Positions 1 through 64,000 of a stretch of 64,000 nucleotides of DNA are shown in pieces. The number at the start of each line of letters is the position of its first letter. Within the stretch, counting starts at the first letter, position 1. The translations under genes and the position numbers were made by a program. Location: the NCBI GenBank assembly GCA_965230105.1, contig CBDDKG010000005.1, positions 188,489-252,488 on the forward strand. Direction: 5' to 3'. The notes under the pieces were generated by a model. The model was not told the DNA's origin. It searched no databases and saw only the letters and a list, made by a program, of their open reading frames with translations. The DNA comes from Roseivirga sp. (GTDB lineage: Bacteria; Bacteroidota; Bacteroidia; Cytophagales; Cyclobacteriaceae).

Positions 1-222
1 GCGGTTTTCTTTGTAAACTTCAGTGGGCAACCCCAAAAAGGGATCGTTACTTCTACCAATTCTTATGTGATGTCTGGACCTTCGGCTGCTGCCGAGTTAA
101 TCGAGGTAGTGGGTCAGGGACATAAAGTCGAAATCATAGACAAGACTGATATTTGGTATGAGATCAAGTGGAGAGGAAAACGTGCTTTTGTAAGAGAGAC
201 TAATCTGCAGGAGTTGCTTTAG
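1..222 (+). CDS. 3' end of a protein with a C-terminal bacterial SH3-like domain (partial, runs off the window edge)
   Basis: Frame 1 is open from base 1 to TAG at 220-222 (...GIVTSTNSYVMSGPSAAAELIEVVGQGHKVEIIDKTDIWYEIKWRGKRAFVRETNLQELL). The 'GPS...G.KV.I....WY.I...G..G/AFV' pattern is SH3b-like. Not in the ORF track. Confidence 0.6.
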   Translation, partial: AVFFVNFSGQPQKGIVTSTNSYVMSGPSAAAELIEVVGQGHKVEIIDKTDIWYEIKWRGKRAFVRETNLQELL

Positions 223-1436
223 CGATCTACTTCCCCAAGTACAATATCTATTGAGCCGAGAATTGCTACCATATCGGCAATTAAGCCACCTTTTGAAAGC
301 TCACCTAGAATAGAAAGGTTCACAAAACTTGCCCCACGCGCCTTGCAGCGGAAAGGAATATCTGATCGACCGTCTGCTCTGAAGAAGAAACCTGTTTCGC
401 CTTTTGGGTTTTCTGCCCGAACATAAAAATCCTGTGCTTTTGGACGGATCTTTTTTGGAACAGTAGCCCTTGGGTCGAAGTCACGAGTTCTTTTGTGGTC
501 ACCTGTCAATTTGGTTAGGCATTGTTCTATGATCTTCACGGATTCATAACACTCCAACATGCGGACAGAAGTACGATCCCAGCAATCACCCAATGTTCCC
601 ATTGTACCTTTGCCTATAGGAATCTCAAAGTCAATCTCAGGGTAGACAGAATAGGCATCTACTTTTCTCAAGTCAAACTTGAGTCCAGAGCCCCTTAGCA
701 TTGGCCCAGTGATACCATAATTGATAGCAAGGTCGGCAGGAAGTATACCTACGTTAGCCGTTCGGTCAACAAAGATTTTGTTTTGGAGAACGACTTCATC
801 GAACTCCTTGAGTTTGGGCTTAATGTATTGACAGAATTCCAGGCATCGTTCTTCGAAGCCTACTGGTAGATCATAGAAAAGGCCACCAACCCAAATGTAG
901 TTGTAGAGCATTCTGGCGCCAGATGCCCATTCTAAAAGTCTTAGAATATGCTCCCTGTCCCTTAACATCCATGGAAAAGGAGTGATGGCACCAATATCCA
1001 TGGCATAAGTGCCCAGCGCAATAAAGTGAGATGCCAGTCGATTGAGTTCGGCAACAAGTACTCTAATGTATTCAATGCGTTTGTCGATGGTGTTCTCTAT
1101 GCCCAGCATGCGTTCAACGCCCATCACAAAGGCATGTTCTGAATTCATGGCCGCCAGATAGTCCATTCGGTCTACGAAGGGAAGCGTCTGGTTGTAGGGG
1201 AGGCTTTCAGCATGCTTTTCGAAGCAACGGTGTAGGTATCCTAAATGTGGTACGACATCCACAATCTCTTCTCCTGAAGTAATGACCTCTAATCTTAATA
1301 CTCCATGAGTTGAAGGATGCTGAGGACCAATATTCACGATCATTTCCTCACTCTTCAAGTCTTCTGGCTTGAATTTCTGAGGTTCTGACTGCTGCAGATT
1401 CTGGTTATCAAATATGTATTGAACTTCGTTGGCCAC
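219..1436 (-). CDS. nuoD: NADH-quinone oxidoreductase subunit D
   Basis: GPQHPSTHGVLRL, GYLHRCFEK, DRMDY and C-terminal DIVLGEVDR motifs. Confidence 0.97.
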   Translation of the reverse strand: MANEVQYIFDNQNLQQSEPQKFKPEDLKSEEMIVNIGPQHPSTHGVLRLEVITSGEEIVDVVPHLGYLHRCFEKHAESLPYNQTLPFVDRMDYLAAMNSEHAFVMGVERMLGIENTIDKRIEYIRVLVAELNRLASHFIALGTYAMDIGAITPFPWMLRDREHILRLLEWASGARMLYNYIWVGGLFYDLPVGFEERCLEFCQYIKPKLKEFDEVVLQNKIFVDRTANVGILPADLAINYGITGPMLRGSGLKFDLRKVDAYSVYPEIDFEIPIGKGTMGTLGDCWDRTSVRMLECYESVKIIEQCLTKLTGDHKRTRDFDPRATVPKKIRPKAQDFYVRAENPKGETGFFFRADGRSDIPFRCKARGASFVNLSILGELSKGGLIADMVAILGSIDIVLGEVDR

Positions 1437-1921
1437 TATTCTGCTACTTTAACTCCGCGATAATAGGTCTGATGTTCATAGTCCTTTCTCAATGGAAAGC
1501 CTTCCCAGTCTGCCGGAAGAAGTATTCTCCTTAAATCCGGATGATTGTTGAAATCAATGCCGAATAAATCATAGACCTCACGTTCTTGCCAGTCTGCCGT
1601 CTTCCATAAGGGTGTGAGCGAATCAATTATTGGTTCCTTTCTTGGTAATGTGACTTTAACCATCAGGTGATGGTCGTATGGAATGGAGTATAAATTATAG
1701 ATTACTTCCATTGTATCTGCCTCAGGACCATTATCCAGGCCTGTAACACAGGAAAGCGAATCGAAATAAAGCCCTTCAGTTTGATGAAGGTATTCCATGT
1801 TTTCGACCAAGCGATCGGCAGGCAGTTCAAGGCATTGAGGACTTGCAGTTTCATCAATTGATATGACCAACCCTTCGCCTAATTCCGCTTTTAGTTTTGA
1901 TATGATATCCCCAAATGTCAT
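1436..1921 (-). CDS. nuoC: NADH-quinone oxidoreductase subunit C
   Basis: [14 protein letters not shown] and [22 protein letters not shown] motifs. Confidence 0.96.
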
Positions 1922-2439
1922 GCTTTAGCTTTAACCAATAAATTTTCTATAGCCTTTGGTGCCACAATGCTTTCTCCTTTAATCTTTTCCTGAAGTTTCA
2001 ATAAACCACCAATCAATGCTTCAGGTCTGGGCGGGCAACCTGGTACATAGACATCTACCGGAATGATTCGATCAACGCCTTTGACCACATGGTAGCCGTG
2101 TTCCCAATAAGGTCCGCCACAGTTGGAACAAGAGCCCATGGAAATGACATACCTAGGTTCGGCCATTTGCTCATAAAGCCGTCTCACCCGATCGGCCATT
2201 TTGAAGGTAACCGTACCCGCCACGATCATAACATCTGACTGACGAGGGCTGGCTCGAGGTACAATGCCCAGTCTATCCAGATCATAAGGAGTTCCCTGAG
2301 TACTCATAAATTCTATGGCACAGCAAGCCGTTCCGAAGGCCATAGGCCACATAGATGATAATCTGGCCCAGTTGATCAGGTCTTCAAATTTGGTGATGAT
2401 GATACCACCTTGTCCTAGTTTTTGATCGAGTAAACCCAC
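1918..2439 (-). CDS. nuoB: NADH-quinone oxidoreductase subunit B
   Basis: [15 protein letters not shown] and [14 protein letters not shown] (N2 cluster ligands). Confidence 0.97.
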
Positions 2440-2906
2440 TATCCTTTATACTTATCGTATGCGCTATCTGGTATTTTTGACTTATAGTTAGAACCCACCG
2501 GTTGTGATTTGACCCAATTGAGATATCCTTTTCGCCATGCGTAAGCCAGCCCAAGTGCTAACACTAAGATGAAGATGAACATTTCTGCAATGGCAAACCA
2601 AGCCCAACTCCAATTAGTGCCTTCAATAAGTTCTTTGTCTCCAAAAATTACTGCCCATGGGAAGAGATAAATTATTTCTACTTCGAACAAGAGGAAAATA
2701 AGGGCTACAATGTAGAATTTAACATTAAAGCGACCCCAGGCACTACCAACCGTATCTTCTCCAGATTCATAGGTGGTGAGTTTTTCAAAATTGGGCCTGT
2801 TCGGACGTAGGAGTTTTGATGCAGTCAAACCAACAATAGCGAAGGCTAATGCTCCGAGGATGAAGATCAATAAAGTACCGAACTCGGATAAATTGGTTTG
2901 GATCAT
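2439..2906 (-). CDS. nuoA: NADH-quinone oxidoreductase subunit A
   Basis: Three TM helices; [28 protein letters not shown] and YAWRKG motifs. Confidence 0.95.
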
Positions 2907-2908
2907 TC

Positions 2909-3541
2909 TTAAAAATTCAGCGGATCGTGATGCTGAAAATGGCCATTCATTTTGATGCGGTCTTTGGCAGTTTCCATCTCTCGAATAAGCGGCAAGGCCC
3001 TCTCCAGATGGTTGATCATATAAGTTTGCCTTTGAGACTCACGAGGCATTTGCAACATGTCATATTCCTGCTCTAAAGATAAACCTAATTTGTGAGCCAA
3101 TTCAAATGAATTTGTCAACAGATCGACATCCAGAGCTTCATCCATTTTGAGTACTGAAACGAGTTCTTTACCCAGGCGCTTGAGGTCTTGCCACTGCTTT
3201 TCACTACCATCATGAATGTTTTCAATGGGTTCGATTTCCCCTCCTGAGTAGAGTTTCCCAGGCGCTTTTTCGTCAAAAGTGACAATTTCGAAGACTCTCA
3301 AACACTTGGTAATGATGTCCATTTCGCCATCCGGATAGCGCTTTACCACCTTAAGCAGTTCCATCTCAGAGCCAAACTTTCGCATATTTTCACCGAATAC
3401 GGGAATGCCGAAAGTTTTGTTTCCTTCAATACACTCATTGATAAGTTGTTTGTAACGAGGCTCGAAGACATGCAAATTGAGCTGTTCGCCTGGAAAGGCG
3501 GCCAACTTCAGTGGAAAGAATGGTAAATACCGTTTACTCAT
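2909..3541 (-). CDS. Stand-alone Lon peptidase substrate-binding (LON_N) domain protein
   Basis: LPFFPLKLAAFPGEQLNLHVFEPRYKQLI signature, with no AAA or protease domain. Confidence 0.85.
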   Translation of the reverse strand: MSKRYLPFFPLKLAAFPGEQLNLHVFEPRYKQLINECIEGNKTFGIPVFGENMRKFGSEMELLKVVKRYPDGEMDIITKCLRVFEIVTFDEKAPGKLYSGGEIEPIENIHDGSEKQWQDLKRLGKELVSVLKMDEALDVDLLTNSFELAHKLGLSLEQEYDMLQMPRESQRQTYMINHLERALPLIREMETAKDRIKMNGHFQHHDPLNF

Positions 3542-3563
3542 AAATGATTCACCTGTAAAAATA

Positions 3564-3587
3564 AAAAAGCCCCGACAGGGGCTTTTT
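3564..3587 (-). terminator. Intrinsic terminator after icd (bidirectional geometry)
   Basis: aaaaagcccc-gaca-ggggcttttt. Confidence 0.8.
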
Positions 3588-3589
3588 GT

Positions 3590-4816
3590 TTACATGTTTT
3601 TCACAATTTCTTCTCCGAATTCCGAACATTTGAGGAGTGTTGCTCCTTCCATGAGTCGTTCAAAGTCGTAGGTAACTCGCTTGGATGCAATGGCTGCTTC
3701 AAGCCCTGAGTAGATCAGATCGGCAGCTTCTTGCCAGCCCATGTACTCAAACATCATTGCGCCTGAGAGAATTACGGAACCTGGATTTACCTTGTCTTGA
3801 CCAGCGTATTTTGGCGCTGTACCATGCGTAGCTTCGAAGATGGCATTACCTGTCATGTAGTTGATATTGGCTCCAGGAGCAATACCGATACCACCAACAA
3901 TAGCTGCTAATGCGTCAGAAACATAGTCTCCATTTAAGTTCAATGTGGCAATCACAGAATACTCAGCAGGTCTTAAAAGGATTTGCTGCAAGAAAGCATC
4001 AGCAATCACATCTTTGATAATTACCTTATGTCCATCTTTTTCTATGATTTGCCATGGACCACCTTCATAGTCAGTTGCGCCATAAGCGTTTTTAGAAAGT
4101 TCATATCCCCATGCTTTGAATGCACCTTCGGTGAACTTCATGATATTACCCTTGTGCACCAGGGTAACTGAATCTCTTTTCTGAGCAAATGCATAATCAA
4201 TCGCACTTTTTACAAGACGATGAGTTCCTTCTTCAGAAACTGGCTTAATGCCATATCCGGCACTGCCAGGGAATCTTACTTTCTTGAATCTATCAGGAAA
4301 ATTCTCTTCTAGTAGTTTTCCGAATTTATCGCAGTCCTCAGAACCTTTTTCGAATTCTATACCGGCATAAATATCTTCAGTATTTTCTCTGAAGATCACC
4401 ATGTCGCAAAGACCAGGTTGTTTTACGGGTGAAGGTGTTCCTTCGAACCATCTTACCGGTCTCACACAAGCGTAAAGGTCCAATTCCTGGCGAAGGGCTA
4501 CGTTAAGTGATCTGATACCACCACCGACTGGAGTGGTCAATGGGCCTTTGATACCCACTAAATACTCTCTAAATGCGTCCAGTGTAGCAGATGGCATCCA
4601 CTCACCAGTTGCATTGAAGGCTTTTTCGCCTGCTAAAACTTCTTTCCAATTAATGGTTCTATCCGTGCCATAGGCTTTTGACACAGCACTGTCGAATACA
4701 TGCTGCGCAGCAGGCCAGATGTCAACTCCGATTCCGTCACCTTCAATGAAAGGGACAGTTGGGTTATTTGGTACGTTAAGTACTCCGTTGTTTATGGTTA
4801 TTTTTTGTTCACTCAT
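3590..4816 (-). CDS. icd: NADP-dependent isocitrate dehydrogenase
   Basis: [42 protein letters not shown] and NLNGDYVSD motifs. Confidence 0.97.
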
Positions 4817-4940
4817 ACTGTGATGAATTAAAAATGTATTGTTCTTTTTAGGATGTGAAAGGTAACAATTTCTAAGGGCTACAAAGTTTCAAGTTTCAAG
4901 TTTTTCAAGCAAAAAATGTAGATCGAAAATGACCTATTTG

Positions 4941-5759
4941 CTAATAACTTTCTGACTCGTTAGGGAAGTCTTTTGATTTCACATCTTTGATGTAGTTGCC
5001 TACAGCTTCTGTAATAATGCTCCCTACATCGGCATATTGCCTTAGAAACCTTGGCTTAAATTCTTTAGTAATGCCGAGCATATCGTGCATTACTAAAACT
5101 TGTCCATCTGTATACGGACCTGCACCAATCCCTATAGTTGGTATATTGATTGCTTCCGAGACACGTTTGGCTAGATCTGCCGGAATTTTCTCCAGAACAA
5201 TGGCATAGCAACCGCACTCTTCCAAGAGCTTTGCATCGGCAATAAGCTTTTCTGCTTCTTCAGACTCTTTAGCTCTAACGGCATAAGTGCCGAACTTATA
5301 AATCGACTGAGGAGTCAGCCCCAGGTGACCCATTACCGGAACGCCTGCGCTAAGTACACGTGTCACAGACTCTTTAATCTCTGCACCACCTTCCATTTTG
5401 ACCGAGTGTGCCCCGGACTCTTTCATAATTCGGATGGCCGACCGTAGGGCTTCTGAAGAGTTACCTTGATAAGAACCAAAGGGAATATCCACCACGACAA
5501 ATGCTCGGTTCACAGCTCGAATCACAGAGCTAGCGTGATAGATCATTTGATCGAGTGTAATCGGTAAAGTGGTTTCATGACCTGCCATAACATTGGAGGC
5601 AGAATCACCAACCAAAATAATGTCAACACCTGCTCCATCGATAAGCTGGGCCATGGAATAGTCATAAGCCGTAAGCATAGAGATTTTCTCGCCTCTATCT
5701 TTCATGGCTTGAAGTTGGTGTGTGGTTACTTTCTTAATCTCCGACTTGTGAATTGACAT
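4941..5759 (-). CDS. panB: 3-methyl-2-oxobutanoate hydroxymethyltransferase
   Basis: [15 protein letters not shown] and GHLGLTPQS motifs; start moved to ATG 5759 (MSIHKSE). Confidence 0.96.
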
Positions 5760-5818
5760 GCCTCTGAAAAATTGGAAGACAAATATACACAAATAAGGTA
5801 TTGGTCAATTGACTTGAC

Positions 5819-6502
5819 CTATCTCCGCTGTGGTCTGTCTCTGTGGTTGTAGAGATCATAAAGAATACTCACGGATAAGTTTACACTTCTATTCGTGATC
5901 TCAGAGGACGAAAAATAATTTTCGTTGCTTAATGAAGAAAAGCCATGATTGTAAGATAAGCCTGGCCTCAGTATTAATTGGTCGGATAGTGAAATATCGA
6001 TACCTGCTTCTAATAACCCAACCAGGTCAAAACTAGAGGCTATGTCTTTAACATCTAAATTTTCCATCTGGTTTTGACCACCTACTAGCGGGGTAGCGGT
6101 TTTAGCAGAAACTAGATAGGAGGGTGCAATTCCGATTTTAAAAAATAAGGGAGCCTGGCCCTTCATATGGTATCCAAGCTTGAATGCCAGGCCGAGATAG
6201 TCATAATCAAATCTACTCTCAAAGTCACCTACAGGATTGCCATTATTATCATTGAGCTCGCCTGTATTCCTGAAGCCTCTCTGACTGTAATTTAAATCAG
6301 CACCAATACTAATCTGACTAGAAGGCTTATACTGGTATATTATGCTTGCTGAAAAACCAATTCTAGTATCTGTCTCAGTCAAGAAGTTTGATGAGTTGAC
6401 ATTACTTGATGTCGCACCAAGTCCTAATCCAATCAGATGTTTTTGTCCATGAAGTGAAAGACTTGTTAGGGCAAGAACAATTATGACTAGGGCTCTTTTC
6501 AT
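5819..6502 (-). CDS. Outer-membrane beta-barrel (porin/PorT-like) protein
   Basis: Signal peptide, alternating beta-strand pattern, YSQRG and DYLGL motifs. Confidence 0.72.
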   Translation of the reverse strand: MKRALVIIVLALTSLSLHGQKHLIGLGLGATSSNVNSSNFLTETDTRIGFSASIIYQYKPSSQISIGADLNYSQRGFRNTGELNDNNGNPVGDFESRFDYDYLGLAFKLGYHMKGQAPLFFKIGIAPSYLVSAKTATPLVGGQNQMENLDVKDIASSFDLVGLLEAGIDISLSDQLILRPGLSYNHGFSSLSNENYFSSSEITNRSVNLSVSILYDLYNHRDRPQRR

Positions 6503-6514
6503 ACGATTGGGGAT

Positions 6515-6542
6515 AAAAAAAGAGGAGTGTTAACTCCTCTTT
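6515..6542 (-). terminator. Intrinsic terminator after mscS
   Basis: aaagaggag-tgttaa-ctcctcttt, with a + strand A-run that gives the U-tract on the - strand. Confidence 0.75.
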
Positions 6543-6553
6543 AATTAGGTAAA

Positions 6554-7375
6554 TTATTTCTCGTTATAAACGTGAATATCTCTCTGTGGATAAGGAATTG
6601 ATATTCCTGCTTTGTCCATTTCTCTTTTGATGTTTTCGATCATATCGAAGTGAACATTCCAGTATTCAGAAGTGTCGACCCATGCTCTGATGGTAATATC
6701 AACACTACTATCTCCAAGGTTGCCCACTCTCACAAAAGGAGCAGGATCCTTATGAAATCTGCTGTCTGCAGCAATCAGCCCCTGAATAATTTCTTTCGCT
6801 CTGTCAAAGTCATCATCATAACCAATACCACAAACAAAATCCCATCTTCTGGTAGGCTCTTGTGTGATATTAGTAATTGTGGCCCCAGCTACTGCGCCAT
6901 TCGCCATGTAGATCACGCGGTTGTCAGGAGTTTTTAAAGTTGTGGTCACAATGGAGATTGCTTGAACAGAACCAGTTTCACCATTTACATTGATGACATC
7001 ACCATTTTTAAATGGCTTTAAGACTAAGATTAGAATACCGCCAGCAAAATTTGCTAAACTACCCTGTAAGGGCAAAACCTACTGCAAGTCCGACAGCTCC
7101 CAGAATTGCTACTAACCCCGCGGTATTTGCTCCAGCTTTCTCAACCACTGCAATTAGGAGAACTACGGTGAGCATGCCTTTTACAACTCCGGTGAGTGTA
7201 GGCATAAGCGTTGGATCAACACCCTTCTTTGTTAGTACATTTTTGAAAACTTTGACAATTCGTTTGTGATGACCCAGAGGCCAACAACCAATATCAATAA
7301 GGCGGTAAGGATTTCAATACCCTTGTCAATATAGGTATCGGAGTTTTTGTCCCACCATTCGGTAATCATTTCCAT
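6554..7375 (-). pseudogene. mscS: Small-conductance mechanosensitive channel interrupted by two compensating 1-nt indels (pseudogene or sequencing error)
   Basis: The ATG at 7375 opens MEMITEWW...GLWVIT. Adding 1 nt at 7263-7265 gives KRIVKVF...GVDPTL...LGAVGLAVGFA. Removing 1 nt at 7070-7072 gives LQGSLANFAGG and the rest of MscS. Confidence 0.82.
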
Positions 7376-7405
7376 AATAAGTTAGTTTAAAGTTGTTCTT
7401 AAAAA

Positions 7406-7906
7406 TTAGTACAAAAAGGCCGAATATTCATCATTGAGTTGTACATCAATGTGTTCTTGAATGGTTGTCCCTAACTCAAAACCTTTGTAGTCCACGGCAA
7501 TCGGAAATCTTTTGTGACTTCTATTTACCAAAACTGCGGTTTGAATTTTTGATACATTCATTTTCAGGAAGGGATCCAATGCATAAATCATGGTTCCTCC
7601 TGAATTCAAGACATCATCGATCACAATCAGTGTGAAATCTGACACTTCAGGTTGAGCAGAAAAACTTACTTGAGGTTGGCTCGTTGCGGATTTATCAATA
7701 TCCACTCGGATGAGTTGGATGCGAATATCTGAAATTTTTTCAATTTCTGTTTTCAGCAGTTCGGAAATTACAACACCATTGGTGTCAATACCAGCGAAAA
7801 ATAACTCCTCAGTCTTATGATTTTGCTCGTAAATCTCATAAGCCATCCTTTTGATAATCTGAAGGATCTGGGAGTGTTCTAAGATGCGTTTTCTTTCTTG
7901 GTGCAT
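7406..7906 (-). CDS. Phosphoribosyltransferase family protein (PyrR-like)
   Basis: PRPP loop LIVIDDVLNSGGTM; AVLVNRSHKRFPIAVDYKG. Confidence 0.82.
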   Translation of the reverse strand: MHQERKRILEHSQILQIIKRMAYEIYEQNHKTEELFFAGIDTNGVVISELLKTEIEKISDIRIQLIRVDIDKSATSQPQVSFSAQPEVSDFTLIVIDDVLNSGGTMIYALDPFLKMNVSKIQTAVLVNRSHKRFPIAVDYKGFELGTTIQEHIDVQLNDEYSAFLY

Positions 7907-7910
7907 TCGA

Positions 7911-8387
7911 CTATTCAGGTATAGGCATCACCTTACTGTCTTTAAAAGTAGACAGTATCACCATTGACTGCAAGTTGTCTACTACCGAAATATCGCTCAC
8001 TTTTTCCAACATTAGTTTTTGGTAAGAAGAGATATCCTGAGCAATAACTTTTAGTACAAAATCACCTGAGCCCGTTACGTGATGACATTCAATTACTTCA
8101 TCAATACTGTTGATGGCATCCATAAAGATTTCAATGTTCTGCTTATTGTGCCCTTTAAGCGTAGCATATACAAAAGTACTTACACCCATGCCGATCTTGT
8201 CGGTGTCGAGCTTGGCATGGTAACTCTTGATGATTCCAGAGTTCTCGAGTTTTTTTACACGCTCTAGGGTTGGAGCCGGAGACAAACCAATCTCTTTGGA
8301 CAATTGAGCATTGGTGATTTTGGCATTGGCCTGAAGGATGTCCAAAATCTTACGGTCGATTTTATCTAATTTTAGATTGAGGTTCAT
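7911..8387 (-). CDS. Lrp/AsnC family transcriptional regulator
   Basis: LDKIDRKIL..LQ.NA, HTH GLSPAPTLERVKKLE and ECHHVTGSGDF. Confidence 0.93.
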   Translation of the reverse strand: MNLNLKLDKIDRKILDILQANAKITNAQLSKEIGLSPAPTLERVKKLENSGIIKSYHAKLDTDKIGMGVSTFVYATLKGHNKQNIEIFMDAINSIDEVIECHHVTGSGDFVLKVIAQDISSYQKLMLEKVSDISVVDNLQSMVILSTFKDSKVMPIPE

Positions 8388-8475
8388 AATATATCAGATA
8401 CAAAATATAATTCTGTTCAAAGGTAGTATTTTCGAAGAAAATTTTACCATCCGTTAAAAATATTCCAAATGGCTG

Positions 8476-9660
8476 TTAGGTTTTTCTTCTGATTGCCTTT
8501 CTCAGGGCTCTGGCTTTCTTATTGATTTGCTCTCTCCTTTTGGTATTACTTCTGATGATGGATATTCTTTCTAAAGCACTCTCATAATTTTGAGACTCAT
8601 CGTCATACTCGGCAAGGTAAAGTTGGGAAGTGAGGTAATAACCAGAATCTTCTGAAGAAGTACTTTCAGAAAAATCGATCACCTGCTGAAAGTAGTCTTG
8701 GGCTGTAGGATGATCACTACGCTTCTTATGAATATGGCCTAGATAGAAACTAGCATAACGTCCACTTACAGCTTCATAACCGAGTTGTCCTTCACTGATT
8801 CGCTTTAAAATTTCCTCAGCCACCGATTCAGCTTTTTGGTATTGACCAGTGGTATAAAGCATCTGCGCATAGAAGCGATGAAAGTATGCATTGTTGGGGT
8901 ACTTACTAAAAACCTGCTCCCCGAGCCTAAGGGCATCGTAAGTCTTCTTTTCTTCGAAGGCTTTTATCCTCATCAGGAAATAGATGGCCTCAATCCTCGT
9001 GTAAAAGGCGTTTTTGGAGACCTGCTCCATTTGTTCAATGCCCAGTTGTTTTTCACCTTTTGGAAAGAACAGAAGTATGGGTTTGAGCATAGGATAGTTT
9101 TCTCGAATCCATATGGAGTAGTAATTAAACAGTGCATCTCCAAAAAGTATTTCCGGACTGAAACCTTCATTACCCTTCGTTTTTTCTAGATATCTCAGTG
9201 CCCATTTCCCGGCACTCGCAGCTCGACCCCAATTCCTTTTTTCTGAATGATAGCGTCCTTTAAAACCATAAGACCCTGCCAAGAAAAAGGCAGCCTCTAC
9301 ATTATTCTCATCCTTTTCCAAAAGCACTTTTGATTTTATAATGGCTGTGTCCATATAAGCCAGAAATTCATCTCCCAGTGGAGTCTCGGCTTCAAGGTTG
9401 GGTAACATTTGCCACCAAGTGCTAATGCCATACAAGAAATACGGTAATGGATGTTCAGGATAGCGATACTTTAACCAATTGAAATCAACCTCCGCTTTAT
9501 GAAAGTTGAAATTGTACATGTTATCCACCGCATCAGTAATCTCAATTTGCAGTGGCATATTTAGTAATAAGTACTCGCTACTGTTGTTAGCACTTTGAGC
9601 GAAGGTGCTTTGTATCAAAGTGCTACCTAGAATAAATATGTATAAAATGTACTTTCTCAC
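8476..9660 (-). CDS. Exported tetratricopeptide-repeat protein
   Basis: Signal peptide and Tyr/Ala-rich helical repeats (YFLYG, AAFFLAG, ASFYLG). Confidence 0.7.
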   Translation of the reverse strand: MRKYILYIFILGSTLIQSTFAQSANNSSEYLLLNMPLQIEITDAVDNMYNFNFHKAEVDFNWLKYRYPEHPLPYFLYGISTWWQMLPNLEAETPLGDEFLAYMDTAIIKSKVLLEKDENNVEAAFFLAGSYGFKGRYHSEKRNWGRAASAGKWALRYLEKTKGNEGFSPEILFGDALFNYYSIWIRENYPMLKPILLFFPKGEKQLGIEQMEQVSKNAFYTRIEAIYFLMRIKAFEEKKTYDALRLGEQVFSKYPNNAYFHRFYAQMLYTTGQYQKAESVAEEILKRISEGQLGYEAVSGRYASFYLGHIHKKRSDHPTAQDYFQQVIDFSESTSSEDSGYYLTSQLYLAEYDDESQNYESALERISIIRSNTKRREQINKKARALRKAIRRKT

Positions 9661-9774
9661 CTGGCTTTTAAAGTTCGTGCAAAATTATAGCCCTTAATGT
9701 CATTTACTATGCGTTGACACATTTTTATTACGGCCTTCGTCCTATAATCGTACTTTTATCCAAAATAGTTTTCA

Positions 9775-10419
9775 ATGCCAAGAGAATTTAGCGCATTAGA
9801 ATTGCGAGCAAGAGATTGGGTGAGTTTTAACAAGAAGCTCTTTTTTGCAGTGGTCTGTTTAATTGCATTGCTCTTGCTTTATGTACAACAGTCGTTTATT
9901 GTTGCCGAGATAGCAGCTTTTAAATTCTTGGAAGGACCTGAAGCATTACTGTTTCAAATCTTCGCAGGGCTGAAGTTTTTGGCAGTACCCATTGTGTATG
10001 CCATCAAGTTTACGGTTGTCGGCTTTATCCTTTGGACGGGGTGCTTTATGTGGGGTTATAAGGTGACTTATACCAAATGCTGGCAGATTGCAATGATAGC
10101 CGAGGTGGTCTTTTTTGTGCCCACAATCATCAAAATCTTTTGGTTTATGTTCGTGAGTACCGACCCAAACTATTTCGAATACCAGGCATTTTACCCCCTT
10201 TCTTACATGAACTTTTTCGACTATCAAGAAGTACCTAAGAAGTACATATATGCCAATCAGGCCCTGAATGTCTTCGAGATCGTCTATTGGGTTGTACTGA
10301 CATATGGAGTGGATTTTGCCGCTAGAAAGAAGAAGTCTGTCGCCAATGCCATCGTGGCAACTACTTACATCCCATTATTTTTGTTTTGGCTTTGGTTTAA
10401 TATCAACATCACCGACTAA
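9775..10419 (+). CDS. Conserved multi-pass membrane protein (Yip1-like topology)
   Basis: About five hydrophobic segments; F.PLS motif; co-oriented upstream of the DUF2723 gene. Confidence 0.6.
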   Translation: MPREFSALELRARDWVSFNKKLFFAVVCLIALLLLYVQQSFIVAEIAAFKFLEGPEALLFQIFAGLKFLAVPIVYAIKFTVVGFILWTGCFMWGYKVTYTKCWQIAMIAEVVFFVPTIIKIFWFMFVSTDPNYFEYQAFYPLSYMNFFDYQEVPKKYIYANQALNVFEIVYWVVLTYGVDFAARKKKSVANAIVATTYIPLFLFWLWFNINITD

Positions 10420-10498
10420 ACATAGGGCTTTCGATTAATAAAAATTAACGCCTTGCAAGCCATATTTTTACTATTTTCACGCCTCAAACGTGGAATAA

Positions 10499-13492
10499 AT
10501 GACAGATTTTAAGAAGATCAACAATCTTACCGGCTGGGGAGTTTTTCTCGTTTCTTTGGTCACATACATACTGACTATTGAAGAAACGGCCAGTTTTTGG
10601 GATAGCGGGGAGTTCATTGCCATAGCCTACAAGCTTGAAGTATCGCATCCTCCTGGGGCTCCTTTGTTCATGTTGATTGGTCGTTTGTTCTCATTCCTTG
10701 CGTTTGGAGATGTTACTGATGTGGCCTTTTGGATAAATATGTCCAGTGCTGTGGCCTCGGCATTTACCATACTTTTCTTGTACTGGTCGATCGTCATGTT
10801 GGGTAGAAAATTGGTTGATGCCAAAATTGGTGAGGAGACTGATTATCAAAAAATATTGCTCGCTGGAGCAGGGGCGGTAGGCGCCTTAGCATTTACTTTT
10901 AGTGATTCTTTCTGGTTTTCAGCTGTAGAAGGTGAGGTTTATGCTTTGTCGTCTTTCTTTACTGCGGTTGTTTTCTGGGCTATTCTGAAGTGGGAATTGG
11001 TTCAGGACGAAAGCAAGGCTAACCGTTGGCTGATATTCATTGCCTACATGCTGGGACTGTCAACAGGTATCCACTTGTTAGGGCTTGTAACACTACCTGC
11101 GCTGGGCTTGATTTATTACTTTAAGAAGTATGAAAACCCAACTTGGGTGGGAGGACTAATAGCCATTGTTGCAAGTTTAGGACTGATCGTTTTAGTTAAT
11201 AGCATTATCATTCCTGGGCTGCCGACTTTGGCAGGTAAGTTCGAGATTACCTTTGTGAATACATTTGGGTTGCCGTTTGGTTCGGGTGCCCTTTTCCTTA
11301 CCCTGGCTGTAATTGCAGGTATTATTTTCGGCTTACGCTATACTGTTAAGAAGGATTGGGTAAATCTCAACACATTGATTCTATCAGTCGCTTTTATCCT
11401 GATTGGATATACTTGTTATGCAGTAATTCTGATTAGATCAAGGGCTGATCCGCCAATTGATCAAAACAATCCTGAGGATGTAATGACTTTCGTTTCTTAT
11501 CTAAAAAGGGAGCAATACGGAAGCCGTCCACTGTTGACAGGACAATATTATAATGCTCCTCAAATCAGTGCTAGTCAGGGAGCCCCTGTTTACTACAAGG
11601 CTGAGGATAGTTACAAAATTGCTGATTATAAAACAGAGGTTGAATACGACCCTGAGTATACCACTTTCCTTCCGAGGATGTGGAGTGCAAACCCTGGTCA
11701 TCCGGAGACTTATATGGCAAAGACTGGACTAAGGCCTGGTGAAAAACCAAGCTTTGGTGATAATCTATACTTTATGTTCACTCATCAGATTGGGCATATG
11801 TACCTCAGATATTTCATGTTCAATTTCTCGGGTAGGGAAAGCGACATTCAAGATGCGAGTTGGTTAGGGCCACTTGCCAGTAATGAAGATGTACCTGAAA
11901 CCATTAGGAACAATAAGGGTAGAAACCAATATTTTATGATCCCGCTTTTACTCGGGTTGGTTGGTTTCTTCTTTCAATTCAATAAGGATCCAAAGCGTTT
12001 TTCAGCTACCCTTATGCTATTCATTCTCACAGGATTGGCTTTGGTCATCTATCTGAACTCACCACCAGTGGAGCCACGTGAAAGAGACTATATATATGTA
12101 GGTTCATACTATGTGTTTGCTTTCTGGATTGGGTTCTCTGTGTTGGCCATTGGTAATGCCTTTGCGGCAAAGGGAAGAAAGTCCATGGTCATTGGAGCCA
12201 TCGCAGTTGGTATGTTGGCACCTATCATTATGGCCTCAGAAAACTGGGACGATCATGATCGATCAGGTAGGTACTTGTCGGTTGATTCGGCAAGAAACTT
12301 CCTAGCGTCCTGTGCACCTAATGCTATTCTATTTACTGGTGGTGATAATGACACCTTCCCGCTCTGGTATTTACAAGAAGTAGAGGGTTTTAGAACAGAC
12401 GTCAGAGTTGTGGTGCTGAGTTATTACCAAACGTCTTGGTATGTGGATCAGACTGCCACTAAGATGAATGACTCCGAAGGTTTTCCTTACTCTTTAACTA
12501 ATGACAATTATCGAGATGGAACCAATGATGTCCTGTACATTGACGAGAATGGTCCATACAAGGGGCGTGTAATTGACCTTGAAGATTACATTGATGTTAT
12601 CAAGAGAGATGTTGATAGTTTTAAAGCCACTTTTCAATCAGGTAATCGATTGATGTCAGTTCCGACAGGGGTAGGTTTGAATTTGAATGTTGATACTGCA
12701 GCGGTATTGAACAAAGGTTTGATTCCGGATAACCTGAGGAAGTACGTCACACCGTCTATGTTCTTTCAGTTCAATCGCAATCAAAATGGAGATCTATCCA
12801 GCAGGTTTTTGGATAAGGGACAAATGATGATGCTCGACCTGATTGCTAATAACAATTGGGAAAGGCCTATCTACTTTAACTATACTTCAGTTAACTCAAT
12901 AAACTTCAATGTGAACCCTTACTTGGTACAAGAAGGAATGGCATACAGGTTATTGCCAGTTAGAAAGCCCGCTAATGTGCGAGATCTGGTTAATACAGAG
13001 GTTATGTATGACAACATTAAGAACGAGATGCGTTTCAGAGGCCTTGATAATCCAAAGGCGAATTTGAATGAAGATTATAGAGGGTTTGTACAAAACCATA
13101 GGTCTATGATCACGAGCCTGTCAGACGCATTCGTTACGGAAGGTGATACAGTTAGGGCGAAAGAGATGCTTGATTTTGGGATGGAAAAAATGCCTATAGA
13201 AGCGGTACCATATGATATTTCTTCTATTGGTTTTGTGCAAGGGTATTTTGATATCGGTGAAACCGAAAAGGCAACCAATATGGCCATGGAAATCGCCAAT
13301 CAGTTCGATAGTGAAGTGACCTATCTGCAAAAGAATGGAAGATATAACAGAGAGTTTTCCATCAAATCTAGAGGTCTACGATTCATTGAAGCCTTGCTCA
13401 CTGGTAATGGGAAGACGGCCGAAGCTGATACAGTTCGTCAGATGTTAAATGCCCAAAATGTAAGATTGGGAATGGACAGAAGCGACTTCTAG
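10499..13492 (+). CDS. DUF2723 / TMEM260-like GT-C glycosyltransferase (GT117)
   Basis: FWDSGEFIA..YKLEVSHPPGAPLF, FWFSAVEGEVYA, ERDY and FT.GDNDTFPLWY.QEVEG.R.DVRV motifs; many TM helices. Confidence 0.85.
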   Translation: MTDFKKINNLTGWGVFLVSLVTYILTIEETASFWDSGEFIAIAYKLEVSHPPGAPLFMLIGRLFSFLAFGDVTDVAFWINMSSAVASAFTILFLYWSIVMLGRKLVDAKIGEETDYQKILLAGAGAVGALAFTFSDSFWFSAVEGEVYALSSFFTAVVFWAILKWELVQDESKANRWLIFIAYMLGLSTGIHLLGLVTLPALGLIYYFKKYENPTWVGGLIAIVASLGLIVLVNSIIIPGLPTLAGKFEITFVNTFGLPFGSGALFLTLAVIAGIIFGLRYTVKKDWVNLNTLILSVAFILIGYTCYAVILIRSRADPPIDQNNPEDVMTFVSYLKREQYGSRPLLTGQYYNAPQISASQGAPVYYKAEDSYKIADYKTEVEYDPEYTTFLPRMWSANPGHPETYMAKTGLRPGEKPSFGDNLYFMFTHQIGHMYLRYFMFNFSGRESDIQDASWLGPLASNEDVPETIRNNKGRNQYFMIPLLLGLVGFFFQFNKDPKRFSATLMLFILTGLALVIYLNSPPVEPRERDYIYVGSYYVFAFWIGFSVLAIGNAFAAKGRKSMVIGAIAVGMLAPIIMASENWDDHDRSGRYLSVDSARNFLASCAPNAILFTGGDNDTFPLWYLQEVEGFRTDVRVVVLSYYQTSWYVDQTATKMNDSEGFPYSLTNDNYRDGTNDVLYIDENGPYKGRVIDLEDYIDVIKRDVDSFKATFQSGNRLMSVPTGVGLNLNVDTAAVLNKGLIPDNLRKYVTPSMFFQFNRNQNGDLSSRFLDKGQMMMLDLIANNNWERPIYFNYTSVNSINFNVNPYLVQEGMAYRLLPVRKPANVRDLVNTEVMYDNIKNEMRFRGLDNPKANLNEDYRGFVQNHRSMITSLSDAFVTEGDTVRAKEMLDFGMEKMPIEAVPYDISSIGFVQGYFDIGETEKATNMAMEIANQFDSEVTYLQKNGRYNREFSIKSRGLRFIEALLTGNGKTAEADTVRQMLNAQNVRLGMDRSDF

Positions 13493-13515
13493 TCTTAAAT
13501 TGAACGAGAGAATTT

Positions 13516-13545
13516 AGGCCTGCTCAGTGAGTAGGCCTTTTATTT
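13516..13545. terminator. Terminator between the convergent DUF2723 and methyltransferase genes
   Basis: aggcctgctc-agt-gagtaggcct followed by tttattttt. Confidence 0.75.
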
Positions 13546-14313
13546 TTCCAAGATTAGGAAAAGGTCTAATGCCTCATCACCATTATCCATGAGCAAATAG
13601 TCTTCATGACTAATTTCAGAGACCAATCCAGTATTGGCTGTATTGAGTTTATTCCTGTTCATCCTGTTTAGGATGTCATAGGGAATTCTGAGGATAGGCG
13701 CGGGAAGCCTGTATTGTAGATTAAATATGTCAAAACGAGTGATGCGCTCTACCGATCGCTTATTTTCTTCATAATAAGCCATCACTTTTTCATTTCCGCC
13801 AACGCCCTTCATCTCAACTTTGTGAAAGTATTTACCAGCCAAATTAGTAAGCTCAGAAGCTGTGTATTCTCTAACATGCCACGGATTCCTACTCAATGTT
13901 TTTTTGATGTTTGGCGTGGTAAGTATGGCCTTTCCACCGGGTTTGAGTACTCTGAATATTTCGGCAAGAAAATCACCGTCTGCTTTTACATGTTCTATGA
14001 CTTGAAAACTGACAATGGTATCAAAACTGTCGTCCTCGATTTCTTTGAATGGAGGGAAAACAGCCTGCCTGAAATCTAATTCAGGATGTTTGGCCTTAAG
14101 TTTTTCAATTACTTCTTGAATTTTGTCAAGAGCCACATAGCTATCTGCCAAGGGGGCAAGTAGATCGACTCCTCGGCCTTCACCACATCCCAGTTCCAGT
14201 AAATCACCTTTTATATAAGGTTTGGCTAAATAATAGGCCTTCAACAAACGTTGATGAATTGGGTTATCCGAAGGGATACTATCAGAAGCAATTTCAGTTG
14301 TATAGGTAGCCAT
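13540..14313 (-). CDS. Class I SAM-dependent methyltransferase
   Basis: LLELGCGEGRG, FQVIEHV and LKPGG motifs. Confidence 0.9.
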   Translation of the reverse strand: MATYTTEIASDSIPSDNPIHQRLLKAYYLAKPYIKGDLLELGCGEGRGVDLLAPLADSYVALDKIQEVIEKLKAKHPELDFRQAVFPPFKEIEDDSFDTIVSFQVIEHVKADGDFLAEIFRVLKPGGKAILTTPNIKKTLSRNPWHVREYTASELTNLAGKYFHKVEMKGVGGNEKVMAYYEENKRSVERITRFDIFNLQYRLPAPILRIPYDILNRMNRNKLNTANTGLVSEISHEDYLLMDNGDEALDLFLILEK

Positions 14314-14420
14314 CCTTAAATTTTGGCCAAAAATAAGCTATTTGACTCAGAATCGATGAATTCACATAAATTTGTTCTGCTCCATTCAAATTCTATATAC
14401 CTTTAGTTAATCGTTTAATC

Positions 14421-15635
14421 ATGAAACGTATAAGCTCAATATGTATTCTGTTATTCTTGGCTTCGGGGCTAATGGCTCAAGTCAGAATGAGTTCTGCCGA
14501 AATCAGCTATCTCTATAATCAGGAGAATGAGTTTCTGGTGCAACACAAGGTGGCTTCCAATGGGGACCAAGTAAAAGTTTACCTGAGATTCATTTTAAAC
14601 AGCGGGAATGTTAAGATTTCCGATTACCGAATCTCATATGACCTACGGGCAAGTTATATAGATGAAAAAGCAGTTAACTCGTCTGTCACTATAGATTCAG
14701 CGAACGTGGTGGATATTGCCTTCAGGCAGTACGTTTATGCATTCGAATTTGAAAAGAAACCCAATGATAACCTCATTGTGATTGACTTCTATAATGCAGT
14801 ACGAGATAAACGATTTAGCCTGGATATACCATTGAAGATAAAAGAATGGACTCCGTCCTCACATCTAATCTTTCAGGCCAATAAGGACTTGCCCTATTTC
14901 GACAAATACATTAACAAGGACTTTCCGATTAGGATAGTTAACGTCTTTGATAACTCAGACAGTTTTGAAATCAATGGTGTGAATAGTAATAAGAATGTGG
15001 CAATGCCTCCATTCGATGATTCTGATATGCAGACCGCCTCGGATATCCCTTTAGATACGCTTTATGGAGTGACCAATGGCGAGGAATTTCGATTCTACAA
15101 TAACGGTTTTCATACGATCAGATCATCCTCCCGACCAGAAGATGAATTGGGTATTATAGTGACTGATGAGGTTCACCCGTATTTTGATAATTATCGGGAC
15201 CTTATGGATCCTTTGATTTATGTGAGTACCAATGACGAGTTCAAGGATATGCAGGCGGCAACTGATGGTCGCGAGGCATTTGAAGCCTTTGTGAGCAATA
15301 CCATTTCTTCCAACGAGCAAATCGGTAAAGACTTTATTAAGTATTATTATAGGCGAGTTAGAAAATCGGCACGCCTTTTTTCTGAAAATCAAGCTGGCTG
15401 GAAAACAGACCGAGGTATGATCTATCAAGTATTTGGCAACCCCTCCCAAGTATTTAGAAATGAAAGCACTGAGCTATGGGTTTATCCTTCGAACACCGGA
15501 GGCCGTTTGAAATATATCTTTGACATAGTAGTCGAAGATGGTATTACTAAATACAAATTGATCAGAGATAAGCGGTACAGAGAGAACTGGATGCGGGCAG
15601 TCACACAGTGGAGGTCTGGCAGAATAATAGAATAA
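14421..15635 (+). CDS. GWxTD domain-containing exported protein
   Basis: Signal peptide; YYRRV...F...AGWKTDRGMIYQVFGNP. Confidence 0.85.
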   Translation: MKRISSICILLFLASGLMAQVRMSSAEISYLYNQENEFLVQHKVASNGDQVKVYLRFILNSGNVKISDYRISYDLRASYIDEKAVNSSVTIDSANVVDIAFRQYVYAFEFEKKPNDNLIVIDFYNAVRDKRFSLDIPLKIKEWTPSSHLIFQANKDLPYFDKYINKDFPIRIVNVFDNSDSFEINGVNSNKNVAMPPFDDSDMQTASDIPLDTLYGVTNGEEFRFYNNGFHTIRSSSRPEDELGIIVTDEVHPYFDNYRDLMDPLIYVSTNDEFKDMQAATDGREAFEAFVSNTISSNEQIGKDFIKYYYRRVRKSARLFSENQAGWKTDRGMIYQVFGNPSQVFRNESTELWVYPSNTGGRLKYIFDIVVEDGITKYKLIRDKRYRENWMRAVTQWRSGRIIE

Positions 15636-16382
15636 ATGCAATCAAACTCATCTTCAGACTTCATTTATGGCACACGTGCTATCATAGAAGCGATTGAATC
15701 AGGTAAAGAAGTAGACAAGTTGTTTGTTCAAAAAGACGTTCGAAATGAGCTGTCTTCAGAACTCCTCAAACTATGCAGAGACTTGTCGGTTCCTGTACAA
15801 AGAGTACCTGTTGAGAAGCTAAACCGAATTACTCGAAAGAACCATCAGGGTGCAGTTGCCTATCTGTCTTCTGTCAGTTTTGCCTCACTCGATAATTTAA
15901 TTTCTGAAGCCTATGGTAAAGGAGAAAATCCCTTATTCATTATGCTTGACAGGGTGACAGATGTTAGGAATTTCGGTGCTATTGCCAGGACAGCCGAATG
16001 TGCCGGTGTTCATGGAATTATTGTGCCAAGTAGAGGAACTGCTCAAATTGGCTCGGATGCAATGAAAACTTCTGCCGGGGCACTCAATTACATACCCATT
16101 TGTCGGGCAGAAAACCTCAAGTTGACCATTAAAGACCTACAAGAAAATGGTATTCAGATAGTGGCATGTTCTGAGAAAGCTACTGAGACCATCTATGAAA
16201 AGGATTTTTCGGTACCTGTAGTCTTGTTAATGGGTTCAGAGGAAGATGGTATTTCACCCGAGTACTTAAAGCTTTGTGATGATCATGCGAAACTACCTAT
16301 CACAGGCAACATAGAATCTCTAAACGTTTCAGTGGCAACAGGTATAATCGCTTATGAGGCAGTAAGGCAAAGGGCTAAGTAA
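15636..16382 (+). CDS. rlmB: 23S rRNA Gm2251 2'-O-methyltransferase (TrmH/SpoU family)
   Basis: NHQGAVA, LDRVTDVRNFGAIARTAE, GSEEDG and IESLNVSVATGI motifs. Confidence 0.9.
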   Translation: MQSNSSSDFIYGTRAIIEAIESGKEVDKLFVQKDVRNELSSELLKLCRDLSVPVQRVPVEKLNRITRKNHQGAVAYLSSVSFASLDNLISEAYGKGENPLFIMLDRVTDVRNFGAIARTAECAGVHGIIVPSRGTAQIGSDAMKTSAGALNYIPICRAENLKLTIKDLQENGIQIVACSEKATETIYEKDFSVPVVLLMGSEEDGISPEYLKLCDDHAKLPITGNIESLNVSVATGIIAYEAVRQRAK

Positions 16383-17445
16383 ACTGTTCGCCTTTACTCT
16401 TGGCATCACTTAAGAACTCACGAAACTTCTTCTCCGCATCCTTCTTACAAATGAGGATGACGTTATCCGATTTTGTAACGAGATAGCCATCCAAGTCTTG
16501 CGCTACAATTAACATATCGTCAGGACCTTTAACCAAGCAATTCTTGGTGTCATATAAGAGGGCATTGCCCTGAATTACATTATTGGCATCATCCTTTTCC
16601 CTGATTTCGTGTAAGGAATCCCAACTGCCCAAGTCTGACCAATCAAATTTGCCCTTCACCATATAGACATCGGATGCTTTTTCCATAATGCCGTAGTCAA
16701 TTGAAATGCTCTTGCATTGCGAATAAGCCTTATCAATAAAAGCCTGCTCTTGATCGGTGTAGTACTTTTGAGCTCCTTCCTCAAAGATCACAGCCATGTC
16801 TTTCAAATACTCATGGAAAGCCTTTGTGATCGTTTCGATGGACCAAATAAAGATGCCAGCGTTCCAGACAAAATCACCACTGTCCACAAATTTTTTAGCA
16901 AGTTCTAATTCAGGCTTTTCAGTAAATGTCTTCACCTTTTTGACCTTTTTTAGTGGGCTGGAGTGGTATTGAATATAGCCATAACCCGTTTCCGGACGAG
17001 AAGGTACAATACCTAGGGTGATTAGTTTTTCCGAGCCTTTGGCTGCTTTCACAGCTGTATTGACATTTTCTTGAAAGACTTTCTCTTTGAAAACCACATG
17101 ATCCGATGGCGCCACAATCATTACGCCTTCAGGGTCTCGCTGTTTAATCTTAAATGCGGGATACCCCACAGCTGCTGAGGTGTTGCGTCCTATGGGTTCA
17201 AGGAGTATTTGATCATCACTCAGATCTGGCAATTGCTCTTTTACCAAATCTCTGTAACGAGCATTGGTCACTATATAAATCTTATCACTTGAAGCAATAT
17301 TTAAAAAGCGATCATAGGTCATTTGAATTAGTGACCTACCCGTGCCGAGCACGTCCAGAAATTGTTTTGGTCTTTCAGCACGGCTATAAGGCCAAAACCT
17401 ACTGCCGATTCCTCCGGCCATTATGACTACATAATTATTTGCCAT
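16375..17445 (-). CDS. manC: Mannose-1-phosphate guanylyltransferase (single domain)
   Basis: IMAGGIGSRFWPYSR..RPKQFL, GRNT, ETGYGYI, FTEKP, SIDYGIMEK and WSDLGSW motifs. Confidence 0.92.
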   Translation of the reverse strand: MANNYVVIMAGGIGSRFWPYSRAERPKQFLDVLGTGRSLIQMTYDRFLNIASSDKIYIVTNARYRDLVKEQLPDLSDDQILLEPIGRNTSAAVGYPAFKIKQRDPEGVMIVAPSDHVVFKEKVFQENVNTAVKAAKGSEKLITLGIVPSRPETGYGYIQYHSSPLKKVKKVKTFTEKPELELAKKFVDSGDFVWNAGIFIWSIETITKAFHEYLKDMAVIFEEGAQKYYTDQEQAFIDKAYSQCKSISIDYGIMEKASDVYMVKGKFDWSDLGSWDSLHEIREKDDANNVIQGNALLYDTKNCLVKGPDDMLIVAQDLDGYLVTKSDNVILICKKDAEKKFREFLSDAKSKGEQFT

Positions 17446-17446
17446 T

Positions 17447-18424
17447 CTAAATAATTCCTTCGTTGATTAAATCGCTTATGTGTAGGAAACCTACTACCTT
17501 CTGGTTGTCAATAATGATTAATTGATTGATGTCGTGCTCGCGCATTTCATTCAAAGCTCTAATCGCGTACTCCCCCTTTTTAATGGTTTTAGGATTATGG
17601 GTCATTACCTGACTTATTTTCAATGCTGAAAAATCATCATGTTTCTCCAGCATTCTCCTCAAATCTCCATCTGTGAATATTCCCACCAACTCTTCTCTGT
17701 CATTTACAACGGCCGCTGCACCAAGACGTTTCTTTGAAATGGTCAAAATGCTCTCTTTTACCAAATCGGTTTCTTGCACGATCGGTAATTCATTCTTGGG
17801 ATAGATATCATCTACTTTCAGGTATAACCGTTTGCCCAAGGCACCTCCAGGATGAAACTTGGCAAAATCTTGAGCTGTAAAGCCTCTTGCTTCCAGCAAA
17901 CTGACCGCCAGGGCATCGCCCATGGCCATATGAACGGTAGTACTTGTTGTAGGGGCCAGATTATTAGGATCTGCCTCTTCACTCACTATTGCCTTCAAGA
18001 CATGGTCAACATGCTTTGCTACAAAGCAATCTTCGTTACTGACCAGCCCAATAGTTTTTGCTCCTGTCTGTTTTAAGAGCGGAACGAGCAATTTGATTTC
18101 TTCAGTATTTCCGCTTTTTGAAATACACATTACTACATCATCTGGCTGGATAATACCCAAGTCACCATGAATTGCATCTGCAGCATGCATGAATATGGAA
18201 GGAGTACCGGTTGAATTTAAAGTGGCGACTATCTTATTTGCGATGATAGCACTCTTACCGATACCTGTGACCACCAAACGGCCTTTCATATTCAGTATTT
18301 CGAGTACAGTCTGCTCAAAATCCTCATCGATATACTCGATTACATTCTTAATTGCCTCAGCTTCCTTGAGAAGCGTTTTCTTGGCTATTGTTTGAATATT
18401 TTTCTGTAACTTCAATTCAGTCAC
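17447..18424 (-). CDS. kdsD: KpsF/GutQ family arabinose-5-phosphate isomerase (SIS + CBS domains)
   Basis: GIGKSAIIA, HGDLG, SKSGNT, APTTST and HPGGALGKRL motifs; CBS pair. Confidence 0.92.
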   Translation of the reverse strand: MTELKLQKNIQTIAKKTLLKEAEAIKNVIEYIDEDFEQTVLEILNMKGRLVVTGIGKSAIIANKIVATLNSTGTPSIFMHAADAIHGDLGIIQPDDVVMCISKSGNTEEIKLLVPLLKQTGAKTIGLVSNEDCFVAKHVDHVLKAIVSEEADPNNLAPTTSTTVHMAMGDALAVSLLEARGFTAQDFAKFHPGGALGKRLYLKVDDIYPKNELPIVQETDLVKESILTISKKRLGAAAVVNDREELVGIFTDGDLRRMLEKHDDFSALKISQVMTHNPKTIKKGEYAIRALNEMREHDINQLIIIDNQKVVGFLHISDLINEGII

Positions 18425-18487
18425 TTTTTAAAAGTCCGAGCAAAGATAAGCATTGGACTTTATCCTTTTTAGGTTGGCCAAATTAAT

Positions 18488-20692
18488 ATGATAAGTGTAG
18501 AAGAAATCCGAGGGACCCTCAAGAAAGTCTTCGGTTACGACAAATTCAGAGGCAATCAAGAAAAAATAATCCAGAATGTACTAGAAGGCAAAAACACTTT
18601 TGTCATTATGCCCACAGGGGCAGGCAAGTCTATGTGCTACCAAATGCCTGCCATAATGCAGTCAGGGACCGCGATTGTTATTTCCCCTCTTATCGCCCTG
18701 ATGAAAAATCAGGTGGATCAGCTAAATGCCTTCGGGATAAACGCCAGGTTCTTAAACTCAACGCTCTCAAAGTCGGAAATCAACAAAATAAAAAAGGCTA
18801 CACTCGAGGGTGAAGTGAAACTCCTTTATGTTGCTCCCGAGTCCTTGACCAAGGAGGAGAATGTGGAGTTTTTAAAACAAGCAGACATCTCTTTTGCTGC
18901 TATAGATGAAGCCCATTGTATTTCAGAATGGGGACATGATTTTCGTCCGGAATATAGACGGATCAAATCAATTATCGCTCAGGTGGGTGATATACCGATC
19001 ATTGCTTTAACGGCCACTGCTACACCCAAAGTCCAGCTCGATATTCAGCGTAATTTGAATATGGAAGATGCCGATCTATTCAAGTCTTCCTTTAACAGGG
19101 AGAATCTCTATTATGAGGTGAGGCCAAAGAAAAATGTCAAGAAGCAATTGGTAAAGTTCATACGGGAGAACAGTGGGAAATCGGGAATTATTTATTGTCT
19201 GAGTAGGAAAAAGGTCGAAGAAATAGCGGGATTTTTACAAGTCAATGGGATAAAAGCAGCCCCATATCATGCAGGTTTCGAGCCTTCTGTTCGGATGAAA
19301 AACCAAGACGATTTTCTAAATGAAGAAGTTGATGTGATTGTCGCAACGATCGCCTTTGGTATGGGTATCGATAAGCCGGATGTGCGCTTTGTAATACACT
19401 ATGATGTGCCAAAGTCATTAGAAGGCTATTATCAGGAGACTGGAAGAGCTGGACGTGATGGTTTAGAAGGTCAGTGCGTCATGTTCTACAAATACGAGGA
19501 TATTCTCAAACTGGAAAAGTTCAATAAGGATAAACCAGTTACTGAAAGAGAGAATGCCAAGGTGCTACTTGATGAAATGTCTTCCTATGCTGAGTCTGCT
19601 GTCTGTCGTAGAAAACAGTTGCTACATTACTTCGGTGAGGAATATGATGATACGGCTTGTCGTGAATCAGGTCTGTGCGACAACTGCCGCTATGAGAGAG
19701 AGAGTTTCGATGGAAAAAGTGAAATCGTTACAGTCATAAAGACAGTAAAGCAGACGGAAGAAAGATTTGGAACTACCCACCTGGTAAGCGTTATCAGAGG
19801 TTCTCAGAATCAATACGTCAAGAGCTATGGGCATGACCAACTCGAAGTCTATGGAGCTGGTAAGGATCAAGATGAGCATTACTGGAAATCTCTGGTTCGT
19901 CAAACACTACTCAATGAATTCCTGCAAAAAGACATTGAAAACATCGGTGTACTCAAATTGACCGAGAAAGGTGAGGATTTTATTAAGAAGCCTCATAGCG
20001 TTGATATTATCAAAGACTTAGACTTTAGTGATGTCGATAAAAAAGAGGATGAGAACAATGAATCGCAAGGTTCTTCTCCAATTCACATTGGGGATTCTTA
20101 TGACAAAGAGTTATTCGAGTTGCTGAAGATCGAGAGAAAACGAATTGCCAGAGACCGAGATTTGCCACCATATGTAATTGTCCAAGACCCATCACTTCAG
20201 GAGATGGCAACCACTTATCCGACTACCGCAGAGGCATTAGCAAATGTCAATGGTATTGGCATGGGTAAGGTGCAGAAGTTTGGGCAGAGCTTTTTGGAGC
20301 TAATTAAGCAATATGTAGAAGACAATGATATCGGTATTGAAGATGTTGTTGTGATTAAAACGGCAGGCTCAAAGTCAAAGAACAAAATCTATATCATTCA
20401 GCAGATTGATCGTAAAATTGACTTAGAAGAAGTGGCTGAGGGCCAGAATTGGTCTTTGAGTGAGTTGATTGATGAGATGGAAATCATCTGTTTTGCTGGT
20501 ACTAAATTGAACATCGACTATTATCTGGAGCATGTTTTGGACGAAGAAAGGCAGGAAGACATCATGGACTATTTCCTCAATGCCGATTCTGATGACATTG
20601 ATGAAGCGCTAGATGAATTCGAAGATGAAGATATTGCTGAAGAGGATATGCGATTGATGCGGATTAAATTCATCTCTGAATACGCAAATTAA
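18488..20692 (+). CDS. recQ: ATP-dependent DNA helicase RecQ
   Basis: MPTGAGKSMCYQ, IDEAHCISEWGHDFRPEY, QETGRAGRDG, Zn/RQC and HRDC domains. Confidence 0.97.
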   Translation: MISVEEIRGTLKKVFGYDKFRGNQEKIIQNVLEGKNTFVIMPTGAGKSMCYQMPAIMQSGTAIVISPLIALMKNQVDQLNAFGINARFLNSTLSKSEINKIKKATLEGEVKLLYVAPESLTKEENVEFLKQADISFAAIDEAHCISEWGHDFRPEYRRIKSIIAQVGDIPIIALTATATPKVQLDIQRNLNMEDADLFKSSFNRENLYYEVRPKKNVKKQLVKFIRENSGKSGIIYCLSRKKVEEIAGFLQVNGIKAAPYHAGFEPSVRMKNQDDFLNEEVDVIVATIAFGMGIDKPDVRFVIHYDVPKSLEGYYQETGRAGRDGLEGQCVMFYKYEDILKLEKFNKDKPVTERENAKVLLDEMSSYAESAVCRRKQLLHYFGEEYDDTACRESGLCDNCRYERESFDGKSEIVTVIKTVKQTEERFGTTHLVSVIRGSQNQYVKSYGHDQLEVYGAGKDQDEHYWKSLVRQTLLNEFLQKDIENIGVLKLTEKGEDFIKKPHSVDIIKDLDFSDVDKKEDENNESQGSSPIHIGDSYDKELFELLKIERKRIARDRDLPPYVIVQDPSLQEMATTYPTTAEALANVNGIGMGKVQKFGQSFLELIKQYVEDNDIGIEDVVVIKTAGSKSKNKIYIIQQIDRKIDLEEVAEGQNWSLSELIDEMEIICFAGTKLNIDYYLEHVLDEERQEDIMDYFLNADSDDIDEALDEFEDEDIAEEDMRLMRIKFISEYAN

Positions 20693-20722
20693 TTACCTTT
20701 ATCCCTTAAAATTTTTGACTTC

Positions 20723-22012
20723 ATGAACATCCTGATTTTAGGAAGTGGGGGTAGAGAGCATGCTTTCGGTTGGAAGATCGCTCAGAGCCCACAGTGTGAT
20801 AAATTATATATAGCTCCAGGAAATGCAGGTACAGCTGCGATCGGAGAAAACATCAATATCGGTGTCAATGACTTCGATGCTATAGGCTCCTTTGTAAAGG
20901 AAAATAATGTAGATCTTGTGATTGTTGGACCAGAGGATCCATTGGTGAATGGCATAAGCGATTATTTCAAAGCTGATGGAGAATTGACTAAAGTTGGGCT
21001 GGTAGGACCTTCAAAAGCTGGTGCAGAACTTGAGGGTAGTAAAGACTTCTCTAAGAAGTTTATGGATAGACACAATGTGCCAACCGCCCGATCAATGACC
21101 TTTACAAAAGAAACATTAGAGGAAGGTTTGAACTATGTCTCAAGTCACCCGACTCCAGTTGTACTAAAGGCTGATGGCCTGGCGGCCGGGAAAGGTGTAA
21201 TCATTGCCGAAACGCATGAACATGCACGCGAGACACTCAAAGAGATGCTGGTCGATGCCAAGTTTGGAGAGGCCTCCAGTCGAGTGGTGATCGAACAGTT
21301 CTTAGAGGGTATTGAACTTTCTGTTTTTGTTTTGACCGATGGTGAGAGTTACAAGATTCTTCCAGAAGCGAAGGACTATAAGCGCATTGGTGAACAAGAC
21401 AAGGGACTGAATACAGGTGGAATGGGAGCTGTTTCTCCTGTGGTTTTTGCAAAAGGTGACTTTCTGAGTAAAGTAGAAGAGCGCGTTGTAAAACCTACGG
21501 TGAACGGACTCAAAGCAGATGGCATTGACTATAAGGGCTTCATATTTATAGGCCTGATGAATGTGGCAGGGGAACCTTATGTGATTGAGTACAATGTGCG
21601 CATGGGAGACCCTGAAACTCAGGTGGTGTTGCCTCGAATCAAATCGGATCTGGTTGATTTATTACAGGCAACAGCGAAAGGCAGCCTGAGCGACACTGAT
21701 TTTGAAGTAGACCCAGAAGCTGCGACTACCGTAGTAATGGTGGCAGGGGGCTATCCGGAGGCCTATGAGAAGGGACATCAAATTATCGGAATCGAAGGAG
21801 TTTCAGGAGCAACTGTGTTTCACGCGGGTACCAAATTGACCGATAATGGGCAAGTGGTGACCAACGGGGGGCGTGTGCTTGCGATTACCGGTAGAGGTGA
21901 TTCGGTAGCAAAAGCCCTTGAAAATTCTTATAATGGCATAGCAAATATTTCTTGGCAAGACGTATATCACAGAAGAGATATTGGTCAGGATATTTTGCGA
22001 TTGATAGATTAA
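20723..22012 (+). CDS. purD: Phosphoribosylamine-glycine ligase
   Basis: GSGGREHA, KADGLAAGKGV, NTGGMGAVSP and EYNVRMGDPETQ motifs. Confidence 0.97.
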   Translation: MNILILGSGGREHAFGWKIAQSPQCDKLYIAPGNAGTAAIGENINIGVNDFDAIGSFVKENNVDLVIVGPEDPLVNGISDYFKADGELTKVGLVGPSKAGAELEGSKDFSKKFMDRHNVPTARSMTFTKETLEEGLNYVSSHPTPVVLKADGLAAGKGVIIAETHEHARETLKEMLVDAKFGEASSRVVIEQFLEGIELSVFVLTDGESYKILPEAKDYKRIGEQDKGLNTGGMGAVSPVVFAKGDFLSKVEERVVKPTVNGLKADGIDYKGFIFIGLMNVAGEPYVIEYNVRMGDPETQVVLPRIKSDLVDLLQATAKGSLSDTDFEVDPEAATTVVMVAGGYPEAYEKGHQIIGIEGVSGATVFHAGTKLTDNGQVVTNGGRVLAITGRGDSVAKALENSYNGIANISWQDVYHRRDIGQDILRLID

Positions 22013-22047
22013 TAGACTCAAAGCCCTAATGGGCATTATAGATACCT

Positions 22048-23322
22048 ATGAGCTGTAGCTGTGGCGTAAGCGTTGAAGGAAAGACAGCAGGTTGTAACAA
22101 TAATGGTGGTTGTTCTACCGGTGGTTGCAACAAACTCAATGTATTTGATTGGCTTTCGAATATGGACATCCCTGTCCAGGAGAAATTCGATGTAGTAGAA
22201 GTTCGTTTCAAAAATGGACGAAAGGATTTTTATCGCAACGTTTCAAATCTGGATTTAGTCACAGGAGAAGCCATTGTAGTAGATGTACAAGGTGGACACC
22301 ATATTGGGTATGTATCGATGCAAGGAGAACTTGTGCGTCTCCAAATGAAGAAAAAGAGCATTGCAGATAATGATGATATCCGCAAGATCTATAGAAAGGC
22401 CACTCTCAATGACCTTGAAAAATTCGAGGAGGTAAGGAAGCGTGAGAATCCAGCTCTTTATCGAACGAGAAACATCATCTTAGAACAAAAACTCGCCATG
22501 AAACTCACAGATATAGAGTTTCAGGCAGACAATACCAAAGCTACTTTTTACTATTCAGCTGACGAACGTGTCGACTTTCGTGAACTGATCAAGGTGTTGG
22601 CGGGAGAATTTAGAATCCGAGTTGAAATGCGTCAAATCAGTCTGCGTCAAGAGGCGAGCAGGTTAGGAGGGATTGGCTCATGTGGAAGAGAGCTTTGCTG
22701 CTCTACCTGGCTAACAGACTTCAAGAGTGTTTCAACCTCTGCAGCGCGCTATCAAAACCTAAGTCTTAACCCAAGCAAACTGTCAGGTCAATGTGGTCGA
22801 CTAAAGTGTTGTCTTAATTATGAGTTGGAGACTTATATGGATGCCCTACAAGACATCCCTGAAGTCAAGTTTCTGAAGACCAAGAATGGAGATGCACGTC
22901 TTCAGAAGACAGATATTTTTAGAAAATTGATGTGGTTCAGTTTTGATAAGGACAATAACTGGCATCCGATTTCCACAGAACGTGTGAAGGAAATCATGGA
23001 GATGAACAAAGCTGGAGAGCTTCCTGAAAGCTTGACTTTAGATATTATTGAGGTCGCGATTGCTGATAATCGGATTAACAGAGATCTTGAACAAATGGAC
23101 GAAAAGTTCAGAAAGAAGAATGCTGGAGGCAAGAAAAGAAGAAACAACAAGAATAGAAACCGTAAAAAGAAGCCAACTAACCCACAGGCAAAGACAGACC
23201 AACAACCTCAAGCAAAGTCATCGAATCAACAAAAGCCGCAAGAAGGAGGTCCTAATAAGGGACAAGGGAATAGAAAAAAGAAAAGACGTTTTAGAAATAA
23301 AAAGTCAAGCAACAATGAATAA
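22048..23322 (+). CDS. ricT: PSP1/RicT (YaaT) family Fe-S protein with a long basic tail
   Basis: N-terminal Cys cluster; EVRFKNGRK; GGIGSCGRELCC and KLSGQCGRLKCCLNYE motifs. Confidence 0.87.
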   Translation: MSCSCGVSVEGKTAGCNNNGGCSTGGCNKLNVFDWLSNMDIPVQEKFDVVEVRFKNGRKDFYRNVSNLDLVTGEAIVVDVQGGHHIGYVSMQGELVRLQMKKKSIADNDDIRKIYRKATLNDLEKFEEVRKRENPALYRTRNIILEQKLAMKLTDIEFQADNTKATFYYSADERVDFRELIKVLAGEFRIRVEMRQISLRQEASRLGGIGSCGRELCCSTWLTDFKSVSTSAARYQNLSLNPSKLSGQCGRLKCCLNYELETYMDALQDIPEVKFLKTKNGDARLQKTDIFRKLMWFSFDKDNNWHPISTERVKEIMEMNKAGELPESLTLDIIEVAIADNRINRDLEQMDEKFRKKNAGGKKRRNNKNRNRKKKPTNPQAKTDQQPQAKSSNQQKPQEGGPNKGQGNRKKKRRFRNKKSSNNE

Positions 23323-23788
23323 GTACGCCTTATCCTTAATTGGGCTTTTTGCCTTAATGATTGTTAGCTGTGACAGTGGAAGGGTCTATGAATCTGACTA
23401 TGATTTTGAAGGTCAGAAATGGCATATGGATACGATTCCAAGTTTCGAGTTTCAAATTGAAGAACTATCAGGTAACGACATTCTCCTGAAGATTAGAAAT
23501 AGTCTGGATTTCCCATTCAGAAACTGCTATATGACCTATTATTTAGAGGACAGCGCAGGTAACGTATTAGCTTCAGACCTTGTTAACTTCCAGTTGTTCG
23601 ATGAAACTACCGGAAAGCCTTTTGGAAAAGGGAATAGTGTTTTCCAGCATAGTGAGGCCATTCTGTCTGGGTACAGTTTTCCCAGCACTGGGCGCTATAA
23701 CCTGAGAATTGCGCAGTATATGCGAAAGACCGATTTAGAAGGGACTTACTCTGTCGGTGTAAGAATTGAAGAATCAAATCAGGATTGA
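23315..23788 (+). CDS. gldH: Gliding motility lipoprotein GldH
   Basis: Lipobox IVSC; IRNSLDFPFRN, GKPFGKG, IAQYMR and L.G...VG.RIE motifs; directly after PSP1. True start is ATG 23315. Confidence 0.85.
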   Translation: MNKYALSLIGLFALMIVSCDSGRVYESDYDFEGQKWHMDTIPSFEFQIEELSGNDILLKIRNSLDFPFRNCYMTYYLEDSAGNVLASDLVNFQLFDETTGKPFGKGNSVFQHSEAILSGYSFPSTGRYNLRIAQYMRKTDLEGTYSVGVRIEESNQD

Positions 23789-26700
23789 TTACTCACCTGA
23801 TCAACAAACCTCTTGAGCTTTTCTCTGGTCTTATCCTTGTGCATCCAATATTCACGAGACAGGATCATATCAACAGGCCAGTTTTTTGACTTTATATGCG
23901 CAGGTCGATAGGCAAAAACCTCCTTGGATGAGAGGCTATTATAAAAATAATCGTCATCCGTAAATAGTAACCCAAGGTACTCGTTTTCTCTCTTAATGGA
24001 GAGATCAGCATAAACGTCTTCATATTCGAATGACACTGGGAGATCATTTTCCCATGCTTGCAGCTTTCTCTTCAAATACCAGTCTAGTCCAAATTCCGTT
24101 GAAGGCAGTTTTGAAGGTTTGAAATGATTGTTAGAAACCTCATGGGCGTATTCTAAGTATGCTCTTAATAACTTTGGTCCTTCATTCTTCACATGGTCGA
24201 CTTTGAGCGCTGACGGCAATATTGAGGTGACTATGATTACTCTTTCTTTGGCTCGGGTTATCGCTACGTTTAAACGATTTTCACCACCTGCCTGATTCAG
24301 ACTACCGAACTGAATCGAAAGTTTGCCAGCGGCATTGGGTGCATAGGCAGTTGAAAAGATGATAATATCCCTTTCGTCTCCCTGAACGTTCTCAATGTTC
24401 TTAACGAACAAGTCATTGAGATGGCTTAAACCAGTTTCTTCCAACCGATCGAGAATGAGTGCCTGTTGAGGTGCATTGAACGTGACAATGCCCATGGACT
24501 TGTCGTTCTCTTCTTCTTGAAACGATTTTACCAAGGCTACAATTCGATCGGCTTCAACCGAATTGGTTTGTTTTTCCCACTGACCATCTACTTTGATGTA
24601 TTCTATAGCCGGCTCGGTGTCATTGACACTTTTAAAGTCTGGTAATACGCTGAGCTTTCCTTTGTAAAAGTGTTGATTAGAAAAGTCTATCAAGGCCATC
24701 GACCGACTTCTATAGTGACCTTTAAGGTCAACTTGCATGAGATGGTTATTGGCTAATTCCAATAGCGAATCGACTTCCAACGCCATTTCTTCCTGTTCAT
24801 CTTCCCACCTTACCCTGTAAAGGTCATTGGGCCGGAGCTGTTGGCTATCCCCAGCGATGACGACCTGCTTGCCTCTGTAAATAGCGGGAAGACCCTTTTC
24901 GGTAAAACACTGGCTTGCCTCATCAAAAATGACCAGGTCAAAGAAGGACTCCATTGGAAAGATGGCTGAGACAGCCTCAGGAGAAGCCAGCCAGCATGGT
25001 ACCAGGTTGAAAAGCTCATGCTCAAAGTTGGAAATTAGCCTTCTCAGAGGCCAAATCTTTCTTTTCTTGGTAACCTGATGCTTTAAGTCTCTATAAGTAA
25101 CCTGGTTGTTCAGTCTGTTGAATTCCAAACCTTCATAGGTTCTTTCCTTGGTGCGTTGTAACAATATAGAAGCACTGGCTTCAGCTTTGTCAGCAACTGA
25201 CTGTTGCAGCTCATCCACCATAGTCTGGAACTTTAGTGTTGAAGCATCTGCCAGAACAGGATATTTATTTTCGATGTGATTGATCCAGGCCAGCCGAATG
25301 CTATTGTCGAATAGCTGGAGGGCCTCTTCTTTACTCTGAATGTCATGCTCGATAATCTTATCCGTTGCAGCCCTCTCTGCCTCAGTAAATGATGCTCTGA
25401 TTTTATCCAAGGCAATCAACACGTCAAAGTCTTTTCTTACACTTTTCCTTAATGCATCAGCATATTTAGGATCAGCCAGCATGATATCAATCTGCCTTGG
25501 AAGTATATATTTGTTCCAATTGGCCCTTTTGTCTGGAAGATTCTTAAGGATTTCACCGATTGCTTTGAGCTTGCCACCAAATATCTTCGATGAGGAATTC
25601 TTTAGTGGGAAGAACTCTTTGAAATTAGCAAAGGAGTCGAATAATGTCTTTGCGTTGATCGCTTTCTCCATCTGATCCAACCAATCATTAATAACCTCCT
25701 GATCTGTAGACTGTGGTACATCTTCTATCCACCCAACGCCTTTGAGTTTAGTTAGCTGGTGTTGAAGGTTTAGTCGATTGTCAATGCGTGCTGTCAATAC
25801 TCTGAGCGCAGCTTTATCATCTCTGAGATCGTTGGCTACCAATATTCGGGCAAGCCTCAGTTTCTCCTTTGAAAACCTCCATTTCAAAGACTTCCAAAAA
25901 GTGTTTTTGGCATCGCTGCGTTGCTTCAAGATGCCTTGGACCTCACCAATTTCGTTGGCGGGAATGCTTTGTTCTACACCATGATCGGCAAAGCAAGTAT
26001 TAATAAGTTTCCGAGTGTTTTGAAGCCACAGTAAACCTGCACTTTCACTACCAAAAACTACCATAGGCCGGAATAACTTAAAGGTATCTTCCGTTTTGAG
26101 CAAGGCCTGAATTTCTTCGAGACGATTCAGGTTCTCGCTAATAGTGCGGCAATCATCATAGTCCACCTTTTCACCGATGACGTCACCCACCTCTTGCTGT
26201 AATTGTGTAGCTACTTCAAGGATCTCATCAATATAATTAAGAGTGGCTTGCAAATCAGAAGGCCCGAAGGCAGCAAAACTCACACGGTCTGACCATGGGT
26301 GCTCTTCGACATTCAAGTCTTTGGCATAGTCAAAATAAAGACAAAGGTCTTTCTTGAATGCTTTCAATTTATTGAAATGAAAGTCGCTGTATTCCTGAAC
26401 GAGCGGAATGGATGCTAAGTCAGGGCTTGAGGTGAGATAGAGTTCCTTAATGGAGAGTCCGCATTCGCTCGTATCGAATAGTGCCTTTTTGTACTCGTCA
26501 AGTGACTCCGTAGCATCCTCAATACTTAGACTGGCCTGTTTAAAGGCGCGATCTAACTGCAGTGCATCGAGGCTGGTATTGCTTCTTTTATAACCCTGAA
26601 GCTGCTCGATTTGATTGGCTAACTGATCATAGATTGCCTTTCGATCGGCCTTGAAATCATGAACTAATGTGGCGAAGTCTTCGGCTTTGATGGATTTTAG

Positions 26701-27786
26701 ACGTTCGTAGACGACATCCAGCGCAGCTCGCTTTTGGCTAACCACCAATACCTTTTTTCCCCTGGCGATAAAATCTGAAATGAGGTTACAGATCAATTGC
26801 GATTTGCCCGTTCCTGGTGGGCCCTGAACGACAATAGAGTTTCCTTTTTTTACTGCATTCAAAGCATTTTCCTGATAGGCATCCAGGGCAAAAGGGGAGA
26901 AAGTCTCGTATTCATTGACATTCCTCAGGAAGTGTCTGGTGGGATCAAAGTCTTCAGAAGTAGGCTCTGGCTCATTCAGGCTTTTGTTTTCAAAGAATTG
27001 ATCAAGGTCATCCGCTTCGATCTGGTCGAGCATAAAGTCATAGTCAGGGACCAGGTAAGAGTCGGCCTGAGGAAAAATACCGAGCACTGCCTGCATTTTA
27101 ATACTCACTTCGCCTTCTTGTGATGTGAGGTCAAGGCTCTCCTTATTTTTTTGGGCGAATGACTCGAGCTGGCTTCCGTAAAACTCTCTGCTGAACCGGA
27201 GGTCAATAGCACTTTCTCTTAACTGCTCATAGAGCATGTTCTTAAAAGCGGTGCTCTCTTTGTCATAACCATCGAAGGTAAATTCAACCAGCTCATCGGC
27301 TAAGTCAATCTGATTATAATGCGCAAAGGCTAGCAGGAGACTTTTATTGAAGCTTATGTTTACGTCCTTCTTGGGGCATAAAATCCAATCTCTACTAGTT
27401 TGATCCAACTCTACTGGGAAAAAGCATAATGGTGCTCTGAGACTGGTTCCGTCATTAAACTTTCCTTCTACGAAGGGCCAACCTACATAAAGGTCTCTAG
27501 CGCCACTTTCTTGAAAAATAAACTGCTCTCTACGTTGGAGCTTTTTTAATCGGGTCGAAAGTTTATTCGATTGCTCATCTCGTGCATCTGAAATGGGAAT
27601 AAGTTTGACCTTTGACTTACGAGAAATGATTTGATCGACAAGGTTCCAGGATGGTTCTCCATTGACATGATCGAGGTCGTGAAGGTCCAAAAACTGTTCA
27701 GCATTTAGCCTAAGGAGTAGCAAGGAACGGTTGTTGCCCGATAGGTTGGTCAACCGCCTTTGATACGTCTTCAGAATCTGCTGCAC
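23779..27786 (-). CDS. DUF4011 + SF1B (UPF1/Dna2-like) helicase + degenerate C-terminal REase-like domain
   Basis: N-terminal ..L.NLSGNNRSL; Walker A GPPGTGKS, Walker B DEASQ, GDSQQL, HYRS, ENVQGDERD and RLNVAITRAK; GTG start. Confidence 0.85.
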   Translation of the reverse strand: MQQILKTYQRRLTNLSGNNRSLLLLRLNAEQFLDLHDLDHVNGEPSWNLVDQIISRKSKVKLIPISDARDEQSNKLSTRLKKLQRREQFIFQESGARDLYVGWPFVEGKFNDGTSLRAPLCFFPVELDQTSRDWILCPKKDVNISFNKSLLLAFAHYNQIDLADELVEFTFDGYDKESTAFKNMLYEQLRESAIDLRFSREFYGSQLESFAQKNKESLDLTSQEGEVSIKMQAVLGIFPQADSYLVPDYDFMLDQIEADDLDQFFENKSLNEPEPTSEDFDPTRHFLRNVNEYETFSPFALDAYQENALNAVKKGNSIVVQGPPGTGKSQLICNLISDFIARGKKVLVVSQKRAALDVVYERLKSIKAEDFATLVHDFKADRKAIYDQLANQIEQLQGYKRSNTSLDALQLDRAFKQASLSIEDATESLDEYKKALFDTSECGLSIKELYLTSSPDLASIPLVQEYSDFHFNKLKAFKKDLCLYFDYAKDLNVEEHPWSDRVSFAAFGPSDLQATLNYIDEILEVATQLQQEVGDVIGEKVDYDDCRTISENLNRLEEIQALLKTEDTFKLFRPMVVFGSESAGLLWLQNTRKLINTCFADHGVEQSIPANEIGEVQGILKQRSDAKNTFWKSLKWRFSKEKLRLARILVANDLRDDKAALRVLTARIDNRLNLQHQLTKLKGVGWIEDVPQSTDQEVINDWLDQMEKAINAKTLFDSFANFKEFFPLKNSSSKIFGGKLKAIGEILKNLPDKRANWNKYILPRQIDIMLADPKYADALRKSVRKDFDVLIALDKIRASFTEAERAATDKIIEHDIQSKEEALQLFDNSIRLAWINHIENKYPVLADASTLKFQTMVDELQQSVADKAEASASILLQRTKERTYEGLEFNRLNNQVTYRDLKHQVTKKRKIWPLRRLISNFEHELFNLVPCWLASPEAVSAIFPMESFFDLVIFDEASQCFTEKGLPAIYRGKQVVIAGDSQQLRPNDLYRVRWEDEQEEMALEVDSLLELANNHLMQVDLKGHYRSRSMALIDFSNQHFYKGKLSVLPDFKSVNDTEPAIEYIKVDGQWEKQTNSVEADRIVALVKSFQEEENDKSMGIVTFNAPQQALILDRLEETGLSHLNDLFVKNIENVQGDERDIIIFSTAYAPNAAGKLSIQFGSLNQAGGENRLNVAITRAKERVIIVTSILPSALKVDHVKNEGPKLLRAYLEYAHEVSNNHFKPSKLPSTEFGLDWYLKRKLQAWENDLPVSFEYEDVYADLSIKRENEYLGLLFTDDDYFYNSLSSKEVFAYRPAHIKSKNWPVDMILSREYWMHKDKTREKLKRFVDQVSNQS

Positions 27787-27908
27787 GGGTTGGTGGTTAG
27801 TTAATGGTTATTAGTCAATAGTGAATTTAATGAATCATTATTACCATTCCATGTATAGCCCGTTTCCCGAAGTTAAGCACTACACACTTTGTTCTATGCT
27901 TTTTCTTT

Positions 27909-28481
27909 TTATTTCATTATGCCTGCTAAGTCAATAAATTCTCCAACGTAGTATGAAGGTAATTGCTTTTGAATTCCCATTCTGTAAATCCCAATTCCAT
28001 ATGTCTGATTAAGATTTACAGAATTTTGAATTCTTTTTGCCGATTCCAATAATTCAGATACAGTAAACTCTTTATTATTCTGAGCGGTTATTAACTCTCC
28101 CTTTTTCAACCCTCCTTTTGGTCCAATTGGATAGAGCCAAACCTTTTCAGACTTAATTGACTTCATGTCAGATTCTTCTAAATTGAAATCAGAATCTGAC
28201 CATGAAGCATTTTCGATTCTACACGTCCTAATCGTTAAATCTGGTCGAAAAATATCGTGTTCTTCTTTAGTCAACTCTTTGAAGTCAATTAAACTAGCTT
28301 TCTCCGAAAAAACATTTCTTGAAGCTCGATAAAATGAGCATTTCTGTTTCAAGTTGGAAGCAAAAGTCCAAGACTTATCATGCTCCCAATATCCATCATA
28401 GAGCACCTCAAATTCATCAAATCCAATTACTCTCATGATTGAACCGTCCCAGCTTGCTTTATATATTTCTCCAAGTTTCAT
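27909..28481 (-). CDS. Orphan hypothetical protein (visibly AT-rich)
   Basis: 190-aa ORF with an ATG and no competing ORF; no motif recognised. Confidence 0.6.
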   Translation of the reverse strand: MKLGEIYKASWDGSIMRVIGFDEFEVLYDGYWEHDKSWTFASNLKQKCSFYRASRNVFSEKASLIDFKELTKEEHDIFRPDLTIRTCRIENASWSDSDFNLEESDMKSIKSEKVWLYPIGPKGGLKKGELITAQNNKEFTVSELLESAKRIQNSVNLNQTYGIGIYRMGIQKQLPSYYVGEFIDLAGIMK

Positions 28482-28503
28482 CTTAAGTGCCTAGAGCAAT
28501 TAA

Positions 28504-29313
28504 CTATTTGCCAAAAGGAGAATCTGGTTCTTTGGCAAAAACATTGAAGACGATTTTGTCCATTCTGCCTGGCATCCACTTGTTTAAGAAGACTGCTAAC
28601 TTGCCTTGTGAAGTAAAGACAATATCACGTTTACGTTTTCTAATCGCTTTGATAATACCCTGAGCCACGGCTTCGGCTGTCATCATCTTACCTTCATCAC
28701 GAGGTGAGTCTCCTTGAGAGGTGCCGTCCGCTGTCAATGCCGCATTCCGGATATTGGTGCCTGTAAATCCAGGACAAGCCACCAAGACATGAACGCCACG
28801 ATGCATCACCTCAGTACGGAGTGATTCAAAGAAGCCATTCATCGCATATTTTGATGCTGTGTAGGCGGTTCTTGCCGGTGTGCCGCGATAGCCATTGATG
28901 GAAGAAATCCCCACTATACTGCCCTTAGTTTTGAGGATATGAGGCAGGCAATATTTAGTGGCGTATAGGGTGCCATTAAAATTGATGTCCATCACCTTTC
29001 GGAAAACATCGAGATCAATTTCTTCCAATAGGGCTCTCATCGAAATGCCTGCATTGTTGATGAGGATATCAATCTTCCCAAAGGCCTCGATGGTTTGGTT
29101 GACAAGGCTTTCATTATCGCTCTCCTTGGCTACATCAAGTTTTAAGCATAGATTCGGTGCATTCAAGCTGTCAAGGGCCTGGCCCACTTCCCTCAGCCTT
29201 TCTTCATTTCTTCCAGTGATGACCACTTTCGCTCCTAGTTTTCCAAACTCCAGAGCCAGGGCTTTGCCTATACCGGAGGAGGCTCCCGTGATGATGATGA
29301 CTTTATCCTTCAT
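28504..29313 (-). CDS. SDR family oxidoreductase
   Basis: ITGASSGIG, NNAG and YTASK motifs. Confidence 0.93.
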   Translation of the reverse strand: MKDKVIIITGASSGIGKALALEFGKLGAKVVITGRNEERLREVGQALDSLNAPNLCLKLDVAKESDNESLVNQTIEAFGKIDILINNAGISMRALLEEIDLDVFRKVMDINFNGTLYATKYCLPHILKTKGSIVGISSINGYRGTPARTAYTASKYAMNGFFESLRTEVMHRGVHVLVACPGFTGTNIRNAALTADGTSQGDSPRDEGKMMTAEAVAQGIIKAIRKRKRDIVFTSQGKLAVFLNKWMPGRMDKIVFNVFAKEPDSPFGK

Positions 29314-29379
29314 TGGGACAAATTAAGTGAGAATTTTATTGACAACCACATGTAGGAAGCCCAACTCGAAACTATCCAT

Positions 29380-29387
29380 TATCTTTG
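29380..29387 (+). promoter_or_regulatory. Bacteroidota sigma70 -7 element of thiL
   Basis: TATCTTTG matches TAnnTTTG, 22 nt before the ATG. Confidence 0.6.
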
Positions 29388-29409
29388 CCCTCCAAAATCA
29401 GGAATAGGC

Positions 29410-30447
29410 ATGTCTGAAAAAAGAACAGAGTTATCGGAGTTAGGGGAGTTTGGTCTTATTGACCGTTTGGCAGAAGGCTTGACAACCAAGCAATCCAGTA
29501 CCGTAATGGGTATTGGAGACGATGCCGCAGTAATCGATGAGGGTGATGAGTATGGTTTGATTTCTACTGATATGTTGGTTGAGGGAGTGCATTTTGACCT
29601 TTCCTATGCACCGCTTCAGCATCTTGGCTATAAGTCTATAGCGGTGAATGTATCAGACATTGCCGCTATGAATGGCATTCCTCAGCAGGTAGTTGTTTCT
29701 CTGGCCCTAAGTAACCGCTTTTCAGTCGAAGCCATCGAAGCCATTTATGCTGGCATAAAGGCTGCCGCAGAAGATTTTAATGTAGACGTTGTAGGAGGTG
29801 ACACAACCGCTTCTACAAGCGGATTGGTAATTTCTGTTTCTGTTTTTGGCAAGACGTCCAAGGATTTGATTACCTATAGAAAAGGCGCTAATAATAATGA
29901 CATCCTTTGTGCAACAGGCGATTTGGGAGGAGCCTATATCGGCTTGCAGGTTTTGGAAAGAGAAAAGCAGACTTTTTTGGCTAACCCGAATATGCAGCCA
30001 CAGCTCGACAAGTATCAGTATGTGGTACAACGCCAACTGAAGCCCAAGGCCCGTATGGACGCTATCCATGAGTTAAGAGAAATTGGAGTGGTTCCGACTT
30101 CTATGATTGATATTTCTGATGGACTGGCTTCGGAAACTTTACACCTTTCTAAGCATTCAGGAGTAGGCTTTGTGATTTATGAAGATCAATTGCCGATCGA
30201 TAATCAGACCTACGAAACGGCTGTAGAATTCAATCTTGATCCTATGACTTCAGCATTAAATGGAGGCGAGGATTATGAGCTCCTTTTCACCATAAAGCAG
30301 TCTGATCATGCCAAATTGGATAAGCATGCTGATATCCATTTCATTGGCCATGCACAGGATTTATCTAAAGGAAATATCATTATGACCAAGAAGGGTAATC
30401 AGGTGCCTTTATCCGCCCAAGGATGGAATCACTTAAGCGAAAAATAG
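29410..30447 (+). CDS. thiL: Thiamine-monophosphate kinase
   Basis: GEFGLI, GIGDDAA, STDMLVEGVHF, NVSDIAAM, DISDGL and GGEDYELLFT motifs. Confidence 0.96.
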   Translation: MSEKRTELSELGEFGLIDRLAEGLTTKQSSTVMGIGDDAAVIDEGDEYGLISTDMLVEGVHFDLSYAPLQHLGYKSIAVNVSDIAAMNGIPQQVVVSLALSNRFSVEAIEAIYAGIKAAAEDFNVDVVGGDTTASTSGLVISVSVFGKTSKDLITYRKGANNNDILCATGDLGGAYIGLQVLEREKQTFLANPNMQPQLDKYQYVVQRQLKPKARMDAIHELREIGVVPTSMIDISDGLASETLHLSKHSGVGFVIYEDQLPIDNQTYETAVEFNLDPMTSALNGGEDYELLFTIKQSDHAKLDKHADIHFIGHAQDLSKGNIIMTKKGNQVPLSAQGWNHLSEK

Positions 30448-31209
30448 GCTTAGGATCAGAATCACGCATAGAAAGCCTGAAATGATGGCTGCGTTAAATT
30501 GACGTTCTGCGGTGAGTAGTTTGGAAAGGCCTAATATAGCCGCTATTATGGCCAAAATACTAATGAGCGTTACGTATGACCGATCACTAAAGTATAGGAA
30601 GTCTGTTTTTTGACCGCCTTTAAAACCCCTAATCTTAGCAAATAGAAGACTTCTTTTGTATTCAATAATGTCTCCTGCTTTGAGGTCATAATTCCCGTCA
30701 GGACTTTTAAAAATTATCCCTTCTGCACTCACATAGTTAAGTTCAGTGATGTAGGATCCATTATTGAATGTCCTGGTCTGGTTGACCCTGACAATCTCAG
30801 TTCTTTGAATCGGCTTGTAGAAAGTCATATCTACTAAAAAGAGGAATGCCAGCACCAGAAATACCAGATTGAATGTTTTGGAATGCTTGGCGTTGGCCTC
30901 ATAATCGGTAGGTGGATATACATTCTTAGGTTCGAACCTGAAGAAGGAGTCGAATTCTCGGCCCATGCTACTCTCTGTATTTGAGACTTGGTTCCGATAT
31001 TCCAAGAGGGCCTGATCATACTCCTCTCGGGATTCGCTATTGGAGAGTACACTATATGCTTCATTAATGTCTTGAATGGACATGAGGCCATTCTTTTTGG
31101 GGCTTACATCTGGATGCGCACTTTTTGCCTTTTCACGATATGCCTTTTTGATTTGCTTCGTGCTTGCATTTTCTTTGACTCCCAGGATATGGTAATAATC
31201 TTTAGGCAT
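30433..31209 (-). CDS. J-domain (DnaJ-like) membrane protein
   Basis: DYYHILGV, IKKAYR and HPD motifs; C-terminal TM helices. Confidence 0.82.
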   Translation of the reverse strand: MPKDYYHILGVKENASTKQIKKAYREKAKSAHPDVSPKKNGLMSIQDINEAYSVLSNSESREEYDQALLEYRNQVSNTESSMGREFDSFFRFEPKNVYPPTDYEANAKHSKTFNLVFLVLAFLFLVDMTFYKPIQRTEIVRVNQTRTFNNGSYITELNYVSAEGIIFKSPDGNYDLKAGDIIEYKRSLLFAKIRGFKGGQKTDFLYFSDRSYVTLISILAIIAAILGLSKLLTAERQFNAAIISGFLCVILILSLFFA

Positions 31210-31252
31210 ATCTTTAGCAAGTTAACAAGTGCATGGGCAAACCAATACGAAG

Positions 31253-32083
31253 ATGAAAGAGACGGTTCATTACTTTAACGGCAACTTTGTGCCAAAGCGT
31301 CTAATTAATTTGTCAATTGATGATGTGGGTATTTTAAGGGGCTATGCAGTGTTCGACTTCTTTAAGGCGATCGGCAATGTTCCACTCTTTTTGGAGGATC
31401 ATCTGGATCGTCTCGAGAACTCCGCAAATAAGATCAACTTAGCGCTGCCCATTTCACGAGATGAGATAAGAAAAGTGATCGAGAAGTTGATTGCTAAGAA
31501 TCAGTTTTCGGCAAGTAATTTTAAGATTATTGTCACTGGGGGTGAATCAGAGGATGGTTTTTCACCAGGTCAATCACAAATTATCATTCTCAACAACCCA
31601 CATAAGGATCCTGACACTCAACTCTTTGAGAAAGGGATTAGCCTGATGCTGCACCAATATCACAGAGATTTCCCCGAAGTAAAGTCTACCTATTATGCTC
31701 CAGCATTATCACTCCAAAAGGGATGGTTGGCCAAAGGGCATACGGATGTACTCTATCATGACGGAACATTCGTTTCGGAAGTATCCAGAAGTAATATCTA
31801 CTTTTTTGAGGGCGAGACACTGAGAACTAATAAGGAGGGAGTACTTGGAGGTGTGACCAGGAAAAATGTGCTCAAATGTGCTGAATCTTTATTCAATATC
31901 GAAATAGGACCGATTCGTTTGGAAGAGTTGCTGAATGCGGAAGAGGTTTTTATTACCAGCACCAATAAAAAGGTGATGCCAGTGGTAAAGCTTGATGATC
32001 AGCTTATAGGAAATGGGAAGGTAGGAGATAGAACAAAAAAGCTAATGAAGGCTTTTTGCTCTGTATATAGATCAGTATGTTGA
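31253..32083 (+). CDS. Class IV PLP aminotransferase (D-amino acid/branched-chain/PabC family)
   Basis: HLDRLENSA, catalytic VKS, EVSRSNI, LGGVTR and EEVFITST; start moved to ATG 31253. Confidence 0.9.
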   Translation: MKETVHYFNGNFVPKRLINLSIDDVGILRGYAVFDFFKAIGNVPLFLEDHLDRLENSANKINLALPISRDEIRKVIEKLIAKNQFSASNFKIIVTGGESEDGFSPGQSQIIILNNPHKDPDTQLFEKGISLMLHQYHRDFPEVKSTYYAPALSLQKGWLAKGHTDVLYHDGTFVSEVSRSNIYFFEGETLRTNKEGVLGGVTRKNVLKCAESLFNIEIGPIRLEELLNAEEVFITSTNKKVMPVVKLDDQLIGNGKVGDRTKKLMKAFCSVYRSVC

Positions 32084-32098
32084 GGAGAGGTCTTGAGG

Positions 32099-32392
32099 CT
32101 AGGCCTGATCTAACTCATAGCCAATAACGTCCAAGAGCATATCCATAATCTGGATTGGAAGCCGCTTTTCAAGATCTTTGTACCGATAGTTGATGACGTG
32201 GCCATCTTCCAGCTGAAAAGCAATGCGCCCTGTCTGAATTTTGTTCTCAAAAATTTGAATTTCAAGGACGGTATTGTCGATGCCGTTGCTGTAGGTATTG
32301 TTAATTCTCCAGGTGATATTCTTACCTACTTCTTGCAGCTTGCCAAGCAAGCTACGGACCAGTGTTTTGTTTTCTTGAGCTACCGCCTCCAT
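32099..32392 (-). CDS. Small hypothetical protein
   Basis: 97 aa from ATG 32392 (MEAVAQEN...); the ORF-track extension overlaps the upstream gene. Confidence 0.6.
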   Translation of the reverse strand: MEAVAQENKTLVRSLLGKLQEVGKNITWRINNTYSNGIDNTVLEIQIFENKIQTGRIAFQLEDGHVINYRYKDLEKRLPIQIMDMLLDVIGYELDQA

Positions 32393-32430
32393 ATTGACTT
32401 TTATAAGACAACGGTAGAAAAGGCATTTGG

Positions 32431-32796
32431 TTATTCGTCTTCTGGGAACGGCACAAATAAGAAGTTGGTAAAGGTCTGGTCCACTACAAAGAGGCAGCAA
32501 AACTCATCTGGATTCTTGAAAGCCTGCTTAAAAGCATTCTCGTCATCAACGAGTTTGCGCTGTACAAACTCATCCAAATACGTGATATGATAGTTCCACT
32601 CCGTGTTCAGTTCATTGCGACCAATGAGTAACTGGCCAATGGGAATATCAGTTTGCGAAATAGGGAATATGGGAAAATCAGAAAAGCCCCTTTTTCTGAC
32701 TTGATAAGATGCCTCTTTCAAGGTATCGGCTACCACTACAAAATCCTTTGTAATAGAGCCGAGGTATTTACCATTTAATTCCGGATCGTTTTGCAT
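32431..32796 (-). CDS. Small conserved hypothetical protein
   Basis: 121 aa with globular composition (KYLG.IT.DF, YPIF, FCCLFV, F.PFPED). Confidence 0.65.
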   Translation of the reverse strand: MQNDPELNGKYLGSITKDFVVVADTLKEASYQVRKRGFSDFPIFPISQTDIPIGQLLIGRNELNTEWNYHITYLDEFVQRKLVDDENAFKQAFKNPDEFCCLFVVDQTFTNFLFVPFPEDE

Positions 32797-32872
32797 AGGG
32801 CAAAATTAGCATAGAATGGTTTTACAAGGATAAAAAATCCCTTTTGTTTTTAGCGCTTCCCTGAAGCGGGTA

Positions 32873-33283
32873 CTATCGATCTTTCACTCGGTACATAAAT
32901 TTTAAACCCGACCAGATATCATCAATGGCAGCTACTTTGACATCAACGAGTCCAATACCCAAGCCAAAACTTCTGATCACATTACCGTCAAGGTCTGTTT
33001 TGAGTTTTGAGGCCTTCTTAGGCCACGATAACCATAGGGTGCCATCCTTTTTCAGGTAGCCTTTCACAGGTGGAATCAGAGATTTCATGTCCTCTTGAGA
33101 CATAAGGAATACATGAGCAAAGTCTATGCTTTCAGCCTTTGGTTTCTCGATAGCCTCTATATCCGGCATTGCCTCGAATAAGTTGAAGTAATACTCAGGG
33201 ATTTGTAAAAAGTGGCAAGCGTAGTTGTCCTTTATTCCGAGTTTTTTGGCTAAAGGTGTGCCTGAATATCCGGCAGTTGTCAT
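32873..33283 (-). CDS. DUF3052 family protein
   Basis: GYSGTPLAKKLGIK, LWLSWPKKASK, GLVDVKVAAID..WSGLKF. Confidence 0.82.
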   Translation of the reverse strand: MTTAGYSGTPLAKKLGIKDNYACHFLQIPEYYFNLFEAMPDIEAIEKPKAESIDFAHVFLMSQEDMKSLIPPVKGYLKKDGTLWLSWPKKASKLKTDLDGNVIRSFGLGIGLVDVKVAAIDDIWSGLKFMYRVKDR

Positions 33284-33333
33284 GGAATAAGTTTAAAAAG
33301 TGATCATATAATATAATTACTTTTTAAGGCAAG

Positions 33334-33371
33334 AAAAAGGCCTCAAGGTTCTGAATCACACTTTGAGGCCT
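33334..33371 (-). terminator. Intrinsic terminator after the ABC permease
   Basis: aggcctcaa...ttgaggcct stem with a U-tract on the - strand. Confidence 0.65.
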
Positions 33372-33393
33372 GTTTTTCTGATGAGTGGCGTAG

Positions 33394-35970
33394 TTATTCC
33401 TCCTTTAGGTAGGTAATCGGATTGGCACGCAGTGCTCTGTATAACTGAGAAAATACCGTCAATACGGCTACTCCCAATACCGAAATTAAGGCTGCTGCTC
33501 CGATGGTCCAGCCAAAGTCAATTTTGTAGGTATAGTTGTTTAGCCAGTCGGTCATAATACTGACTGCTATGGCAAGCCCCACTACTGCACCAATCAATAA
33601 AAGCCATATGTACTTGCTGAGGTACAGCCCAAAGATGTGCTTGGCATTCGCCCCAACCACTTTTCTCACACTGACATCCTTCATTTGCTGACGTATTTGG
33701 TTGCCTACAAAACCCATTAGCCCAAGGCAGGAAAGGAATATAGCCGCTGCCGAGCCTACTTGGGCAATTTTCTTGATACTTGCTTCTAGTGCATATCGAT
33801 TAGCAATGTCATCTTCCACAAAGCCATAGCTAAATGGATATGGAGAAAAATATCGGTCATGGATCGCTTCTATCTGGGCTATCTTGTCTTGATTGATATC
33901 AGAGAACTTGATATAAGTATTATAGGTGAGTAGTCGATCACCCATCCACATGATCAGCGGGTCTACTCCAGAGCGCAAAGACTCAAAGTTGAAGTTTTTA
34001 ACAACACCTACAATGGTCGGTTTTTGGAATTCACCATAGCCAAAATAGATTTGCTTGCCAATGGGATCTTCCAGCTTTGTTTTCTCAAGAAATGCCTCAT
34101 TTACGATAACGGCTCCCATGGCATCTGTGGATATTTCCTTGCTAAAACTTCTACCTTCAACGAGTTCTATACCCATGGCTGCTATGTAATCAGGATCTAT
34201 GCGTGCGTGACGTACATCGACCCTCACATCATCTGCATCTTTATAGTTGGTGCCATTAAATCCTGATGTAATGGTGACATGCTCTACACCAGCAATAGCC
34301 AGTATATCATTTTTAAAGCTCTCTTTAGTTTGTGCATCTCGGATAGGCCTGAATATGCGTACTACTTTTTCTCCTGAGTAGCCCAGGTCATGATTGAGCA
34401 AAAAGTTGAGCTGGCCATTCATGGTAAGCATACCGGCAATTAGAAAGGCAGAAATGGCAAACTGAAGGGTAATCAGGCCTTTGGCCAGATAGTTTTTGCC
34501 CCCTAGTTTTGATTTACCCTTGAGCCCATTAATGGTTTTATAACGTGATAATAATAGGGCAGGGTAGATGCCAGAAAGCAAGGTAACCACTACGAGTATA
34601 AGGAGTCCACCCAAGAGCACCTCACTGTTAAAGATAATATCAAGCGTATAGGTCTTCTCAGCATACTCAGCGAAACCTGGCAGCATAAGTGCCATAAAAA
34701 TGATCGATAAGATTAAGGCCAGAAAGGCTGAGATAAATGCCTCTGCTACAAACTGCTTGAATACCGAGGTTTTCTCAGCTCCGAAAACTTTACGAAGGGC
34801 AACTTCTTTCAATCGAATAATATAGTTGCCAACCGCGAAATTGGCATAGTTGACACAGGCGATCAGCAGGCAGAATATACCAATGATGGTCACAATGGTA
34901 ATCAGCTCGTTGTCACCTCTGGCTGCTATGCCATTACCAGTGCCAAACTCAGGATTGAGGTGTATATCTGTTAATGCCTGAAGACCTAAGCTAACTTGAA
35001 CTTCTTCCATTTCAGGGTCAGTCGGGAAGACATCATTCATTTTCTGCTCAACCACTTCAGCACTTGAATTTGGATCGATTTGGAAGAAGGAATTCATGTT
35101 AATGTCGAACCAGACCTTTGTTCTGGGCTCATTATCCGCTGCCCAACTTGAAAAAGGGAAGATAATTTGAGGCCGAATCGAGGTATTTAGCGGAAAGTCT
35201 TTGTAGATACCCACTACTTTCAATGTTTGATCTTCTTCTCCGGCTGAGACGGTAATCTCTTGCTGGCCACTGGCTTTTGCAATGCCTAGGCGATCGGCTG
35301 TAGTTTCGGAGACTACTATTGATAGTGGGTCGGTGAACTCCCCTGGGTTACCGATAAGAAAGTCCACGGAGAATATTTCGAAGAAATCACGATCAGCATA
35401 ATGGAAGGACTCTTGTTGGTAAGCGTCCTTTACTTTCACCAGAGTCGATGCATTTTTGAATCGACTGCTCTTGATGATTTCTGGAATCTGGTTGGGGAAT
35501 TCTTCCCCCATGATATAGGAAGAACCGGCAAAACGATCTACGCGATCTGCACTGCTCATGGTGGCAGTGGATCGATAAACATAATCGCCATTGGCATAAA
35601 AACCATCAAATGATTGTTCATCGGTTACGAAAATGTAAGCCAGCCAACTGATGGCGATTCCTAAGGCAAGGCCAAGGATGTTCAGACTGGAGTAGCCTCG
35701 GGTTTTCCATAGAAATCGGATGCCGATTTTGAAATAATTCTTGATTAACATGACACTATTATTTTGAGTTTGAACTTTGATTCTAAAGTACCTGAGGCAT
35801 CTGATTACCTCGAAAATGTATTTTCTGCGTGCATAAGAAACCCCCTTTTCCGTGGCACGCCACTGAAAAGCTTCATATAGATCTCCTTCCACTTCTTCGA
35901 CCAGGTCAGTGGGGCAGACGTATTGCAACAACCGTAAGGCCCAATATGGTGGGCTCTTAAATGAGGCCAT
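33394..35970 (-). CDS. MacB/FtsX-like ABC transporter permease with an N-terminal permease-prefix domain
   Basis: EEVEGDLYE prefix domain, MLIKNYFKIGIR, ACVNYAN, RKVFGA and second-half RKVVGA; start moved to ATG 35970. Confidence 0.9.
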   Translation of the reverse strand: MASFKSPPYWALRLLQYVCPTDLVEEVEGDLYEAFQWRATEKGVSYARRKYIFEVIRCLRYFRIKVQTQNNSVMLIKNYFKIGIRFLWKTRGYSSLNILGLALGIAISWLAYIFVTDEQSFDGFYANGDYVYRSTATMSSADRVDRFAGSSYIMGEEFPNQIPEIIKSSRFKNASTLVKVKDAYQQESFHYADRDFFEIFSVDFLIGNPGEFTDPLSIVVSETTADRLGIAKASGQQEITVSAGEEDQTLKVVGIYKDFPLNTSIRPQIIFPFSSWAADNEPRTKVWFDINMNSFFQIDPNSSAEVVEQKMNDVFPTDPEMEEVQVSLGLQALTDIHLNPEFGTGNGIAARGDNELITIVTIIGIFCLLIACVNYANFAVGNYIIRLKEVALRKVFGAEKTSVFKQFVAEAFISAFLALILSIIFMALMLPGFAEYAEKTYTLDIIFNSEVLLGGLLILVVVTLLSGIYPALLLSRYKTINGLKGKSKLGGKNYLAKGLITLQFAISAFLIAGMLTMNGQLNFLLNHDLGYSGEKVVRIFRPIRDAQTKESFKNDILAIAGVEHVTITSGFNGTNYKDADDVRVDVRHARIDPDYIAAMGIELVEGRSFSKEISTDAMGAVIVNEAFLEKTKLEDPIGKQIYFGYGEFQKPTIVGVVKNFNFESLRSGVDPLIMWMGDRLLTYNTYIKFSDINQDKIAQIEAIHDRYFSPYPFSYGFVEDDIANRYALEASIKKIAQVGSAAAIFLSCLGLMGFVGNQIRQQMKDVSVRKVVGANAKHIFGLYLSKYIWLLLIGAVVGLAIAVSIMTDWLNNYTYKIDFGWTIGAAALISVLGVAVLTVFSQLYRALRANPITYLKEE

Positions 35971-36292
35971 ATTGTAATGATGGTTTTGGAACCAGCGACC
36001 ACATCTCTGATCTGCGTTGTTGTATTTCTTGAGCGATTCGATAACCAGCTGGTGTTCCCTGGTAATATTTCTTTCGCTTACCTCCACGTTCAGGGGTAGG
36101 CTCACCAAATGATGATTTCACCAGCCCCTTTTTCTCCAGTCGCTTCAGTACAATATGGATGGCAGGTAGGGATATGCTCTGTTTTACATGTTTTTCATAG
36201 ACTTTGGCTATCTCAACACCATAACGCTCCTCTTTCATCAACACGATCACCAGAATGGTCTCTTCTAGTGATCCAAGGGAATATTCGCTCAT
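35957..36292 (-). CDS. PadR family transcriptional regulator
   Basis: LGSLEETIL, YGVEI, LKRLEKKGLVKS and GEPTPERGGKRKKYY motifs. Confidence 0.93.
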   Translation of the reverse strand: MSEYSLGSLEETILVIVLMKEERYGVEIAKVYEKHVKQSISLPAIHIVLKRLEKKGLVKSSFGEPTPERGGKRKKYYQGTPAGYRIAQEIQQRRSEMWSLVPKPSLQYGLI

Positions 36293-36344
36293 ATAATTAA
36301 CAATTGTTTATAATATCGTGACGAATATAATTAACATTTGTTTA
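36291..36344. promoter_or_regulatory. Tandem 20-bp repeats, probable PadR operators
   Basis: atataattaacaattgttta (36291-36310) and atataattaacatttgttta (36325-36344), 19/20 identical, each with an AACAwwTGTT core. Confidence 0.6.
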
Positions 36345-36403
36345 ATTAATCAAATTACGCGTACTGAAATGGCTCAGAACTGTATTGAAATGGTCAGTCT
36401 AGA

Positions 36404-37726
36404 CTACCAGTTGGGCTTCGGGTTAGGGTCGTAACGGTGCCATGGGACCTCATTTACCCAATTAAAACCCCGATTGGTCAGATAGAAATTGGATAGATCA
36501 TAGGTCTTCAACTTCATTTGTAGCGTGTCCTGCTCAAATACCCCACTTAGGGTAAGACCGTCATCGAGTTTCTGATAAGTCAATGGATATTCCTTTCTGA
36601 GGGAGTCTCTTCCAATACTAAAAGTCACGGTCATTTCAACGGTGTCGATCGTACTTGAATAGTACCTGACTCTATCGTCCATAAATATGGCAATCGATCG
36701 GTTTGGATCTTCAAAGATGAGTCGCTGCCACCTTACTTTGTCAGTCAATAGCGGAGGCAAAGTATCTCCATTTTTGACATAGTGCTCTACATCATAAAGA
36801 CCTAAGAGTGCTGATTTAGGTCTCAGCTCCCCATATTGTTTCCTGCTCCTCAAATCCCGGCTGATTTGTGACTGGAAGAAATAGAAAATTAGGAGTACCT
36901 GAATCACCAATAGGGTGTATTTTTTCCAGGGCGTTTTAAACATGGGTGGCCATGGGGTGATCTTCTCCTGTTTTTGAAAGAGTAACAAACCGAAAATGGC
37001 CTTCCGGTCGATCATAGCGATATAAAGTCCCATGAACATCAGTTGGGCCGAAAAGAGCTTTACGGGAACGTCATAGGCCATATTGAGCATAAAGACATTG
37101 AACATGACACCAAAGGTGACAAGCCCACCAAGGGTTCTGGTCCTTCTGAAGATAAGTAATGTGCCAGCGATTACTTCACTCATTCCGGCATAAACGGAGT
37201 AGGTCTTAGACGCACCCATAAACGTCCAAAGTAGTCCCATAGGACTTGATTGACCATAAGTTCTGAGCAATCGGTCTATCCTCAATTGAGGCATTTGAAG
37301 CCAAAAGACTTTGATAAAGCCATAGAGCAACATGTAGAACACCAAGTAGTAGACGGTGATCAGCACAAACCAGCGCCATGGACGATAATAGTTCTTGCGG
37401 CCCTTATCGATCAATGACCAAATGATGGTGCCAATGGCTGCCAAACTGGTAAACAGACCATATTGAACCCAATTAAAGGACATATCTCCACTACCAGTAG
37501 GCGTGCTGGAAAGCTCATTTAGGCCCAGTAGTTTTGTCCCGACTTGATTGGTGACCCAAGTCCAAAAGTTTCCGAACTGAGTATCTAACCAAAATTCATT
37601 GAAGACATTTAAAGGGGTAGTGAATGGGAAGGGAAGAATAAATAAGAGGAAGAGAATAAAGATAAATCTGAAGCCGATTTTCCTTGAAGTGCTCCATTCC
37701 TCATGTGCAACCAGGATAGTTTCCAT
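36404..37726 (-). CDS. DoxX-like multi-pass membrane protein with a C-terminal soluble domain
   Basis: YGFIKVFWLQM, SPMGLLWTFMGAS..Y, RRTRTLG and LNMAYDVPVKLFS motifs. Confidence 0.62.
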   Translation of the reverse strand: METILVAHEEWSTSRKIGFRFIFILFLLFILPFPFTTPLNVFNEFWLDTQFGNFWTWVTNQVGTKLLGLNELSSTPTGSGDMSFNWVQYGLFTSLAAIGTIIWSLIDKGRKNYYRPWRWFVLITVYYLVFYMLLYGFIKVFWLQMPQLRIDRLLRTYGQSSPMGLLWTFMGASKTYSVYAGMSEVIAGTLLIFRRTRTLGGLVTFGVMFNVFMLNMAYDVPVKLFSAQLMFMGLYIAMIDRKAIFGLLLFQKQEKITPWPPMFKTPWKKYTLLVIQVLLIFYFFQSQISRDLRSRKQYGELRPKSALLGLYDVEHYVKNGDTLPPLLTDKVRWQRLIFEDPNRSIAIFMDDRVRYYSSTIDTVEMTVTFSIGRDSLRKEYPLTYQKLDDGLTLSGVFEQDTLQMKLKTYDLSNFYLTNRGFNWVNEVPWHRYDPNPKPNW

Positions 37727-37823
37727 TGAAAAAATATTTGGATCGAATTTAATGGATTTGGTTTGGGTTTTTAATACCGTTCACCATTATGGAGTATGAG
37801 AATTGTTTTTTAGCTTTCTTATT

Positions 37824-38525
37824 ATGAAGAAGAATGGGCCTTCCCGAAACATCAAGTACTTTCTTGCTGAGCTGATGATTTTGATTATTGGTATTTCTGT
37901 ATCCTTTGCTTTGAACGAGTATAGACAACAAAAAAGAGAGGAAAAACAGGAAGTACAATTGTTAGAAAGTTTCAAGGCAAACCTAATCAATGATAGTACG
38001 ATTCTTTCCCGAGGCGCTGCGTTAATGGCGAGTCAGATAGAGTCGGCCCAAAGACTGATCTTGCTTAGCCAAGATGCGACATTTACGGATAGTACCGCAC
38101 TAGATGTGGTGACATTGCTAAGTTATATTCCCTTTAATTCAGAAGATATTACTTATCAGGAAATGAAGAGTCTGGGTACTAATCACATTATCCAAAACGA
38201 CACTTTATCAAAGGAAATCATTGGGTTGTATGAGCGTTCCTATGAGAATATTCATGAGTGGACGAGAATAGACGCTAATCACGTAAAGGAGAAGCTTATC
38301 ACTTATACTATTGAACATTTTCCATTTGCGCCAAACCTCAATTTTGGTCTTATAGATGCTGTGAACAAAAGAAAATTAATGACATTAATTCAAACAGATG
38401 AGTTCAAGCATCTGGTGCAATGGAGTATGATTTACAAAGTAAGCACTAAGGCACAATTTGATATAGGTTTGACGAATATCAAGTCAATCCTTGAAAAGAT
38501 CGATGATGAAATAGAGGCTAATTAA
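37824..38525 (+). CDS. DUF6090-like protein (N-terminal TM anchor plus helical domain)
   Basis: KYFLAELMILIIGISVSFALNEY signature; start moved to ATG 37824. Confidence 0.6.
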   Translation: MKKNGPSRNIKYFLAELMILIIGISVSFALNEYRQQKREEKQEVQLLESFKANLINDSTILSRGAALMASQIESAQRLILLSQDATFTDSTALDVVTLLSYIPFNSEDITYQEMKSLGTNHIIQNDTLSKEIIGLYERSYENIHEWTRIDANHVKEKLITYTIEHFPFAPNLNFGLIDAVNKRKLMTLIQTDEFKHLVQWSMIYKVSTKAQFDIGLTNIKSILEKIDDEIEAN

Positions 38526-38925
38526 AGAGCCTCTGATCCATTGAATATTTCCCCGGTCCTGTGATAAACAAAAATAGGTAAGCCGATAGATACAAGAATG
38601 CCTTTTCCTGACCTCTGAAGGGATCATCAAGATGTACTGTCGCCAGTGCCACAATCATCGTAATCATCAGTGGAACAAGTGCATATCGTGTGGTCAACCC
38701 TAAAATCAAGAGTATGGAACAAATGAATTCACCAAAAGCAGCCATGATCAGTGAAGCTTCTGGCCCTATGCCTAGTGGATCGCCAAATTGAAAGTTGCCA
38801 CTAAGTACCTTTTGGAATTTAGGATAACCGTGAGTGAACATCATTAAACTTGTCGCAACTCTAAAGATGAGCAGTCCAAAGTTGACGGCAGAAGAATTCT
38901 TGCCTGTTTTCAGTAGTCTCTTCAT
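38518..38925 (-). CDS. DoxX family protein
   Basis: LLIFRV..LMMFTHGYPK, FGDPLGIG, EFICSILLILGL.TR and GPGKYSMD motifs. Confidence 0.9.
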   Translation of the reverse strand: MKRLLKTGKNSSAVNFGLLIFRVATSLMMFTHGYPKFQKVLSGNFQFGDPLGIGPEASLIMAAFGEFICSILLILGLTTRYALVPLMITMIVALATVHLDDPFRGQEKAFLYLSAYLFLFITGPGKYSMDQRLFN

Positions 38926-38963
38926 ATCAGATGAATTTTCTACAATAAAACAGAGAAATTGAA

Positions 38964-39779
38964 TTATTTACAATACTCGTTCATATAGGCGGTAGCTAGT
39001 TCGTCATCCATGGCATCTCCTTTCTTGAAGTCAGCGCAGGCTGAGCTTACACCATGCCAGGATGAGGCAAGTTTAGCCATTCCCCTTCGCGTATAGGCTT
39101 CAGTGTATTCAGGGTCTTTTTCTATGGCGAGATCATAGTTCTCAATGGCCTCATCGTAATTCTCGTAGTGAAGAAACACGGCTGCTTTGTTAAAGTAGGC
39201 AACCGGAAGGTTAGGGTCCACCTTTAAGGCCTTATCAAAATCTCTAATTCCCGCGGGACCATAGCCGGCTCTGGCCCATGCTGCACCTCGACTGATCAGG
39301 GCTTGTACATCGTCAGGTCGATCATTAAGATATCTTCCCAAATCTCCTATGGCTTCATTACTATTGCCAAGTTTAACATGAGCTCTACCCCTTAAAGAAA
39401 GGGCTTCCAGATTATCAGGTTCAACATTAAGCACAGTATTGGTATCAAAGATGACACCTTCAAAATTTTCCAATTCAAAAGAGCAACGGGCTCTGCCTAA
39501 AGTGGCTTTTCTAGAGTTGAATCGAAGTCTTAAAAGGGTGTTATAATCATCATAGGCTTTGTCAAACTCCTCAAGCTTTTCATTGGCCAATGCACGGTTG
39601 AAGAGGGCATACTTGTCTTCGGGTTCTAGCTTAATGACCCGATCATAAGCGGCAGCAGCAGCTTTGAAATCACCTTCCTTCATGTACTCATCGGCTTCTT
39701 CACGAACGGCCGTCATATCACAGGAGCAAACCAGAACTGCAAGTAAAATGGTGTTAAGGAGTAATGTGCGCATGTACAA
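38964..39779 (-). CDS. Tetratricopeptide-repeat lipoprotein
   Basis: Lipobox VCSC and about six clear TPRs. Confidence 0.87.
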   Translation of the reverse strand: MYMRTLLLNTILLAVLVCSCDMTAVREEADEYMKEGDFKAAAAAYDRVIKLEPEDKYALFNRALANEKLEEFDKAYDDYNTLLRLRFNSRKATLGRARCSFELENFEGVIFDTNTVLNVEPDNLEALSLRGRAHVKLGNSNEAIGDLGRYLNDRPDDVQALISRGAAWARAGYGPAGIRDFDKALKVDPNLPVAYFNKAAVFLHYENYDEAIENYDLAIEKDPEYTEAYTRRGMAKLASSWHGVSSACADFKKGDAMDDELATAYMNEYCK

Positions 39780-39840
39780 ATAAACTAAATGATTAGTTTA
39801 ATGTTGCCACAAATGAATAGAAAATTATTTGATTTAACGT

Positions 39841-41928
39841 TTAATAGCTGCCGTGGTATTTACGAGTAAACCATTCCACCGAAAGAAGTGCCAATAATAG
39901 CAGAAGAATCCAGGGGTTATGAATGATTGGATTTAGTCTTTCATTGGAGCGGGCCAAAGGTCTTGGATTAAGAGCCTCTATGGCATTGACTGCTTGATCC
40001 GCCTGATGGAATGGGAAGAACCTCCCTTCCGAATTGTTAGAGATATTCCTTAAAAGCTGAAAATTAGCTGTGAGATCAATGTCTTCCAAAGCTAATTTCC
40101 GGATCGCAAAACTACCGCTGGCTACCTCGCGATTGCCCGCAAGGCTGGTGGATGCTGTATATCGATAAACCCCCGGCGCCAATCCATTGAGTTGATAGTT
40201 CTCAGTGGGTGTATTCACATAGTTATATTCTACGGTTTCGTTTTCACTGTTGGTGACTTTTAGGTCAATGTTATAGTCATAGACCTTTTCAAAGAGCTCA
40301 TTATAGACCTCAGTATTGAATTCCACAGGTTCACTCTCGAAATAGCTCTCTTCCGTAGTACTGACCCTGAAATTTCTTTTATCATCCTTGGTGGCCAGGT
40401 ATTGAATCAACTTGCCAAACAGTTCATTAAAGAGCTCTGGGGTCTCATAAAGACCACTTTCCTGAAGCTTCCATTTCCATATACCACTGCCTGAAAGCAC
40501 CGCTGACTTTCTTTCATCCCCATTGTAAATACTTAGCAGCGGTCTATTCGTTTGAACATTGCCAATCTTTTGATAAAGGAAGATATTGGCATTGTTCTTC
40601 AGAGTAAATTGCCCATATGGCGCTCTAATGGGAGGGTAGTCTCTACCTCTGCTGAGCAGCGTCTCGTCAATAGAGAACAGCTCAAAGTTCGGATTCAAAT
40701 TTCCTCCCACGAGATCAGATTGCCCGAAGCTCTGATAGCTGATCACTGGATTGGCCTGGTTCAGTGTATTCAGTGACCCTGTACCTGTAATAAACCAAGT
40801 ATTTGTTTTGTCCAACCAACTGGTCAGCCATGGCGGAAGATCTGTAACACCTGGAAGCTGGTGCATGATGAGCAAGTCAAAAGGTCCATCAGGGGTATCT
40901 TCTGTAATGCCATCCAGGTAGATTTGAACTTCCGTACCTTCTTTTGATTCAATCAGGCTTTTTAATGCTTTTACATCAGGATGAGGTGATGCGGCAGCAA
41001 TCAGTATTTTTTGTTTGCTATCGACTGTCTCAATAAAGGCCCTTCTGGTATTGTTGACAGTAGAACTTTCACCCTCTTTGGGTACGATTACAATATTATA
41101 AGCTTCTACACCAATGGTCTCAGCATCCAGTATGAATTCGAGGCTATTTACTTCTTGATTGCCTTGAAGGTTTATACTTTGAGAACTCACCAAGGCACCT
41201 TGTTTTCTTACTTCTACACTGACATTCTCATCCACATATCCATTATTGTAAATGTCTACCACCAAAGGAAATTGATTGCCCTGATAGACTACTTTATTGT
41301 AATTGATTCGCTTTATACTGAGATCACGGGCAGGGATGGTATCACCTACGCCTATACTGAAGACAGGGTAGTTTAGGGTCAGGAATTGTGGTGAACTGCC
41401 ATAATTGTGAATGCCGTCACTCACGAGTATCGTTCCTACCAGGTTTTGTTGTTCAAAGTCCTGGCGTACACCCCTTAGTATGCTATGAAGATTGGTGGCC
41501 TGTTGGTTAAACTGTATGTCAGAAGCATTGTCATAATAGCTTTCTATTCCTCTGATGCGTACATCAAGATCTGCATCCTCCAATTGATCGGCCATTGCAG
41601 CCACTTGATTTCTTACGTCAATAAACTGAGTGGAATCATAGCCATCGGGCAAAGAGGCAGAATCATCTACGGCTAAGACAACAATCGGCTTTTCCTCGAA
41701 AAACTCTATTTGATTAAGTAGAGGTCCCAAAATCAAAAAGCACATGATGCTGATCAGGGCAAACCTAAGTCCCGCTAATAACCGATTAACCGATTTACTC
41801 CAGGGAGAATTTTTGGTGTATAACAATGCCGCATATCCTGCACCAATCAACAGACATAATGGTATAAACCACGAAGAGAACTCTGTCTGAAGGGAAATTT
41901 TGGAAAGGAGTGTAGAAAGGTTATACAA
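39841..41928 (-). CDS. Membrane-anchored vWA-like domain protein
   Basis: N- and C-terminal TM helices; MIDAS-like VDDSAS, TNL and LVSDGIHN; C-terminal LSVEWFTRKY. Confidence 0.65.
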   Translation of the reverse strand: MYNLSTLLSKISLQTEFSSWFIPLCLLIGAGYAALLYTKNSPWSKSVNRLLAGLRFALISIMCFLILGPLLNQIEFFEEKPIVVLAVDDSASLPDGYDSTQFIDVRNQVAAMADQLEDADLDVRIRGIESYYDNASDIQFNQQATNLHSILRGVRQDFEQQNLVGTILVSDGIHNYGSSPQFLTLNYPVFSIGVGDTIPARDLSIKRINYNKVVYQGNQFPLVVDIYNNGYVDENVSVEVRKQGALVSSQSINLQGNQEVNSLEFILDAETIGVEAYNIVIVPKEGESSTVNNTRRAFIETVDSKQKILIAAASPHPDVKALKSLIESKEGTEVQIYLDGITEDTPDGPFDLLIMHQLPGVTDLPPWLTSWLDKTNTWFITGTGSLNTLNQANPVISYQSFGQSDLVGGNLNPNFELFSIDETLLSRGRDYPPIRAPYGQFTLKNNANIFLYQKIGNVQTNRPLLSIYNGDERKSAVLSGSGIWKWKLQESGLYETPELFNELFGKLIQYLATKDDKRNFRVSTTEESYFESEPVEFNTEVYNELFEKVYDYNIDLKVTNSENETVEYNYVNTPTENYQLNGLAPGVYRYTASTSLAGNREVASGSFAIRKLALEDIDLTANFQLLRNISNNSEGRFFPFHQADQAVNAIEALNPRPLARSNERLNPIIHNPWILLLLLALLSVEWFTRKYHGSY

Positions 41929-41947
41929 TGCTTAGAAGCCTAAGTAA

Positions 41948-42001
41948 AATCGGTTAATGACAGTATAACGCATAACAACGTAAATAAGCCATTAACCGAT
42001 T
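41948..42001 (-). terminator. 12-bp perfect inverted repeat with a 30-nt loop after fabG (probable terminator or processing hairpin)
   Basis: aatcggttaatg (41948-41959) and cattaaccgatt (41990-42001), with a U-rich tail on the - strand. Confidence 0.5.
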
Positions 42002-42033
42002 CGAAAATTGTAAATGAATTTTATGAATGGCGT

Positions 42034-42780
42034 TTAGGTCATCATGCCGCCATCTACAACAAGGGTCTGTCCTGTCATATAAGCAGACATATCTGACGCT
42101 AAGAAAACGCATGCGTTGGCCACATCTTCTGGTGAACCACCACGCTTCAATGGAATACCATCTCTCCATCCCTGAACGGTCTTTTCATCCAACTGATCCG
42201 TCATCTCCGTTTCGATAAAACCCGGAGCAATGGCATTAGATCGGATACCTCTTGAACCCAGTTCAAGTGCTACAGATTTGGTAAAACCAATGATACCCGC
42301 TTTAGAAGCGGCATAGTTGGCCTGGCCGGCATTTCCTTTGACACCTACCACCGAAGTAATATTGATGATCGATCCGGCACGTTGTTTCATCATAGTTCTG
42401 GTGGCTGCCTTTACGGTATTGAAACATGACTTTAGGTTCACATTGATCACCTCGTCCCACATCTCTTCCGACATTCTCATCAAGAGGTTATCGCGTGTGA
42501 TACCTGCATTGTTAACGATTACATCGAGCGAACCGAACTCGGTTACTACATCATTCACCAGTTGTTCAGCTGCATCAAACTCAGCTGCATTGGAACGAAA
42601 ACCTTTCACTTTAGTACCAAAGGCAGCAAGTTCGGCTTCTAATGCCTGTCCTCTTTCAACACTTGAGAGGTACGTAAAAGCCACATTTGCACCTTGTTGT
42701 GCATAGGCAGTTGCTATTGCTTTGCCAATGCCCTTTGAAGCACCAGTTACTAAAGCAGTTTTTCCATCTAAAAGACCCAT
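42034..42780 (-). CDS. fabG: 3-oxoacyl-ACP reductase
   Basis: VTGASKGIG, NNAGITRDNLLMRM, GNAGQANYAASKAG and IAPGFIETEMT; start ATG 42780. Confidence 0.93.
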   Translation of the reverse strand: MGLLDGKTALVTGASKGIGKAIATAYAQQGANVAFTYLSSVERGQALEAELAAFGTKVKGFRSNAAEFDAAEQLVNDVVTEFGSLDVIVNNAGITRDNLLMRMSEEMWDEVINVNLKSCFNTVKAATRTMMKQRAGSIINITSVVGVKGNAGQANYAASKAGIIGFTKSVALELGSRGIRSNAIAPGFIETEMTDQLDEKTVQGWRDGIPLKRGGSPEDVANACVFLASDMSAYMTGQTLVVDGGMMT

Positions 42781-42902
42781 ATAAATTGTTTTGAAGTCAA
42801 AAATTAAGCTTTCGGTTTTGTGCTCACCGAAATCAATCTTCAAATAAAACCAAAAGGATTAACTCATACAATTCCAGTATTTTTTTGTCATTGGATTTGG
42901 CT

Positions 42903-42910
42903 TAACTTTG
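42903..42910 (+). promoter_or_regulatory. Bacteroidota -7 element of lpdA
   Basis: TAACTTTG. Confidence 0.6.
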
Positions 42911-42944
42911 CGGCTCTTCAAAACGAGAAAAATCAAATAGAAAT

Positions 42945-44339
42945 ATGGCAACGAAATACGATTTAATAGTCATTGGAAGTGGCCCTGGAGGATATGTGGC
43001 AGCGATTCGAGCTTCTCAGCTCGGTATGAAAGTAGGTGTGGTTGAGCGTTCAGAGCTAGGCGGAATTTGCCTGAACTGGGGATGTATTCCTACCAAAGCA
43101 CTTTTGAAGAGTGCTCAAGTGTTTGAATATGTGCAGCATGCACAGGATTATGGAATCAAGATTGAAGGAGCGGAAGCCGATTTCGATGGCATGGTGAAAA
43201 GAAGCCGTGACGTGGCTGCAGGTATGAGCAAAGGCATCCAGTTTCTATTCAAGAAAAATAAAATTGATCACATTGCTGGTTTTGGTAAACTGAAAGCTGG
43301 TAAGAAAGTAGAAGTAACTGCTGAAGATGGCTCTAAAGTAGATTACTCTGCCGATCATATCATTTTGGCAACAGGTGGTCGTTCAAGACAACTGCCTAAT
43401 CTGCCGATCGATGGTAAAAAGATTATCGGTTACCGCGAAGCGATGGTATTGGACAAGCAGCCAGAGTCAATGGTGATTGTAGGTTCTGGTGCTATTGGTG
43501 TTGAGTTTGCGTACTTCTACCACTCAATTGGTACAAAAGTGACCATCGTTGAGTATATGGATCGCATTGTTCCTGTAGAAGACGAGGAAGTTTCTAAGCA
43601 ACTGGAAAGAACTTACAAGAAGGCGAAGATGAAAATCATGACCAGCTCTGAGGTGACTTCAGTCGATACCAAAGGTGCAAAGTGCAAGGTGCATGTGAAA
43701 ACCAAGAAAGGCGAAGAAGTGCTTGAAGCAGATGTAGTACTTTCTGCAGTGGGTGTTTCTACCAACCTTGAAGGTATCGGACTGGAAGACGTTGGCGTAG
43801 CTACTGATAAAGGCAAAGTGATCGTTGATGACTACTACAAAACCAACATCCCAGGCGTTTATGCGATTGGTGATATTGTACATGGCCCTGCTTTAGCACA
43901 CGTTGCTTCTGCCGAAGGTATTATCTGCGTTGAAAAGATTTCAGGCATGGATGCTGAGCCATTGGATTACAATAACATTCCTGGTTGTACTTACTGTAGT
44001 CCTGAAGTTGCTTCTGTGGGTTATACCGAGAAAGCAGCGAAAGAGGCCGGTTATGATGTGAAAGTGGGTAAGTTCCCATTCTCGGCATCAGGTAAGGCCA
44101 AGGCTGCAGGTGCGAGCGATGGCTTTGTAAAGGTGGTTTTTGATGCCAAGTATGGCGAGTGGTTAGGTGCTCATATGATTGGAGCTAATGTAACGGAGAT
44201 GATCGCTGAGGTTGTGGCAGCCAGAAAGCTGGAGACTACCGGGCATGAGATCATCAAAACGGTTCACCCTCACCCGACTATGTCTGAGGCAGTGATGGAA
44301 GCGGCAGCTGCGGCTTATGATGAAGTAATTCACTTGTAA
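42945..44339 (+). CDS. lpdA: Dihydrolipoyl dehydrogenase
   Basis: GSGPGGY, GGICLNWGCIPTK and HPHPTMSE motifs. Confidence 0.97.
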   Translation: MATKYDLIVIGSGPGGYVAAIRASQLGMKVGVVERSELGGICLNWGCIPTKALLKSAQVFEYVQHAQDYGIKIEGAEADFDGMVKRSRDVAAGMSKGIQFLFKKNKIDHIAGFGKLKAGKKVEVTAEDGSKVDYSADHIILATGGRSRQLPNLPIDGKKIIGYREAMVLDKQPESMVIVGSGAIGVEFAYFYHSIGTKVTIVEYMDRIVPVEDEEVSKQLERTYKKAKMKIMTSSEVTSVDTKGAKCKVHVKTKKGEEVLEADVVLSAVGVSTNLEGIGLEDVGVATDKGKVIVDDYYKTNIPGVYAIGDIVHGPALAHVASAEGIICVEKISGMDAEPLDYNNIPGCTYCSPEVASVGYTEKAAKEAGYDVKVGKFPFSASGKAKAAGASDGFVKVVFDAKYGEWLGAHMIGANVTEMIAEVVAARKLETTGHEIIKTVHPHPTMSEAVMEAAAAAYDEVIHL

Positions 44340-44372
44340 ACAAGACTATATATTTCTCCTGTACCCCACCAT

Positions 44373-44900
44373 ATTGACGAGAACGAACTAGTTCTCCGAC
44401 TGAAAGGTCAGGACAAAGAGGCCCTGGCTTATCTATACGATAAGTACGGGGCCGCTTTGTATGGTACCGTGGAGAGAATTGTCCAGAATGAAGAGCTGTC
44501 TACCGAAGTGGTGCAGGATATCTTTATGAAAATCTGGAATAAGATCGATCAATACGACTCTGGAAAGGGACGTTTCTTCACTTGGATGCTTAATATGGCA
44601 CGGAATGCGGCCATCGATAAGGTGAGGTCCAAAGAAATCAACCGATCGGCTAAAACTGATTCGATTGATGACTACGTATATACCATTGATAGTCAGAACC
44701 AAACTGAACTTCCTGTCGATGGTATTGGTGTGAAAGAACTCATGAATGATCTGGCAGAAGAGCAGCGATTTGTTTTGCTTAAAGTATATTTCGAAGGTTT
44801 TACGCATTCGGAGATCGCTGAAGAGTTTGATATTCCCCTGGGAACCGTCAAAACCAGACTGAGGTCTGCATTAAAACATTTAAGAAAGCGACTGGAATAG
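44373..44900 (+). CDS. ECF sigma-70 factor (SigK-like); start codon uncertain
   Basis: Region 2 LYDKYG..LY and FFTWMLNMARNAAIDKVR; region 4 TH.EIAEEFDIPLGTVKTR. The frame is open from 44340, but the first TTG/ATG/GTG is at 44457, so ATT 44373 is used here. Confidence 0.9.
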   Translation: MDENELVLRLKGQDKEALAYLYDKYGAALYGTVERIVQNEELSTEVVQDIFMKIWNKIDQYDSGKGRFFTWMLNMARNAAIDKVRSKEINRSAKTDSIDDYVYTIDSQNQTELPVDGIGVKELMNDLAEEQRFVLLKVYFEGFTHSEIAEEFDIPLGTVKTRLRSALKHLRKRLE

Positions 44901-44901
44901 C

Positions 44902-45699
44902 TTGGATATAGAAAAGTACATATCGTCTGGAATTTTGGAGGCTTATGCCCTCGATACCCTATCTGTTGAAGAGCGGAAAGGAGTGGAGGATATGCTCAAC
45001 CAATATCCTGAGCTAAAAGCTGAATTGGAAGCGATCGAGTTGTCTTTAGAAGCAATAGCTCTTAAAACAGCAGTGGCGCCACCGGCTGGCTTAAAGGATG
45101 CCATACTATCTGGTGTTGAAGAAAGTGCACCCGCCAAAGAAACTAAAGTGGTAGCCATGGAACAGCCATCGGCTACCTGGAAGTATCTGGTAGCCGCTTC
45201 AGTAGCACTGGCTTTGATCAGCGGCTATATGGCTTATGACTACCGTGCCAAGTGGAAGTCTATCAATGAAGCTTATGCGGAGTTGGCGAGTTCCAATAGC
45301 CTGATGGCCGATCAATACAACAAAGTCAACCAAAGGCTGGAAGGTATAGAAAGTGACCTGGCCATTATGAGCAATTCGGAGTTTTTGAGAGTATCGATGG
45401 CAGGAACAGAAAATGCCCTGGAAGCTTCGGCCAGTGTCTTCTGGAACAAGCGCACCGAAGAACTCTTCCTCAATATCCAAAACCTTAAAACCCTGTCCGA
45501 AGACCAGCAGTATCAGCTTTGGGCCATTATAGATGGCAAACCGGTGGATGCCGGAGTCTTTGATTTAGGCACTGAAGGCTTGATCAAAATGAAGAATACT
45601 GCCGCTCAGGCGGTAGCCTTTGCCGTAACCATCGAACCTAAAGGTGGTAGTGAAGCACCTCACCTGGAAACCATGCAGGTGATCGGGAATGTGGGGTAG
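44902..45699 (+). CDS. RskA-like anti-sigma factor
   Basis: SGILEAY.L, one TM helix, coiled coil, QYQLWAI.DGKPVDAG and FAVTIEPKGGSE.P motifs; TTG start. Confidence 0.88.
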   Translation: MDIEKYISSGILEAYALDTLSVEERKGVEDMLNQYPELKAELEAIELSLEAIALKTAVAPPAGLKDAILSGVEESAPAKETKVVAMEQPSATWKYLVAASVALALISGYMAYDYRAKWKSINEAYAELASSNSLMADQYNKVNQRLEGIESDLAIMSNSEFLRVSMAGTENALEASASVFWNKRTEELFLNIQNLKTLSEDQQYQLWAIIDGKPVDAGVFDLGTEGLIKMKNTAAQAVAFAVTIEPKGGSEAPHLETMQVIGNVG

Positions 45700-45711
45700 T
45701 TTCTCTATTCT

Positions 45712-45754
45712 AGCGCTCACCTGTCTGCCGATAGGCAGGCTTGTAGTGAGTGCT
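45712..45754. repeat. Nested REP-like palindrome
   Basis: agcgctcac...gtgagtgct encloses cctgtctgccgataggcagg (cctgtct/aggcagg stem). Confidence 0.5.
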
Positions 45755-45779
45755 GACCTTAACTATTTAATATAAGATA

Positions 45780-45802
45780 GGTCCGCACTGCAAGTGCGAA
45801 CC
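45780..45802. repeat. Short REP-like hairpin
   Basis: ggtccgcact-gca-agtgcgaacc; the single mismatch is G.U on the - strand. Confidence 0.45.
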
Positions 45803-45842
45803 AGAAGTACTCATATCCAGATACTCATATCTCAAGTCTCAA

Positions 45843-45906
45843 ACTACTACCACTAGTGATTCTGATACTAGTACTAGTGACTCACTTATACCAGCACTAG
45901 TGATTT
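45843..45906 (+). promoter_or_regulatory. Array of three ACTAGTGA direct repeats upstream of the heme-receptor promoter
   Basis: ACTAGTGA at 45852, 45873 and 45896; palindrome ACTAGTACTAGT at 45867-45878. Confidence 0.65.
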
Positions 45907-45934
45907 CCGGTGGAGCAACCGCCCTCTATATTTG
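45904..45934 (+). promoter_or_regulatory. Sigma70 promoter P1 of the TBDR-hmuY-DUF6607 operon
   Basis: TTT-N20-TATATTTG. Confidence 0.7.
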
Positions 45935-45939
45935 CATCT

Positions 45940-45958
45940 ATTAAGAATGATTCTAAAT
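45940..45958. promoter_or_regulatory. Fur-like 19-bp palindromic operator
   Basis: ATTAAGAATGATTCTAAAT, between the -7 box and the ATG. Confidence 0.72.
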
Positions 45959-45960
45959 AA

Positions 45961-48228
45961 ATGCAAAGAGCATCATTTATCGCGCTTCTGGTTATCTCAA
46001 CAAGCTTTCAGGCCTTGGGTCAGCGCCTCCTTTTCACCAATGCTGAGACAAAGGAACCAGTATCTGGTGCTGTCATCAAGCTGGAATCAATTGCTGGAAA
46101 AGGTAGTGCTGTAGCCGTCACCAATGCCAGGGGTGAGGTGACAATTGATCTCGCTTTTCCACTGATCATTCAGACCAGTCATCTGGCATATGAAGCCTAT
46201 CAAGACACCCTATATAACAGTGATGTCAATGCATTTCAGCTGGTGCCCAGAATCACGGAGTTAGATCAGGTGGTGGTCACAGGTCAGTTTAATCCTCAAG
46301 CGGCCAGTAATTCCATTTTCAGAGTACAAACAATCGATTCAAAAGAGTTTAAACAGCGTGGTGCTTTCAACCTACAAGAGGTACTCAGCAACCAGTTAAA
46401 TATTCGGGTGAGTCAGGATTTAGCCATTGGCAGTTCATCTATTAGTCTGCAGGGTATTTCAAGTCAGAATGTAAAGATCCTGGTAGACGGTATTCCACTA
46501 GTTAACCGCTCGGGTAATGGCAATGGTGCAGACCTGAGTCAGATTAATCTCCAGAATATTGAGCGAATAGAAATTGTGGAAGGCCCTATGGCCGTGAATT
46601 TTGGGGCTAACGCATTGGCTGGTGTGATTAACCTCATCACCAAAAAGGACTTCAATAGTAGAACAGAAGTTAGACTCGATATTCAGTCAGAGACGGCTGG
46701 CAATGAGTTGGGTCTGGATGCAGGTCGGCATGTGCAATCCATAGGAGTTAACCACAGGTTGAATGAGAAGTGGTCATTTCTAGTGAGCGCTCAGCATAAT
46801 GATTTCTTAGGCTTTCAGGGGAACGCTGGTGTCAGGCAGAATGAATGGAATCCGAAAAGACAGTGGTTAGGGAACGGCTTGCTGAGGTATCAGTCTGATA
46901 ACCATAGTCTACATTATCGCTTTGATGCACTCAATGAGCTTATTCAAGACTTTGGAGCAGCTCAAAACAACTTCTTGCCTTCAGGAGAAAATCAGCCCTT
47001 TGCTATTGATGAAACCTATGATTCTAGAAGGTATTCTCATCAGCTGCAGGCGGAAGGAAGATTACCCTTCCTAAATCGATATACTGCCTTTGCTTCCTTT
47101 TCTGATTTCGAAAGAGATAAGAGACGCTTTACCAAGAATATTGTCACGGGTGCCGAACAGTTGACAAACGGAGATGGTGATCAAGACCTAAGTACCTATG
47201 GCGTATGGGAGTTTGGTGGAACAGGCTTTTTAAGTCCTGCTAATGCCTTTGACTTACAAGTAGGCTACCAAATTTCACTGGAGCGTGTAGGAGGGGGGAG
47301 AATCCTGGATGCGGAACAGGGCATCGAAGAGTATGCAGTTTATACCTCTGCAGAATGGAGACCGGCTGCAAAGGCCACTTTTAGACCCGGTCTTCGTTTT
47401 ACCACGAATAGTGTCTTTGGCAGCCAGCTGATTCCATCACTGCAGTTTAAGTACCATCAAAGCGAGGCCTTACAATTCAGAATTTCTTATGGAGGCGGCT
47501 TTAGAGCGCCATCGGTACGGGAGCTTTACTTTGAGTTTGTCGATTCCAATCATAGGATTTTCGGAAACCCTGACCTGACGCCTGAGACCTCGAATCATTT
47601 CAGCCTGAATACTATTTCTAAGTATAAGATTGCATCTACCAATGTGGATGTAGATCTGAATCTTTTCTACAATAGTATTAGTGATCAGATCTCTTTGGGG
47701 CAGAATGTCAATGATATTACCAGCACCACCTACCTGAATATTGAGCGTTTTAAAACCTTGGGGCTCACCCTGACCCAGAAGGCTCAGTTCGGGGCGCTGT
47801 CTGCGAATATTGGCTTTTCTTATATCGGCCGTTTCAATAGAATTTCAGATAATGAGGAGGGTCTGGACGACTTCTTTTACTCTCCAGAGTTCAATGCTAA
47901 TCTTTCTTATCGCTTTTCAAAAAGCCGTACCTCCATCAATGCCTTTTACAAGTACACCGGCCGACTGCAGTCCTATTTCACAGATACAAACAGTCAGAAT
48001 GAGCAGGTGATCAGCATTGGAGAAATCAGTGATTTCCACTGGTTGGATGCTACCATAATTCAGCCTTTGAGTAATGCTTTCGAGCTGACCCTGGGTGCAC
48101 AAAATATTTTAAATGTAATCAATATCAATAATTCAGGTGTGGGTGGAGGAGCCCACTCCGGAGGACCTTCTGTACCCATATCCTATGGAAGATCTTATTT
48201 CTTAAAACTAAGCTATAATCTAAAATAA
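45961..48228 (+). CDS. TonB-dependent receptor, HmuR/FepA-CirA-like (probable heme receptor)
   Basis: CarboxypepD-like N-terminus, LDQVVVTGQ TonB box, ILVDGIP, IERIEIVEGP and RAPS.RELY motifs; adjacent to hmuY. Confidence 0.88.
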   Translation: MQRASFIALLVISTSFQALGQRLLFTNAETKEPVSGAVIKLESIAGKGSAVAVTNARGEVTIDLAFPLIIQTSHLAYEAYQDTLYNSDVNAFQLVPRITELDQVVVTGQFNPQAASNSIFRVQTIDSKEFKQRGAFNLQEVLSNQLNIRVSQDLAIGSSSISLQGISSQNVKILVDGIPLVNRSGNGNGADLSQINLQNIERIEIVEGPMAVNFGANALAGVINLITKKDFNSRTEVRLDIQSETAGNELGLDAGRHVQSIGVNHRLNEKWSFLVSAQHNDFLGFQGNAGVRQNEWNPKRQWLGNGLLRYQSDNHSLHYRFDALNELIQDFGAAQNNFLPSGENQPFAIDETYDSRRYSHQLQAEGRLPFLNRYTAFASFSDFERDKRRFTKNIVTGAEQLTNGDGDQDLSTYGVWEFGGTGFLSPANAFDLQVGYQISLERVGGGRILDAEQGIEEYAVYTSAEWRPAAKATFRPGLRFTTNSVFGSQLIPSLQFKYHQSEALQFRISYGGGFRAPSVRELYFEFVDSNHRIFGNPDLTPETSNHFSLNTISKYKIASTNVDVDLNLFYNSISDQISLGQNVNDITSTTYLNIERFKTLGLTLTQKAQFGALSANIGFSYIGRFNRISDNEEGLDDFFYSPEFNANLSYRFSKSRTSINAFYKYTGRLQSYFTDTNSQNEQVISIGEISDFHWLDATIIQPLSNAFELTLGAQNILNVININNSGVGGGAHSGGPSVPISYGRSYFLKLSYNLK

Positions 48229-48229
48229 C

Positions 48230-49315
48230 ATGATACTCAAAAAAGTAACCTATTACCTGGCTGTCATTGGCCTGTTTGCCATGACCGCCTGTTCTAACGA
48301 TGATACCCCGACTATCGATCCGCCAGCTACAGGAGCCATTATTGATCCTGCCGTGGGTGGTCCAACCCAGCCGAATCAGGTTTTCATTGACTTGTCAAAG
48401 GAGAGTCAGTCTTCTGTAAGCAGAAACTCATGGGATCTCGGTTTTCATACGGGTACTGATTTCAGAGTTATTCTGAATAATTCGGCCAGTACTTTGGCCA
48501 GATCCATTGACAAAAACGATTTGAATGCCATCACTGCTGCAGATACTGCTGGTTTTGGTGCACAACTTAATATTGATGCCATCTTTGGAGCCCTATTTGG
48601 TCCACCACCAGCATGGTTATTCAGTGCTGCAAGCTGGTCTGATGACCCTTCAGGTGACTTAACCAAGACCGCTATTGCTGAAGTATCAGCTACGGATGCT
48701 GATAATCAAGTATATATCATCAACAGAGGAAAGAACCCTGATGGTTCTCCAAGAGGTTGGATGAAGATCCGTACCCTGAGAAACTCAAATGGCTATACCC
48801 TGCAGTATGCCGAAATTGGTGCGACAAGTTTCCAGGAACTGAATATCACGAAAAACAATGATGTTGACTTTGTTCCGGTAAGTTTCGACAATGGTATTAT
48901 CACTTCAATTCCTGAAAAGAATGATTGGGATTTTGTCTTTACCATTTTCACAAACCTCTTACCGATAAGTCAGGACGTTTCCATCCCTTACGCCATTAGA
49001 GATTACATCTTAATCAATGCCAATAGAGTAGAGGTGGCCATGGTAGAGATCGCGGCTGGCACTAGCTACGAAGACTTTGCCATTGGTGCCGTTGGTGCTT
49101 TGAATTTTTCCACTGAAGTAGCCGCCATTGGTAGTGGCTGGAGAAATGTGGCACAACCAGGTTCTAACGTTGAAACCGGCATTAAAGATGACATCTTCTA
49201 TGTGGTGAAGGATACTGACGAGAACTATTACAAACTACGCTTTACTCGCCTTGTGGATGCGCAACCCGGAGACAGAGGAAACCCTCAGTTTCAGTATGAA
49301 CTGCTAGTCCAATAA
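48230..49315 (+). CDS. hmuY: HmuY family lipoprotein
   Basis: Lipobox MTAC followed by acidic SNDD; NQVFIDLS, WDLGF, WDFVF and YYKLRF motifs. Confidence 0.82.
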   Translation: MILKKVTYYLAVIGLFAMTACSNDDTPTIDPPATGAIIDPAVGGPTQPNQVFIDLSKESQSSVSRNSWDLGFHTGTDFRVILNNSASTLARSIDKNDLNAITAADTAGFGAQLNIDAIFGALFGPPPAWLFSAASWSDDPSGDLTKTAIAEVSATDADNQVYIINRGKNPDGSPRGWMKIRTLRNSNGYTLQYAEIGATSFQELNITKNNDVDFVPVSFDNGIITSIPEKNDWDFVFTIFTNLLPISQDVSIPYAIRDYILINANRVEVAMVEIAAGTSYEDFAIGAVGALNFSTEVAAIGSGWRNVAQPGSNVETGIKDDIFYVVKDTDENYYKLRFTRLVDAQPGDRGNPQFQYELLVQ

Positions 49316-49349
49316 GACTGAAATCACGAACTATTATAACAGACTGAAT

Positions 49350-50261
49350 ATGAAACAATTATTAATTATCGCCCTATGTGTCATCAGCATGAGTACATGG
49401 GCACAAAGCAAAAAGAAGCAGGATGTCGCTGCGATAAAAGAAATGTGTGGGTGCTACAAGGTAAGGTTCAATTTTGCCGAAACCTTCGCACCAGACAGGC
49501 GCTATGAGTTCCATAAAAACTATAAATCAAAAGGCCTTGAGTGGGTTCAGTTGGTCGAGGAGGATAAAAACAAGGTCTCTTTGCAGCACCTGCTGATTGT
49601 GGCTCCTAAGACGATCGTGAAGCATTGGAGACAGGACTGGATCTATCAAAACACTGACTTTTATACCTATGACAAGGATAACAGTTGGAAGTATAAAGCG
49701 CTTTCAAAGAAAGACGTCAAAGGCCAGTGGTCTCAGAAAGTTTATCAGGTAGATGGTAGTCTTCGTTACGAAGGTTCGTCAAGCTGGGTACATGTAGATG
49801 GTCGACACTATTGGGAGAATACTGCTGATTCTCCTCTACCAAGACGTGAGTATTCCAAACGGACGGATTACAACTTAATGGTAAGAACTAACCGTCAGGA
49901 GTTGACACCAGAAGGTTGGGTACATGAGCAGGATAATGATAAGGTCATCAGGTCTGAGAAAGGTGACAAGTTATTAGCCCAAGAGAAAGGCTGGAATACC
50001 TATACAAAAGTAGATGACAGTGAGTGTAAAGATGCTCACGAATGGTGGGCGAAAAATAAGCAATACTGGTCTGATGTTAGACAGGTGTGGGATGAAGTTT
50101 TTGCATCAAAATCAACTTTGACCTTTAAGCGAAAAGTGGACGAGAAGGTTATGTACGAAAGAATTTTTGCCCTGGGAGATAAGGTCTTGGAAGCTGATGC
50201 TTATGACAGCGAAGCCATTCAGAAAGAGTTGAATGATATTATAAACGCATATCGTGATTAG
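49350..50261 (+). CDS. DUF6607-like exported protein
   Basis: Signal peptide; MCGCYKV.F.FAETF, KHWRQDW, WSQKVYQVD, PLPRREY and GWVHEQDN motifs. Confidence 0.72.
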   Translation: MKQLLIIALCVISMSTWAQSKKKQDVAAIKEMCGCYKVRFNFAETFAPDRRYEFHKNYKSKGLEWVQLVEEDKNKVSLQHLLIVAPKTIVKHWRQDWIYQNTDFYTYDKDNSWKYKALSKKDVKGQWSQKVYQVDGSLRYEGSSSWVHVDGRHYWENTADSPLPRREYSKRTDYNLMVRTNRQELTPEGWVHEQDNDKVIRSEKGDKLLAQEKGWNTYTKVDDSECKDAHEWWAKNKQYWSDVRQVWDEVFASKSTLTFKRKVDEKVMYERIFALGDKVLEADAYDSEAIQKELNDIINAYRD

Positions 50262-50285
50262 TTAAATTGTTTCATATCATGAGTT

Positions 50286-50319
50286 GAAGAGGGGACCCAC
50301 TTCGTGGTGTTCCTTCTTC
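50286..50319 (+). terminator. Hairpin terminating the heme operon
   Basis: gaagaggggacccacttcgtggtgttccttcttc, followed by tatt. Confidence 0.55.
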
Positions 50320-50411
50320 TATTAGCTTATGATAGGACTGTCTACGATTAAAAACAGAATAACGGCTGAAGGAACAAGAACAACGTTAGCAGTTAAATTT
50401 TCTTTTAACCG

Positions 50412-50439
50412 AAAGGGGCAACTATTCAGTCGCCCCTTT
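50412..50439 (-). terminator. Hairpin terminating the flavodoxin operon
   Basis: aaaggggcaact-attc-agtcgccccttt; the one mismatch is G.U on the - strand. Confidence 0.6.
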
Positions 50440-50499
50440 GAAATTTAAAACCACTTCTGTTAGAAACATATCTGGTTTAACACTACGTATTGTGTGAGA

Positions 50500-51036
50500 C
50501 TAATTGGCCATCACTGAATCGCTAATAATGGGAAACTCCTCTTGGATCTGTTCCAGCCAGGCATCGACACGGTCCACTGTCAGGTCTCTTTGGTTGTCTT
50601 CATCGACAGCTAAACCCATAAACCAGCCAGGCTCAAACTCTGCAACAGACTCTAGGTAGTCATAACCTTCGGTAGGCCAGACACCAATAATCTCTCCTCC
50701 ATTTTGGGCGATGACATTGCCAAGAATACCAACGCCATCAATAAAGAACTCGCCATAGCCTATCTGGTCCCCCAGGCCAAATAGAGCTACTTTTTTGCCA
50801 CTAAAATCGATGGTTTGGAAGGTCTCAAAAAAGCTCTCCCAGTCACTTTGCAAATCGCCATCAAACCAGGTAGACAGGCCAAGAATTAGTTTATCATACT
50901 GATCAAAATCCGACTTCTTCACCTTGTAAACGTCATAAACGTCTAGCATTTCCTCTCCTAATTTTTTGATGATAAGTTCAGATACATATTCAGTAGAGCC
51001 CGTATCTGAGCCATAAAACAAACCAATTTTTTCCAT
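50500..51036 (-). CDS. fldA: Long-chain flavodoxin
   Basis: IGLFYGSDTGSTE, LGLSTW..GDLQSDW, ALFGLGDQ.GY..FF.D and GL.VDEDNQ motifs. Confidence 0.95.
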   Translation of the reverse strand: MEKIGLFYGSDTGSTEYVSELIIKKLGEEMLDVYDVYKVKKSDFDQYDKLILGLSTWFDGDLQSDWESFFETFQTIDFSGKKVALFGLGDQIGYGEFFIDGVGILGNVIAQNGGEIIGVWPTEGYDYLESVAEFEPGWFMGLAVDEDNQRDLTVDRVDAWLEQIQEEFPIISDSVMAN

Positions 51037-51039
51037 GTA

Positions 51040-51390
51040 TTATTTTCTGTTTCCTGTACTGTCTTTTTGTGTTGGCAAAGCCAATAATCTACTTTCTATT
51101 ATCAGCTGAGTTTCGATGAGCAATGATTCCAATTGATTTAACTGTTCTTCTGAAAGCACGAAGTGAATGTTAAGACGCTCTATTTGGACGAGTGCCTTCT
51201 TGTTTAACAAGGTGTTGAACCACTGAAAACTTTGTTGTTGAGTTGTTATAAAGTCTTTGAAGTAAGCGATGCCAAGAGGACTAAGTTCAAGACTCATATA
51301 CTCGGACTTCACCAAAAATGAATCTCCCACATCACTGACAGCGATGCTCCCAAAAGGATTTTCATTAATGACGTGTCCAATTCTTGGCAT
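51040..51390 (-). CDS. Divergent, Cys-free DUF6686-like paralog
   Basis: Same length and the same beta-beta-beta-alpha x2 pattern as the two upstream paralogs; shares the C-terminal helix pattern (LIETQLII vs LEEAMLML). Confidence 0.5.
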   Translation of the reverse strand: MPRIGHVINENPFGSIAVSDVGDSFLVKSEYMSLELSPLGIAYFKDFITTQQQSFQWFNTLLNKKALVQIERLNIHFVLSEEQLNQLESLLIETQLIIESRLLALPTQKDSTGNRK

Positions 51391-51582
51391 TTACTTACTT
51401 TTTCCTTTGAGCCTTATCTTTTCGTTTAGGTAGGGGCACTGAATTTTGGCAATGCCCTCTAGTTCAGCATCTGTTAATGAAGTGTTGCCTGCAATAACCT
51501 CATTGATGACCCTGTCAAAATCTATATTGAGAATCGATTGACCACGATTCGAATTTGTGCCTTGAATAGATCCTTTATCCAT
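51391..51582 (-). CDS. Small (63 aa) hypothetical protein with a QCPYL motif
   Basis: ATG start; its stop abuts the next gene's ATG; fills the operon gap. Confidence 0.6.
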   Translation of the reverse strand: MDKGSIQGTNSNRGQSILNIDFDRVINEVIAGNTSLTDAELEGIAKIQCPYLNEKIRLKGKSK

Positions 51583-51631
51583 CTTCCTATATGATTTAGT
51601 ATTTAGTTTGATCCATCAAGGACTTAGTTTC

Positions 51632-51955
51632 TTAGCTAATAAGTGTTTTGTTAATCTGATCCATCAGCATTGCCTGCTCGATTTCACTTATGATGTATTG
51701 CGTTTCTTCCTGGGTGAAACCCATACCATGACCGTCAAATTTTGAATTACTGATTACAGCTTTCAGGCCTTGTGGATGCCTTGCAGTGTAGTGCTGAATG
51801 GTGAGCGATTTCAGTATCTTCAAGAATGCTCTTAGTTCTCGCCTCGTAAAGGTCATGAAGAGGTTCTTATAATTCACATTGTAGTGGTTACAACACTTAC
51901 ACCTATAAATCTGGATGTCTTCCGACTCATGCAGTATGATTATTTTGTGTGTCAT
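51632..51955 (-). CDS. DUF6686-like protein
   Basis: CKCC..Y.V.YKN motif; 4-nt overlap with the upstream paralog. Confidence 0.7.
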   Translation of the reverse strand: MTHKIIILHESEDIQIYRCKCCNHYNVNYKNLFMTFTRRELRAFLKILKSLTIQHYTARHPQGLKAVISNSKFDGHGMGFTQEETQYIISEIEQAMLMDQINKTLIS

Positions 51956-52284
51956 TCTTTTATTTCTAGAGATTCGTGCACTTGTAACATGAGCATGGCC
52001 TCTTCCAAAACCGTAACGAGTTCTCCAAACTCTTCTAGGTTAAAACAAAATTGTATGTCAGGATGGCAAGTTTCCAGTACCGTATAGTCCTGACCATTTG
52101 GAAACCTGGTGGCGTTTTTAAAGAACTCCGAACTTGTAACTCCCTGATAAAAATTGTTGAACTCCTCAATTTCAAATCCTACAAGTATGTTTTTATAGTA
52201 TAGGCCTACGCGCTTACAACACTTGCATAAGGAAATATTTAAGTGAGGGCTATCTACTAAGATTGTTGGACTACATTGACTCAT
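51952..52284 (-). CDS. DUF6686-like protein
   Basis: CKCCKRVGLYYKN and IQFCFNLEEF..L...LEEA motifs. Confidence 0.72.
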   Translation of the reverse strand: MSQCSPTILVDSPHLNISLCKCCKRVGLYYKNILVGFEIEEFNNFYQGVTSSEFFKNATRFPNGQDYTVLETCHPDIQFCFNLEEFGELVTVLEEAMLMLQVHESLEIKE

Positions 52285-52297
52285 AGTATCTGGTTTT

Positions 52298-52325
52298 AAA
52301 ACTCGCCCTCCGAAGAGAGCGAGTT
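52298..52325 (-). terminator. Intrinsic terminator inside the leader
   Basis: Minus strand aactcgctctc-ttcg-gagggcgagtt-tt. Confidence 0.7.
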
Positions 52326-52494
52326 ATTGACTGATTATATGAAGAGTATTCAATTACGTAGGAGTCACCCTTCTGATGACTCCTGCAGTAGAGTGTATCC
52401 ATCACTTACATTTTCAATTCTGTGATTTAGTGATGCATTTCCTCCTTAGTGATCTCGATCGAGGTATTTCCACTGCAACTTCTCCACTATTATT

Positions 52495-52513
52495 ATTTAG
52501 ACTAATTCTAAAC
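52495..52513. promoter_or_regulatory. Fur-like 19-bp operator
   Basis: ATTTAGACTAATTCTAAAC, just downstream of the -7 box. Confidence 0.72.
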
Positions 52514-52520
52514 AATGACA

Positions 52521-52551
52521 CAAATGTATACTCGAAGTATGACTCGGACAA
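52521..52551 (-). promoter_or_regulatory. Sigma70 promoter P2 of the leader-DUF6686-flavodoxin operon
   Basis: Minus strand TTG-N20-TACATTTG. Confidence 0.75.
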
Positions 52552-52590
52552 TCGCTAGTTGTAGTAGTATTGCTTACTACTAATAGTGAT
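52551..52590. promoter_or_regulatory. Upstream motif of P2 (ACTACTACAACTAGCGATT plus a TAGTAGTA-N5-TACTACTA inverted repeat)
   Basis: 17/19 identical to 45843-45861; perfect 8-bp inverted repeat at 52562-52582. Confidence 0.55.
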
Positions 52591-52629
52591 TTCGAAGGGA
52601 GAATGGAATAGCTTCGGAAGGCACTTGGA

Positions 52630-54834
52630 CTAGTAGCAGTCGGTCTTAATCTGACCACACATTTTCAGGTGATTCAGGCTGAGTCCGGAACCTTTTTTGA
52701 GGTGCTCAGCAAGCACCTTCTCAACTGCCTGTTGCATGCTGAGTCCACCACAAATCATAATGACATGTCCCTGGCTGAGGGCTGTGGTAATCCACCTTAA
52801 CTCTTTGCTGATGGCATCCTGAACATATTGTTTCTCATCGCCTTCTCTTGAGAAGGCTGTGATGAGCTTATTCAACTTTCCAGTGGTAACGGCTCTGTCT
52901 AATTGTTCTTGGTAGAGTTGATAAGAAGCTGTATTCCGCCCTCCCCAAAACAGTGAGATATGCTGTTTTAGTGGGCTATCATTGATCATGCCGAGAAAAG
53001 GAGCAATGCCTGTTCCATTCGCAATCATAATAACCCCCGGTGCTTCTTTAGGTAGGTGAAATGCTGGATTGGTCTTCAGATTACCCAATACCTTATTGCC
53101 AATATTTGATTCACTTAAATAGGACGAGCATATGCCCATATCATGCTTTCTGATGCTGAGCGTAATCGTTGATGCTTCGTTATCCACAGACATGGAATAC
53201 AGGCGCTCGCGGCTTTCCCCTGGAGGTATTACAGATAATAGGTCTCCCGACTGGTATGCTTTCAGTTTGCGTTTTGAAGACTTTAAAGTCAGAAGAAACG
53301 TTTGATCTGATGAGTTAGGAGAATCACATTTTTCTGTGACCAAGAATGGAAGTTGTTTCCTTTTTGGAATGGCCAGATCCTGTTCATCAATCGAGATTTT
53401 CTGGCCCGTTTTCGTTCCTAAGGCTTGAACCCAGTGCATGAACTCGTCTTTGGACTCATTGTCCACCTTGTGCAATGGTACAAGCTGAGTAGCCTCTGTT
53501 CCCTGGCTTAACTGAGCATTGGACTCAATAGCAAACTGGCAAAAGTCAGGATAGGCCGTACTCCCAAAGCCTAAAACTGCATATTGGAAGGGTTGTTGTT
53601 GCTTTGTGTTTCGAACTTTATGAATAAACTTTTTGGCATTTTCAGGCGCTTCCCCCACACCATAGGTGGAGGTCAAGACGAGTAATTGCTCCATATTCTT
53701 AAAGGACTCATATTCGTCCATGCCGGTTAGGTGTACTTTGTGTTGAAGCTTGAGCAAACTCTTTTGCAAAGCCCTGGCAAAACGCATGGTACTGCCCTGT
53801 TCGGAACCTACCAGAATGATAATTTCGCTATCATCTTTGCTGTATGGATTTATGATTTTACTCTTATCTCTTTTCAGGTAAATGGCAAAACCACTATAGA
53901 TAAAGAATAGAATACCGATTCCGGTAAGTCCCAATACAGACGCCCAAATGATAGTGCCTTCTCCCGTATGAAGGTTAAAGCTTAACTGATATGCTAGCTT
54001 TACCAAAGGGTAGTCAAGCTCACTGATCACTGTCCCATTAAACTGATTGACCAGGAGTTCCTTATTCTTAAGTTTGACTTCGTAGTATTCCTCAGGGAAT
54101 TCGGCAAATGGGAAGTTGAGTTCTCTTAGATCTTCAAGTGTGTAGGTATTGAATGGCTCAAAGGAGGATAGGGGTTGTTTCGGTTCTTCTGTGAGTCGGG
54201 TCTCATCTATTGAGTGATCGAGTGGTGGTATGACAACCAAATTGAACCGCTCCATAAATAGATAGGTGCCAGTGGCGCCAAGCACTATGATGGATAGGAT
54301 CAGCCAGCGGCTGAAGCGTGTGTGGTAATCCTTGTAGAAGTCGTTTTTAATGACTTTCGAAAAGTAATTTTTGATACCACCCTGCTTCTTAAGTATCAGA
54401 AAGAAACCGCTAAGTGCCATAAACAAGAGTATGACAGAGACCAAGCCTATGAGAAACCTTCCGATCTGACCCAGAAATAGAGATCGGTGCAAACTGCGGC
54501 TAAATTCAAAGATTCTAGGGGTTCGGATAAGCTCACCAATTTTCAGACCTGTGAATGGATCGACATAAAAAGGGGTGTCTGAATCAATGGTTTGGATAGA
54601 AACAAAGCCGTTCTTGTCACGAGAAATGTTAAGAACTTCTTCATGCTGAGCTGTAATGTTGGTGATGGCCTCACTCAATAGTAGGTCATCTGCTTTTTTT
54701 ACCTGATAGGGATGTGTCTTTTGATAGATAGGCTCAAAAGACAAGATAGCGCCTGTAATAGACGCTATCAGAAGAAATATCGTACTGATTATAGCCAGCC
54801 AGAGGTGTGTGACCCGCCACAATGAGAGTGACAT
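52630..54834 (-). CDS. PepSY-TM + flavodoxin + FAD/NAD(P)H (FNR) fusion oxidoreductase
   Basis: WRVTHLWL, SLHRSL and LHTGEG membrane His; GSEQGST and STYGVGEAP flavodoxin motifs; RLYSM, GICS, GTGIAPF, YVQD and ICGG FNR motifs. Confidence 0.88.
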   Translation of the reverse strand: MSLSLWRVTHLWLAIISTIFLLIASITGAILSFEPIYQKTHPYQVKKADDLLLSEAITNITAQHEEVLNISRDKNGFVSIQTIDSDTPFYVDPFTGLKIGELIRTPRIFEFSRSLHRSLFLGQIGRFLIGLVSVILLFMALSGFFLILKKQGGIKNYFSKVIKNDFYKDYHTRFSRWLILSIIVLGATGTYLFMERFNLVVIPPLDHSIDETRLTEEPKQPLSSFEPFNTYTLEDLRELNFPFAEFPEEYYEVKLKNKELLVNQFNGTVISELDYPLVKLAYQLSFNLHTGEGTIIWASVLGLTGIGILFFIYSGFAIYLKRDKSKIINPYSKDDSEIIILVGSEQGSTMRFARALQKSLLKLQHKVHLTGMDEYESFKNMEQLLVLTSTYGVGEAPENAKKFIHKVRNTKQQQPFQYAVLGFGSTAYPDFCQFAIESNAQLSQGTEATQLVPLHKVDNESKDEFMHWVQALGTKTGQKISIDEQDLAIPKRKQLPFLVTEKCDSPNSSDQTFLLTLKSSKRKLKAYQSGDLLSVIPPGESRERLYSMSVDNEASTITLSIRKHDMGICSSYLSESNIGNKVLGNLKTNPAFHLPKEAPGVIMIANGTGIAPFLGMINDSPLKQHISLFWGGRNTASYQLYQEQLDRAVTTGKLNKLITAFSREGDEKQYVQDAISKELRWITTALSQGHVIMICGGLSMQQAVEKVLAEHLKKGSGLSLNHLKMCGQIKTDCY

Positions 54835-54838
54835 ACAG

Positions 54839-55339
54839 TTATTTACTAGCCGATTTTTGAATTAACTGCACATAGCGGATGTAGCCATTGCCTTTTAATC
54901 GCTGACCCGCCATGCTATCTGTCAAGTCTATCTCTAGATCCTTTTCGTGATAATCCTGATCTTCTACCGCAGTCTCAAACCTTAATTTGTAACCGGCATT
55001 AACCATTGAAGCATCAAGGCTTACTGTAGCGACTTTTCTTCCCCCACTAGAGATAGAGGCGCCAGCCATACCGTCAATTTCTACTTTATTGCTCGGATAG
55101 AATTCATACCATGCCGGTAGATCTTCGTACCAATCCTCATCATCGCCATGTACAGACACGGTCTTCACATATTCTCCTTCAGTATTCAATACTGAAACCA
55201 CAACATAGGCACCTTCGCCACCATAGTTGGTCAGCTGGATGAGGCATTTGTATGTGACAGCTTCGTTGTTAATCGATTTAAATCCAAAGCTGATGCTTGC
55301 TGCCAATAAGAGAACAGCGATTAATAATTTGTTTTTCAT
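54839..55339 (-). CDS. DUF2271 family exported protein
   Basis: Signal peptide; NYGGEGAYVV.S, WY.DL..W, IDGMAGASI and RFETAVED motifs. Confidence 0.8.
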   Translation of the reverse strand: MKNKLLIAVLLLAASISFGFKSINNEAVTYKCLIQLTNYGGEGAYVVVSVLNTEGEYVKTVSVHGDDEDWYEDLPAWYEFYPSNKVEIDGMAGASISSGGRKVATVSLDASMVNAGYKLRFETAVEDQDYHEKDLEIDLTDSMAGQRLKGNGYIRYVQLIQKSASK

Positions 55340-56856
55340 TATTTCTGAGTTTTCAAAAATTCAATATTGGTGATGTTGGCCCCTAAAATTTCGTTTTCCA
55401 TGGCCAGGTCATATGCAGACTCTTCGAATTCAGTTCTGACGTTTTTATCGGCTCCAGAAGCGATTAAGAATTTGAGTAAATCGCTGGTTTCTGATAGCAT
55501 GGCTGCATGGTGTAAGATCGTTTGGCCATTCGCATCTTTTGCGTTGATGTCAATGCCCAGAGCAATAAGCCTTTTCAGAAATTCAATGTTCTGTCGTGAA
55601 ATGGCCACATGCAGCAGCGTCTGCCCATCAAATTGTGTTGTTTTGGGATTGTAACCTTTGGACATTAAGAACTTCATCTTTTGATCGAAGAGATCAAGAT
55701 TATTTCTCGTGCCATCTACGACATGGTAACCTAGGTCATAAACTCCATCTGCTTTGACTTCTATTTGAGCTCCGGCATCGGCAAGAAATTCGACTACGTC
55801 CATATTATTGTATTTGATGGCTCGCATAAAGCTGGAAAAGCCTTCTTTATTCTTGCTATTGATGTCCTTAGTCTTATTTGCCAAGAACTTTACTTTTTCC
55901 AGTCCACCTCTGGCTGAGGCATTGATCAGGGGAGTGTTACCATCTTTATCTACCTGGTTGACATCAGCGCCCTTATCGATGAAGTATTGGAGGGTTTTGA
56001 CATCATTGGAGCGGAATGCAAGGTTGTGTAGCGCATTTCTGCCTGACTTAGTCGATTTCGCAGGATCAAGCCCCAGACTTTCAAAGTATTTGAATAATAA
56101 GATTGGAGATGCTTCATTTTCACCAAAGTTTCTGTTAGTCGCAAAGTAGAAAGCGTTCTCCCCCGTCTTTGGGTTAGCCTTGAAGTCGACTTTGTAATCA
56201 TCAACAAGCTTTTGTAATAACTCTTTATTCCGAGTGGAAGCCGCATAGTGAAAGAGGCCATTACCATTATCATCCGTCTCATGGATGTCTACACCTAAGC
56301 CCATGAAGTAATCAAGCATTTCGGTGTTTTCGAGTCGACCTGCGAAAGTCATTAAGACATTTCTACCATTTCGCGGATTCTTCGCTGCAATGTCTAAGCC
56401 ATTGGCCATAGACAGTTCGTATACCTTTTTGTTAGCTTGACCTGAACGTGCTGCAAACATCATGGCATTGTTGCCGCCATCATCGACTAGCTCAATTTTG
56501 ATTCCACTTGACAGTAAATATTCCATCACTTCAGTATTGCCCCTTAAGGCAGCCCAGTGGAGATAAGTTCGGGCATCATGGGTGATGGTATTGACTTCGC
56601 CTACTTGCTTAACCAAATACTTGATTACATCTGTAGCATTATTCTCAAGTATGGCATAGGTAGTAGGGTCAAACATTGAAGAAGTAAACTCAGTAGGTGA
56701 GTGGCCTTCCTTTACTTTTTGTTTCACCTCTTCTAAAGAGGGTTGTAATCTCCAAAAACCTCTGTCTAGAAATTTATTCGACTGTTGTGCAGTGGCGGTG
56801 AACTGGATAAGAACACAGCAAATCAATAAAATCCTGCTAAGTAAACTGACTCTCAT
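55339..56856 (-). CDS. Exported ankyrin-repeat protein
   Basis: Signal peptide; many T.LH.A..G...V..LL..GA.IN..D..G repeats. Confidence 0.9.
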   Translation of the reverse strand: MRVSLLSRILLICCVLIQFTATAQQSNKFLDRGFWRLQPSLEEVKQKVKEGHSPTEFTSSMFDPTTYAILENNATDVIKYLVKQVGEVNTITHDARTYLHWAALRGNTEVMEYLLSSGIKIELVDDGGNNAMMFAARSGQANKKVYELSMANGLDIAAKNPRNGRNVLMTFAGRLENTEMLDYFMGLGVDIHETDDNGNGLFHYAASTRNKELLQKLVDDYKVDFKANPKTGENAFYFATNRNFGENEASPILLFKYFESLGLDPAKSTKSGRNALHNLAFRSNDVKTLQYFIDKGADVNQVDKDGNTPLINASARGGLEKVKFLANKTKDINSKNKEGFSSFMRAIKYNNMDVVEFLADAGAQIEVKADGVYDLGYHVVDGTRNNLDLFDQKMKFLMSKGYNPKTTQFDGQTLLHVAISRQNIEFLKRLIALGIDINAKDANGQTILHHAAMLSETSDLLKFLIASGADKNVRTEFEESAYDLAMENEILGANITNIEFLKTQK

Positions 56857-56881
56857 TCCGATCGGATTAGTTATTGTTGTT

Positions 56882-56900
56882 ATTTAGACTAATTCCAAAC
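56882..56900. promoter_or_regulatory. Fur-like 19-bp operator
   Basis: ATTTAGACTAATTCCAAAC, 18/19 identical to 52495-52513. Confidence 0.72.
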
Positions 56901-56930
56901 AAAGGTAAAGCGCAAAGGTTCAAGGATCAA
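56900..56930 (-). promoter_or_regulatory. Sigma70 promoter P3 of the ankyrin-DUF2271-PepSY operon
   Basis: Minus strand TTG-N20-TACCTTTG. Confidence 0.75.
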
Positions 56931-56951
56931 CTGTCAATGCGGCTAATTCGA

Positions 56952-56967
56952 TCACTAGTACTAGTAT
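56952..56967 (-). promoter_or_regulatory. Upstream 16-mer ATACTAGTACTAGTGA
   Basis: Exact match to 45865-45880, in the same orientation relative to transcription. Confidence 0.65.
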
Positions 56968-57025
56968 TTTTTGCAATTGGTCTGACCCTATTTTTGGGTA
57001 GAAAGGTGTGAGGTCTTTAGAAACA

Positions 57026-57490
57026 TCAGCGCAACTTTTTTAATGCCCTCTTAAGTTGTTTGGCATTGACAAAAGCATCCTGTTGATGGAGAATTTCATA
57101 TTTGGCATTGAGAAAAACAAGGGTGGGATAGGCCACAACTCCGTCTTTGGCCCCAAGTTGCTGTGCCAGCTCATGAGTACCCGTATTGGTACCATTCGGT
57201 TTGTATTTAAAAGTTTGACCCAGAAAGGTGACATCTGTTTTGGATTCTCCGTCAAAGCTTACGAAGTGAAAGTCTTTTGTAAGCAGAGACTTGATCTCCT
57301 CATTTTGAAAAGTGGTCTGCTTCATATTCTCACAGAAGTTACACCAGGGGGCATGCAAGAAAACGACCACAGGCCTTGGGTCTGTCTTTTGTACAGCTTC
57401 TAGCTTCTCAAAACTTAGAGCATAGTCTTGTGCATGAGCTACGCTCAATCCCAGTGTTATATTCAATATAAAAGCTAAAGCAATTTTCAT
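57026..57490 (-). CDS. Exported thioredoxin-fold protein
   Basis: Signal peptide; APWCNFC active site and YPT cis-Pro loop. Confidence 0.85.
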   Translation of the reverse strand: MKIALAFILNITLGLSVAHAQDYALSFEKLEAVQKTDPRPVVVFLHAPWCNFCENMKQTTFQNEEIKSLLTKDFHFVSFDGESKTDVTFLGQTFKYKPNGTNTGTHELAQQLGAKDGVVAYPTLVFLNAKYEILHQQDAFVNAKQLKRALKKLR

Positions 57491-57493
57491 TAC

Positions 57494-59776
57494 TTAACGA
57501 ACTGTAAACCTTAAACCTAAGAAACCTCTGATGCCCTGGTTTGAAGCATATACGTAGGTTGGGTCAAAAGTAAGACCATTAGGGTTATTTGGTGTGGGAA
57601 TTACCTGCCCATCATTGCCGAAGGTCACATTCCTGTCAAAGGGATCGAATGGCCGGGCGATGCTATTATCGGCAGGAGTGAAATTCAATAGGTTTTTAAC
57701 TCCTCCATAAACCTCCCATTGATCACCGAACTTCTTGGTCAGCTGGATGTTTTGAATACTAAACCATGGAGATTCTGCAGGTCGATCGTCTAATTCGCCT
57801 AAGAGTGGCAAGCGCATTGGACCATACAAATTACCAGTATAATCCACCTGAATACCATTGCTGAACGTATAGCCTATACTCCAAACACCTTGCACTGATT
57901 CAGTGAGAATTTGTCGGGTTCTTTCACCGTTTTCCTCTACCGTGACATCCATTACGGTCAGACCGCCATTGATTTTCAATCCATTGTCCCAGACCATGTC
58001 CACATTGACAGAAATACCACGTGAAATAGAGTTTCCCTCCAGATTACTATAAATGATTTTGTTTGGATCAGTCTCGTAATCTGGTAGAATACGATTTGTA
58101 AAGTAGGTATAGAAGGCAGTGGCGTCCAGACCAATATAGGTGCTATTGCTGGTATAGAACTTCTTTACAAAGTTGATGTTGGTATTCCAAGACGTTTCAG
58201 GTCTTAGCTCCCCATCAAACTCCACTGTTCTCGCACCAGAGAGTGCCGCGTGGTCTTCCGTAAAGACATTGGCTACCCTATAGCCATTGCCAGCACTGAT
58301 GCGAAGAATGTTCCTTTTATTCGGAGAGTTCCATTTGTAATTGACCCTGGGAGTCACAATACCACCATGAAGGCTATTATAGTCATAGCGCATACCCAGC
58401 AATAGTTTATTGTTGGGTTTTAAAGAAATCTCATCTTGAATAAATACGCCTGGCAGATGGGTTCTAGATGGATTATTGTCATTGCTGTCATCATTAAATG
58501 TTGCAGGTGTATTGTCATCGTAATAAGTGTAACGATAGACAGTTCCTGCCACAATATCATGCTTGCCCATGCTTTTATTCCATGTCAATTGCCCAAAGGC
58601 AACATATTGATCGGCATCGTACTCGGTGTCTCCATAAAATGAATCTTGCACATGGCCATTAGCACTGAACTGGAAATTCAATAGCTCGCTCGTTGGCAAT
58701 TGGTATACACCAAATGTCTCCCACCGGCTGGTGTATATGCTTTCTCCATATACATCTGTACCCCCTCTGTTTTCGCTATTCCACTGGATTTCACCACCCC
58801 AGCGATCCTCATAAACATAGCGACCTGCTATTGAGAATACTCGATTGTCTTTGCGCTGAAAGTTGATTTTGTTGAAGATAGAGATCCTATTCTGAAGGGT
58901 TAAATCAGTGAAGTTGTCACCATTATTATCGATTGGGTTTTGGTAATTGAAATAGTTAATACCCAATAATGACTGTGTTCTTTTACCCAGATTGTACCTC
59001 AATCCAATATCAGTATTTACCTCACCCCAGTCTGTAGCGAAAACATCTACTGAGGCCTGAGGAGCATTGCCCGGTTTTTTGGTGATAATATTGACTAGGC
59101 CACCTACGGCTTCTGATCCATATAAGGTAGAGGCCGGTCCTTTGACAATCTCAACTCGCTCAATCAGAGATTGCGGAATACCCGTTAGGCCATAAACCGT
59201 AGATAAGCCACTGACAATGGGCATACCATCGATCAATACCATGGTGTATGGCCCTTCGAGACCATTGATGTGAATATCTCCCGTATTGCAGACATTACAG
59301 TTTAACTGTGGCCTAACACCATTTACATTTTGTAGCGACTCAAAGATGGAAGGTGTAGGATTGGCTTTGAAGAACTTTTGACTATATACTTCCACAGGAA
59401 CTGGGCTTTCCAGTTTGGACACTTCTTTCAGAGTACCAGAAACCACGATATCATCGAGCGCATTAATTTTTTCTACCAGGTCGAAAGATAAGGTCAAGTC
59501 AGGTGTCTCAGTACTGAGTCTAACAGCTTGACTAATTTTTTCATAACCGACCATGGAAACCACGAGCGTGTAACTTCCATAGGGTACGCTCTCAATGCTA
59601 AAAGCACCGTTTTCATCGGATACATCACCGTAAGAAGTACCCAATAAACCTACATTCACCAATACCATTGGGGTGCCTTGTGAAGACAGGGTTCCTTTAA
59701 TTGAGCCCTCCTGTGCCCAAGCGGAAAAGGAGAATAAAACGAAGAAAAAACCGAATAGAAACCTGTTTAGCCTCAT
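57494..59776 (-). CDS. TonB-dependent receptor with a plug CxxC (probable divalent-metal receptor)
   Basis: LDDIVVSGT, RPQLNCNVCNTGDIHINGLEGPY, IERVEIVKGPASTLYGSEAVGG and terminal GLRFTVR. Confidence 0.9.
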   Translation of the reverse strand: MRLNRFLFGFFFVLFSFSAWAQEGSIKGTLSSQGTPMVLVNVGLLGTSYGDVSDENGAFSIESVPYGSYTLVVSMVGYEKISQAVRLSTETPDLTLSFDLVEKINALDDIVVSGTLKEVSKLESPVPVEVYSQKFFKANPTPSIFESLQNVNGVRPQLNCNVCNTGDIHINGLEGPYTMVLIDGMPIVSGLSTVYGLTGIPQSLIERVEIVKGPASTLYGSEAVGGLVNIITKKPGNAPQASVDVFATDWGEVNTDIGLRYNLGKRTQSLLGINYFNYQNPIDNNGDNFTDLTLQNRISIFNKINFQRKDNRVFSIAGRYVYEDRWGGEIQWNSENRGGTDVYGESIYTSRWETFGVYQLPTSELLNFQFSANGHVQDSFYGDTEYDADQYVAFGQLTWNKSMGKHDIVAGTVYRYTYYDDNTPATFNDDSNDNNPSRTHLPGVFIQDEISLKPNNKLLLGMRYDYNSLHGGIVTPRVNYKWNSPNKRNILRISAGNGYRVANVFTEDHAALSGARTVEFDGELRPETSWNTNINFVKKFYTSNSTYIGLDATAFYTYFTNRILPDYETDPNKIIYSNLEGNSISRGISVNVDMVWDNGLKINGGLTVMDVTVEENGERTRQILTESVQGVWSIGYTFSNGIQVDYTGNLYGPMRLPLLGELDDRPAESPWFSIQNIQLTKKFGDQWEVYGGVKNLLNFTPADNSIARPFDPFDRNVTFGNDGQVIPTPNNPNGLTFDPTYVYASNQGIRGFLGLRFTVR

Positions 59777-59820
59777 GATTAGAGCTGTCGATTATATTTT
59801 TTTGGTATGTAAAATTATAA

Positions 59821-59838
59821 AATTAGACTAATCTAAAA
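59821..59838. promoter_or_regulatory. Palindromic operator TTAGA-N4-TCTAA (DtxR/MntR-like spacing)
   Basis: AATTAGACTAATCTAAAA lies within a putative TTT-N20-TAATTTTA promoter on the - strand. Confidence 0.5.
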
Positions 59839-59882
59839 AAATAATTAGATCAATTTTATTGACTTTAATCCATTGAAGAAAT

Positions 59883-59914
59883 AAAAAAGGCCGCTCCGAC
59901 TCCTCGGAACGACC
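59883..59914 (-). terminator. Intrinsic terminator after the distal TBDR
   Basis: Minus strand ggtcgttccga-ggag-tcggagcggcc-tttttt (two G.U pairs). Confidence 0.75.
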
Positions 59915-59938
59915 CATCTCAACCAATTAATCAACAAC

Positions 59939-62185
59939 TCATAACTTAATGCCCAGGGATAGTCTTGCCTGAAATGGCGTACCTGGGGTAAAATGTATTT
60001 CACTTACTGAAGTGGCCTCTGAGAATAATCTCGACTCAGTCTCAAACTGTGCTTCCTTCCATTCTCTGTTCAATAGATTCTCGATTGAGAGCCCAATATC
60101 AAAGCGTCCGACTCGATAGTTCATGGTCATATCCAATAGGAAGTATCCGTCAGCAATCAAGGACTTGTCTTCGTTGGCAGATCTATCTCCCAATAGTCGA
60201 TAGCTTAGGCTGCCGCTGAACTTTTTCTTTGTATCATAAATCAGGCTGCCGATACTGGTAAAAGTCGGAGCCAATGGAATATACTGCTGACCTTCAGCTT
60301 CCTCTACTGCACGAGGATTGGTATAGTTGACATCCATACTGGCATAAAGGCTCGGTGTGAATTGATAGCGAAGCCCAAGTTCTATTCCTTGTCTTGTAGT
60401 TTTACCCCCGGCTTCTACAATCCCTTCATCCCCAACGTAGACAAATTCCTGGTCGAGGTTTAATCTCCATAGAGCTAGGTTCACTAACAGTTTATCAGAA
60501 GGTTTCCAGATGGAACCAATATCCAGGCCATAAGCCTTCGGTAAAATCTGTTCACCAGATCTTGCCACTACTACGCGGGAGTCATTGGAATGAAAACCAA
60601 CGCCCGACTTGATGAACAAATTGAGACTGGGCTTGACGGTATAGCTCAACTTGAGCTTAGGACTGAAAATGCCCTGACTTACATCAGGCTGTGATGTTGC
60701 GAGTTTATCGGCATAGCCGAAACTAAACCAATCATATCGGACTCCTGTAGTGAGTTCCAGTTTCTTCGTCAGGCTCACTTGTTCTTCAGCAAACAGGTAA
60801 AGATTAGTTTCCCTGATGTCTCCGAATGCCAAATCTTCAAGGATTGTGTTCTTTTGAAAAGTTCTGGATAGGCGATTGTCATTGATGATGTCGTGCCGAA
60901 AACCTATTCCTAATTCAGTGGATGCATCGCGTCCAAGAAAAGACCAGTTGTTCCAATAACTATGCTTACTACCCAACAAAGTTCTGCTTTCTGATTGCGT
61001 AATCTGATCTCCGAAAACCGGATCATTCAGGAAGAATGTGAAGTTTGAAACCAGGTTAAAATGATATCGAGATAGGAAGAGCTGATTCTCAATAAATGAA
61101 CCATCGTTGAATTCAGTGATCATCTGGGCATTGAGATTATATCTGCTTGTATTGCCACCCTCTGTATCATCAATTGCCCCAAATCTTGATATTTGACCAC
61201 TGCTGATAGCTCGTTGAGGCACCTGTCCTGATGCACTCCAACGGCTTCGAAAGGCAGAAAGGGAAACTTCAAGCTTGTTCTGATCGTTTAGTCGCTGGTT
61301 AAACTTCAAGAGTGAATTAAATCGGTTGAAGTTTTGTGGGCTCTCAAAGTAACCATCAGAGATGGAGTACTCTGTCGCTAAATACAGACTTGGAGCGTAT
61401 TTCTTATTTGATGCCAGGAGGTTAAACAAACCAACACCGCGAAAGGTATTAAACTGCCCTGCTTCAAACTTAACTGAACTTTCATTGAGTCTTTTTTTAG
61501 TTGAGAAGGCCGCAAAGCCCGCTGTATTCAAATTACCTTGATCAGTGTAATAGGGGCCTTTGTCAAAAGCCACTCTTTCAATGGTCTCAGGGATCACAAA
61601 GTGCAGGTCTGAATAGCCTTGTCCATGGGCATGTGAAACCATATTCACAGGCATACCATCTACAGTGAGAGCGATGTCAGTACCATGGTCAATGTCGAAA
61701 CCTCTTAAGAATATCTGTTCTGCTTTTCCTCCACCTGCATGTTGGGCAATGAAAAGCCCTGGAACGATTTGCAATACATCTTGAGAAGACTTGATGGGTC
61801 TTAGTCCGATATCAATAGCTGATATTTGAGATTGATTTTGACCGAGGTCAGGCCTTATTTCAACATCCTTGAGTGATAGTTTGGCGGGTGACAAAGTCAC
61901 TTCAATCTCCCTTTTTTCTCCATTGTTAATGATAATTTCTTGGCTGTGTTTTTCGAATCCAATGAAACTCACTTGCAATTGGTATTTGCCGCTGTCAACA
62001 TTGTCCAAATAGAACTTACCCAGTCTGTTGGTCGGACTTCCCTGCAATGTTTCTATTAACACGACATTGGCTCCTATCAAGGGTTCGCCTTGAGTATCTA
62101 CTATTACACCGGTTACAAGACCTTTTTGTCCGAGGGCCTGGAAACCTAATAGGCTAATACAAAGGATTAAGATGTAGGATCTCAT
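59939..62185 (-). CDS. TonB-dependent receptor with a His-rich plug
   Basis: QHAGGGKAEQIFLRGFDIDHGTD and VSHAHGQGYSDL motifs; terminal HFTPGTPFQARLSLGIKL. Confidence 0.9.
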   Translation of the reverse strand: MRSYILILCISLLGFQALGQKGLVTGVIVDTQGEPLIGANVVLIETLQGSPTNRLGKFYLDNVDSGKYQLQVSFIGFEKHSQEIIINNGEKREIEVTLSPAKLSLKDVEIRPDLGQNQSQISAIDIGLRPIKSSQDVLQIVPGLFIAQHAGGGKAEQIFLRGFDIDHGTDIALTVDGMPVNMVSHAHGQGYSDLHFVIPETIERVAFDKGPYYTDQGNLNTAGFAAFSTKKRLNESSVKFEAGQFNTFRGVGLFNLLASNKKYAPSLYLATEYSISDGYFESPQNFNRFNSLLKFNQRLNDQNKLEVSLSAFRSRWSASGQVPQRAISSGQISRFGAIDDTEGGNTSRYNLNAQMITEFNDGSFIENQLFLSRYHFNLVSNFTFFLNDPVFGDQITQSESRTLLGSKHSYWNNWSFLGRDASTELGIGFRHDIINDNRLSRTFQKNTILEDLAFGDIRETNLYLFAEEQVSLTKKLELTTGVRYDWFSFGYADKLATSQPDVSQGIFSPKLKLSYTVKPSLNLFIKSGVGFHSNDSRVVVARSGEQILPKAYGLDIGSIWKPSDKLLVNLALWRLNLDQEFVYVGDEGIVEAGGKTTRQGIELGLRYQFTPSLYASMDVNYTNPRAVEEAEGQQYIPLAPTFTSIGSLIYDTKKKFSGSLSYRLLGDRSANEDKSLIADGYFLLDMTMNYRVGRFDIGLSIENLLNREWKEAQFETESRLFSEATSVSEIHFTPGTPFQARLSLGIKL

Positions 62186-62190
62186 TTTCT

Positions 62191-63477
62191 CTAGCTTTTC
62201 AGGTTTTCTCGGATACGCTGGGCTGTCAGTGGTCCTAACTCGAATTCGCTTTCCAGCGCTTCTTTGAGGTATTCCTGACCTTTTCGTAGGTGCCCATTCA
62301 TTTTATAAATGAGGCCCAGGTGATAAAGTACTTCTGGTTCGGAGGACTGTCCATCTACAAATAGGCTGGCGATTTTGAGTGCCTTTTCTAATTCACCATT
62401 TTGGAGGTATGTCCAGGCCAGCAGATCATACATTTGAGGTGTAGGGCGTTTTTCCTGCTCTTTTTCAGCTTCTATAATGGCCTCAGCATTCATCTTTAAA
62501 TCCTCACTAGCCAATAGAATGAGGTATTTATTGTGCATGCCCATGTATTTTGGAGAGGAGGCCTGCGCAAAAAAGGCTTGCTTTAGTTGCAGGCTCTCAC
62601 TCCCCAAGCCTTCATAGTCGGCAATTTCTGCCAGCATGAGTTTTACCTGTGGATCATTGCTGTGTTCATCGATGTGACGAAGAATTCGTTTGGCTTCATC
62701 CATGTTGCCATCATGTGCAAAGTTTATCCATGCCAAGCCTTTCCATGAATGCCAGTGTTGGGGGTCATGGTTAAGCACACTTAGGTAGGCTTGGTAAGCG
62801 TCTTCAATTCTACCGGCATGACCATACATGTCTCCAAGATTGGAAATGCTCCAGCGCATAATAGAATTGTCGAATTTTACTCTTTCATAAGCCATTTCCA
62901 TAAGTTCAATGGCTTTGTCAAGGTCGCCTTGATGATCCGCGAACTTGGAAGCTCTTGTCAGATAGTCAAAGGAACTTTTGCTCTGTTGTTTATTGAGGAT
63001 GCTCTCAGCAGTTTCAAACTCGCCTAATTCCATCAGGGCATCGAAAAGCATATAGTAAGAGGCCGCTTGGTCTTCACCAGCATCTACCGCCTTAAGCGCA
63101 TACATTTTCGCTGTTGGGAATTCATGCTGTGTTACCGCATTTGCACTCAATGCTCGATAAGTGGCTGCCTTATTGAATGGATTTGACTCTAGAGACTTTT
63201 GGTAAAGACTATCGGAAATATGTAGGTCATCGATCAGTCCATCTGCTCTGAAGCGTTTGCTATAAAGGCCAGCTAGTTGGCTAAGGTTAATATGACTCTT
63301 AGGAGACTTTGATAGTCTTTCTTGCCAGAATTGAATGTCTGCATTGAGATCTCGATTTGCCTTAGTAGAAACCGATAATAAGCTGTCGTAATCTGTTGCC
63401 TCTGCTATTGGTTTCTGACTTTGCTGACAGGAAACAATCAGGAGGCTTGTGAGTAAGAGTGTGAGAAATGATTTCAT
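62191..63477 (-). CDS. TPR lipoprotein of the DUF4331 cluster
   Basis: Lipobox IVSC and TPR helices; start moved to ATG 63477. Confidence 0.8.
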   Translation of the reverse strand: MKSFLTLLLTSLLIVSCQQSQKPIAEATDYDSLLSVSTKANRDLNADIQFWQERLSKSPKSHINLSQLAGLYSKRFRADGLIDDLHISDSLYQKSLESNPFNKAATYRALSANAVTQHEFPTAKMYALKAVDAGEDQAASYYMLFDALMELGEFETAESILNKQQSKSSFDYLTRASKFADHQGDLDKAIELMEMAYERVKFDNSIMRWSISNLGDMYGHAGRIEDAYQAYLSVLNHDPQHWHSWKGLAWINFAHDGNMDEAKRILRHIDEHSNDPQVKLMLAEIADYEGLGSESLQLKQAFFAQASSPKYMGMHNKYLILLASEDLKMNAEAIIEAEKEQEKRPTPQMYDLLAWTYLQNGELEKALKIASLFVDGQSSEPEVLYHLGLIYKMNGHLRKGQEYLKEALESEFELGPLTAQRIRENLKS

Positions 63478-63492
63478 GGGTGAGATTTTTTT

Positions 63493-63530
63493 GCGGCCCA
63501 GCACTTCCTAATGAAGGAAGGCTGAGTCGC
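63493..63530 (-). other. Intercistronic RNA stem-loop (stability or processing element)
   Basis: Minus strand gcgactcagc-cttcc-ttcatta-ggaag-t-gctgggccgc, with no U-tract. Confidence 0.5.
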
Positions 63531-63554
63531 ATATGATTGTATGAAAATGATTGA

Positions 63555-64000
63555 CTACCAAGGGCTTGCCAAGTAGGGAAATGTGTTTAGAAATGGTTTG
63601 TCATTGCCATCAACATGGTCGTCCGTTAGGCCGGGGTTAGCTGTACCATCAGGGCCACCGAAGATGAGTAAGAGCTCAGTAGAGATGACATCATCTGAAA
63701 GTGTTCTTCCAGTTAATACATTGACTCCATCAAAGAAAGTCGTTGTACCTGTCAGCGATACGGTCAGTATGTCTGTTGCCAAAACACCGGAGAATGTAGC
63801 GGCATCTAAACCTAATGCATTGGTTGTATAACCAGCATTTAGGGCGAGCAATCTATCTTGGATTTCCTGCCCAAAGGCAGCTCCCATTTGCGATGGGATG
63901 GTCACATTGAAAACATCTTTTCTGGCTCCCTGAATAAAGACAGTGTTTACAGCTGGACGCCCCATTTGGTCTTCTTGTGCATAGACTGCGGCTACATCAG
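63555..64000 (-). CDS. DUF4331 family protein (3' part; runs off the window edge)
   Basis: QEDQMGRPAVNT, GRTLSDDVI and FPYLASPW motifs; frame open to base 64000. Confidence 0.85.
   Translation of the reverse strand, partial: DVAAVYAQEDQMGRPAVNTVFIQGARKDVFNVTIPSQMGAAFGQEIQDRLLALNAGYTTNALGLDAATFSGVLATDILTVSLTGTTTFFDGVNVLTGRTLSDDVISTELLLIFGGPDGTANPGLTDDHVDGNDKPFLNTFPYLASPW

What the first reader, a model, noticed from the sequence alone, without database searches (positions are those of the whole stretch)
45843..56967. Unexplained ACTAG(T/C)GA upstream motif shared by three iron-operon promoters: candidate unknown regulator
Seen: P1 has ACTAGTGA at 45852, 45873 and 45896 (21 and 23 bp apart, about two helical turns). 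ATACTAGTACTAGTGA occurs exactly at 45865-45880 and at 56967-56952 (- strand), ending 46 and 44 nt before the P1 and P3 -7 boxes. P2 has ACTACTACAACTAGCGATT, 17/19 identical to 45843-45861. Its ACTAGCGA ends 23 nt before the -7 box, the same gap as the proximal P1 copy, directly abutting the -33 element. No candidate regulator gene lies in the island. Inference: a trans-acting activator or co-repressor, possibly heme- or redox-responsive (AraC- or LytTR-like phasing), acts on top of Fur. Clustered CTAG methylation control is an alternative.
Basis: partly seen in the sequence, partly recalled or inferred. Interest (0 to 1): 0.8.

Follow-up and report, generated by a model that had tools for sequence, protein, structure and literature searches.

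The report
Iron-promoter palindrome for LuxR-type regulator
The repeated ACTAGTGA words are the right halves of a conserved 16-base palindrome (TCACTA-N4-TAGTGA) just upstream of four iron-starvation promoters, and it is most likely the docking site of an unstudied LuxR-type regulator that carries its own Fur box and is widespread in environmental Bacteroidota.

Summary
The real unit is a 16-bp imperfect palindrome, TCACTA-N4-TAG(T/C)GA. P1 has three copies, P2 two and P3 one.

- **Conservation.** In 16 same-genus (Roseivirga) genomes the sites keep fixed offsets from the -7 box and Fur box while the flanking DNA diverges.
- **Genome scan.** A matrix built only from other genomes puts its seven best hits in this 4.6-Mb genome on P1, P2, P3 and a fourth promoter, P4 (DUF4856-imelysin-HTTM-TonB operon, another contig). 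About 15 loci carry the Fur-like box; only these four carry the palindrome.
- **Candidate regulator.** It is a single-copy orphan NarL/LuxR-type protein (receiver-like domain plus GerE HTH). It lies outside the window, converging on the P4 operon. In most relatives it sits directly upstream of the TonB-HmuY operon, and it usually has its own Fur box.
- **Link between motif and regulator.** The motif is present in 17/20 genomes with the regulator and 0/5 without. Across 80 named genomes, 21/25 loci with recognition helix HT(V/I)NSHRK carry the palindrome, against 3/55 with other helices. A sister branch has a different palindrome, ATACCCT-N4-AGGGTAT.

Best reading: a Fur-controlled secondary activator. 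Binding and its sign are untested. This is a new member of a known kind.

The parts
45844..45859 (+). P1 distal operator copy, CTACTACCACTAGTGA
   Evidence: PWM score 22.9. The same offset (-109 from the Fur-box anchor) is occupied in 6 relatives.
45865..45880 (+). P1 middle operator copy, ATACTAGTACTAGTGA; ends 46 nt before the -7 box
   Evidence: PWM score 19.9. Offset -88/-87 (-90 in one genome) is occupied in 15 of 16 genus genomes, with a perfect TCACTA-N4-TAGTGA in 7 of them.
45888..45903 (+). P1 proximal operator copy, ATACCAGCACTAGTGA; ends 23 nt before the -7 box and abuts the -33 position (TTTC at 45904-45907)
   Evidence: PWM score 23.5, the top hit of the genome. Offset -66 to -64 is conserved in 12 of 16 genomes at 3 mismatches or fewer.
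45927..45934 (+). P1 -7 box, TATATTTG (Bacteroidota TAnnTTTG type)
   Evidence: The column is conserved in all orthologs.
45937..45960 (+). P1 Fur-like box, TCTATTAAGAATGATTCTAAATAA
   Evidence: The same box precedes sufB, feoA, a ferritin-like gene and a TonB receptor gene elsewhere in the genome.
45961..50261 (+). P1 operon: TonB-dependent receptor, HmuY-like protein, DUF6607 protein
   Evidence: Pfam and NCBIfam.
52552..52567 (-). P2 proximal operator copy, CTACTACAACTAGCGA; ends 23 nt before the -7 box (52528-52521)
   Evidence: PWM score 18.8.
52574..52589 (-). P2 distal operator copy, TCACTATTAGTAGTAA; 22 bp centre to centre from the proximal copy
   Evidence: PWM score 20.9 on the opposite strand reading.
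52493..52516 (-). P2 Fur-like box
50500..52284 (-). P2 operon: three DUF6686 genes and flavodoxin
   Evidence: Pfam. In G018 and G020 a DUF6686 gene directly follows the regulator gene; the G018 copy has its own palindrome and Fur box, the G020 copy a palindrome only.
56952..56967 (-). P3 operator copy, ATACTAGTACTAGTGA; ends 44 nt before the -7 box (56907-56900)
   Evidence: PWM score 22.6. Kept in all 7 orthologous ankyrin-operon promoters, at 44-89% protein identity.
56880..56903 (-). P3 Fur-like box
52630..56856 (-). P3 operon: ankyrin-repeat protein, DUF2271 protein, PepSY_TM-flavodoxin-FNR reductase
   Evidence: Pfam.

Best explanation
**What it is.** The ACTAG(T/C)GA words are the right half-sites of a 16-bp imperfect palindrome, TCACTA-N4-TAG(T/C)GA. 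In its best copies it reads TCACTAG-TA-CTAGTGA.

**Who binds it (inferred).** It is the operator of a single-copy orphan NarL/LuxR-type regulator of about 205-211 aa. The protein has a receiver-like domain, a GerE helix-turn-helix and the recognition helix S-I-H-T-V-N-S-H-R-K. In this genome the gene lies at G000:C11:9853-10485 (-), outside the window.

**How it is arranged.** Dimers would bind one to three tandem sites spaced 20-25 bp apart.
- The proximal site ends 23 nt before the -7 box, so it abuts the -33 element. That is a class-II-like activator position, centred near -42.
- The next site lies one step further upstream, near -64.

**The proposed circuit.** The targets carry a Fur box over the transcription start. 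In this genome and most relatives the regulator gene carries one too. Iron shortage would first release Fur from both. The newly made regulator would then boost a subset of the Fur regulon:
- TonB receptor-HmuY-DUF6607
- DUF6686 genes and flavodoxin
- ankyrin-DUF2271-PepSY reductase
- DUF4856-imelysin-HTTM-TonB

**Shown here:** the motif, its palindromic nature, its positional conservation, its restriction to Fur-box promoters, and its co-occurrence and covariation with the regulator.

**Inferred:** physical binding, the sign of regulation (activation), and any extra signal the receiver-like domain may sense.
For: 1. **Phylogenetic footprint.** In 16 genus genomes, with TonB receptor identity down to 54%, sites stay at -109, -88 and -65 from the Fur-box anchor while the flanks diverge. 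The P3 site is kept in 7 of 7 orthologous promoters. P4 sites are kept in 4 of 6.
2. **Palindrome.** A search that specified only TAGYGA, the -7 box and the Fur box gave 24 hits against 4 for the reversed control. The unspecified left half ACTA was exact in 13 and within one mismatch in 22.
3. **Specificity.** A PWM trained without G000 puts its top 7 of 9.2 million positions on P1 (three), P3, P2 (two) and P4. The next hits lie inside a long ORF or upstream of a gene with no evident link to iron. Only 4 of about 15 Fur-box loci carry the palindrome.
4. **Regulator link by position.** The gene ends directly upstream of the P1 motif in at least 12 of the 16 P1 orthologs. In G000 it converges on the P4 operon.
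5. **Regulator link by phyletic pattern.** The composite motif is in 17/20 genomes with the regulator and 0/5 without, Fisher p=0.001. G016 also has sites, with a TAGCTA half.
6. **Covariation with the recognition helix.** Loci with the NSH helix carry the palindrome in 14/19 cases, against 0/15 for other helices, in other genera (p=1e-5). In 80 independently drawn named genomes the figures are 21/25 against 3/55 (p=2e-12).
7. **Unbiased palindrome count.** It recovers CACTA-N4-TAGTG as the top word in the NSH group (15/25). In the H/Y-T-H helix group it recovers a different palindrome, ATACCCT-N4-AGGGTAT.
8. **Protein family.** GerE domain at 65 bits, over the curated cut-off. Closest solved relatives are VraR and LiaR.
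9. **Fur box on the regulator's own gene**, in G000 and most relatives.
Against: - No binding or expression data exist.
- Everything linking protein to motif is comparative, and the helix groups are also clades. Part of the covariation could therefore be shared ancestry, although the sister clade's different palindrome argues for real specificity.
- Four of 25 canonical-helix loci show no site within 2.5 kb, and 3 of 55 non-canonical loci do.
- Activation is inferred from site position only.
- P3 has no proximal site.
- The phospho-acceptor position is Glu in G000 and the first acidic residue is Tyr, so how activity is controlled is unknown.
Confidence: 0.7

Rival explanations
1. The LuxR-type regulator binds the palindrome but acts as a repressor or co-repressor, for example damping uptake when heme or iron returns. 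It would not be an activator.
For: Nothing measured here gives the sign of regulation. NarL-family proteins can repress from palindromic sites. Tandem sites could coat the upstream promoter region.
Against: Sites never overlap the -7 box or the start site, which the Fur box already occupies. They keep quantised activator-like positions, ending 23 nt or about 44-46 nt before the -7 box, in many genera. A repressor that carries its own Fur box, and so would be made only under iron shortage, acting on genes needed under iron shortage, is a less economical circuit.
Confidence: 0.17
2. The palindrome is bound by some other transcription factor that is inherited together with this iron-uptake gene set. 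The LuxR-type gene would be only a neighbour.
For: Regulator-less genomes also lack all tested target operons. The phyletic pattern alone therefore cannot separate the regulator from any other co-inherited gene.
Against: The motif tracks the recognition-helix sequence of this protein, and a sister helix class has its own palindrome. The gene is the constant neighbour while the flanking genes change between TonB-HmuY, feoB-like, PepSY and DUF6686 genes. No other regulator gene recurs in these loci.
Confidence: 0.08
3. The motif is a set of AraC- or LytTR-type direct repeats. Or it is a promoter element of the ECF sigma factor encoded just upstream (44457-44900, with its RskA-type anti-sigma at 44902-45699).
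For: The 21-23 bp spacing resembles LytTR or AraC phasing. An ECF sigma/anti-sigma pair does sit next to P1.
Against: Each site is an inverted repeat, and the left half is conserved. The ECF pair was not seen upstream of P1 in any relative read, yet the motif is conserved there. P1 keeps a housekeeping-type TAnnTTTG box.
Confidence: 0.03
4. Clustered CTAG sites serve methylation-based control, or the repeats are remnants of a mobile or repeat element.
For: CTAG is under-represented genome-wide, at about 7,600 sites against about 16,700 expected. Most sites contain CTAG (21 of 26).
Against: The invariant positions are C-A-C-T-A and T-A-G-Y-G-A, extending beyond CTAG. Several strong sites lack CTAG (P4, and 5 of 26). 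Fixed distances to the -7 box and the absence of copies elsewhere in the genome argue against a repeat element.
Confidence: 0.02

Closest known systems
CdhR (PG1237/PGN_1373) of Porphyromonas gingivalis, the LuxR-family regulator of hmuYR
   Same: A Bacteroidota protein of about 22 kDa with a C-terminal GerE/LuxR HTH. It is reported as an activator of the hmuY-hmuR heme-uptake operon (PMC11018363, citing Wu et al. 2009). It works in addition to a Fur homologue.
   Different: Orthology was not tested, and no Porphyromonas appeared among the 80 best relatives. The CdhR operator is undefined, and its binding to the hmuY promoter is disputed between strains (PMC11018363). The family found here has a defined palindrome, a Fur box on its own gene and two invariant cysteines.
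NarL/FixJ-family response regulators with palindromic operators (NarL 7-2-7 heptamers, ComA box 6-4-6, VraR/LiaR sites; operator details recalled from memory)
   Same: REC plus GerE architecture, with VraR and LiaR as the closest solved structures (E=4e-21). The operator is a 16-bp inverted repeat with 6-4-6 / 7-2-7 geometry, often in tandem upstream of -35.
   Different: No partner kinase gene was seen in the loci read. The acceptor Asp is Glu in 57 of 132 members, and the first acidic residue is usually Tyr. Phosphorylation is therefore doubtful. Expression rather than phosphorylation appears to be the input, through Fur.
Fur-subordinate pathway-specific activators (AraC-type PchR, YbtA and AlcR; ECF sigmas PvdS and FecI; from established knowledge)
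   Same: A two-tier circuit. Fur represses a secondary regulator, which then turns on a subset of iron-uptake genes.
   Different: The protein family is different (NarL/LuxR-type pseudo-receiver). Here the targets also keep their own Fur boxes, which makes a feed-forward arrangement.
Atypical LuxR-type receivers such as VpsT and CsgD (from established knowledge)
   Same: A receiver-like domain that probably does not rely on phosphorylation, fused to a GerE HTH.
   Different: There was only a weak match to CsgD (E=2e-10, far below cut-off). No c-di-GMP motif was examined. The conserved Cys pair is specific to this family.

Membership tests
NarL/FixJ (LuxR_C/GerE) response-regulator family: the candidate regulator | C-terminal GerE/LuxR-type helix-turn-helix domain | tested here: met
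   PF00196 hits G000:C11:9892-10059 at 65.2 bits, over the 23.5-bit cut-off. Orthologs give E=4e-16 and 9e-20.
NarL/FixJ (LuxR_C/GerE) response-regulator family: the candidate regulator | N-terminal receiver (REC) domain | tested here: met
   PF00072 at 34-36 bits against a 30.2-bit cut-off in orthologs. It is precomputed for the 99%-identical P0001. The protein aligns full-length to VraR.
NarL/FixJ (LuxR_C/GerE) response-regulator family: the candidate regulator | Conserved phospho-acceptor Asp and acidic Mg pocket | tested here: not met
   In G000, Glu aligns with VraR Asp55 and Tyr aligns with the first acidic residue. Across 132 relatives the acceptor is D in 74 and E in 57. The protein is therefore an atypical, pseudo-receiver member.
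NarL/FixJ (LuxR_C/GerE) response-regulator family: the candidate regulator | Partner histidine kinase encoded alongside | tested here: not met
   In G000 the neighbours are mutS and the P4 operon. In the flanking ORFs read in relatives none looked like a kinase by length or N-terminal sequence; they were not scanned against Pfam.
NarL/FixJ (LuxR_C/GerE) response-regulator family: the candidate regulator | Dimer binding to an inverted-repeat operator | not testable with these tools
   The sequence is consistent with it: a 16-bp palindrome with 6-4-6 geometry. Binding itself needs EMSA or footprinting.
CdhR of P. gingivalis | Orthology to PG1237 and control of hmuYR | not tested
No Porphyromonas appeared among the 80 best loci. 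The resemblance is functional only.
Fur box: the companion element | AT-rich inverted repeat of about 19 bp over the core promoter of iron genes, with a Fur protein encoded in the genome | tested here: met
   TTTAGAATnATTCTAAA lies just downstream of the -7 box (overlapping it at P3) and precedes sufB, feoA, ferritin-like and TonB receptor genes. Fur-family genes lie at C23:30824-31210 and C6:156763-157146.
   Each unit is an inverted repeat whose left arm is conserved independently of the search pattern.

The most novel reading that the evidence does not exclude
Its members are LuxR-type pseudo-response regulators, most with a Fur-like box within 2.5 kb. Their receiver-like domain would not be phosphorylated. 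Instead it would sense iron, Fe-S, heme or redox state through two invariant cysteines (TKxC and FFC). Sub-branches would have evolved different palindromic operators: TCACTA-N4-TAGTGA for the N-S-H helix and ATACCCT-N4-AGGGTAT for the H/Y-T-H helix.
Probability: 0.25. Interest if true: 0.72.

Novelty: new member of a known kind. Interest (0 to 1): 0.52.

Why it matters
Iron regulation in environmental Bacteroidota is known almost only at the level of Fur.

This result gives a concrete second tier: a defined operator, a defined candidate regulator and a defined four-promoter regulon. The regulon covers TonB/HmuY uptake, flavodoxin, a PepSY reductase and the DUF4856-imelysin-HTTM cluster.

The system is testable with simple gel-shift and deletion experiments. 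It is present in hundreds of marine and soil species.

It also groups several proteins of unknown function (DUF6607, DUF6686, DUF2271, DUF4856) into one co-regulated iron-starvation response. It offers a possible template for the still undefined operator of the P. gingivalis heme regulator CdhR.

Tried and rejected
- **ECF sigma/anti-sigma pair upstream of P1.** Rejected as the factor, because it was not seen upstream of P1 in any relative read while the motif is kept there.
- **CTAG methylation and repeat-element ideas.** Rejected.
- **LytTR or AraC direct-repeat reading.** Rejected because the sites are palindromes.
- **Next-best PWM hits.** C2:62964 lies inside a 1039-aa ORF. C13:232160 lies upstream of a 161-aa ORF that was not annotated and shows no evident link to iron. 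Both were treated as chance.
- **Autoregulation in G000.** No palindrome lies in the regulator's own promoter, only a Fur box. One other genus does have a palindrome there (L081).
- **Natural experiment.** I looked for target genes surviving in regulator-less genomes. None exist, because the targets are lost together with the regulator.
- **Literature.** Searches found no description of this regulator or motif. A check of the VraR operator sequence in a paper gave nothing usable.
- **CdhR orthology.** Not testable, because no CdhR sequence was at hand and the named control genomes lack Porphyromonas.

Full report
**1. The observation**

- ACTAGTGA lies at 45852, 45873 and 45896 (+) and at 56952-56959 (-). 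ACTAGCGA lies at 52552-52559 (-).
- The 16-mer ATACTAGTACTAGTGA occurs at 45865-45880 and 56967-56952. TACTAGTACTAGTGA occurs only twice in the genome.
- The gaps to the TAnnTTTG boxes are 23 nt (P1 proximal site and P2) and 46 and 44 nt (P1 middle site and P3).

The 8-mer count in the window is not remarkable by itself: 5 found against 2.5 expected. However, the window is G000:C5:188489-252488 of a 4.58-Mb, 41% G+C genome. In that genome the P1 triple is the only cluster of three or more among 134 copies of ACTAGYGA.

**2. Gene context**

- P1 drives a TonB-dependent receptor, an HmuY-like protein and a DUF6607 protein.
- P2 (- strand) drives three DUF6686 genes and flavodoxin.
- P3 (- strand) drives an ankyrin-repeat protein, a DUF2271 protein and a PepSY_TM-flavodoxin-FNR reductase.
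- Directly upstream of P1 lies a SigK/RskA-type ECF sigma/anti-sigma pair (44457-45699).

**3. The real unit is a palindrome**

I took the orthologous P1 promoters from 16 same-genus genomes, with TonB receptor identity of 54-86%. Protein names identify the genus as Roseivirga.

Aligned on the Fur-like box, the promoters show sites at fixed offsets of -109, -88 and -65. The sequence between the sites diverges.

The sites read TCACTA-N4-TAGTGA. Seven genomes have a perfect copy at -88, for example TCACTAGTACTAGTGA. The ACTAGYGA word is therefore the right arm of a 16-bp inverted repeat.

An independent check supports this. A search across 25 genus genomes specified only TAGYGA, N22-24, TANNTTTG, N8-24 and CTAAAT. 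It gave 24 hits, against 4 for the reversed control. The unspecified left arm ACTA was exact in 13 hits and within one mismatch in 22.

The P3 site is kept in all 7 orthologous ankyrin-operon promoters.

**4. Specificity within the genome**

A weight matrix built from the other genomes' sites, with G000 excluded, was scanned over both strands of G000. Its seven best hits are:
- the three P1 sites,
- the P3 site,
- the two P2 sites,
- a fourth promoter, P4, at C11:3546. P4 has the same layout: site, 23 nt, TACATTTG, Fur-like box.

P4 drives a DUF4856-imelysin-HTTM-TonB receptor operon. The next hits look like chance.

The companion box TTTAGAATnATTCTAAA occurs at about 15 loci. These include sufB, feoA, a ferritin-like gene, another TonB receptor gene and a cytochrome gene. 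Fur-family genes are present in the genome. The box is therefore a Fur box, and the palindrome marks a four-promoter subset of the Fur regulon.

**5. The candidate regulator**

In most relatives, a 205-aa gene ends immediately upstream of the P1 motif. It encodes a receiver-like domain plus a GerE/LuxR HTH.

G000 has one clear ortholog at C11:9853-10485 (-). It scores E=4e-61, against 5e-20 for the next paralog. It is one of 14 GerE-domain proteins in the genome.

The gene converges on the end of the P4 operon and has a Fur-like box in its own promoter. In many relatives that box appears as the in-frame peptide ISLNKN upstream of the start codon.

The closest solved structures are VraR and LiaR. 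In G000, the residue aligned with the phospho-acceptor Asp is Glu, and the first acidic pocket residue is Tyr. Across 132 relatives the acceptor position is Asp in 74 and Glu in 57. Two cysteines, C106 and C126, are invariant. No kinase gene was seen in the loci read.

**6. Linking the regulator to the motif**

- **Phyletic pattern.** The composite motif occurs in 17 of 20 genus genomes that have the regulator and in 0 of 5 that lack it (Fisher p=0.001). The exceptions carry degenerate right arms, TAGTAA or TAGCTA. The regulator-less genomes also lack all tested target operons.
- **Other genera of the same GTDB family.** I drew 35 regulator loci, each with about 4 kb of flank. They hold 26 high-scoring sites in 273 kb, where the G000 background predicts about 0.2. 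All 26 sites are in loci whose recognition helix reads S[IVY]HT[VI]NSHRK: 14 of 19 such loci, against 0 of 15 for other helices (p=1e-5).
- **An independent named set.** They include Roseivirga, Fulvivirga, Chryseolinea, Marinoscillum, Ekhidna and Flexithrix, several Flavobacteriales families and Chitinophagales. In the 80 loci returned, 21 of 25 canonical-helix loci carry the palindrome, against 3 of 55 others (p=2e-12). Fur-like boxes are near 23 of 25 and 46 of 55.
- **An unbiased count of palindromic 5-mers upstream of Fur boxes.** It recovers CACTA-N4-TAGTG as the top word in the canonical group (15 of 25). The H/Y-T-H helix group gives a different palindrome, ATACCCT-N4-AGGGTAT. That palindrome is in 11 of 20 such loci, against 3 of 25 canonical loci.

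The operator therefore co-varies with the recognition helix. That is the expected pattern if this protein reads the motif.

**7. Mechanism**

The proximal site ends 23 nt before the -7 box, so it abuts the -33 position. The sequence there is TTG or TTTC. Further sites follow at 20-25 bp steps.

These are activator-type positions, and Fur already covers the start site. The most economical circuit is a feed-forward loop. Iron shortage lifts Fur from the regulator gene and from the targets, and the regulator then activates the subset.

Binding, the sign of regulation and any ligand are inferred, not shown.

**8. Comparison with known systems and novelty**

The closest known analogue is P. gingivalis CdhR. 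It is a LuxR-family protein of about 22 kDa, reported to activate hmuYR. Its DNA-binding mechanism is still undefined (PMC11018363). Orthology could not be tested here.

The site geometry matches NarL-family operators, as recalled from memory. The two-tier logic matches the Fur-to-PchR, YbtA, PvdS and FecI cascades, from established knowledge.

Literature searches found nothing on this regulator or motif.

I rate this a new member of a known kind. There is a wider possibility: an unstudied Cys-containing pseudo-receiver family that is common in environmental Bacteroidota.

**9. Limits**

- The helix groups are also clades, so the covariation is partly phylogenetic.
- The activator role rests on site position only.

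Noticed in passing
G000:C11:9853-10485 (outside the window); relatives P0001-P0120, L074-L206: The regulator family has two invariant cysteines, in TKxCS and FFC (C106 in 132/132 sequences, C126 in 131/132). The phospho-acceptor position alternates between Asp (74) and Glu (57), and the first acidic residue is usually Tyr. This suggests a sensing role other than phosphorylation, perhaps Fe-S, heme or redox.
   Followed up: partly
L130, L141, L143, L160, L161, L173 and others (Chryseolinea and Flavobacteriales loci): Relatives whose recognition helix reads H/Y-T-H instead of N-S-H have a different palindrome nearby, ATACCCT-N4-AGGGTAT (11 of 20 loci). This is probably the operator of a sister branch.
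   Followed up: partly
window 44457-45699: A SigK-type ECF sigma factor and an RskA-type anti-sigma factor lie directly upstream of P1, followed by two hairpins (about 45722-45745 and 45781-45802). The pairing was not seen upstream of P1 in the relatives read. In P. gingivalis an ECF sigma (SigCH) is reported to control cdhR and hmuYR (cited in PMC11018363).
   Followed up: partly
G000:C11:3546-9855: A fourth member of the regulon lies outside the window: the DUF4856-imelysin-HTTM(VKGC-like)-TonB receptor operon. It has the same arrangement of operator, 23 nt, TACATTTG and Fur box. The regulator gene converges on its 3' end.
   Followed up: yes
G000: C14:138619, C11:157826, C13:173422, C6:160831, C2:86515: These are Fur-like boxes without the palindrome. 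They lie upstream of ORFs read by eye as sufB, feoA, a ferritin-like gene, a TonB receptor gene and a multi-heme cytochrome gene. Together they outline the plain Fur regulon of this genome.
   Followed up: partly
window 52427-52453 (- strand leader of P2): Two copies of the left half-site alone, ATCACTAA, lie 19 nt apart in the 5' leader downstream of P2. It is not known whether the regulator touches them.
   Followed up: no
G018:C4:116597-117665; G020:C23:71024-72083: In two Roseivirga species a DUF6686 gene directly follows the regulator gene. The G018 copy has its own palindrome and Fur box; the G020 copy has a palindrome only. This ties the unknown DUF6686 family closely to this regulon.
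   Followed up: partly

What the first reader, a model, noticed from the sequence alone, without database searches (positions are those of the whole stretch)
45961..56856. Candidate undescribed heme/iron-release pathway: HmuR-HmuY-DUF6607 co-regulated with ankyrin-DUF2271-PepSY reductase, without HmuSTUV
Seen: both operons share the Fur-like box and the exact 16-mer. No CobN-like HmuS, HmuTUV, heme oxygenase or ABC importer is in the window. Established: the Porphyromonas hmu locus is hmuYRSTUV, and PepSY-TM proteins such as FoxB are heme-b membrane reductases for ferric chelates. Inference: NAD(P)H-FNR-flavodoxin-PepSY hemes could pass electrons to periplasmic DUF2271, with the ankyrin and DUF6607 proteins handling imported heme or chelate so that Fe(II) is released in the periplasm.
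Basis: inference. Interest (0 to 1): 0.78.

Follow-up and report, generated by a model that had tools for sequence, protein, structure and literature searches.

The report
Haem uptake genes tied to periplasmic reductase
A marine Roseivirga bacterium that lacks four of the known families of haem-iron-releasing enzymes keeps its haem-uptake genes under the same iron switch as a membrane reductase; in related bacteria the haem-binding protein is fused to that reductase's ankyrin partner, which points to an undescribed way of freeing iron from haem outside the cytoplasm.

Summary
Both operons carry a Bacteroidota-type Fur box and share an exact 16-mer. A 98.5%-complete Roseivirga genome has no CobN/HmuS, haem oxygenase, HemS/ChuS or HugZ-type gene, and its one true FecCD importer sits in a B12 locus.

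The parts are not new. DUF6607 is the RhuH haem-binding protein of Riemerella (PDB 8XJC, about 47% identity, TM-score 0.84-0.91), with the His ligand and five propionate contacts conserved. The PepSY/diflavin fusion plus DUF2271 belongs to the "PepSY-like" flavinylated periplasmic reductases described in 2021.

The link between them is new as far as the searched literature shows.
- Five protein clusters are natural DUF6607-ankyrin fusions, each followed by DUF2271 and the PepSY reductase.
- Of 62 DUF6607 loci, 25 carry DUF2271 plus the PepSY reductase (24 also the ankyrin).
- Fifteen instead carry an unrelated flavinylated FMN_bind protein directly downstream.
- DUF2271 and DUF6607 co-occur in genomes: 11 of 15 against 8 of 286.

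The most likely mechanism is inferred, not shown. NAD(P)H electrons cross the membrane to a periplasmic flavoprotein that acts on RhuH-bound haem, and Fe(II) enters through FeoAB.

Verdict: a new variant of known kinds, and moderately to highly interesting.

The parts
45845..45905 (+). Three direct copies of the upstream repeat TAC(T/C)A(G/C)(T/C)ACTAGTGA(T/C)T, spaced 21 and 23 bp; the middle copy contains the exact 16-mer
   Evidence: family D1, pair I3; 10 matches against 1.08 expected
45942..45960 (+). Fur box TAAGAATGATTCTAAATAA, ending at the ATG of the receptor gene, just after a TAtaTTTG -7 element
45961..48228 (+). TonB-dependent receptor (RhuR/HmuR-like), with FRAP (514-517), His531 and NPDL (536-539)
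   Evidence: orthologues lie beside DUF6607 in 55 of 62 loci
48230..49315 (+). HmuY-family surface lipoprotein (long type, lipobox LFAMTAC)
   Evidence: PF14064, 84 bits; synteny
49350..50261 (+). RhuH-family (DUF6607) haem-binding beta-barrel protein with a Sec signal peptide; predicted haem ligand His92 and contacts R139, Y140, R166, R179, Q194
52630..54834 (-). Inner-membrane PepSY_TM domain (4 TM helices; invariant His10, His116, His171, His289) fused to a cytoplasmic CPR/CysJ-type diflavin NAD(P)H reductase
54839..55339 (-). Periplasmic DUF2271 protein, a class shown to be an ApbE flavinylation substrate; the motif here is DGMAGAS, against ID(A/G)ITGAT in most orthologues
55339..56856 (-). 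Exported 505-aa ankyrin-repeat protein, the orthologue of the ankyrin half of the DUF6607-ankyrin fusion proteins
56880..56898 (-). Fur box TTGGAATTAGTCTAAATAA, directly after a TAccTTTG -7 element, 23 nt before the ankyrin ATG
56952..56967 (-). Second copy of the exact 16-mer, in gene orientation upstream of the ankyrin operon promoter
   Evidence: (I3)
52493..52511 (-). Third Fur box, the best scoring in the genome, heading the leader / DUF6686 / flavodoxin transcription unit between the two operons
50500..52284 (-). Associated iron-starvation unit: three DUF6686 small proteins (51952-52284, 51632-51955, 51040-51390) and a long-chain flavodoxin FldA (50500-51036)
   Evidence: DUF6686 genes recur beside DUF6607 (L016 by Pfam, L028 by tblastn); weak DUF6686-like p121 genes follow PepSY genes in L045, L054, L064

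Best explanation
This is one Fur-repressed haem-iron acquisition system encoded in two operons.

Operon 1 is the outer-membrane and haem-binding arm. It has a RhuR/HmuR-like TonB receptor, an HmuY-family surface lipoprotein and a RhuH-family (DUF6607) protein that holds haem through one histidine.

Operon 2 is an electron-supply arm. A CPR-like diflavin reductase takes electrons from cytoplasmic NAD(P)H. They pass through two b-haems in its fused PepSY membrane domain to a periplasmic, covalently flavinylated DUF2271 protein. An exported ankyrin protein acts as the docking partner of RhuH.

The proposed acceptor is ferric haem bound to RhuH in the periplasm. Reduction, possibly followed by O2-dependent breakdown or dechelation, frees Fe(II), which enters through the co-regulated FeoAB.

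Shown here: the gene identities, the Fur boxes, conservation of the haem-binding residues, the four His and the flavinylation motif, the fusion and synteny link, and the absence of HmuS, HO, HemS and HugZ.

Inferred: that RhuH works in the periplasm, that its haem is the electron acceptor, and that iron is released there.

My odds: identities 0.9; functional coupling of the two arms 0.75; haem on RhuH as acceptor with periplasmic iron release 0.4.
For: Identity of DUF6607:
- The family profile matches PDB 8XJC at E 7.7e-116, and the window protein at E 3e-89.
- The AF2 model (pLDDT 92.6) matches 8XJC with TM-score 0.84-0.91; the next fold hit is the haem-binding nitrobindin barrel.
- RhuH His96, R143, Y144, R170, R183 and Q198 correspond to H92, R139, Y140, R166, R179 and Q194. 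Five are invariant and Q194 nearly invariant in 52 homologues.

Coupling of the two arms:
- Five clusters of 779-785-aa DUF6607-ankyrin fusions exist.
- The ankyrin half of one (P0147) aligns end to end with the mature window ankyrin, E 4e-98.
- The three fusions inspected keep the haem-site residues.
- The fusions looked up are followed by DUF2271 and the PepSY reductase.
- Of 62 DUF6607 loci with full flanks, 25 carry DUF2271 + PepSY reductase (24 with the ankyrin).
- Fifteen carry instead an unrelated FMN_bind protein directly downstream. All 17 such proteins aligned (including two from shorter loci) carry a G-A-T flavinylation-type motif, SGAT in 13.
- DUF2271 is found in 11 of 19 DUF6607-positive genomes and in 4 of 282 others. 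Fisher p is 2.4e-12, and 2.9e-7 at genus level.

Electron path:
- Four His are invariant in 31 orthologues, as in the two bis-His haem sites of FoxB.
- The C-terminal half matches CPR, CysJ and NOS reductases.
- Three ApbE genes lie elsewhere in the genome.

Need for such a route:
- The genome has no CobN, HO, HemS or DUF2470 gene, and no haem-type ABC importer.
- feoAB carries the same Fur box.

Precedents:
- Haem dechelation by Bacteroides HmuS needs the membrane fraction and NADH and acts on ferrous haem.
- For Flavobacterium, the haem oxygenase and inner-membrane step are stated to be unknown.
Against: - RhuH was found experimentally in culture supernatant and outer-membrane vesicles, not in whole cells, and was interpreted as a secreted haemophore.
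- The characterised R. anatipestifer rhuH has no flavin module beside it.
- Twenty-two of 62 loci have neither module nearby, and in several Flavobacterium-like genomes DUF2271 lies far from DUF6607.
- The window DUF2271 has AGAS rather than the canonical [S/T]GA[S/T], and no ApbE gene lies in the cluster.
- PepSY-like systems are otherwise linked to ferric-chelate reduction.
- The fold of the natural fusion gave pTM 0.63, so domain docking is not supported either way.
- Core-only HutZ-type oxygenases, IsdG/ABM, ChuW/HutW and Dyp/EfeB were not searched for in the genome.
Confidence: 0.5

Rival explanations
1. The two modules are independent members of one iron island. RhuR-RhuA-RhuH takes up haem, with RhuH acting outside the cell as published. 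The ankyrin-DUF2271-PepSY reductase is a general periplasmic ferric-chelate or siderophore reductase, like other PepSY-like systems. They share only Fur control and location.
For: - PepSY-like + DUF2271 systems are proposed or shown to serve ferric iron reduction in Caulobacter, Vibrio and Pseudomonas.
- RhuH has been found in supernatant and OMVs.
- Riemerella rhuH stands without a flavin module.
- Two more TonB receptors lie just beyond the reductase operon.
Against: - It does not explain five independent DUF6607-ankyrin fusion clusters with intact haem-site residues.
- It does not explain DUF6607 as first gene of the reductase operon in many Flavobacteriia.
- It does not explain replacement of the module by a different flavinylated protein directly after DUF6607.
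- It does not explain the near-restriction of DUF2271 to DUF6607-bearing genera in the phylum sample.
Confidence: 0.2
2. The redox module only reduces ferric to ferrous haem on RhuH. This loosens a 3e-11 M complex so that intact haem passes to an unidentified inner-membrane importer. Iron is then released in the cytoplasm by an enzyme not searched for here (core-only HutZ, IsdG-type, ChuW), or the haem is used as a cofactor.
For: - RhuH has very high affinity that depends on His-iron coordination, so a release step is needed.
- Several haem-degrading families were not tested in this genome.
- The fusion and synteny evidence fits this reading as well as iron release.
Against: - No haem-type ABC importer is present. 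The only strong FecCD system lies in a B12 locus.
- No candidate transporter is conserved in the 62 loci.
- feoAB is in the same regulon.
Confidence: 0.2
3. The reductase arm protects the envelope against haem or iron-driven oxidative damage, for example by keeping periplasmic haem or a haem enzyme reduced. The ankyrin would act as a chaperone for a haem protein, as reported for AnkB and catalase KatB in Pseudomonas aeruginosa (recalled from memory).
For: - The ankyrin protein is exported.
- A flavodoxin and a thioredoxin-like gene lie nearby.
Against: - Fur repression means the system is switched on by iron starvation, not by excess haem.
- No catalase or peroxidase is conserved in the loci.
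Confidence: 0.05

Closest known systems
RhuR-RhuA-RhuH haem uptake system of Riemerella anatipestifer (Wang et al. 2025, PMC11967795; PDB 8XJC)
   Same: It has the same three protein families (TonB receptor, HmuY-family protein, DUF6607/RhuH) and the same type of Fur box. RhuH's His96 and its five propionate-contact residues are conserved.
   Different: Here rhuH is the last gene of the receptor operon rather than divergent from it, and the HmuY protein is the long 361-aa type. The system is tied to an ankyrin-DUF2271-PepSY reductase operon that Riemerella lacks at its rhuH locus. The host is a free-living marine Roseivirga, not a pathogen.
PepSY-like flavinylated extracytosolic electron-transfer systems (Meheust et al. 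2021, PMC8238504), e.g. Caulobacter CCNA_03155-03159
   Same: A PepSY_TM protein lies beside DUF2271. The NAD-binding fusion is of the kind seen in 1077 PepSY-like genes in that study. Fur regulation and a proposed role in iron assimilation are shared.
   Different: There is no ApbE and no DUF4198 in the cluster. An exported ankyrin protein and a haem-binding RhuH protein take the place of DUF4198. The reductase part is a full flavodoxin + FAD + NAD diflavin unit. No link to haem is described in that work.
FoxB / FpvG / VciB / XusC PepSY_TM ferric-siderophore reductases
   Same: The membrane domain belongs to PF03929 and has four conserved His suited to two b-haems.
   Different: Those proteins have no fused cytoplasmic reductase and act on ferric siderophores. 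No sequence match to FoxB reached E 0.01 in the PDB search.
hmuYRSTUV of Porphyromonas and Bacteroides, with the HmuS dechelatase
   Same: An HmuY-family protein is paired with a TonB receptor. Iron removal from haem there also needs membrane-derived NADH electrons and ferrous haem.
   Different: HmuS is absent from the genome. HmuTUV was not searched for: no ABC ATPase lies in the window and the genome's only strong FecCD permease lies in a B12 locus. The organism is aerobic.
HfpR-HfpY of Flavobacterium psychrophilum (Zhu et al. 2022, PMC9331221)
   Same: A TonB receptor and an HmuY-like protein occur without hmuSTUV, inside an iron-responsive region that also encodes transmembrane electron-transfer proteins. 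The downstream fate of haem is stated to be unknown.
   Different: A DoxX gene lies between hfpR and hfpY. In my sample DoxX was never found in loci that carry the PepSY module (0 of 25). That paper does not mention DUF6607, ankyrin or PepSY.
NADPH-cytochrome P450 reductase feeding haem oxygenase-1 in eukaryotes
   Same: The cytoplasmic half is the same diflavin reductase family. That family is the natural electron donor for haem degradation (established knowledge).
   Different: Here electrons would have to cross a membrane through b-haems and a covalent flavoprotein. RhuH has a different fold from haem oxygenase, and no catalysis has been shown.

Membership tests
RhuH / DUF6607 haem-binding protein family | Match to PF20311 above the gathering score | tested here: met
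   382.6 bits against a cut-off of 27, covering residues 10-301
RhuH / DUF6607 haem-binding protein family | Sequence and fold similarity to the crystal structure 8XJC | tested here: met
   E 3e-89, about 47% identity; Foldseek TM-score 0.84-0.91, rmsd 2.0-2.5 A
RhuH / DUF6607 haem-binding protein family | Axial His96 and propionate contacts R143, Y144, R170, R183, Q198 | tested here: met
   H92, R139, Y140, R166, R179 and Q194 are aligned with them. Five are invariant and Q194 nearly invariant in alignment A1.
RhuH / DUF6607 haem-binding protein family | High-affinity haem binding, and a requirement for growth on haemin or haemoglobin | not testable with these tools
   Needs purified protein and mutants
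RhuH / DUF6607 haem-binding protein family | Fur-controlled and next to a TonB receptor + HmuY-family pair | tested here: met
   It lies in the same operon behind a Fur box. Fifty-five of 62 family loci have the pair within 6 kb.
PepSY-like flavinylated electron-transfer system (Meheust 2021) | PepSY_TM (PF03929) membrane protein in the cluster | tested here: met
   114.6 bits, residues 9-322
PepSY-like flavinylated electron-transfer system (Meheust 2021) | DUF2271 with the [S/T]GA[S/T] flavinylation motif | tested here: inconclusive
   DUF2271 scores 119 bits. The window motif is A-G-A-S, which keeps the target Ser but has Ala at the first position. 21 of 28 orthologues have TGAT or SGAT; the others read TGAS, TGST or xGET.
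PepSY-like flavinylated electron-transfer system (Meheust 2021) | ApbE flavin transferase encoded in the cluster | tested here: not met
   None lies in the window cluster or in L007-L009. Three ApbE genes lie elsewhere in the genome, none behind a Fur box.
PepSY-like flavinylated electron-transfer system (Meheust 2021) | Cytoplasmic NAD-binding domain fused to PepSY (a subset of the family) | tested here: met
   Flavodoxin_1 + FAD_binding_6 + NAD_binding_1 at residues 340-705; CPR, CysJ and NOS reductase matches
FoxB-type di-haem PepSY_TM reductase | Four conserved His in the membrane helices (two bis-His haem b sites) | tested here: met
   H10, H116, H171 and H289 are invariant in 31 orthologues. 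Haem content itself was not testable.
Porphyromonas-type hmuYRSTUV locus | CobN-like HmuS dechelatase | tested here: not met
   No PF02514 match in the 98.5%-complete genome
Porphyromonas-type hmuYRSTUV locus | HmuY-family protein next to a haem-type TonB receptor | tested here: met
   PF14064 at 84 bits. The receptor has FRAP-His-NPDL, but its TIGR01785 score of 124 is below the cut-off of 317.
Bacteroidota Fur regulon | A 19-bp palindromic box like ATTTAGAATTATTCTAAAT overlapping the promoter | tested here: met
   Three boxes lie in the window, and others precede feoAB and other iron genes. Fur binding itself was not testable.

The most novel reading that the evidence does not exclude
RhuH/DUF6607 is not only, or not mainly, a secreted haemophore. 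It would be the periplasmic site where haem iron is released. Docked by the ankyrin protein to a covalently flavinylated partner (DUF2271 or FMN_bind), its five-coordinate His-ligated haem would receive NAD(P)H-derived electrons passed across the inner membrane, and would be degraded or dechelated there. That would be a third route for freeing iron from haem, beside haem oxygenases and HmuS. It would explain haem use in the many aerobic Bacteroidota that lack both.
Probability: 0.25. Interest if true: 0.85.

Novelty: new variant of a known kind. Interest (0 to 1): 0.66.

Why it matters
How aerobic Bacteroidota get iron out of imported haem is an acknowledged gap. This group includes fish and poultry pathogens as well as abundant marine Flavobacteriia and Cytophagales. 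The Flavobacterium psychrophilum study lists the haem oxygenase and the inner-membrane step as unknown, and the RhuH paper does not identify what handles haem after the outer membrane, describing only the generic ABC-transporter and haem-oxygenase route.

The fusion and operon evidence names four specific genes as candidates for that step: rhuH, the ankyrin gene, DUF2271 and the PepSY-diflavin reductase gene. That makes the question directly testable.

It would also give the PepSY-like flavinylated systems, so far tied to ferric chelates, a defined protein-bound substrate. And it would call for a fresh look at where RhuH acts.

Tried and rejected
- **Anti-correlation with hmuS across 301 Bacteroidota genomes.** It was uninformative. 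Four of 19 DUF6607-positive genomes have a CobN-family gene, against 72 of 282 others. Most of those hits lie in one distant family with two copies each, which I guess to be Mg-chelatases.
- **Haem oxygenase in DUF6607-positive genomes.** It is present in 5 of 18, so it is neither excluded nor required.
- **Folding a natural DUF6607-ankyrin fusion to look for docking.** pTM was 0.63, with weak confidence in the DUF6607 half. No conclusion was possible, and the tool gives no interface measure.
- **Rfam scan of 44000-58000.** No match at E up to 1.
- **HmuY-like protein and DUF2271 against PDB sequences.** No usable match.
- **PepSY fusion against PDB sequences.** Only the reductase half matched; FoxB was not among the hits shown.
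- **ApbE under Fur control.** No box lies near any of the three ApbE genes.
- **A small gene between receptor and HmuY in loci with a 400-bp gap.** There is no ORF on the right strand, so the gaps reflect divergent HmuY N-termini.
- **Supplement of the F. psychrophilum paper, for the content of its 19-kb region.** The locus tags and domain names searched were not found in the text held; a second, broader search failed on a term-length error.
- **Other conserved partners downstream of the FMN_bind variant.** Only housekeeping genes were found.

Full report
**What is there**

The window is C5:188489-252488 of a 4.58-Mb, 98.5%-complete genome. The closest relatives of its proteins are from Roseivirga, order Cytophagales.

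- a TonB-dependent receptor (45961-48228, +)
- an HmuY-family lipoprotein (48230-49315, +)
- a DUF6607 protein (49350-50261, +)
- on the other strand, an exported 505-aa ankyrin protein (55339-56856)
- a DUF2271 protein (54839-55339)
- a 734-aa fusion of a PepSY_TM membrane domain with flavodoxin, FAD and NAD domains (52630-54834)

Between the two operons lies a third unit on the minus strand. It has three DUF6686 small proteins and a long-chain flavodoxin (50500-52284).

An ECF sigma / anti-sigma pair lies upstream of the receptor gene. A thioredoxin-like gene and two more TonB receptors lie beyond the ankyrin gene.

**Check of the observation**

The exact 16-mer is real, at 45865-45880 (+) and 56952-56967 (-). 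It belongs to a repeat family, TACTAnTAnTAGTGA, with three tandem copies before the receptor gene. A further copy lies at 52575.
- Counting up to 3 mismatches, there are ten matches in the window against 1.08 expected. None of 100 shuffles reaches ten.

The Fur-like box is a 19-bp palindromic site at three promoters in the window: 45942, 52493 and 56880.
- That is 3 matches against 0.03 expected.
- In each case it follows a TAnnTTTG -7 element.
- It is nearly identical to the Riemerella anatipestifer Fur box ATTTAGAATTATTCTAAAT, for which Fur binding to promoter fragments containing the box was shown by EMSA.
- In the rest of the genome the same box precedes feoAB, another TonB receptor and an imelysin-like operon.
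- Only about a dozen strong sites exist genome-wide, and three of them are here.

The stated absences hold for the whole genome.
- There is no CobN/HmuS, no haem oxygenase PF01126, no HemS/ChuS and no DUF2470 of HugZ-type oxygenases.
- The one strong FecCD permease lies with a BtuB-like receptor and open frames that read by eye as cobU, cobT and cobS; they were not scanned against Pfam. It is most likely a B12 importer.
- No ORF in the window has both Walker A and LSGGQ motifs.

**What DUF6607 is**

The family is large: 939 representative clusters at 50% identity. No paper in the library uses the name DUF6607. But a profile of 52 homologues hits one PDB entry at E 7.7e-116. This is 8XJC, the "haemophore" RhuH of R. 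anatipestifer.

The evidence that the window protein belongs to this family:
- It aligns with 8XJC at E 3e-89.
- Its AlphaFold model (pLDDT 92.6, pTM 0.87) superposes on 8XJC with TM-score 0.84-0.91. The next hit is the haem-binding nitrobindin barrel.
- The paper on RhuH (PMC11967795) shows a Kd for haem of 3.4e-11 M that depends on His96. It models propionate contacts to R143, Y144, R170, R183 and Q198.
- These residues correspond to H92, R139, Y140, R166, R179 and Q194 in the window protein. Five are invariant and Q194 nearly invariant in the family alignment.

In Riemerella, rhuH is divergent from rhuR-rhuA, a TonB receptor and an HmuY-like protein. They share a Fur box. Its deletion impairs growth on haemoglobin or haemin.

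So operon 1 of the window is a RhuR-RhuA-RhuH type haem uptake system, not an uncharacterised one.

**What the reductase operon is**

Meheust et al. 2021 (PMC8238504) showed that DUF2271 is flavinylated by ApbE at an [S/T]GA[S/T] motif. They described thousands of "PepSY-like" clusters and proposed them as periplasmic iron reductases:
- 2833 contain DUF2271.
- 1077 PepSY-like genes carry an NAD-binding domain.
- Some are Fur-repressed.

A Caulobacter study supports a role for such a system under iron limitation.

In the window and 30 orthologues:
- The PepSY domain has four invariant His: H10, H116, H171 and H289. This matches the two bis-His haem b sites of FoxB.
- The cytoplasmic half matches CPR, CysJ and NOS diflavin reductases.
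- With four membrane helices, both ends lie in the cytoplasm. This fits NAD(P)H as donor (read from the sequence).
- Most DUF2271 orthologues carry ID(A/G)ITGAT. The window copy has DGMAGAS, which keeps the target Ser.
- No ApbE lies in the cluster, but three are encoded elsewhere.

**The link between the two, which is the new part**

*Fusions.* Among the DUF6607 representatives is a 779-aa protein, P0147. Its N-terminal 286 residues are DUF6607 and the rest is ankyrin repeats.
- Residues 307-779 align co-linearly with the mature window ankyrin, residues 23-502, at 36% identity and E 4e-98.
- Five such fusion clusters, 52-54% identical to P0147, come from different assemblies.
- The three fusions inspected keep the haem-site residues and a single N-terminal signal peptide.
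- In the three contigs examined (two of them carrying the same fusion protein), the fusion gene is followed by DUF2271 and the PepSY/flavodoxin/NAD reductase.

*Synteny.* Eighty DUF6607 loci from Cytophagales, Flavobacteriales, Sphingobacteriales, Saprospiraceae and Chitinophagales were compared with the window proteins by tblastn. Sixty-two of them have full flanks:

| Feature near DUF6607 | Loci (of 62) |
|---|---|
| TonB receptor + HmuY-family gene within 6 kb | 55 |
| DUF2271 + PepSY reductase | 25 (24 also with the ankyrin) |
| Membrane-anchored FMN_bind protein directly downstream | 15 |
| Neither module nearby | 22 |

- The commonest Flavobacteriia layout is HmuY <- receptor, then divergently DUF6607 -> ankyrin -> DUF2271 -> PepSY reductase.
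- All 17 FMN_bind proteins aligned, including two from shorter loci, carry a G-A-T flavinylation-type motif, the canonical SGAT in 13.
- So two unrelated folds of covalently flavinylated periplasmic protein occupy the same position after rhuH. This suggests that a periplasmic flavin electron donor is what matters.

*Co-occurrence in genomes.* In an even sample of 301 Bacteroidota genomes:
- DUF6607 occurs in 19.
- Strong DUF2271 matches occur in 15.
- Eleven genomes have both. Fisher p is 2.4e-12. At genus level, six of the seven DUF2271-bearing genera also contain a DUF6607 genome, p 2.9e-7.
- This holds even where the genes are not adjacent.

I found no paper that connects RhuH/DUF6607 with ankyrin or PepSY systems. 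The F. psychrophilum study only remarks that hfpR-hfpY lie in a 19-kb iron-responsive region with transmembrane electron-transfer genes. It lists the haem oxygenase and the inner-membrane step as unidentified.

**Mechanism**

The best-supported reading is one haem-iron system.
1. The receptor and the HmuY lipoprotein bring haem across the outer membrane.
2. RhuH binds it.
3. The diflavin reductase passes NAD(P)H electrons through the PepSY b-haems to flavinylated DUF2271.
4. The ankyrin protein docks RhuH to this module.
5. RhuH-bound haem is reduced, and iron is released as Fe(II) for FeoAB.

Several points make a periplasmic role plausible (inference):
- RhuH has only a Sec signal peptide, with no lipobox and no type IX secretion C-terminal domain.
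- It is fused to a protein that works with an inner-membrane reductase.
- OMV lumen contains periplasm, so the published OMV data are compatible with this.
- RhuH is modelled with a single axial His. By my reading, that resembles haem enzymes more than bis-ligated haemophores.
- CPR-type reductases are the natural donors to haem oxygenase (established knowledge; PDB entries).
- Bacteroides HmuS needs membranes, NADH and ferrous haem to dechelate.

Evidence against, or limiting:
- RhuH was not detected in whole cells.
- Riemerella's rhuH has no flavin module next to it.
- About a third of loci have no such module nearby.
- The window DUF2271 motif is non-canonical.
- PepSY-like systems elsewhere act on ferric chelates.
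- The fold of a natural fusion gave pTM 0.63, so docking is unproven.
- Core-only HutZ-type oxygenases, IsdG, ChuW and Dyp were not searched for.

**Rivals**

- (a) The modules are independent and share only Fur control. This fails to explain the fusions and the non-homologous replacement.
- (b) Reduction only releases haem from RhuH for import by an unknown transporter.
- (c) The module protects the envelope. This fits poorly with induction by iron starvation.

**Comparison and novelty**

The parts are members of known families: RhuH, HmuY, TonB receptor, PepSY-like/DUF2271 and CPR-like reductase. The locus is not a Porphyromonas-type hmu locus, because HmuS is absent.

What differs from every description I could find is the combination. 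A haem-binding RhuH protein and an exported ankyrin protein serve as the periplasmic partners of a PepSY-like flavinylated reductase. This is documented here by fusion, operon structure and co-occurrence.

I rate it a new variant of a known kind. It bears on an open question: how aerobic Bacteroidota without HmuS or haem oxygenase free iron from haem.

Interest is 0.66. The most novel reading, RhuH as the site of periplasmic flavin-driven haem iron release, has about 0.25 probability. It would deserve 0.85 if true.

Noticed in passing
window 52285-52515 (-): The best-scoring Fur box in the genome heads a leader of about 200 nt. The leader ends in a GC-rich hairpin with a UUCG loop and a short T run, just before the first DUF6686 gene. 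It could be an iron-regulated small RNA or an attenuator. Rfam gives no match.
   Followed up: partly
window 51040-52284 (-); L016:11012-11308; L028:849-1133; L029:11461-11826: DUF6686 small Cys-rich proteins without signal peptides recur directly after DUF6607 (L016 confirmed by Pfam, L028 by tblastn). Weak DUF6686-like p121 genes follow the PepSY reductase in L045, L054 and L064. They may belong to the same system.
   Followed up: partly
window 45845-45905, 52552-52589, 56952-56967; genome C11:3549: The ACTAGTGA-containing repeat lies roughly 40-95 bp upstream of the Fur box at the three window promoters and at the imelysin-like operon on C11. No regulator for it was identified. An ECF sigma / anti-sigma pair lies directly upstream (44457-45699).
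   Followed up: partly
L029, L034, L036, L048, L049, L052, L055, L062, L065, L069, L071, L073, L074, L077, L081, L084, L087 (about 10.9-11.45 kb in each full locus): In these loci DUF6607 is followed by a membrane-anchored FMN_bind protein with an (S/A/V)GAT flavinylation-type motif (SGAT in 13 of 17) instead of ankyrin-DUF2271-PepSY. In L048, L052, L065, L071, L073 and L087 a 165-aa, roughly four-helix membrane protein with an HxH motif in helix 2 comes next. It could be the membrane electron carrier of this variant.
   Followed up: partly
L013, L014, L020, L021, L027, L029, L030, L033, L041, L049 and others: A DoxX membrane protein accompanies the receptor-HmuY pair in 14 of 37 loci without the PepSY module and in 0 of 25 loci with it. 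This suggests that DoxX and the PepSY reductase are alternatives.
   Followed up: partly
genomes G134, G110, G170, G174, G198, G214, G234, G246: DUF6607 and DUF2271 are absent from the sampled genome of the same genus and from seven genomes of the same family. The module is therefore patchily distributed and possibly mobile between lineages.
   Followed up: no
window 57026-59776 (-): A TonB receptor with a CarboxypepD_reg domain is followed by an exported thioredoxin-like protein. A second such receptor lies at 59939-62185. No Fur box was found in front of them in the window scan.
   Followed up: no
genome C2:86515 (-): A strong Fur box lies about 160 nt before an operon that looks like alternative complex III: a 421-aa protein, then 1033-aa and 453-aa proteins. 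Iron control of a respiratory complex would be worth a look.
   Followed up: no
genome C11:144426-144893 (+): A second, short PepSY_TM match (198-aa open frame) lies elsewhere in the genome. It was not examined.
   Followed up: no

What the first reader, a model, noticed from the sequence alone, without database searches (positions are those of the whole stretch)
52298..52515. Structured ~220-nt leader with a UUCG terminator 14 nt before the first ORF
Seen: an 11-bp stem with a UUCG loop and a short U4 tract (52325-52298), an 8-bp AGGAGTCA/TGACTCCT hairpin (52360-52384), a CTCGATCGAG palindrome (52454-52463) and an ATCACTAA repeat (52427, 52446) that shares TAGTGAT with the promoter motif. Inference: the weak U-tract would give an abundant short RNA plus partial read-through, consistent with an sRNA, metal-sensing riboswitch or attenuator. 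I do not recognise it as a known Rfam family.
Basis: partly seen in the sequence, partly recalled or inferred. Interest (0 to 1): 0.7.

Follow-up and report, generated by a model that had tools for sequence, protein, structure and literature searches.

The report
Conserved structured leader before iron-starvation operon
A roughly 230-base untranslated RNA leader, with two conserved hairpins and a terminator-like hairpin just before the first gene, separates an iron-regulated promoter from a flavodoxin operon in a marine Roseivirga; it is a real, previously unlisted RNA structure found in only a few close relatives, and its function is untested.

Summary
The leader folds far better than shuffles (z = -5.0). 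It runs from a Bacteroidota-type promoter (TACATTTG, 52528-52521) with a Fur-like palindrome (52512-52496) to the ATG at 52284.

The genome has seven such promoter-plus-box sites. Six sit 3-26 nt from their ATG; this one sits 211 nt away.

Only four independent loci carry the leader: this genome, two other Roseivirga species and one metagenome contig. All share hairpin P0, an invariant ACUC linker, hairpin P1 and hairpin T2.
- P1 has a conserved CC-AGAWG-GG top, and 7 of its 12 pairs show compensatory changes.
- T2 lies 15-20 nt before the ATG. Its sequence differs between loci, and 5 of 9 pairs are compensatory.

The module always sits directly before the first DUF6686 gene, whatever lies upstream. 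Rfam has no match. The palindrome and the ATCACTAA repeat are not conserved.

Best reading: a cis-acting attenuator with a leaky terminator and an unknown effector. A Fur-controlled small RNA and a passive structural element remain open. An antiterminator pairing was not significant.

The parts
52549..52552 (-). Putative -33 element (ATTG), 20 nt upstream of the -7 box. It overlaps the ACTAGCGAT upstream motif.
   Evidence: Read. The same (A/G)TTG-N20-TAnnTTTG layout is seen at the ankyrin-operon promoter and in L059. Inference from the known Bacteroidota promoter consensus.
52521..52528 (-). Bacteroidota-type -7 promoter box TACATTTG (TAnnTTTG). The predicted transcription start is about 52516-52513.
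   Evidence: The same box-plus-palindrome layout occurs at 7 sites in the genome. The transcription start is inferred, not measured.
52496..52512 (-). Fur-like 7-1-7 palindrome TTTAGAATTAGTCTAAA, just downstream of the predicted start.
   Evidence: 3 sites in the window against 0.43 expected; genome-wide it precedes TonB-dependent receptors, hmuR, the ankyrin/PepSY operon, a lipoprotein and SufB; conserved in 23 of the 60 relatives searched; five Fur-family genes in the genome.
52436..52495 (-). Variable 5' part of the leader. It contains the CTCGATCGAG palindrome and the first ATCACTAA copy.
   Evidence: Not alignable with the leaders of L059, G006 or G031. It serves as an internal control showing that unconstrained sequence has diverged beyond recognition.
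52400..52435 (-). Hairpin P0: CATCACT (52435-52429) pairs with AGTGATG (52406-52400), with a 22-nt loop containing AUCACAGAA.
   Evidence: Predicted in the minimum-energy fold of all four leaders. CAU/AUG is invariant and some pairs change on both sides. The register differs in L059 and support is moderate.
52391..52399 (-). Linker GAUACACUC between P0 and P1. ACUC (52394-52391) is invariant in all four loci.
   Evidence: Alignments.
52360..52384 (-). Hairpin P1: AGGAGUCAUC-AGAAG-GGUGACUCCU, with a conserved apical CC/UC-AGAWG-GG.
   Evidence: 12 pairs, 7 with changes on both sides, 93.8% of cells paired, 0 of 500 shuffles as good, and 40-54% paired when the partner is slid. It is more stable than its reverse complement in all four loci (marginally so in G006; G031 -16.1 vs -7.4). 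It is unique in the genome.
52338..52343 (-). Block C, UUCAUA. It is conserved in this genome, G006 and G031 but not in L059, and is complementary to the start-codon region UAUGAG.
   Evidence: There is no covariation, so any pairing role is speculative.
52300..52325 (-). Hairpin T2: 11-bp stem with a UUCG loop, -17.3 kcal/mol. A terminator-like hairpin.
   Evidence: A hairpin sits at the same place, 15-20 nt before the ATG, in G006, G031, L059 and G012, each with a different sequence. 5 of 9 aligned pairs change on both sides.
52292..52301 (-). U4 run (52301-52298) followed by AAAACC (52297-52292).
   Evidence: UUUUAAAACC is shared with G006, and AAACC/UAACC with G031 and G012, but it is absent in L059. 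U4 is short for this genome.
50500..52284 (-). Downstream operon: DUF6686 (51952-52284), DUF6686 (51632-51955), a 63-aa ORF (51391-51582), DUF6686 (51040-51390) and flavodoxin (50500-51036). Its own terminator hairpin lies at about 50436-50405.
   Evidence: The same operon follows the leader in L059 and in the G006 population.

Best explanation
The stretch is the 5' leader of the DUF6686-flavodoxin mRNA and most likely acts in cis as a transcription attenuator.

Proposed sequence of events:
1. Under iron starvation a Fur-family repressor leaves the palindrome at 52512-52496 and transcription starts near 52514 (inferred).
2. RNA polymerase then transcribes a conserved module made of hairpin P0, the ACUC linker and hairpin P1. 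About 35 nt further on it transcribes hairpin T2 with a short U run, 15 nt before the ATG.
3. T2 stops a share of the transcripts and the rest read through into the operon. The leader therefore sets, and possibly modulates, how much of the Fur-derepressed transcription reaches the DUF6686 genes and flavodoxin.
4. P0-P1 is the part under sequence selection, in particular the P1 loop CC-AGAWG-GG. I take it as the docking site for an unidentified effector (protein, RNA or ligand) that shifts the balance between termination and read-through.

Shown: the structures, their conservation and covariation, their fixed position before DUF6686-1, and the exceptional leader length.
Inferred: the transcription start, Fur control, termination at T2, and any regulation of it.
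For: - Fold z-score of -5.0.
- P1 has 7 of 12 compensatory pairs. P0b+P1+T2 together have 11 of 29, with 94.8% of cells paired against 41-47% when the partner is slid.
- Every hairpin is more stable on this strand than on its complement.
- T2 is kept as a hairpin 15-20 nt before the ATG in five species although its sequence differs completely.
- The module sits directly before DUF6686-1 whatever lies upstream: PepSY-FNR here and in G006, an HmuY-like gene in G031, a LuxR-type regulator in L059. This fits a cis element tied to that gene.
- In G031 no promoter was recognised in the short gap between the upstream gene and P0, so there the module probably lies inside a longer transcript.
- Of 7 promoter-plus-Fur-box sites in the genome, six are 3-26 nt from their ATG and only this one is 211 nt away.
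- No TAnnTTTG box lies between P1 and the ATG, so operon transcripts must pass through T2.
- No terminator-like hairpin lies between the upstream gene and the promoter, so its transcripts would also run into P1/T2.
Against:
- T2 has no U tract in L059, and P1 carries a U-rich tail in three of the four loci. Termination at T2 is therefore not uniformly supported.
- The only antiterminator candidate, the P1 loop and 3' arm pairing with the T2 5' arm, is not significant. Percentiles against this genome's terminator arms were 0.13, 0.04, 0.11 and 0.46.
- Only four independent sequences exist. P1 + T2 is far more stable than any alternative fold, so a switch would need an outside factor for which there is no candidate.
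- Other Roseivirga species run the same operon without this leader, so it is dispensable.
Confidence: 0.45

Rival explanations
1. The main product is a Fur-controlled small RNA that acts in trans. It would run from about 52514 to the T2 terminator (about 215 nt), or to P1 in species where P1 has the U tail. P0-linker-P1 would be its functional body, and the operon would be expressed only by read-through. It would be a functional counterpart of RyhB, FsrA or the Bacteroides IroR.
For: - A Fur-like box promoter is followed by hairpins and a terminator-like end.
- Single-stranded segments are conserved: ACUC, the P1 loop and the P0 loop.
- P1 has U-rich tails in G031, G006 and L059.
- IroR of B. 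thetaiotaomicron is iron-induced and is described as a 5' hairpin, a stem-loop and a terminator (bioRxiv 10.1101/2025.09.08.672848). That is a similar layout.
Against: - The module is never found apart from DUF6686-1.
- In G031 no promoter of its own was recognised upstream of the module.
- The region from the start to P0 is not conserved in sequence or length: about 80 nt here and about 240 nt in L059.
- A genome-wide duplex scan of four leader segments against 3980 start regions gave no recognisable iron-protein targets; the top hits were not annotated with family searches.
- No Rfam sRNA family matches.
Confidence: 0.22
2. The hairpins are passive and sense nothing. P1 and T2 would be constitutive partial terminators or insulators for upstream transcription, or processing and stability hairpins that protect the 3' end of upstream RNA and the 5' end of the operon mRNA.
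For: - The upstream gene runs in the same direction in all five species and has no terminator of its own here.
- T2 behaves like an ordinary terminator in evolution: the structure is kept and the sequence is free.
- Many genes in this genome have a terminator 10-25 nt before the next ATG.
- Covariance-model hits elsewhere in the genus with similar loops are ordinary gene-end terminators.
Against: - It does not explain why the P1 loop, the ACUC linker and P0 are conserved while neighbouring leader sequence is scrambled.
- It does not explain why a dedicated Fur-box promoter in this genome and in L059 sits upstream of both hairpins.
Confidence: 0.2
3. The leader is a small-molecule or metal riboswitch. 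P0-P1 would be an aptamer for iron, heme, FMN or a related ligand, and T2 would be its expression platform.
For: The layout, a conserved structured domain followed by a terminator hairpin, is typical of Bacteroidota riboswitches, which rarely use ribosome-binding-site occlusion. The operon is tied to iron and flavin.
Against: - No Rfam match, including the FMN, NiCo/czcD and Mn families.
- Only two simple hairpins, with no supported junction or pseudoknot.
- One gene context in four loci of one genus. It was absent from 33 other Roseivirga species and from 200 genomes of the family.
- The antiterminator is not significant.
Confidence: 0.08
4. The leader works by leader-peptide attenuation. A short upstream ORF (uORF) starting at the conserved AUG (52402) inside the P0 3' arm would be translated through P1 and T2 and control terminator formation.
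For: The AUG is conserved in three of the four loci. In this genome the uORF runs through P1 and T2 and overlaps the ORF1 start.
Against: - L059 has GUG/AAC in place of AUG/GAU.
- The reading frame through P1 differs between this genome and the others.
- The peptides are unrelated, with lengths of 43, 22 and 37 codons, and an in-frame fusion in G031. In G006 the uORF stops before T2.
- In codon 3 the third base is conserved while bases 1 and 2 vary, which is the opposite of a coding pattern.
Confidence: 0.03

Closest known systems
Terminator-based 5' leader attenuators (riboswitch expression platforms, protein-dependent attenuators such as the PyrR, TRAP and LicT/RAT systems)
   Same: A long leader between promoter and first gene. 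A conserved structured sensor-like region is followed by a GC-rich hairpin with a U run directly before the coding sequence. It is tied to one operon.
   Different: No effector is known and no statistically supported antiterminator was found. There is no match to any curated family. The U tract is short here and missing in one ortholog.
Fur-repressed iron-sparing sRNAs (RyhB, PrrF, FsrA, IsaR1) and the iron-induced sRNA IroR (BTnc022) of Bacteroides thetaiotaomicron
   Same: An iron-type promoter drives a non-coding structured RNA that ends in a terminator-like hairpin. IroR is described as a 5' hairpin, a stem-loop and a terminator.
   Different: This RNA is fused to an operon as its leader, and no recognisable iron-protein target complementarity was found. 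The RyhB, PrrF and FsrA models in Rfam do not match.
Ordinary intrinsic terminators of this genus
   Same: T2 and, in three species, P1 are GC-rich hairpins with U-rich tails. Covariance-model hits with CCAGAWGGG-like loops elsewhere in Roseivirga are gene-end terminators.
   Different: The P1 loop and flanks are conserved across species, and P1 lacks a U tract in this genome. T2 sits 15 nt before an ATG with no promoter after it. Typical terminators here carry 6-8 U.
Lambda nut / rrn boxA-boxB antitermination sites
   Same: A short linear motif (ACUCUUUA in L059) lies a few bases before a hairpin with a purine-rich pentaloop, upstream of a terminator.
   Different: Only ACUC is invariant. The U run of boxA is absent here and in G006. 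The loop register differs from GAAGA/GAAAA. The probable boxA of this genome's rrn leader (GUUCUUUGA) is different. I rejected this comparison.

Membership tests
Any Rfam 15 family (riboswitches, leaders, sRNAs) | Covariance-model score at or above the family's gathering threshold | tested here: not met
   No hits at gathering threshold in the 64-kb window. The best sub-threshold hit was 18.3 bits against a cut-off of 50, and it matched only the terminator hairpin. Nothing consistent was found in the orthologous loci.
Intrinsic (Rho-independent) terminator | GC-rich stem-loop immediately followed by a U-rich tract | tested here: inconclusive
   The stem is strong (-17.3 kcal/mol, UUCG loop). 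The tract is only U4 followed by A4, whereas the commonest count after hairpins downstream of long ORFs is 7 T in 8 nt. The simple scan did not list it. The tract is U6 in G006 and absent in L059.
Intrinsic (Rho-independent) terminator | RNA 3' ends map to the U tract | not testable with these tools
Riboswitch (generic) | Conserved aptamer with a covariation-supported multi-helix architecture | tested here: inconclusive
   P1 is well supported and P0 moderately. No junction or pseudoknot is supported. Only four sequences are available.
Riboswitch (generic) | Found upstream of several functionally linked genes across many lineages | tested here: not met
   Found in 3 of 36 Roseivirga genomes, none of the 200 other family genomes, and 1 metagenome contig, always before DUF6686-1.
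Riboswitch / attenuator | A mutually exclusive antiterminator that competes with the terminator | tested here: inconclusive
   The best partner of the T2 5' arm lies in the P1 loop and 3' arm in all four loci. The energies are not unusual compared with this genome's terminator arms (0.13, 0.04, 0.11, 0.46).
Fur-regulated trans-acting sRNA | Promoter with an iron-repressor operator | tested here: met
   The palindrome is shared with TonB-receptor, hmuR, SufB and PepSY operon promoters, and Fur-family genes are present. Binding itself is inferred.
Fur-regulated trans-acting sRNA | A discrete stable transcript with complementarity to mRNAs of iron-using proteins | tested here: inconclusive
   The transcript could not be tested. 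The duplex scan found no recognisable iron-related targets, but it covered one genome only, used crude gene calls, and its top hits were not annotated.
Leader-peptide attenuator | A conserved translated uORF with regulatory codons overlapping the first stem | tested here: not met
   Start codon, frame, length and peptide are not conserved.
Iron-responsive element (IRE) bound by apo-aconitase | CAGUGN hexaloop with a C1-G5 pair on a 5-bp upper stem, and a bulged C | tested here: not met
   The loop is C-AGAAG-G or C-AGAUG-G. There is no bulged C and no C1-G5 geometry (read).

The most novel reading that the evidence does not exclude
The leader would be a Fur-controlled riboregulator of the iron-starvation response in Cytophagales. 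It would be a roughly 215-nt RNA (P0-ACUC-P1-T2) released by termination at T2 that acts in trans. The co-transcribed DUF6686 proteins, whose beta4-alpha-beta3-alpha fold shows faint Whirly/PC4-like similarity, would be its protein partners, analogous to FsrA with FbpA/B/C in Bacillus. Flavodoxin would be the iron-sparing output.
Probability: 0.1. Interest if true: 0.7.

Novelty: new member of a known kind. Interest (0 to 1): 0.4.

Why it matters
RNA-level control of iron homeostasis in Bacteroidota is almost unexplored. The first iron-responsive sRNA in the phylum, IroR, was reported only in a 2025 preprint.

This locus offers a compact, testable case in a marine member of the phylum. It pairs an iron-type promoter with a covariation-supported RNA module and a terminator-like hairpin, placed in front of flavodoxin and three uncharacterised Cys-rich DUF6686 proteins.

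If the module gates read-through, it adds a second control layer to Fur regulation. If it is released as an sRNA, it would be a new iron riboregulator.

Its value is limited by its very narrow distribution: four loci in one genus.

Tried and rejected
- **Strict pattern search.** A search for the P1 pattern across 401 genomes of the order gave 10 hits against 7 for the reversed-pattern control. None had the flanking motifs.
- **Covariance model R1.** In the genus it found only the three known loci plus ordinary terminators. Across 201 genomes of the family the one marginal hit was a gene-end terminator.
- **More orthologs.** Two metagenome scans, two protein searches and a contig look-up added only L059 and near-identical copies of the G006 leader.
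- **Antiterminator test.** Not significant.
- **Trans-target scan.** It returned mostly spurious short ORFs and no recognisable iron genes.
- **BoxA/boxB (nut-like) reading.** Rejected after comparing the four linkers and the genome's own rrn leader.
- **IRE reading.** Rejected on loop geometry.
- **Leader peptide.** Rejected on lack of conservation.
- **Internal promoter at T2.** In this genome the best 8-mer, GAGTTTTA, has two mismatches to TAnnTTTG. L059 has TCTATTTG in the T2 loop followed by half a Fur box, so a second promoter there cannot be excluded.
- **Other pairings.** A pseudoknot between the P1 loop and block C, the ACUC:GAGU long-range helix proposed by RNAalifold, and block C pairing with the start codon are possible. 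All involve invariant or non-covarying bases, so they remain unsupported.
- **DUF6686 structure search.** The model is confident (pLDDT 90.9) but has no significant PDB match.

Full report
**Where it is.** The finding lies on the minus strand between a 734-aa PepSY_TM-flavodoxin-FNR fusion gene (52630-54834) and a five-gene operon. The operon encodes DUF6686 (51952-52284), DUF6686 (51632-51955), a 63-aa ORF, DUF6686 (51040-51390) and flavodoxin (50500-51036). The genome belongs to the genus Roseivirga: a same-genus relative is titled 'uncultured Roseivirga sp.', and the order contains Amoebophilaceae-sized genomes.

**The observation.**
- T2 is AACUCGCUCUC-UUCG-GAGGGCGAGUU at 52325-52300, followed by UU and AAAACC. 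The ATG is at 52284.
- The AGGAGUCA/UGACUCCU hairpin extends to 10 bp with an AGAAG loop (P1, 52384-52360).
- The leader folds at -69.9 kcal/mol against -48.2 +/- 4.3 for shuffles (z = -5.0).
- The CTCGATCGAG palindrome and the ATCACTAA repeat are at chance level by my arithmetic. They are not conserved in the orthologous leaders.

**Promoter and iron control (inferred).**
- The -7 box TACATTTG (52528-52521) and an ATTG 20 nt upstream fit the Bacteroidota promoter consensus. The palindrome TTTAGAATTAGTCTAAA (52512-52496) follows directly.
- This palindrome occurs three times in the window against 0.43 expected.
- Genome-wide, seven sites combine TAnnTTTG with the palindrome. They precede an hmuR-type receptor, another TonB-dependent receptor, a lipoprotein, SufB, the ankyrin/DUF2271/PepSY operon, a membrane protein and this operon. 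That is an iron-starvation regulon.
- The genome has five Fur-family genes.
- In the six other sites the palindrome ends 3-26 nt before the ATG. Here the distance is 211 nt. The long leader is therefore exceptional within its own regulon.

**Conservation.**
- Ten Roseivirga genomes, this one included, encode a DUF6686-1 ortholog, and their upstream regions fall into three classes.
  - Some have the Fur-box promoter with a short untranslated region (G018, G035).
  - Some have the gene directly behind an upstream gene (G027, G022, G003).
  - Two others (G006, G031) have a leader like the one here.
- A metagenome contig (L059, ORF1 60% identical) has the same operon, the same promoter and palindrome, and a leader of about 365 nt.
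- The near-identical copies of the G006 leader found in metagenomes add nothing. Further protein searches found no more close orthologs. Four independent examples is therefore the total.
- In the four-way alignment the stretch from the start to P0 cannot be aligned. The following blocks are conserved:
  - P0
  - the linker AYACUC, with ACUC invariant
  - P1, with an apical YC-AGAWG-GG
  - UUCAUA, in three of the four
  - T2
  - UUAAAACC, in three of the four
- G012 keeps only a T2-like hairpin and UAACC.

**Covariation.**
- On the four P1 sequences, 7 of 12 pairs change on both sides and 93.8% of cells are paired. No shuffle of 500 reaches this, and sliding the partner drops pairing to 40-54%.
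- On the RNAalifold consensus of the P0-to-ATG region, 11 of 29 pairs are compensatory. That includes 5 of 10 in P1 and 5 of 9 in T2, with 94.8% of cells paired against 41-47% when slid.
- P0 is weaker, and its register differs in L059.
- Every hairpin is more stable than its reverse complement. Examples are G031 P1 at -16.1 vs -7.4 and G012 T2 at -15.4 vs -7.7. The G-U pairs therefore point to an RNA transcribed in the direction of the operon.

**Distribution.**
- A covariance model of linker plus P1 finds one copy in this genome and true copies in only 3 of 36 Roseivirga genomes.
- Its other hits are ordinary gene-end terminators with similar loops.
- It finds nothing in 200 other genomes of the family.
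- Rfam has no match in the window or in the orthologous loci.

**Is T2 a terminator?**
- Only 0.9% of 2411 proxy genes have so stable a structure at -55..-9. Most of those are canonical terminators of the upstream gene carrying 6-8 U.
- Among hairpins within 80 nt downstream of long ORFs, the commonest count is 7 T in the 8 nt after the stem. T2 has 4.
- The tract is U6 in G006, U4-A-UU in G031 and absent in L059. In G031, G006 and L059 it is P1 that has a U-rich tail.
- No TAnnTTTG box lies between P1 and the ATG here, so operon transcripts must cross T2.
- No terminator-like hairpin lies between the PepSY gene and the promoter, so transcripts of the upstream operon also run into P1/T2.

**Mechanism.**
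- The module sits directly before DUF6686-1 in four different upstream contexts: PepSY-FNR twice, an HmuY-like gene in G031 and a LuxR-type regulator in L059.
- In G031 no promoter was recognised in the short gap before P0, so there the module probably lies within a longer transcript. This fits a cis-acting element best.
- I therefore favour an attenuator. T2 prematurely ends a share of the Fur-derepressed transcripts, and the conserved P0-ACUC-P1 region is the handle for an unknown effector.
- The classical 1:2 / 2:3 / 3:4 topology is possible. The best partner of the T2 5' arm lies in the P1 loop and 3' arm in all four loci.
- However, the energies are not unusual against this genome's own terminator arms (0.13, 0.04, 0.11, 0.46). 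I do not claim this topology.

**Rivals.**
- A Fur-controlled sRNA is possible. Iron-induced IroR of B. thetaiotaomicron has a similar layout: 5' hairpin, stem-loop, terminator. However, a target scan found no recognisable iron-related targets, and the module is never separate from the operon.
- A passive role as terminator, insulator or stabiliser explains T2. It does not explain the conserved P1 loop and linker.
- A small-molecule riboswitch is unlikely given the simple architecture and narrow spread.
- A leader peptide is rejected. Start codon, frame and peptide are not conserved.
- BoxA/boxB and IRE resemblances were examined and rejected (and reading of the sequences).

**Context of the operon.** An AlphaFold model of DUF6686-1 is confident (pLDDT 90.9) with a beta4-alpha-beta3-alpha layout. 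It has no significant PDB neighbour. The weak, non-significant hits include Whirly-like MRP1/2 and SsgB, and PC4/Sub1. The protein is acidic and has conserved Cys and His residues. No paper mentions DUF6686.

**Verdict.** This is a real, covariation-supported RNA leader that is not in Rfam and is specific to a small Roseivirga clade. The terminator, sRNA and riboswitch readings remain untested. The conserved core is P0-P1-T2, not the palindrome or the repeat. Novelty: a new member of a known kind (structured attenuator-type leader). Interest is moderate.

Noticed in passing
window 45941-45957, 52496-52512 and 56883-56899; genome contigs C2, C6, C11 and C14: A 7-1-7 palindrome TTTAGAAT-n-ATTCTAAA lies 5-8 nt after a TAnnTTTG box at seven promoters. 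These precede TonB receptors, hmuR, SufB, a lipoprotein, the ankyrin/PepSY operon and the flavodoxin operon. It is a candidate Fur-family operator of Cytophagales, and the genome has five Fur-family genes.
   Followed up: partly
window 52553-52600, 56950-56970 and 45850-45905; L059:455-495: ACTAG(T/C)GAT / ACTACTAC repeats overlap the -33 region of the three iron promoters. In L059, G018, G035 and G020 the gene directly upstream of this motif is a LuxR/GerE-type response regulator, which makes it a candidate binder.
   Followed up: partly
genome-wide (e.g. C25:175165, C11:237590, C5:108510 in genome.fa): Several genes have a canonical terminator of the upstream gene whose U tract runs into a TAnnTTTG box ending only 4-6 nt before the ATG. 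This implies leaderless or near-leaderless mRNAs and overlapping terminator-promoter modules in this organism.
   Followed up: no
window 51040-52284: A confident AlphaFold model of DUF6686-1 (pLDDT 90.9) has a beta4-alpha-beta3-alpha layout. It has no significant PDB match, only faint Whirly/PC4-like similarity. Conserved residues are C4, C20, C23, C73-H74 and C80. The third paralog lacks the Cys motif.
   Followed up: partly
genome contig C17, about 250 nt upstream of the 16S rRNA gene: The rrn leader contains GAUACUCUUGUUAGAAGGAGUC, which resembles GAUACACUCU...CAGGAGUC and AGAAGG of this leader. This may be chance.
   Followed up: no
L027 (G012), 80 nt upstream of its DUF6686-1 ATG: A short leader carries a duplicated GGGGUUUCG and a CCCCG segment that could pair with either copy. 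The second copy forms the 3' arm of the T2-like hairpin, so this is a possible independent attenuator design.
   Followed up: no
L059:860-897: The loop of the T2 hairpin reads TCTATTTG (5 of 6 matches to the -7 box) and is followed by TAATGAAATTCTCAA (a right half of the Fur-like box) and the ATG. This may be a relic or a second promoter directly before the gene.
   Followed up: no
window 52437-52450: AAGGAGGAAAUG-CAU-CAC-UAA: a Shine-Dalgarno-like AGGAGG lies before a 3-codon mini-ORF (Met-His-His-stop) in the variable part of the leader. It is not conserved in the orthologs.
   Followed up: no
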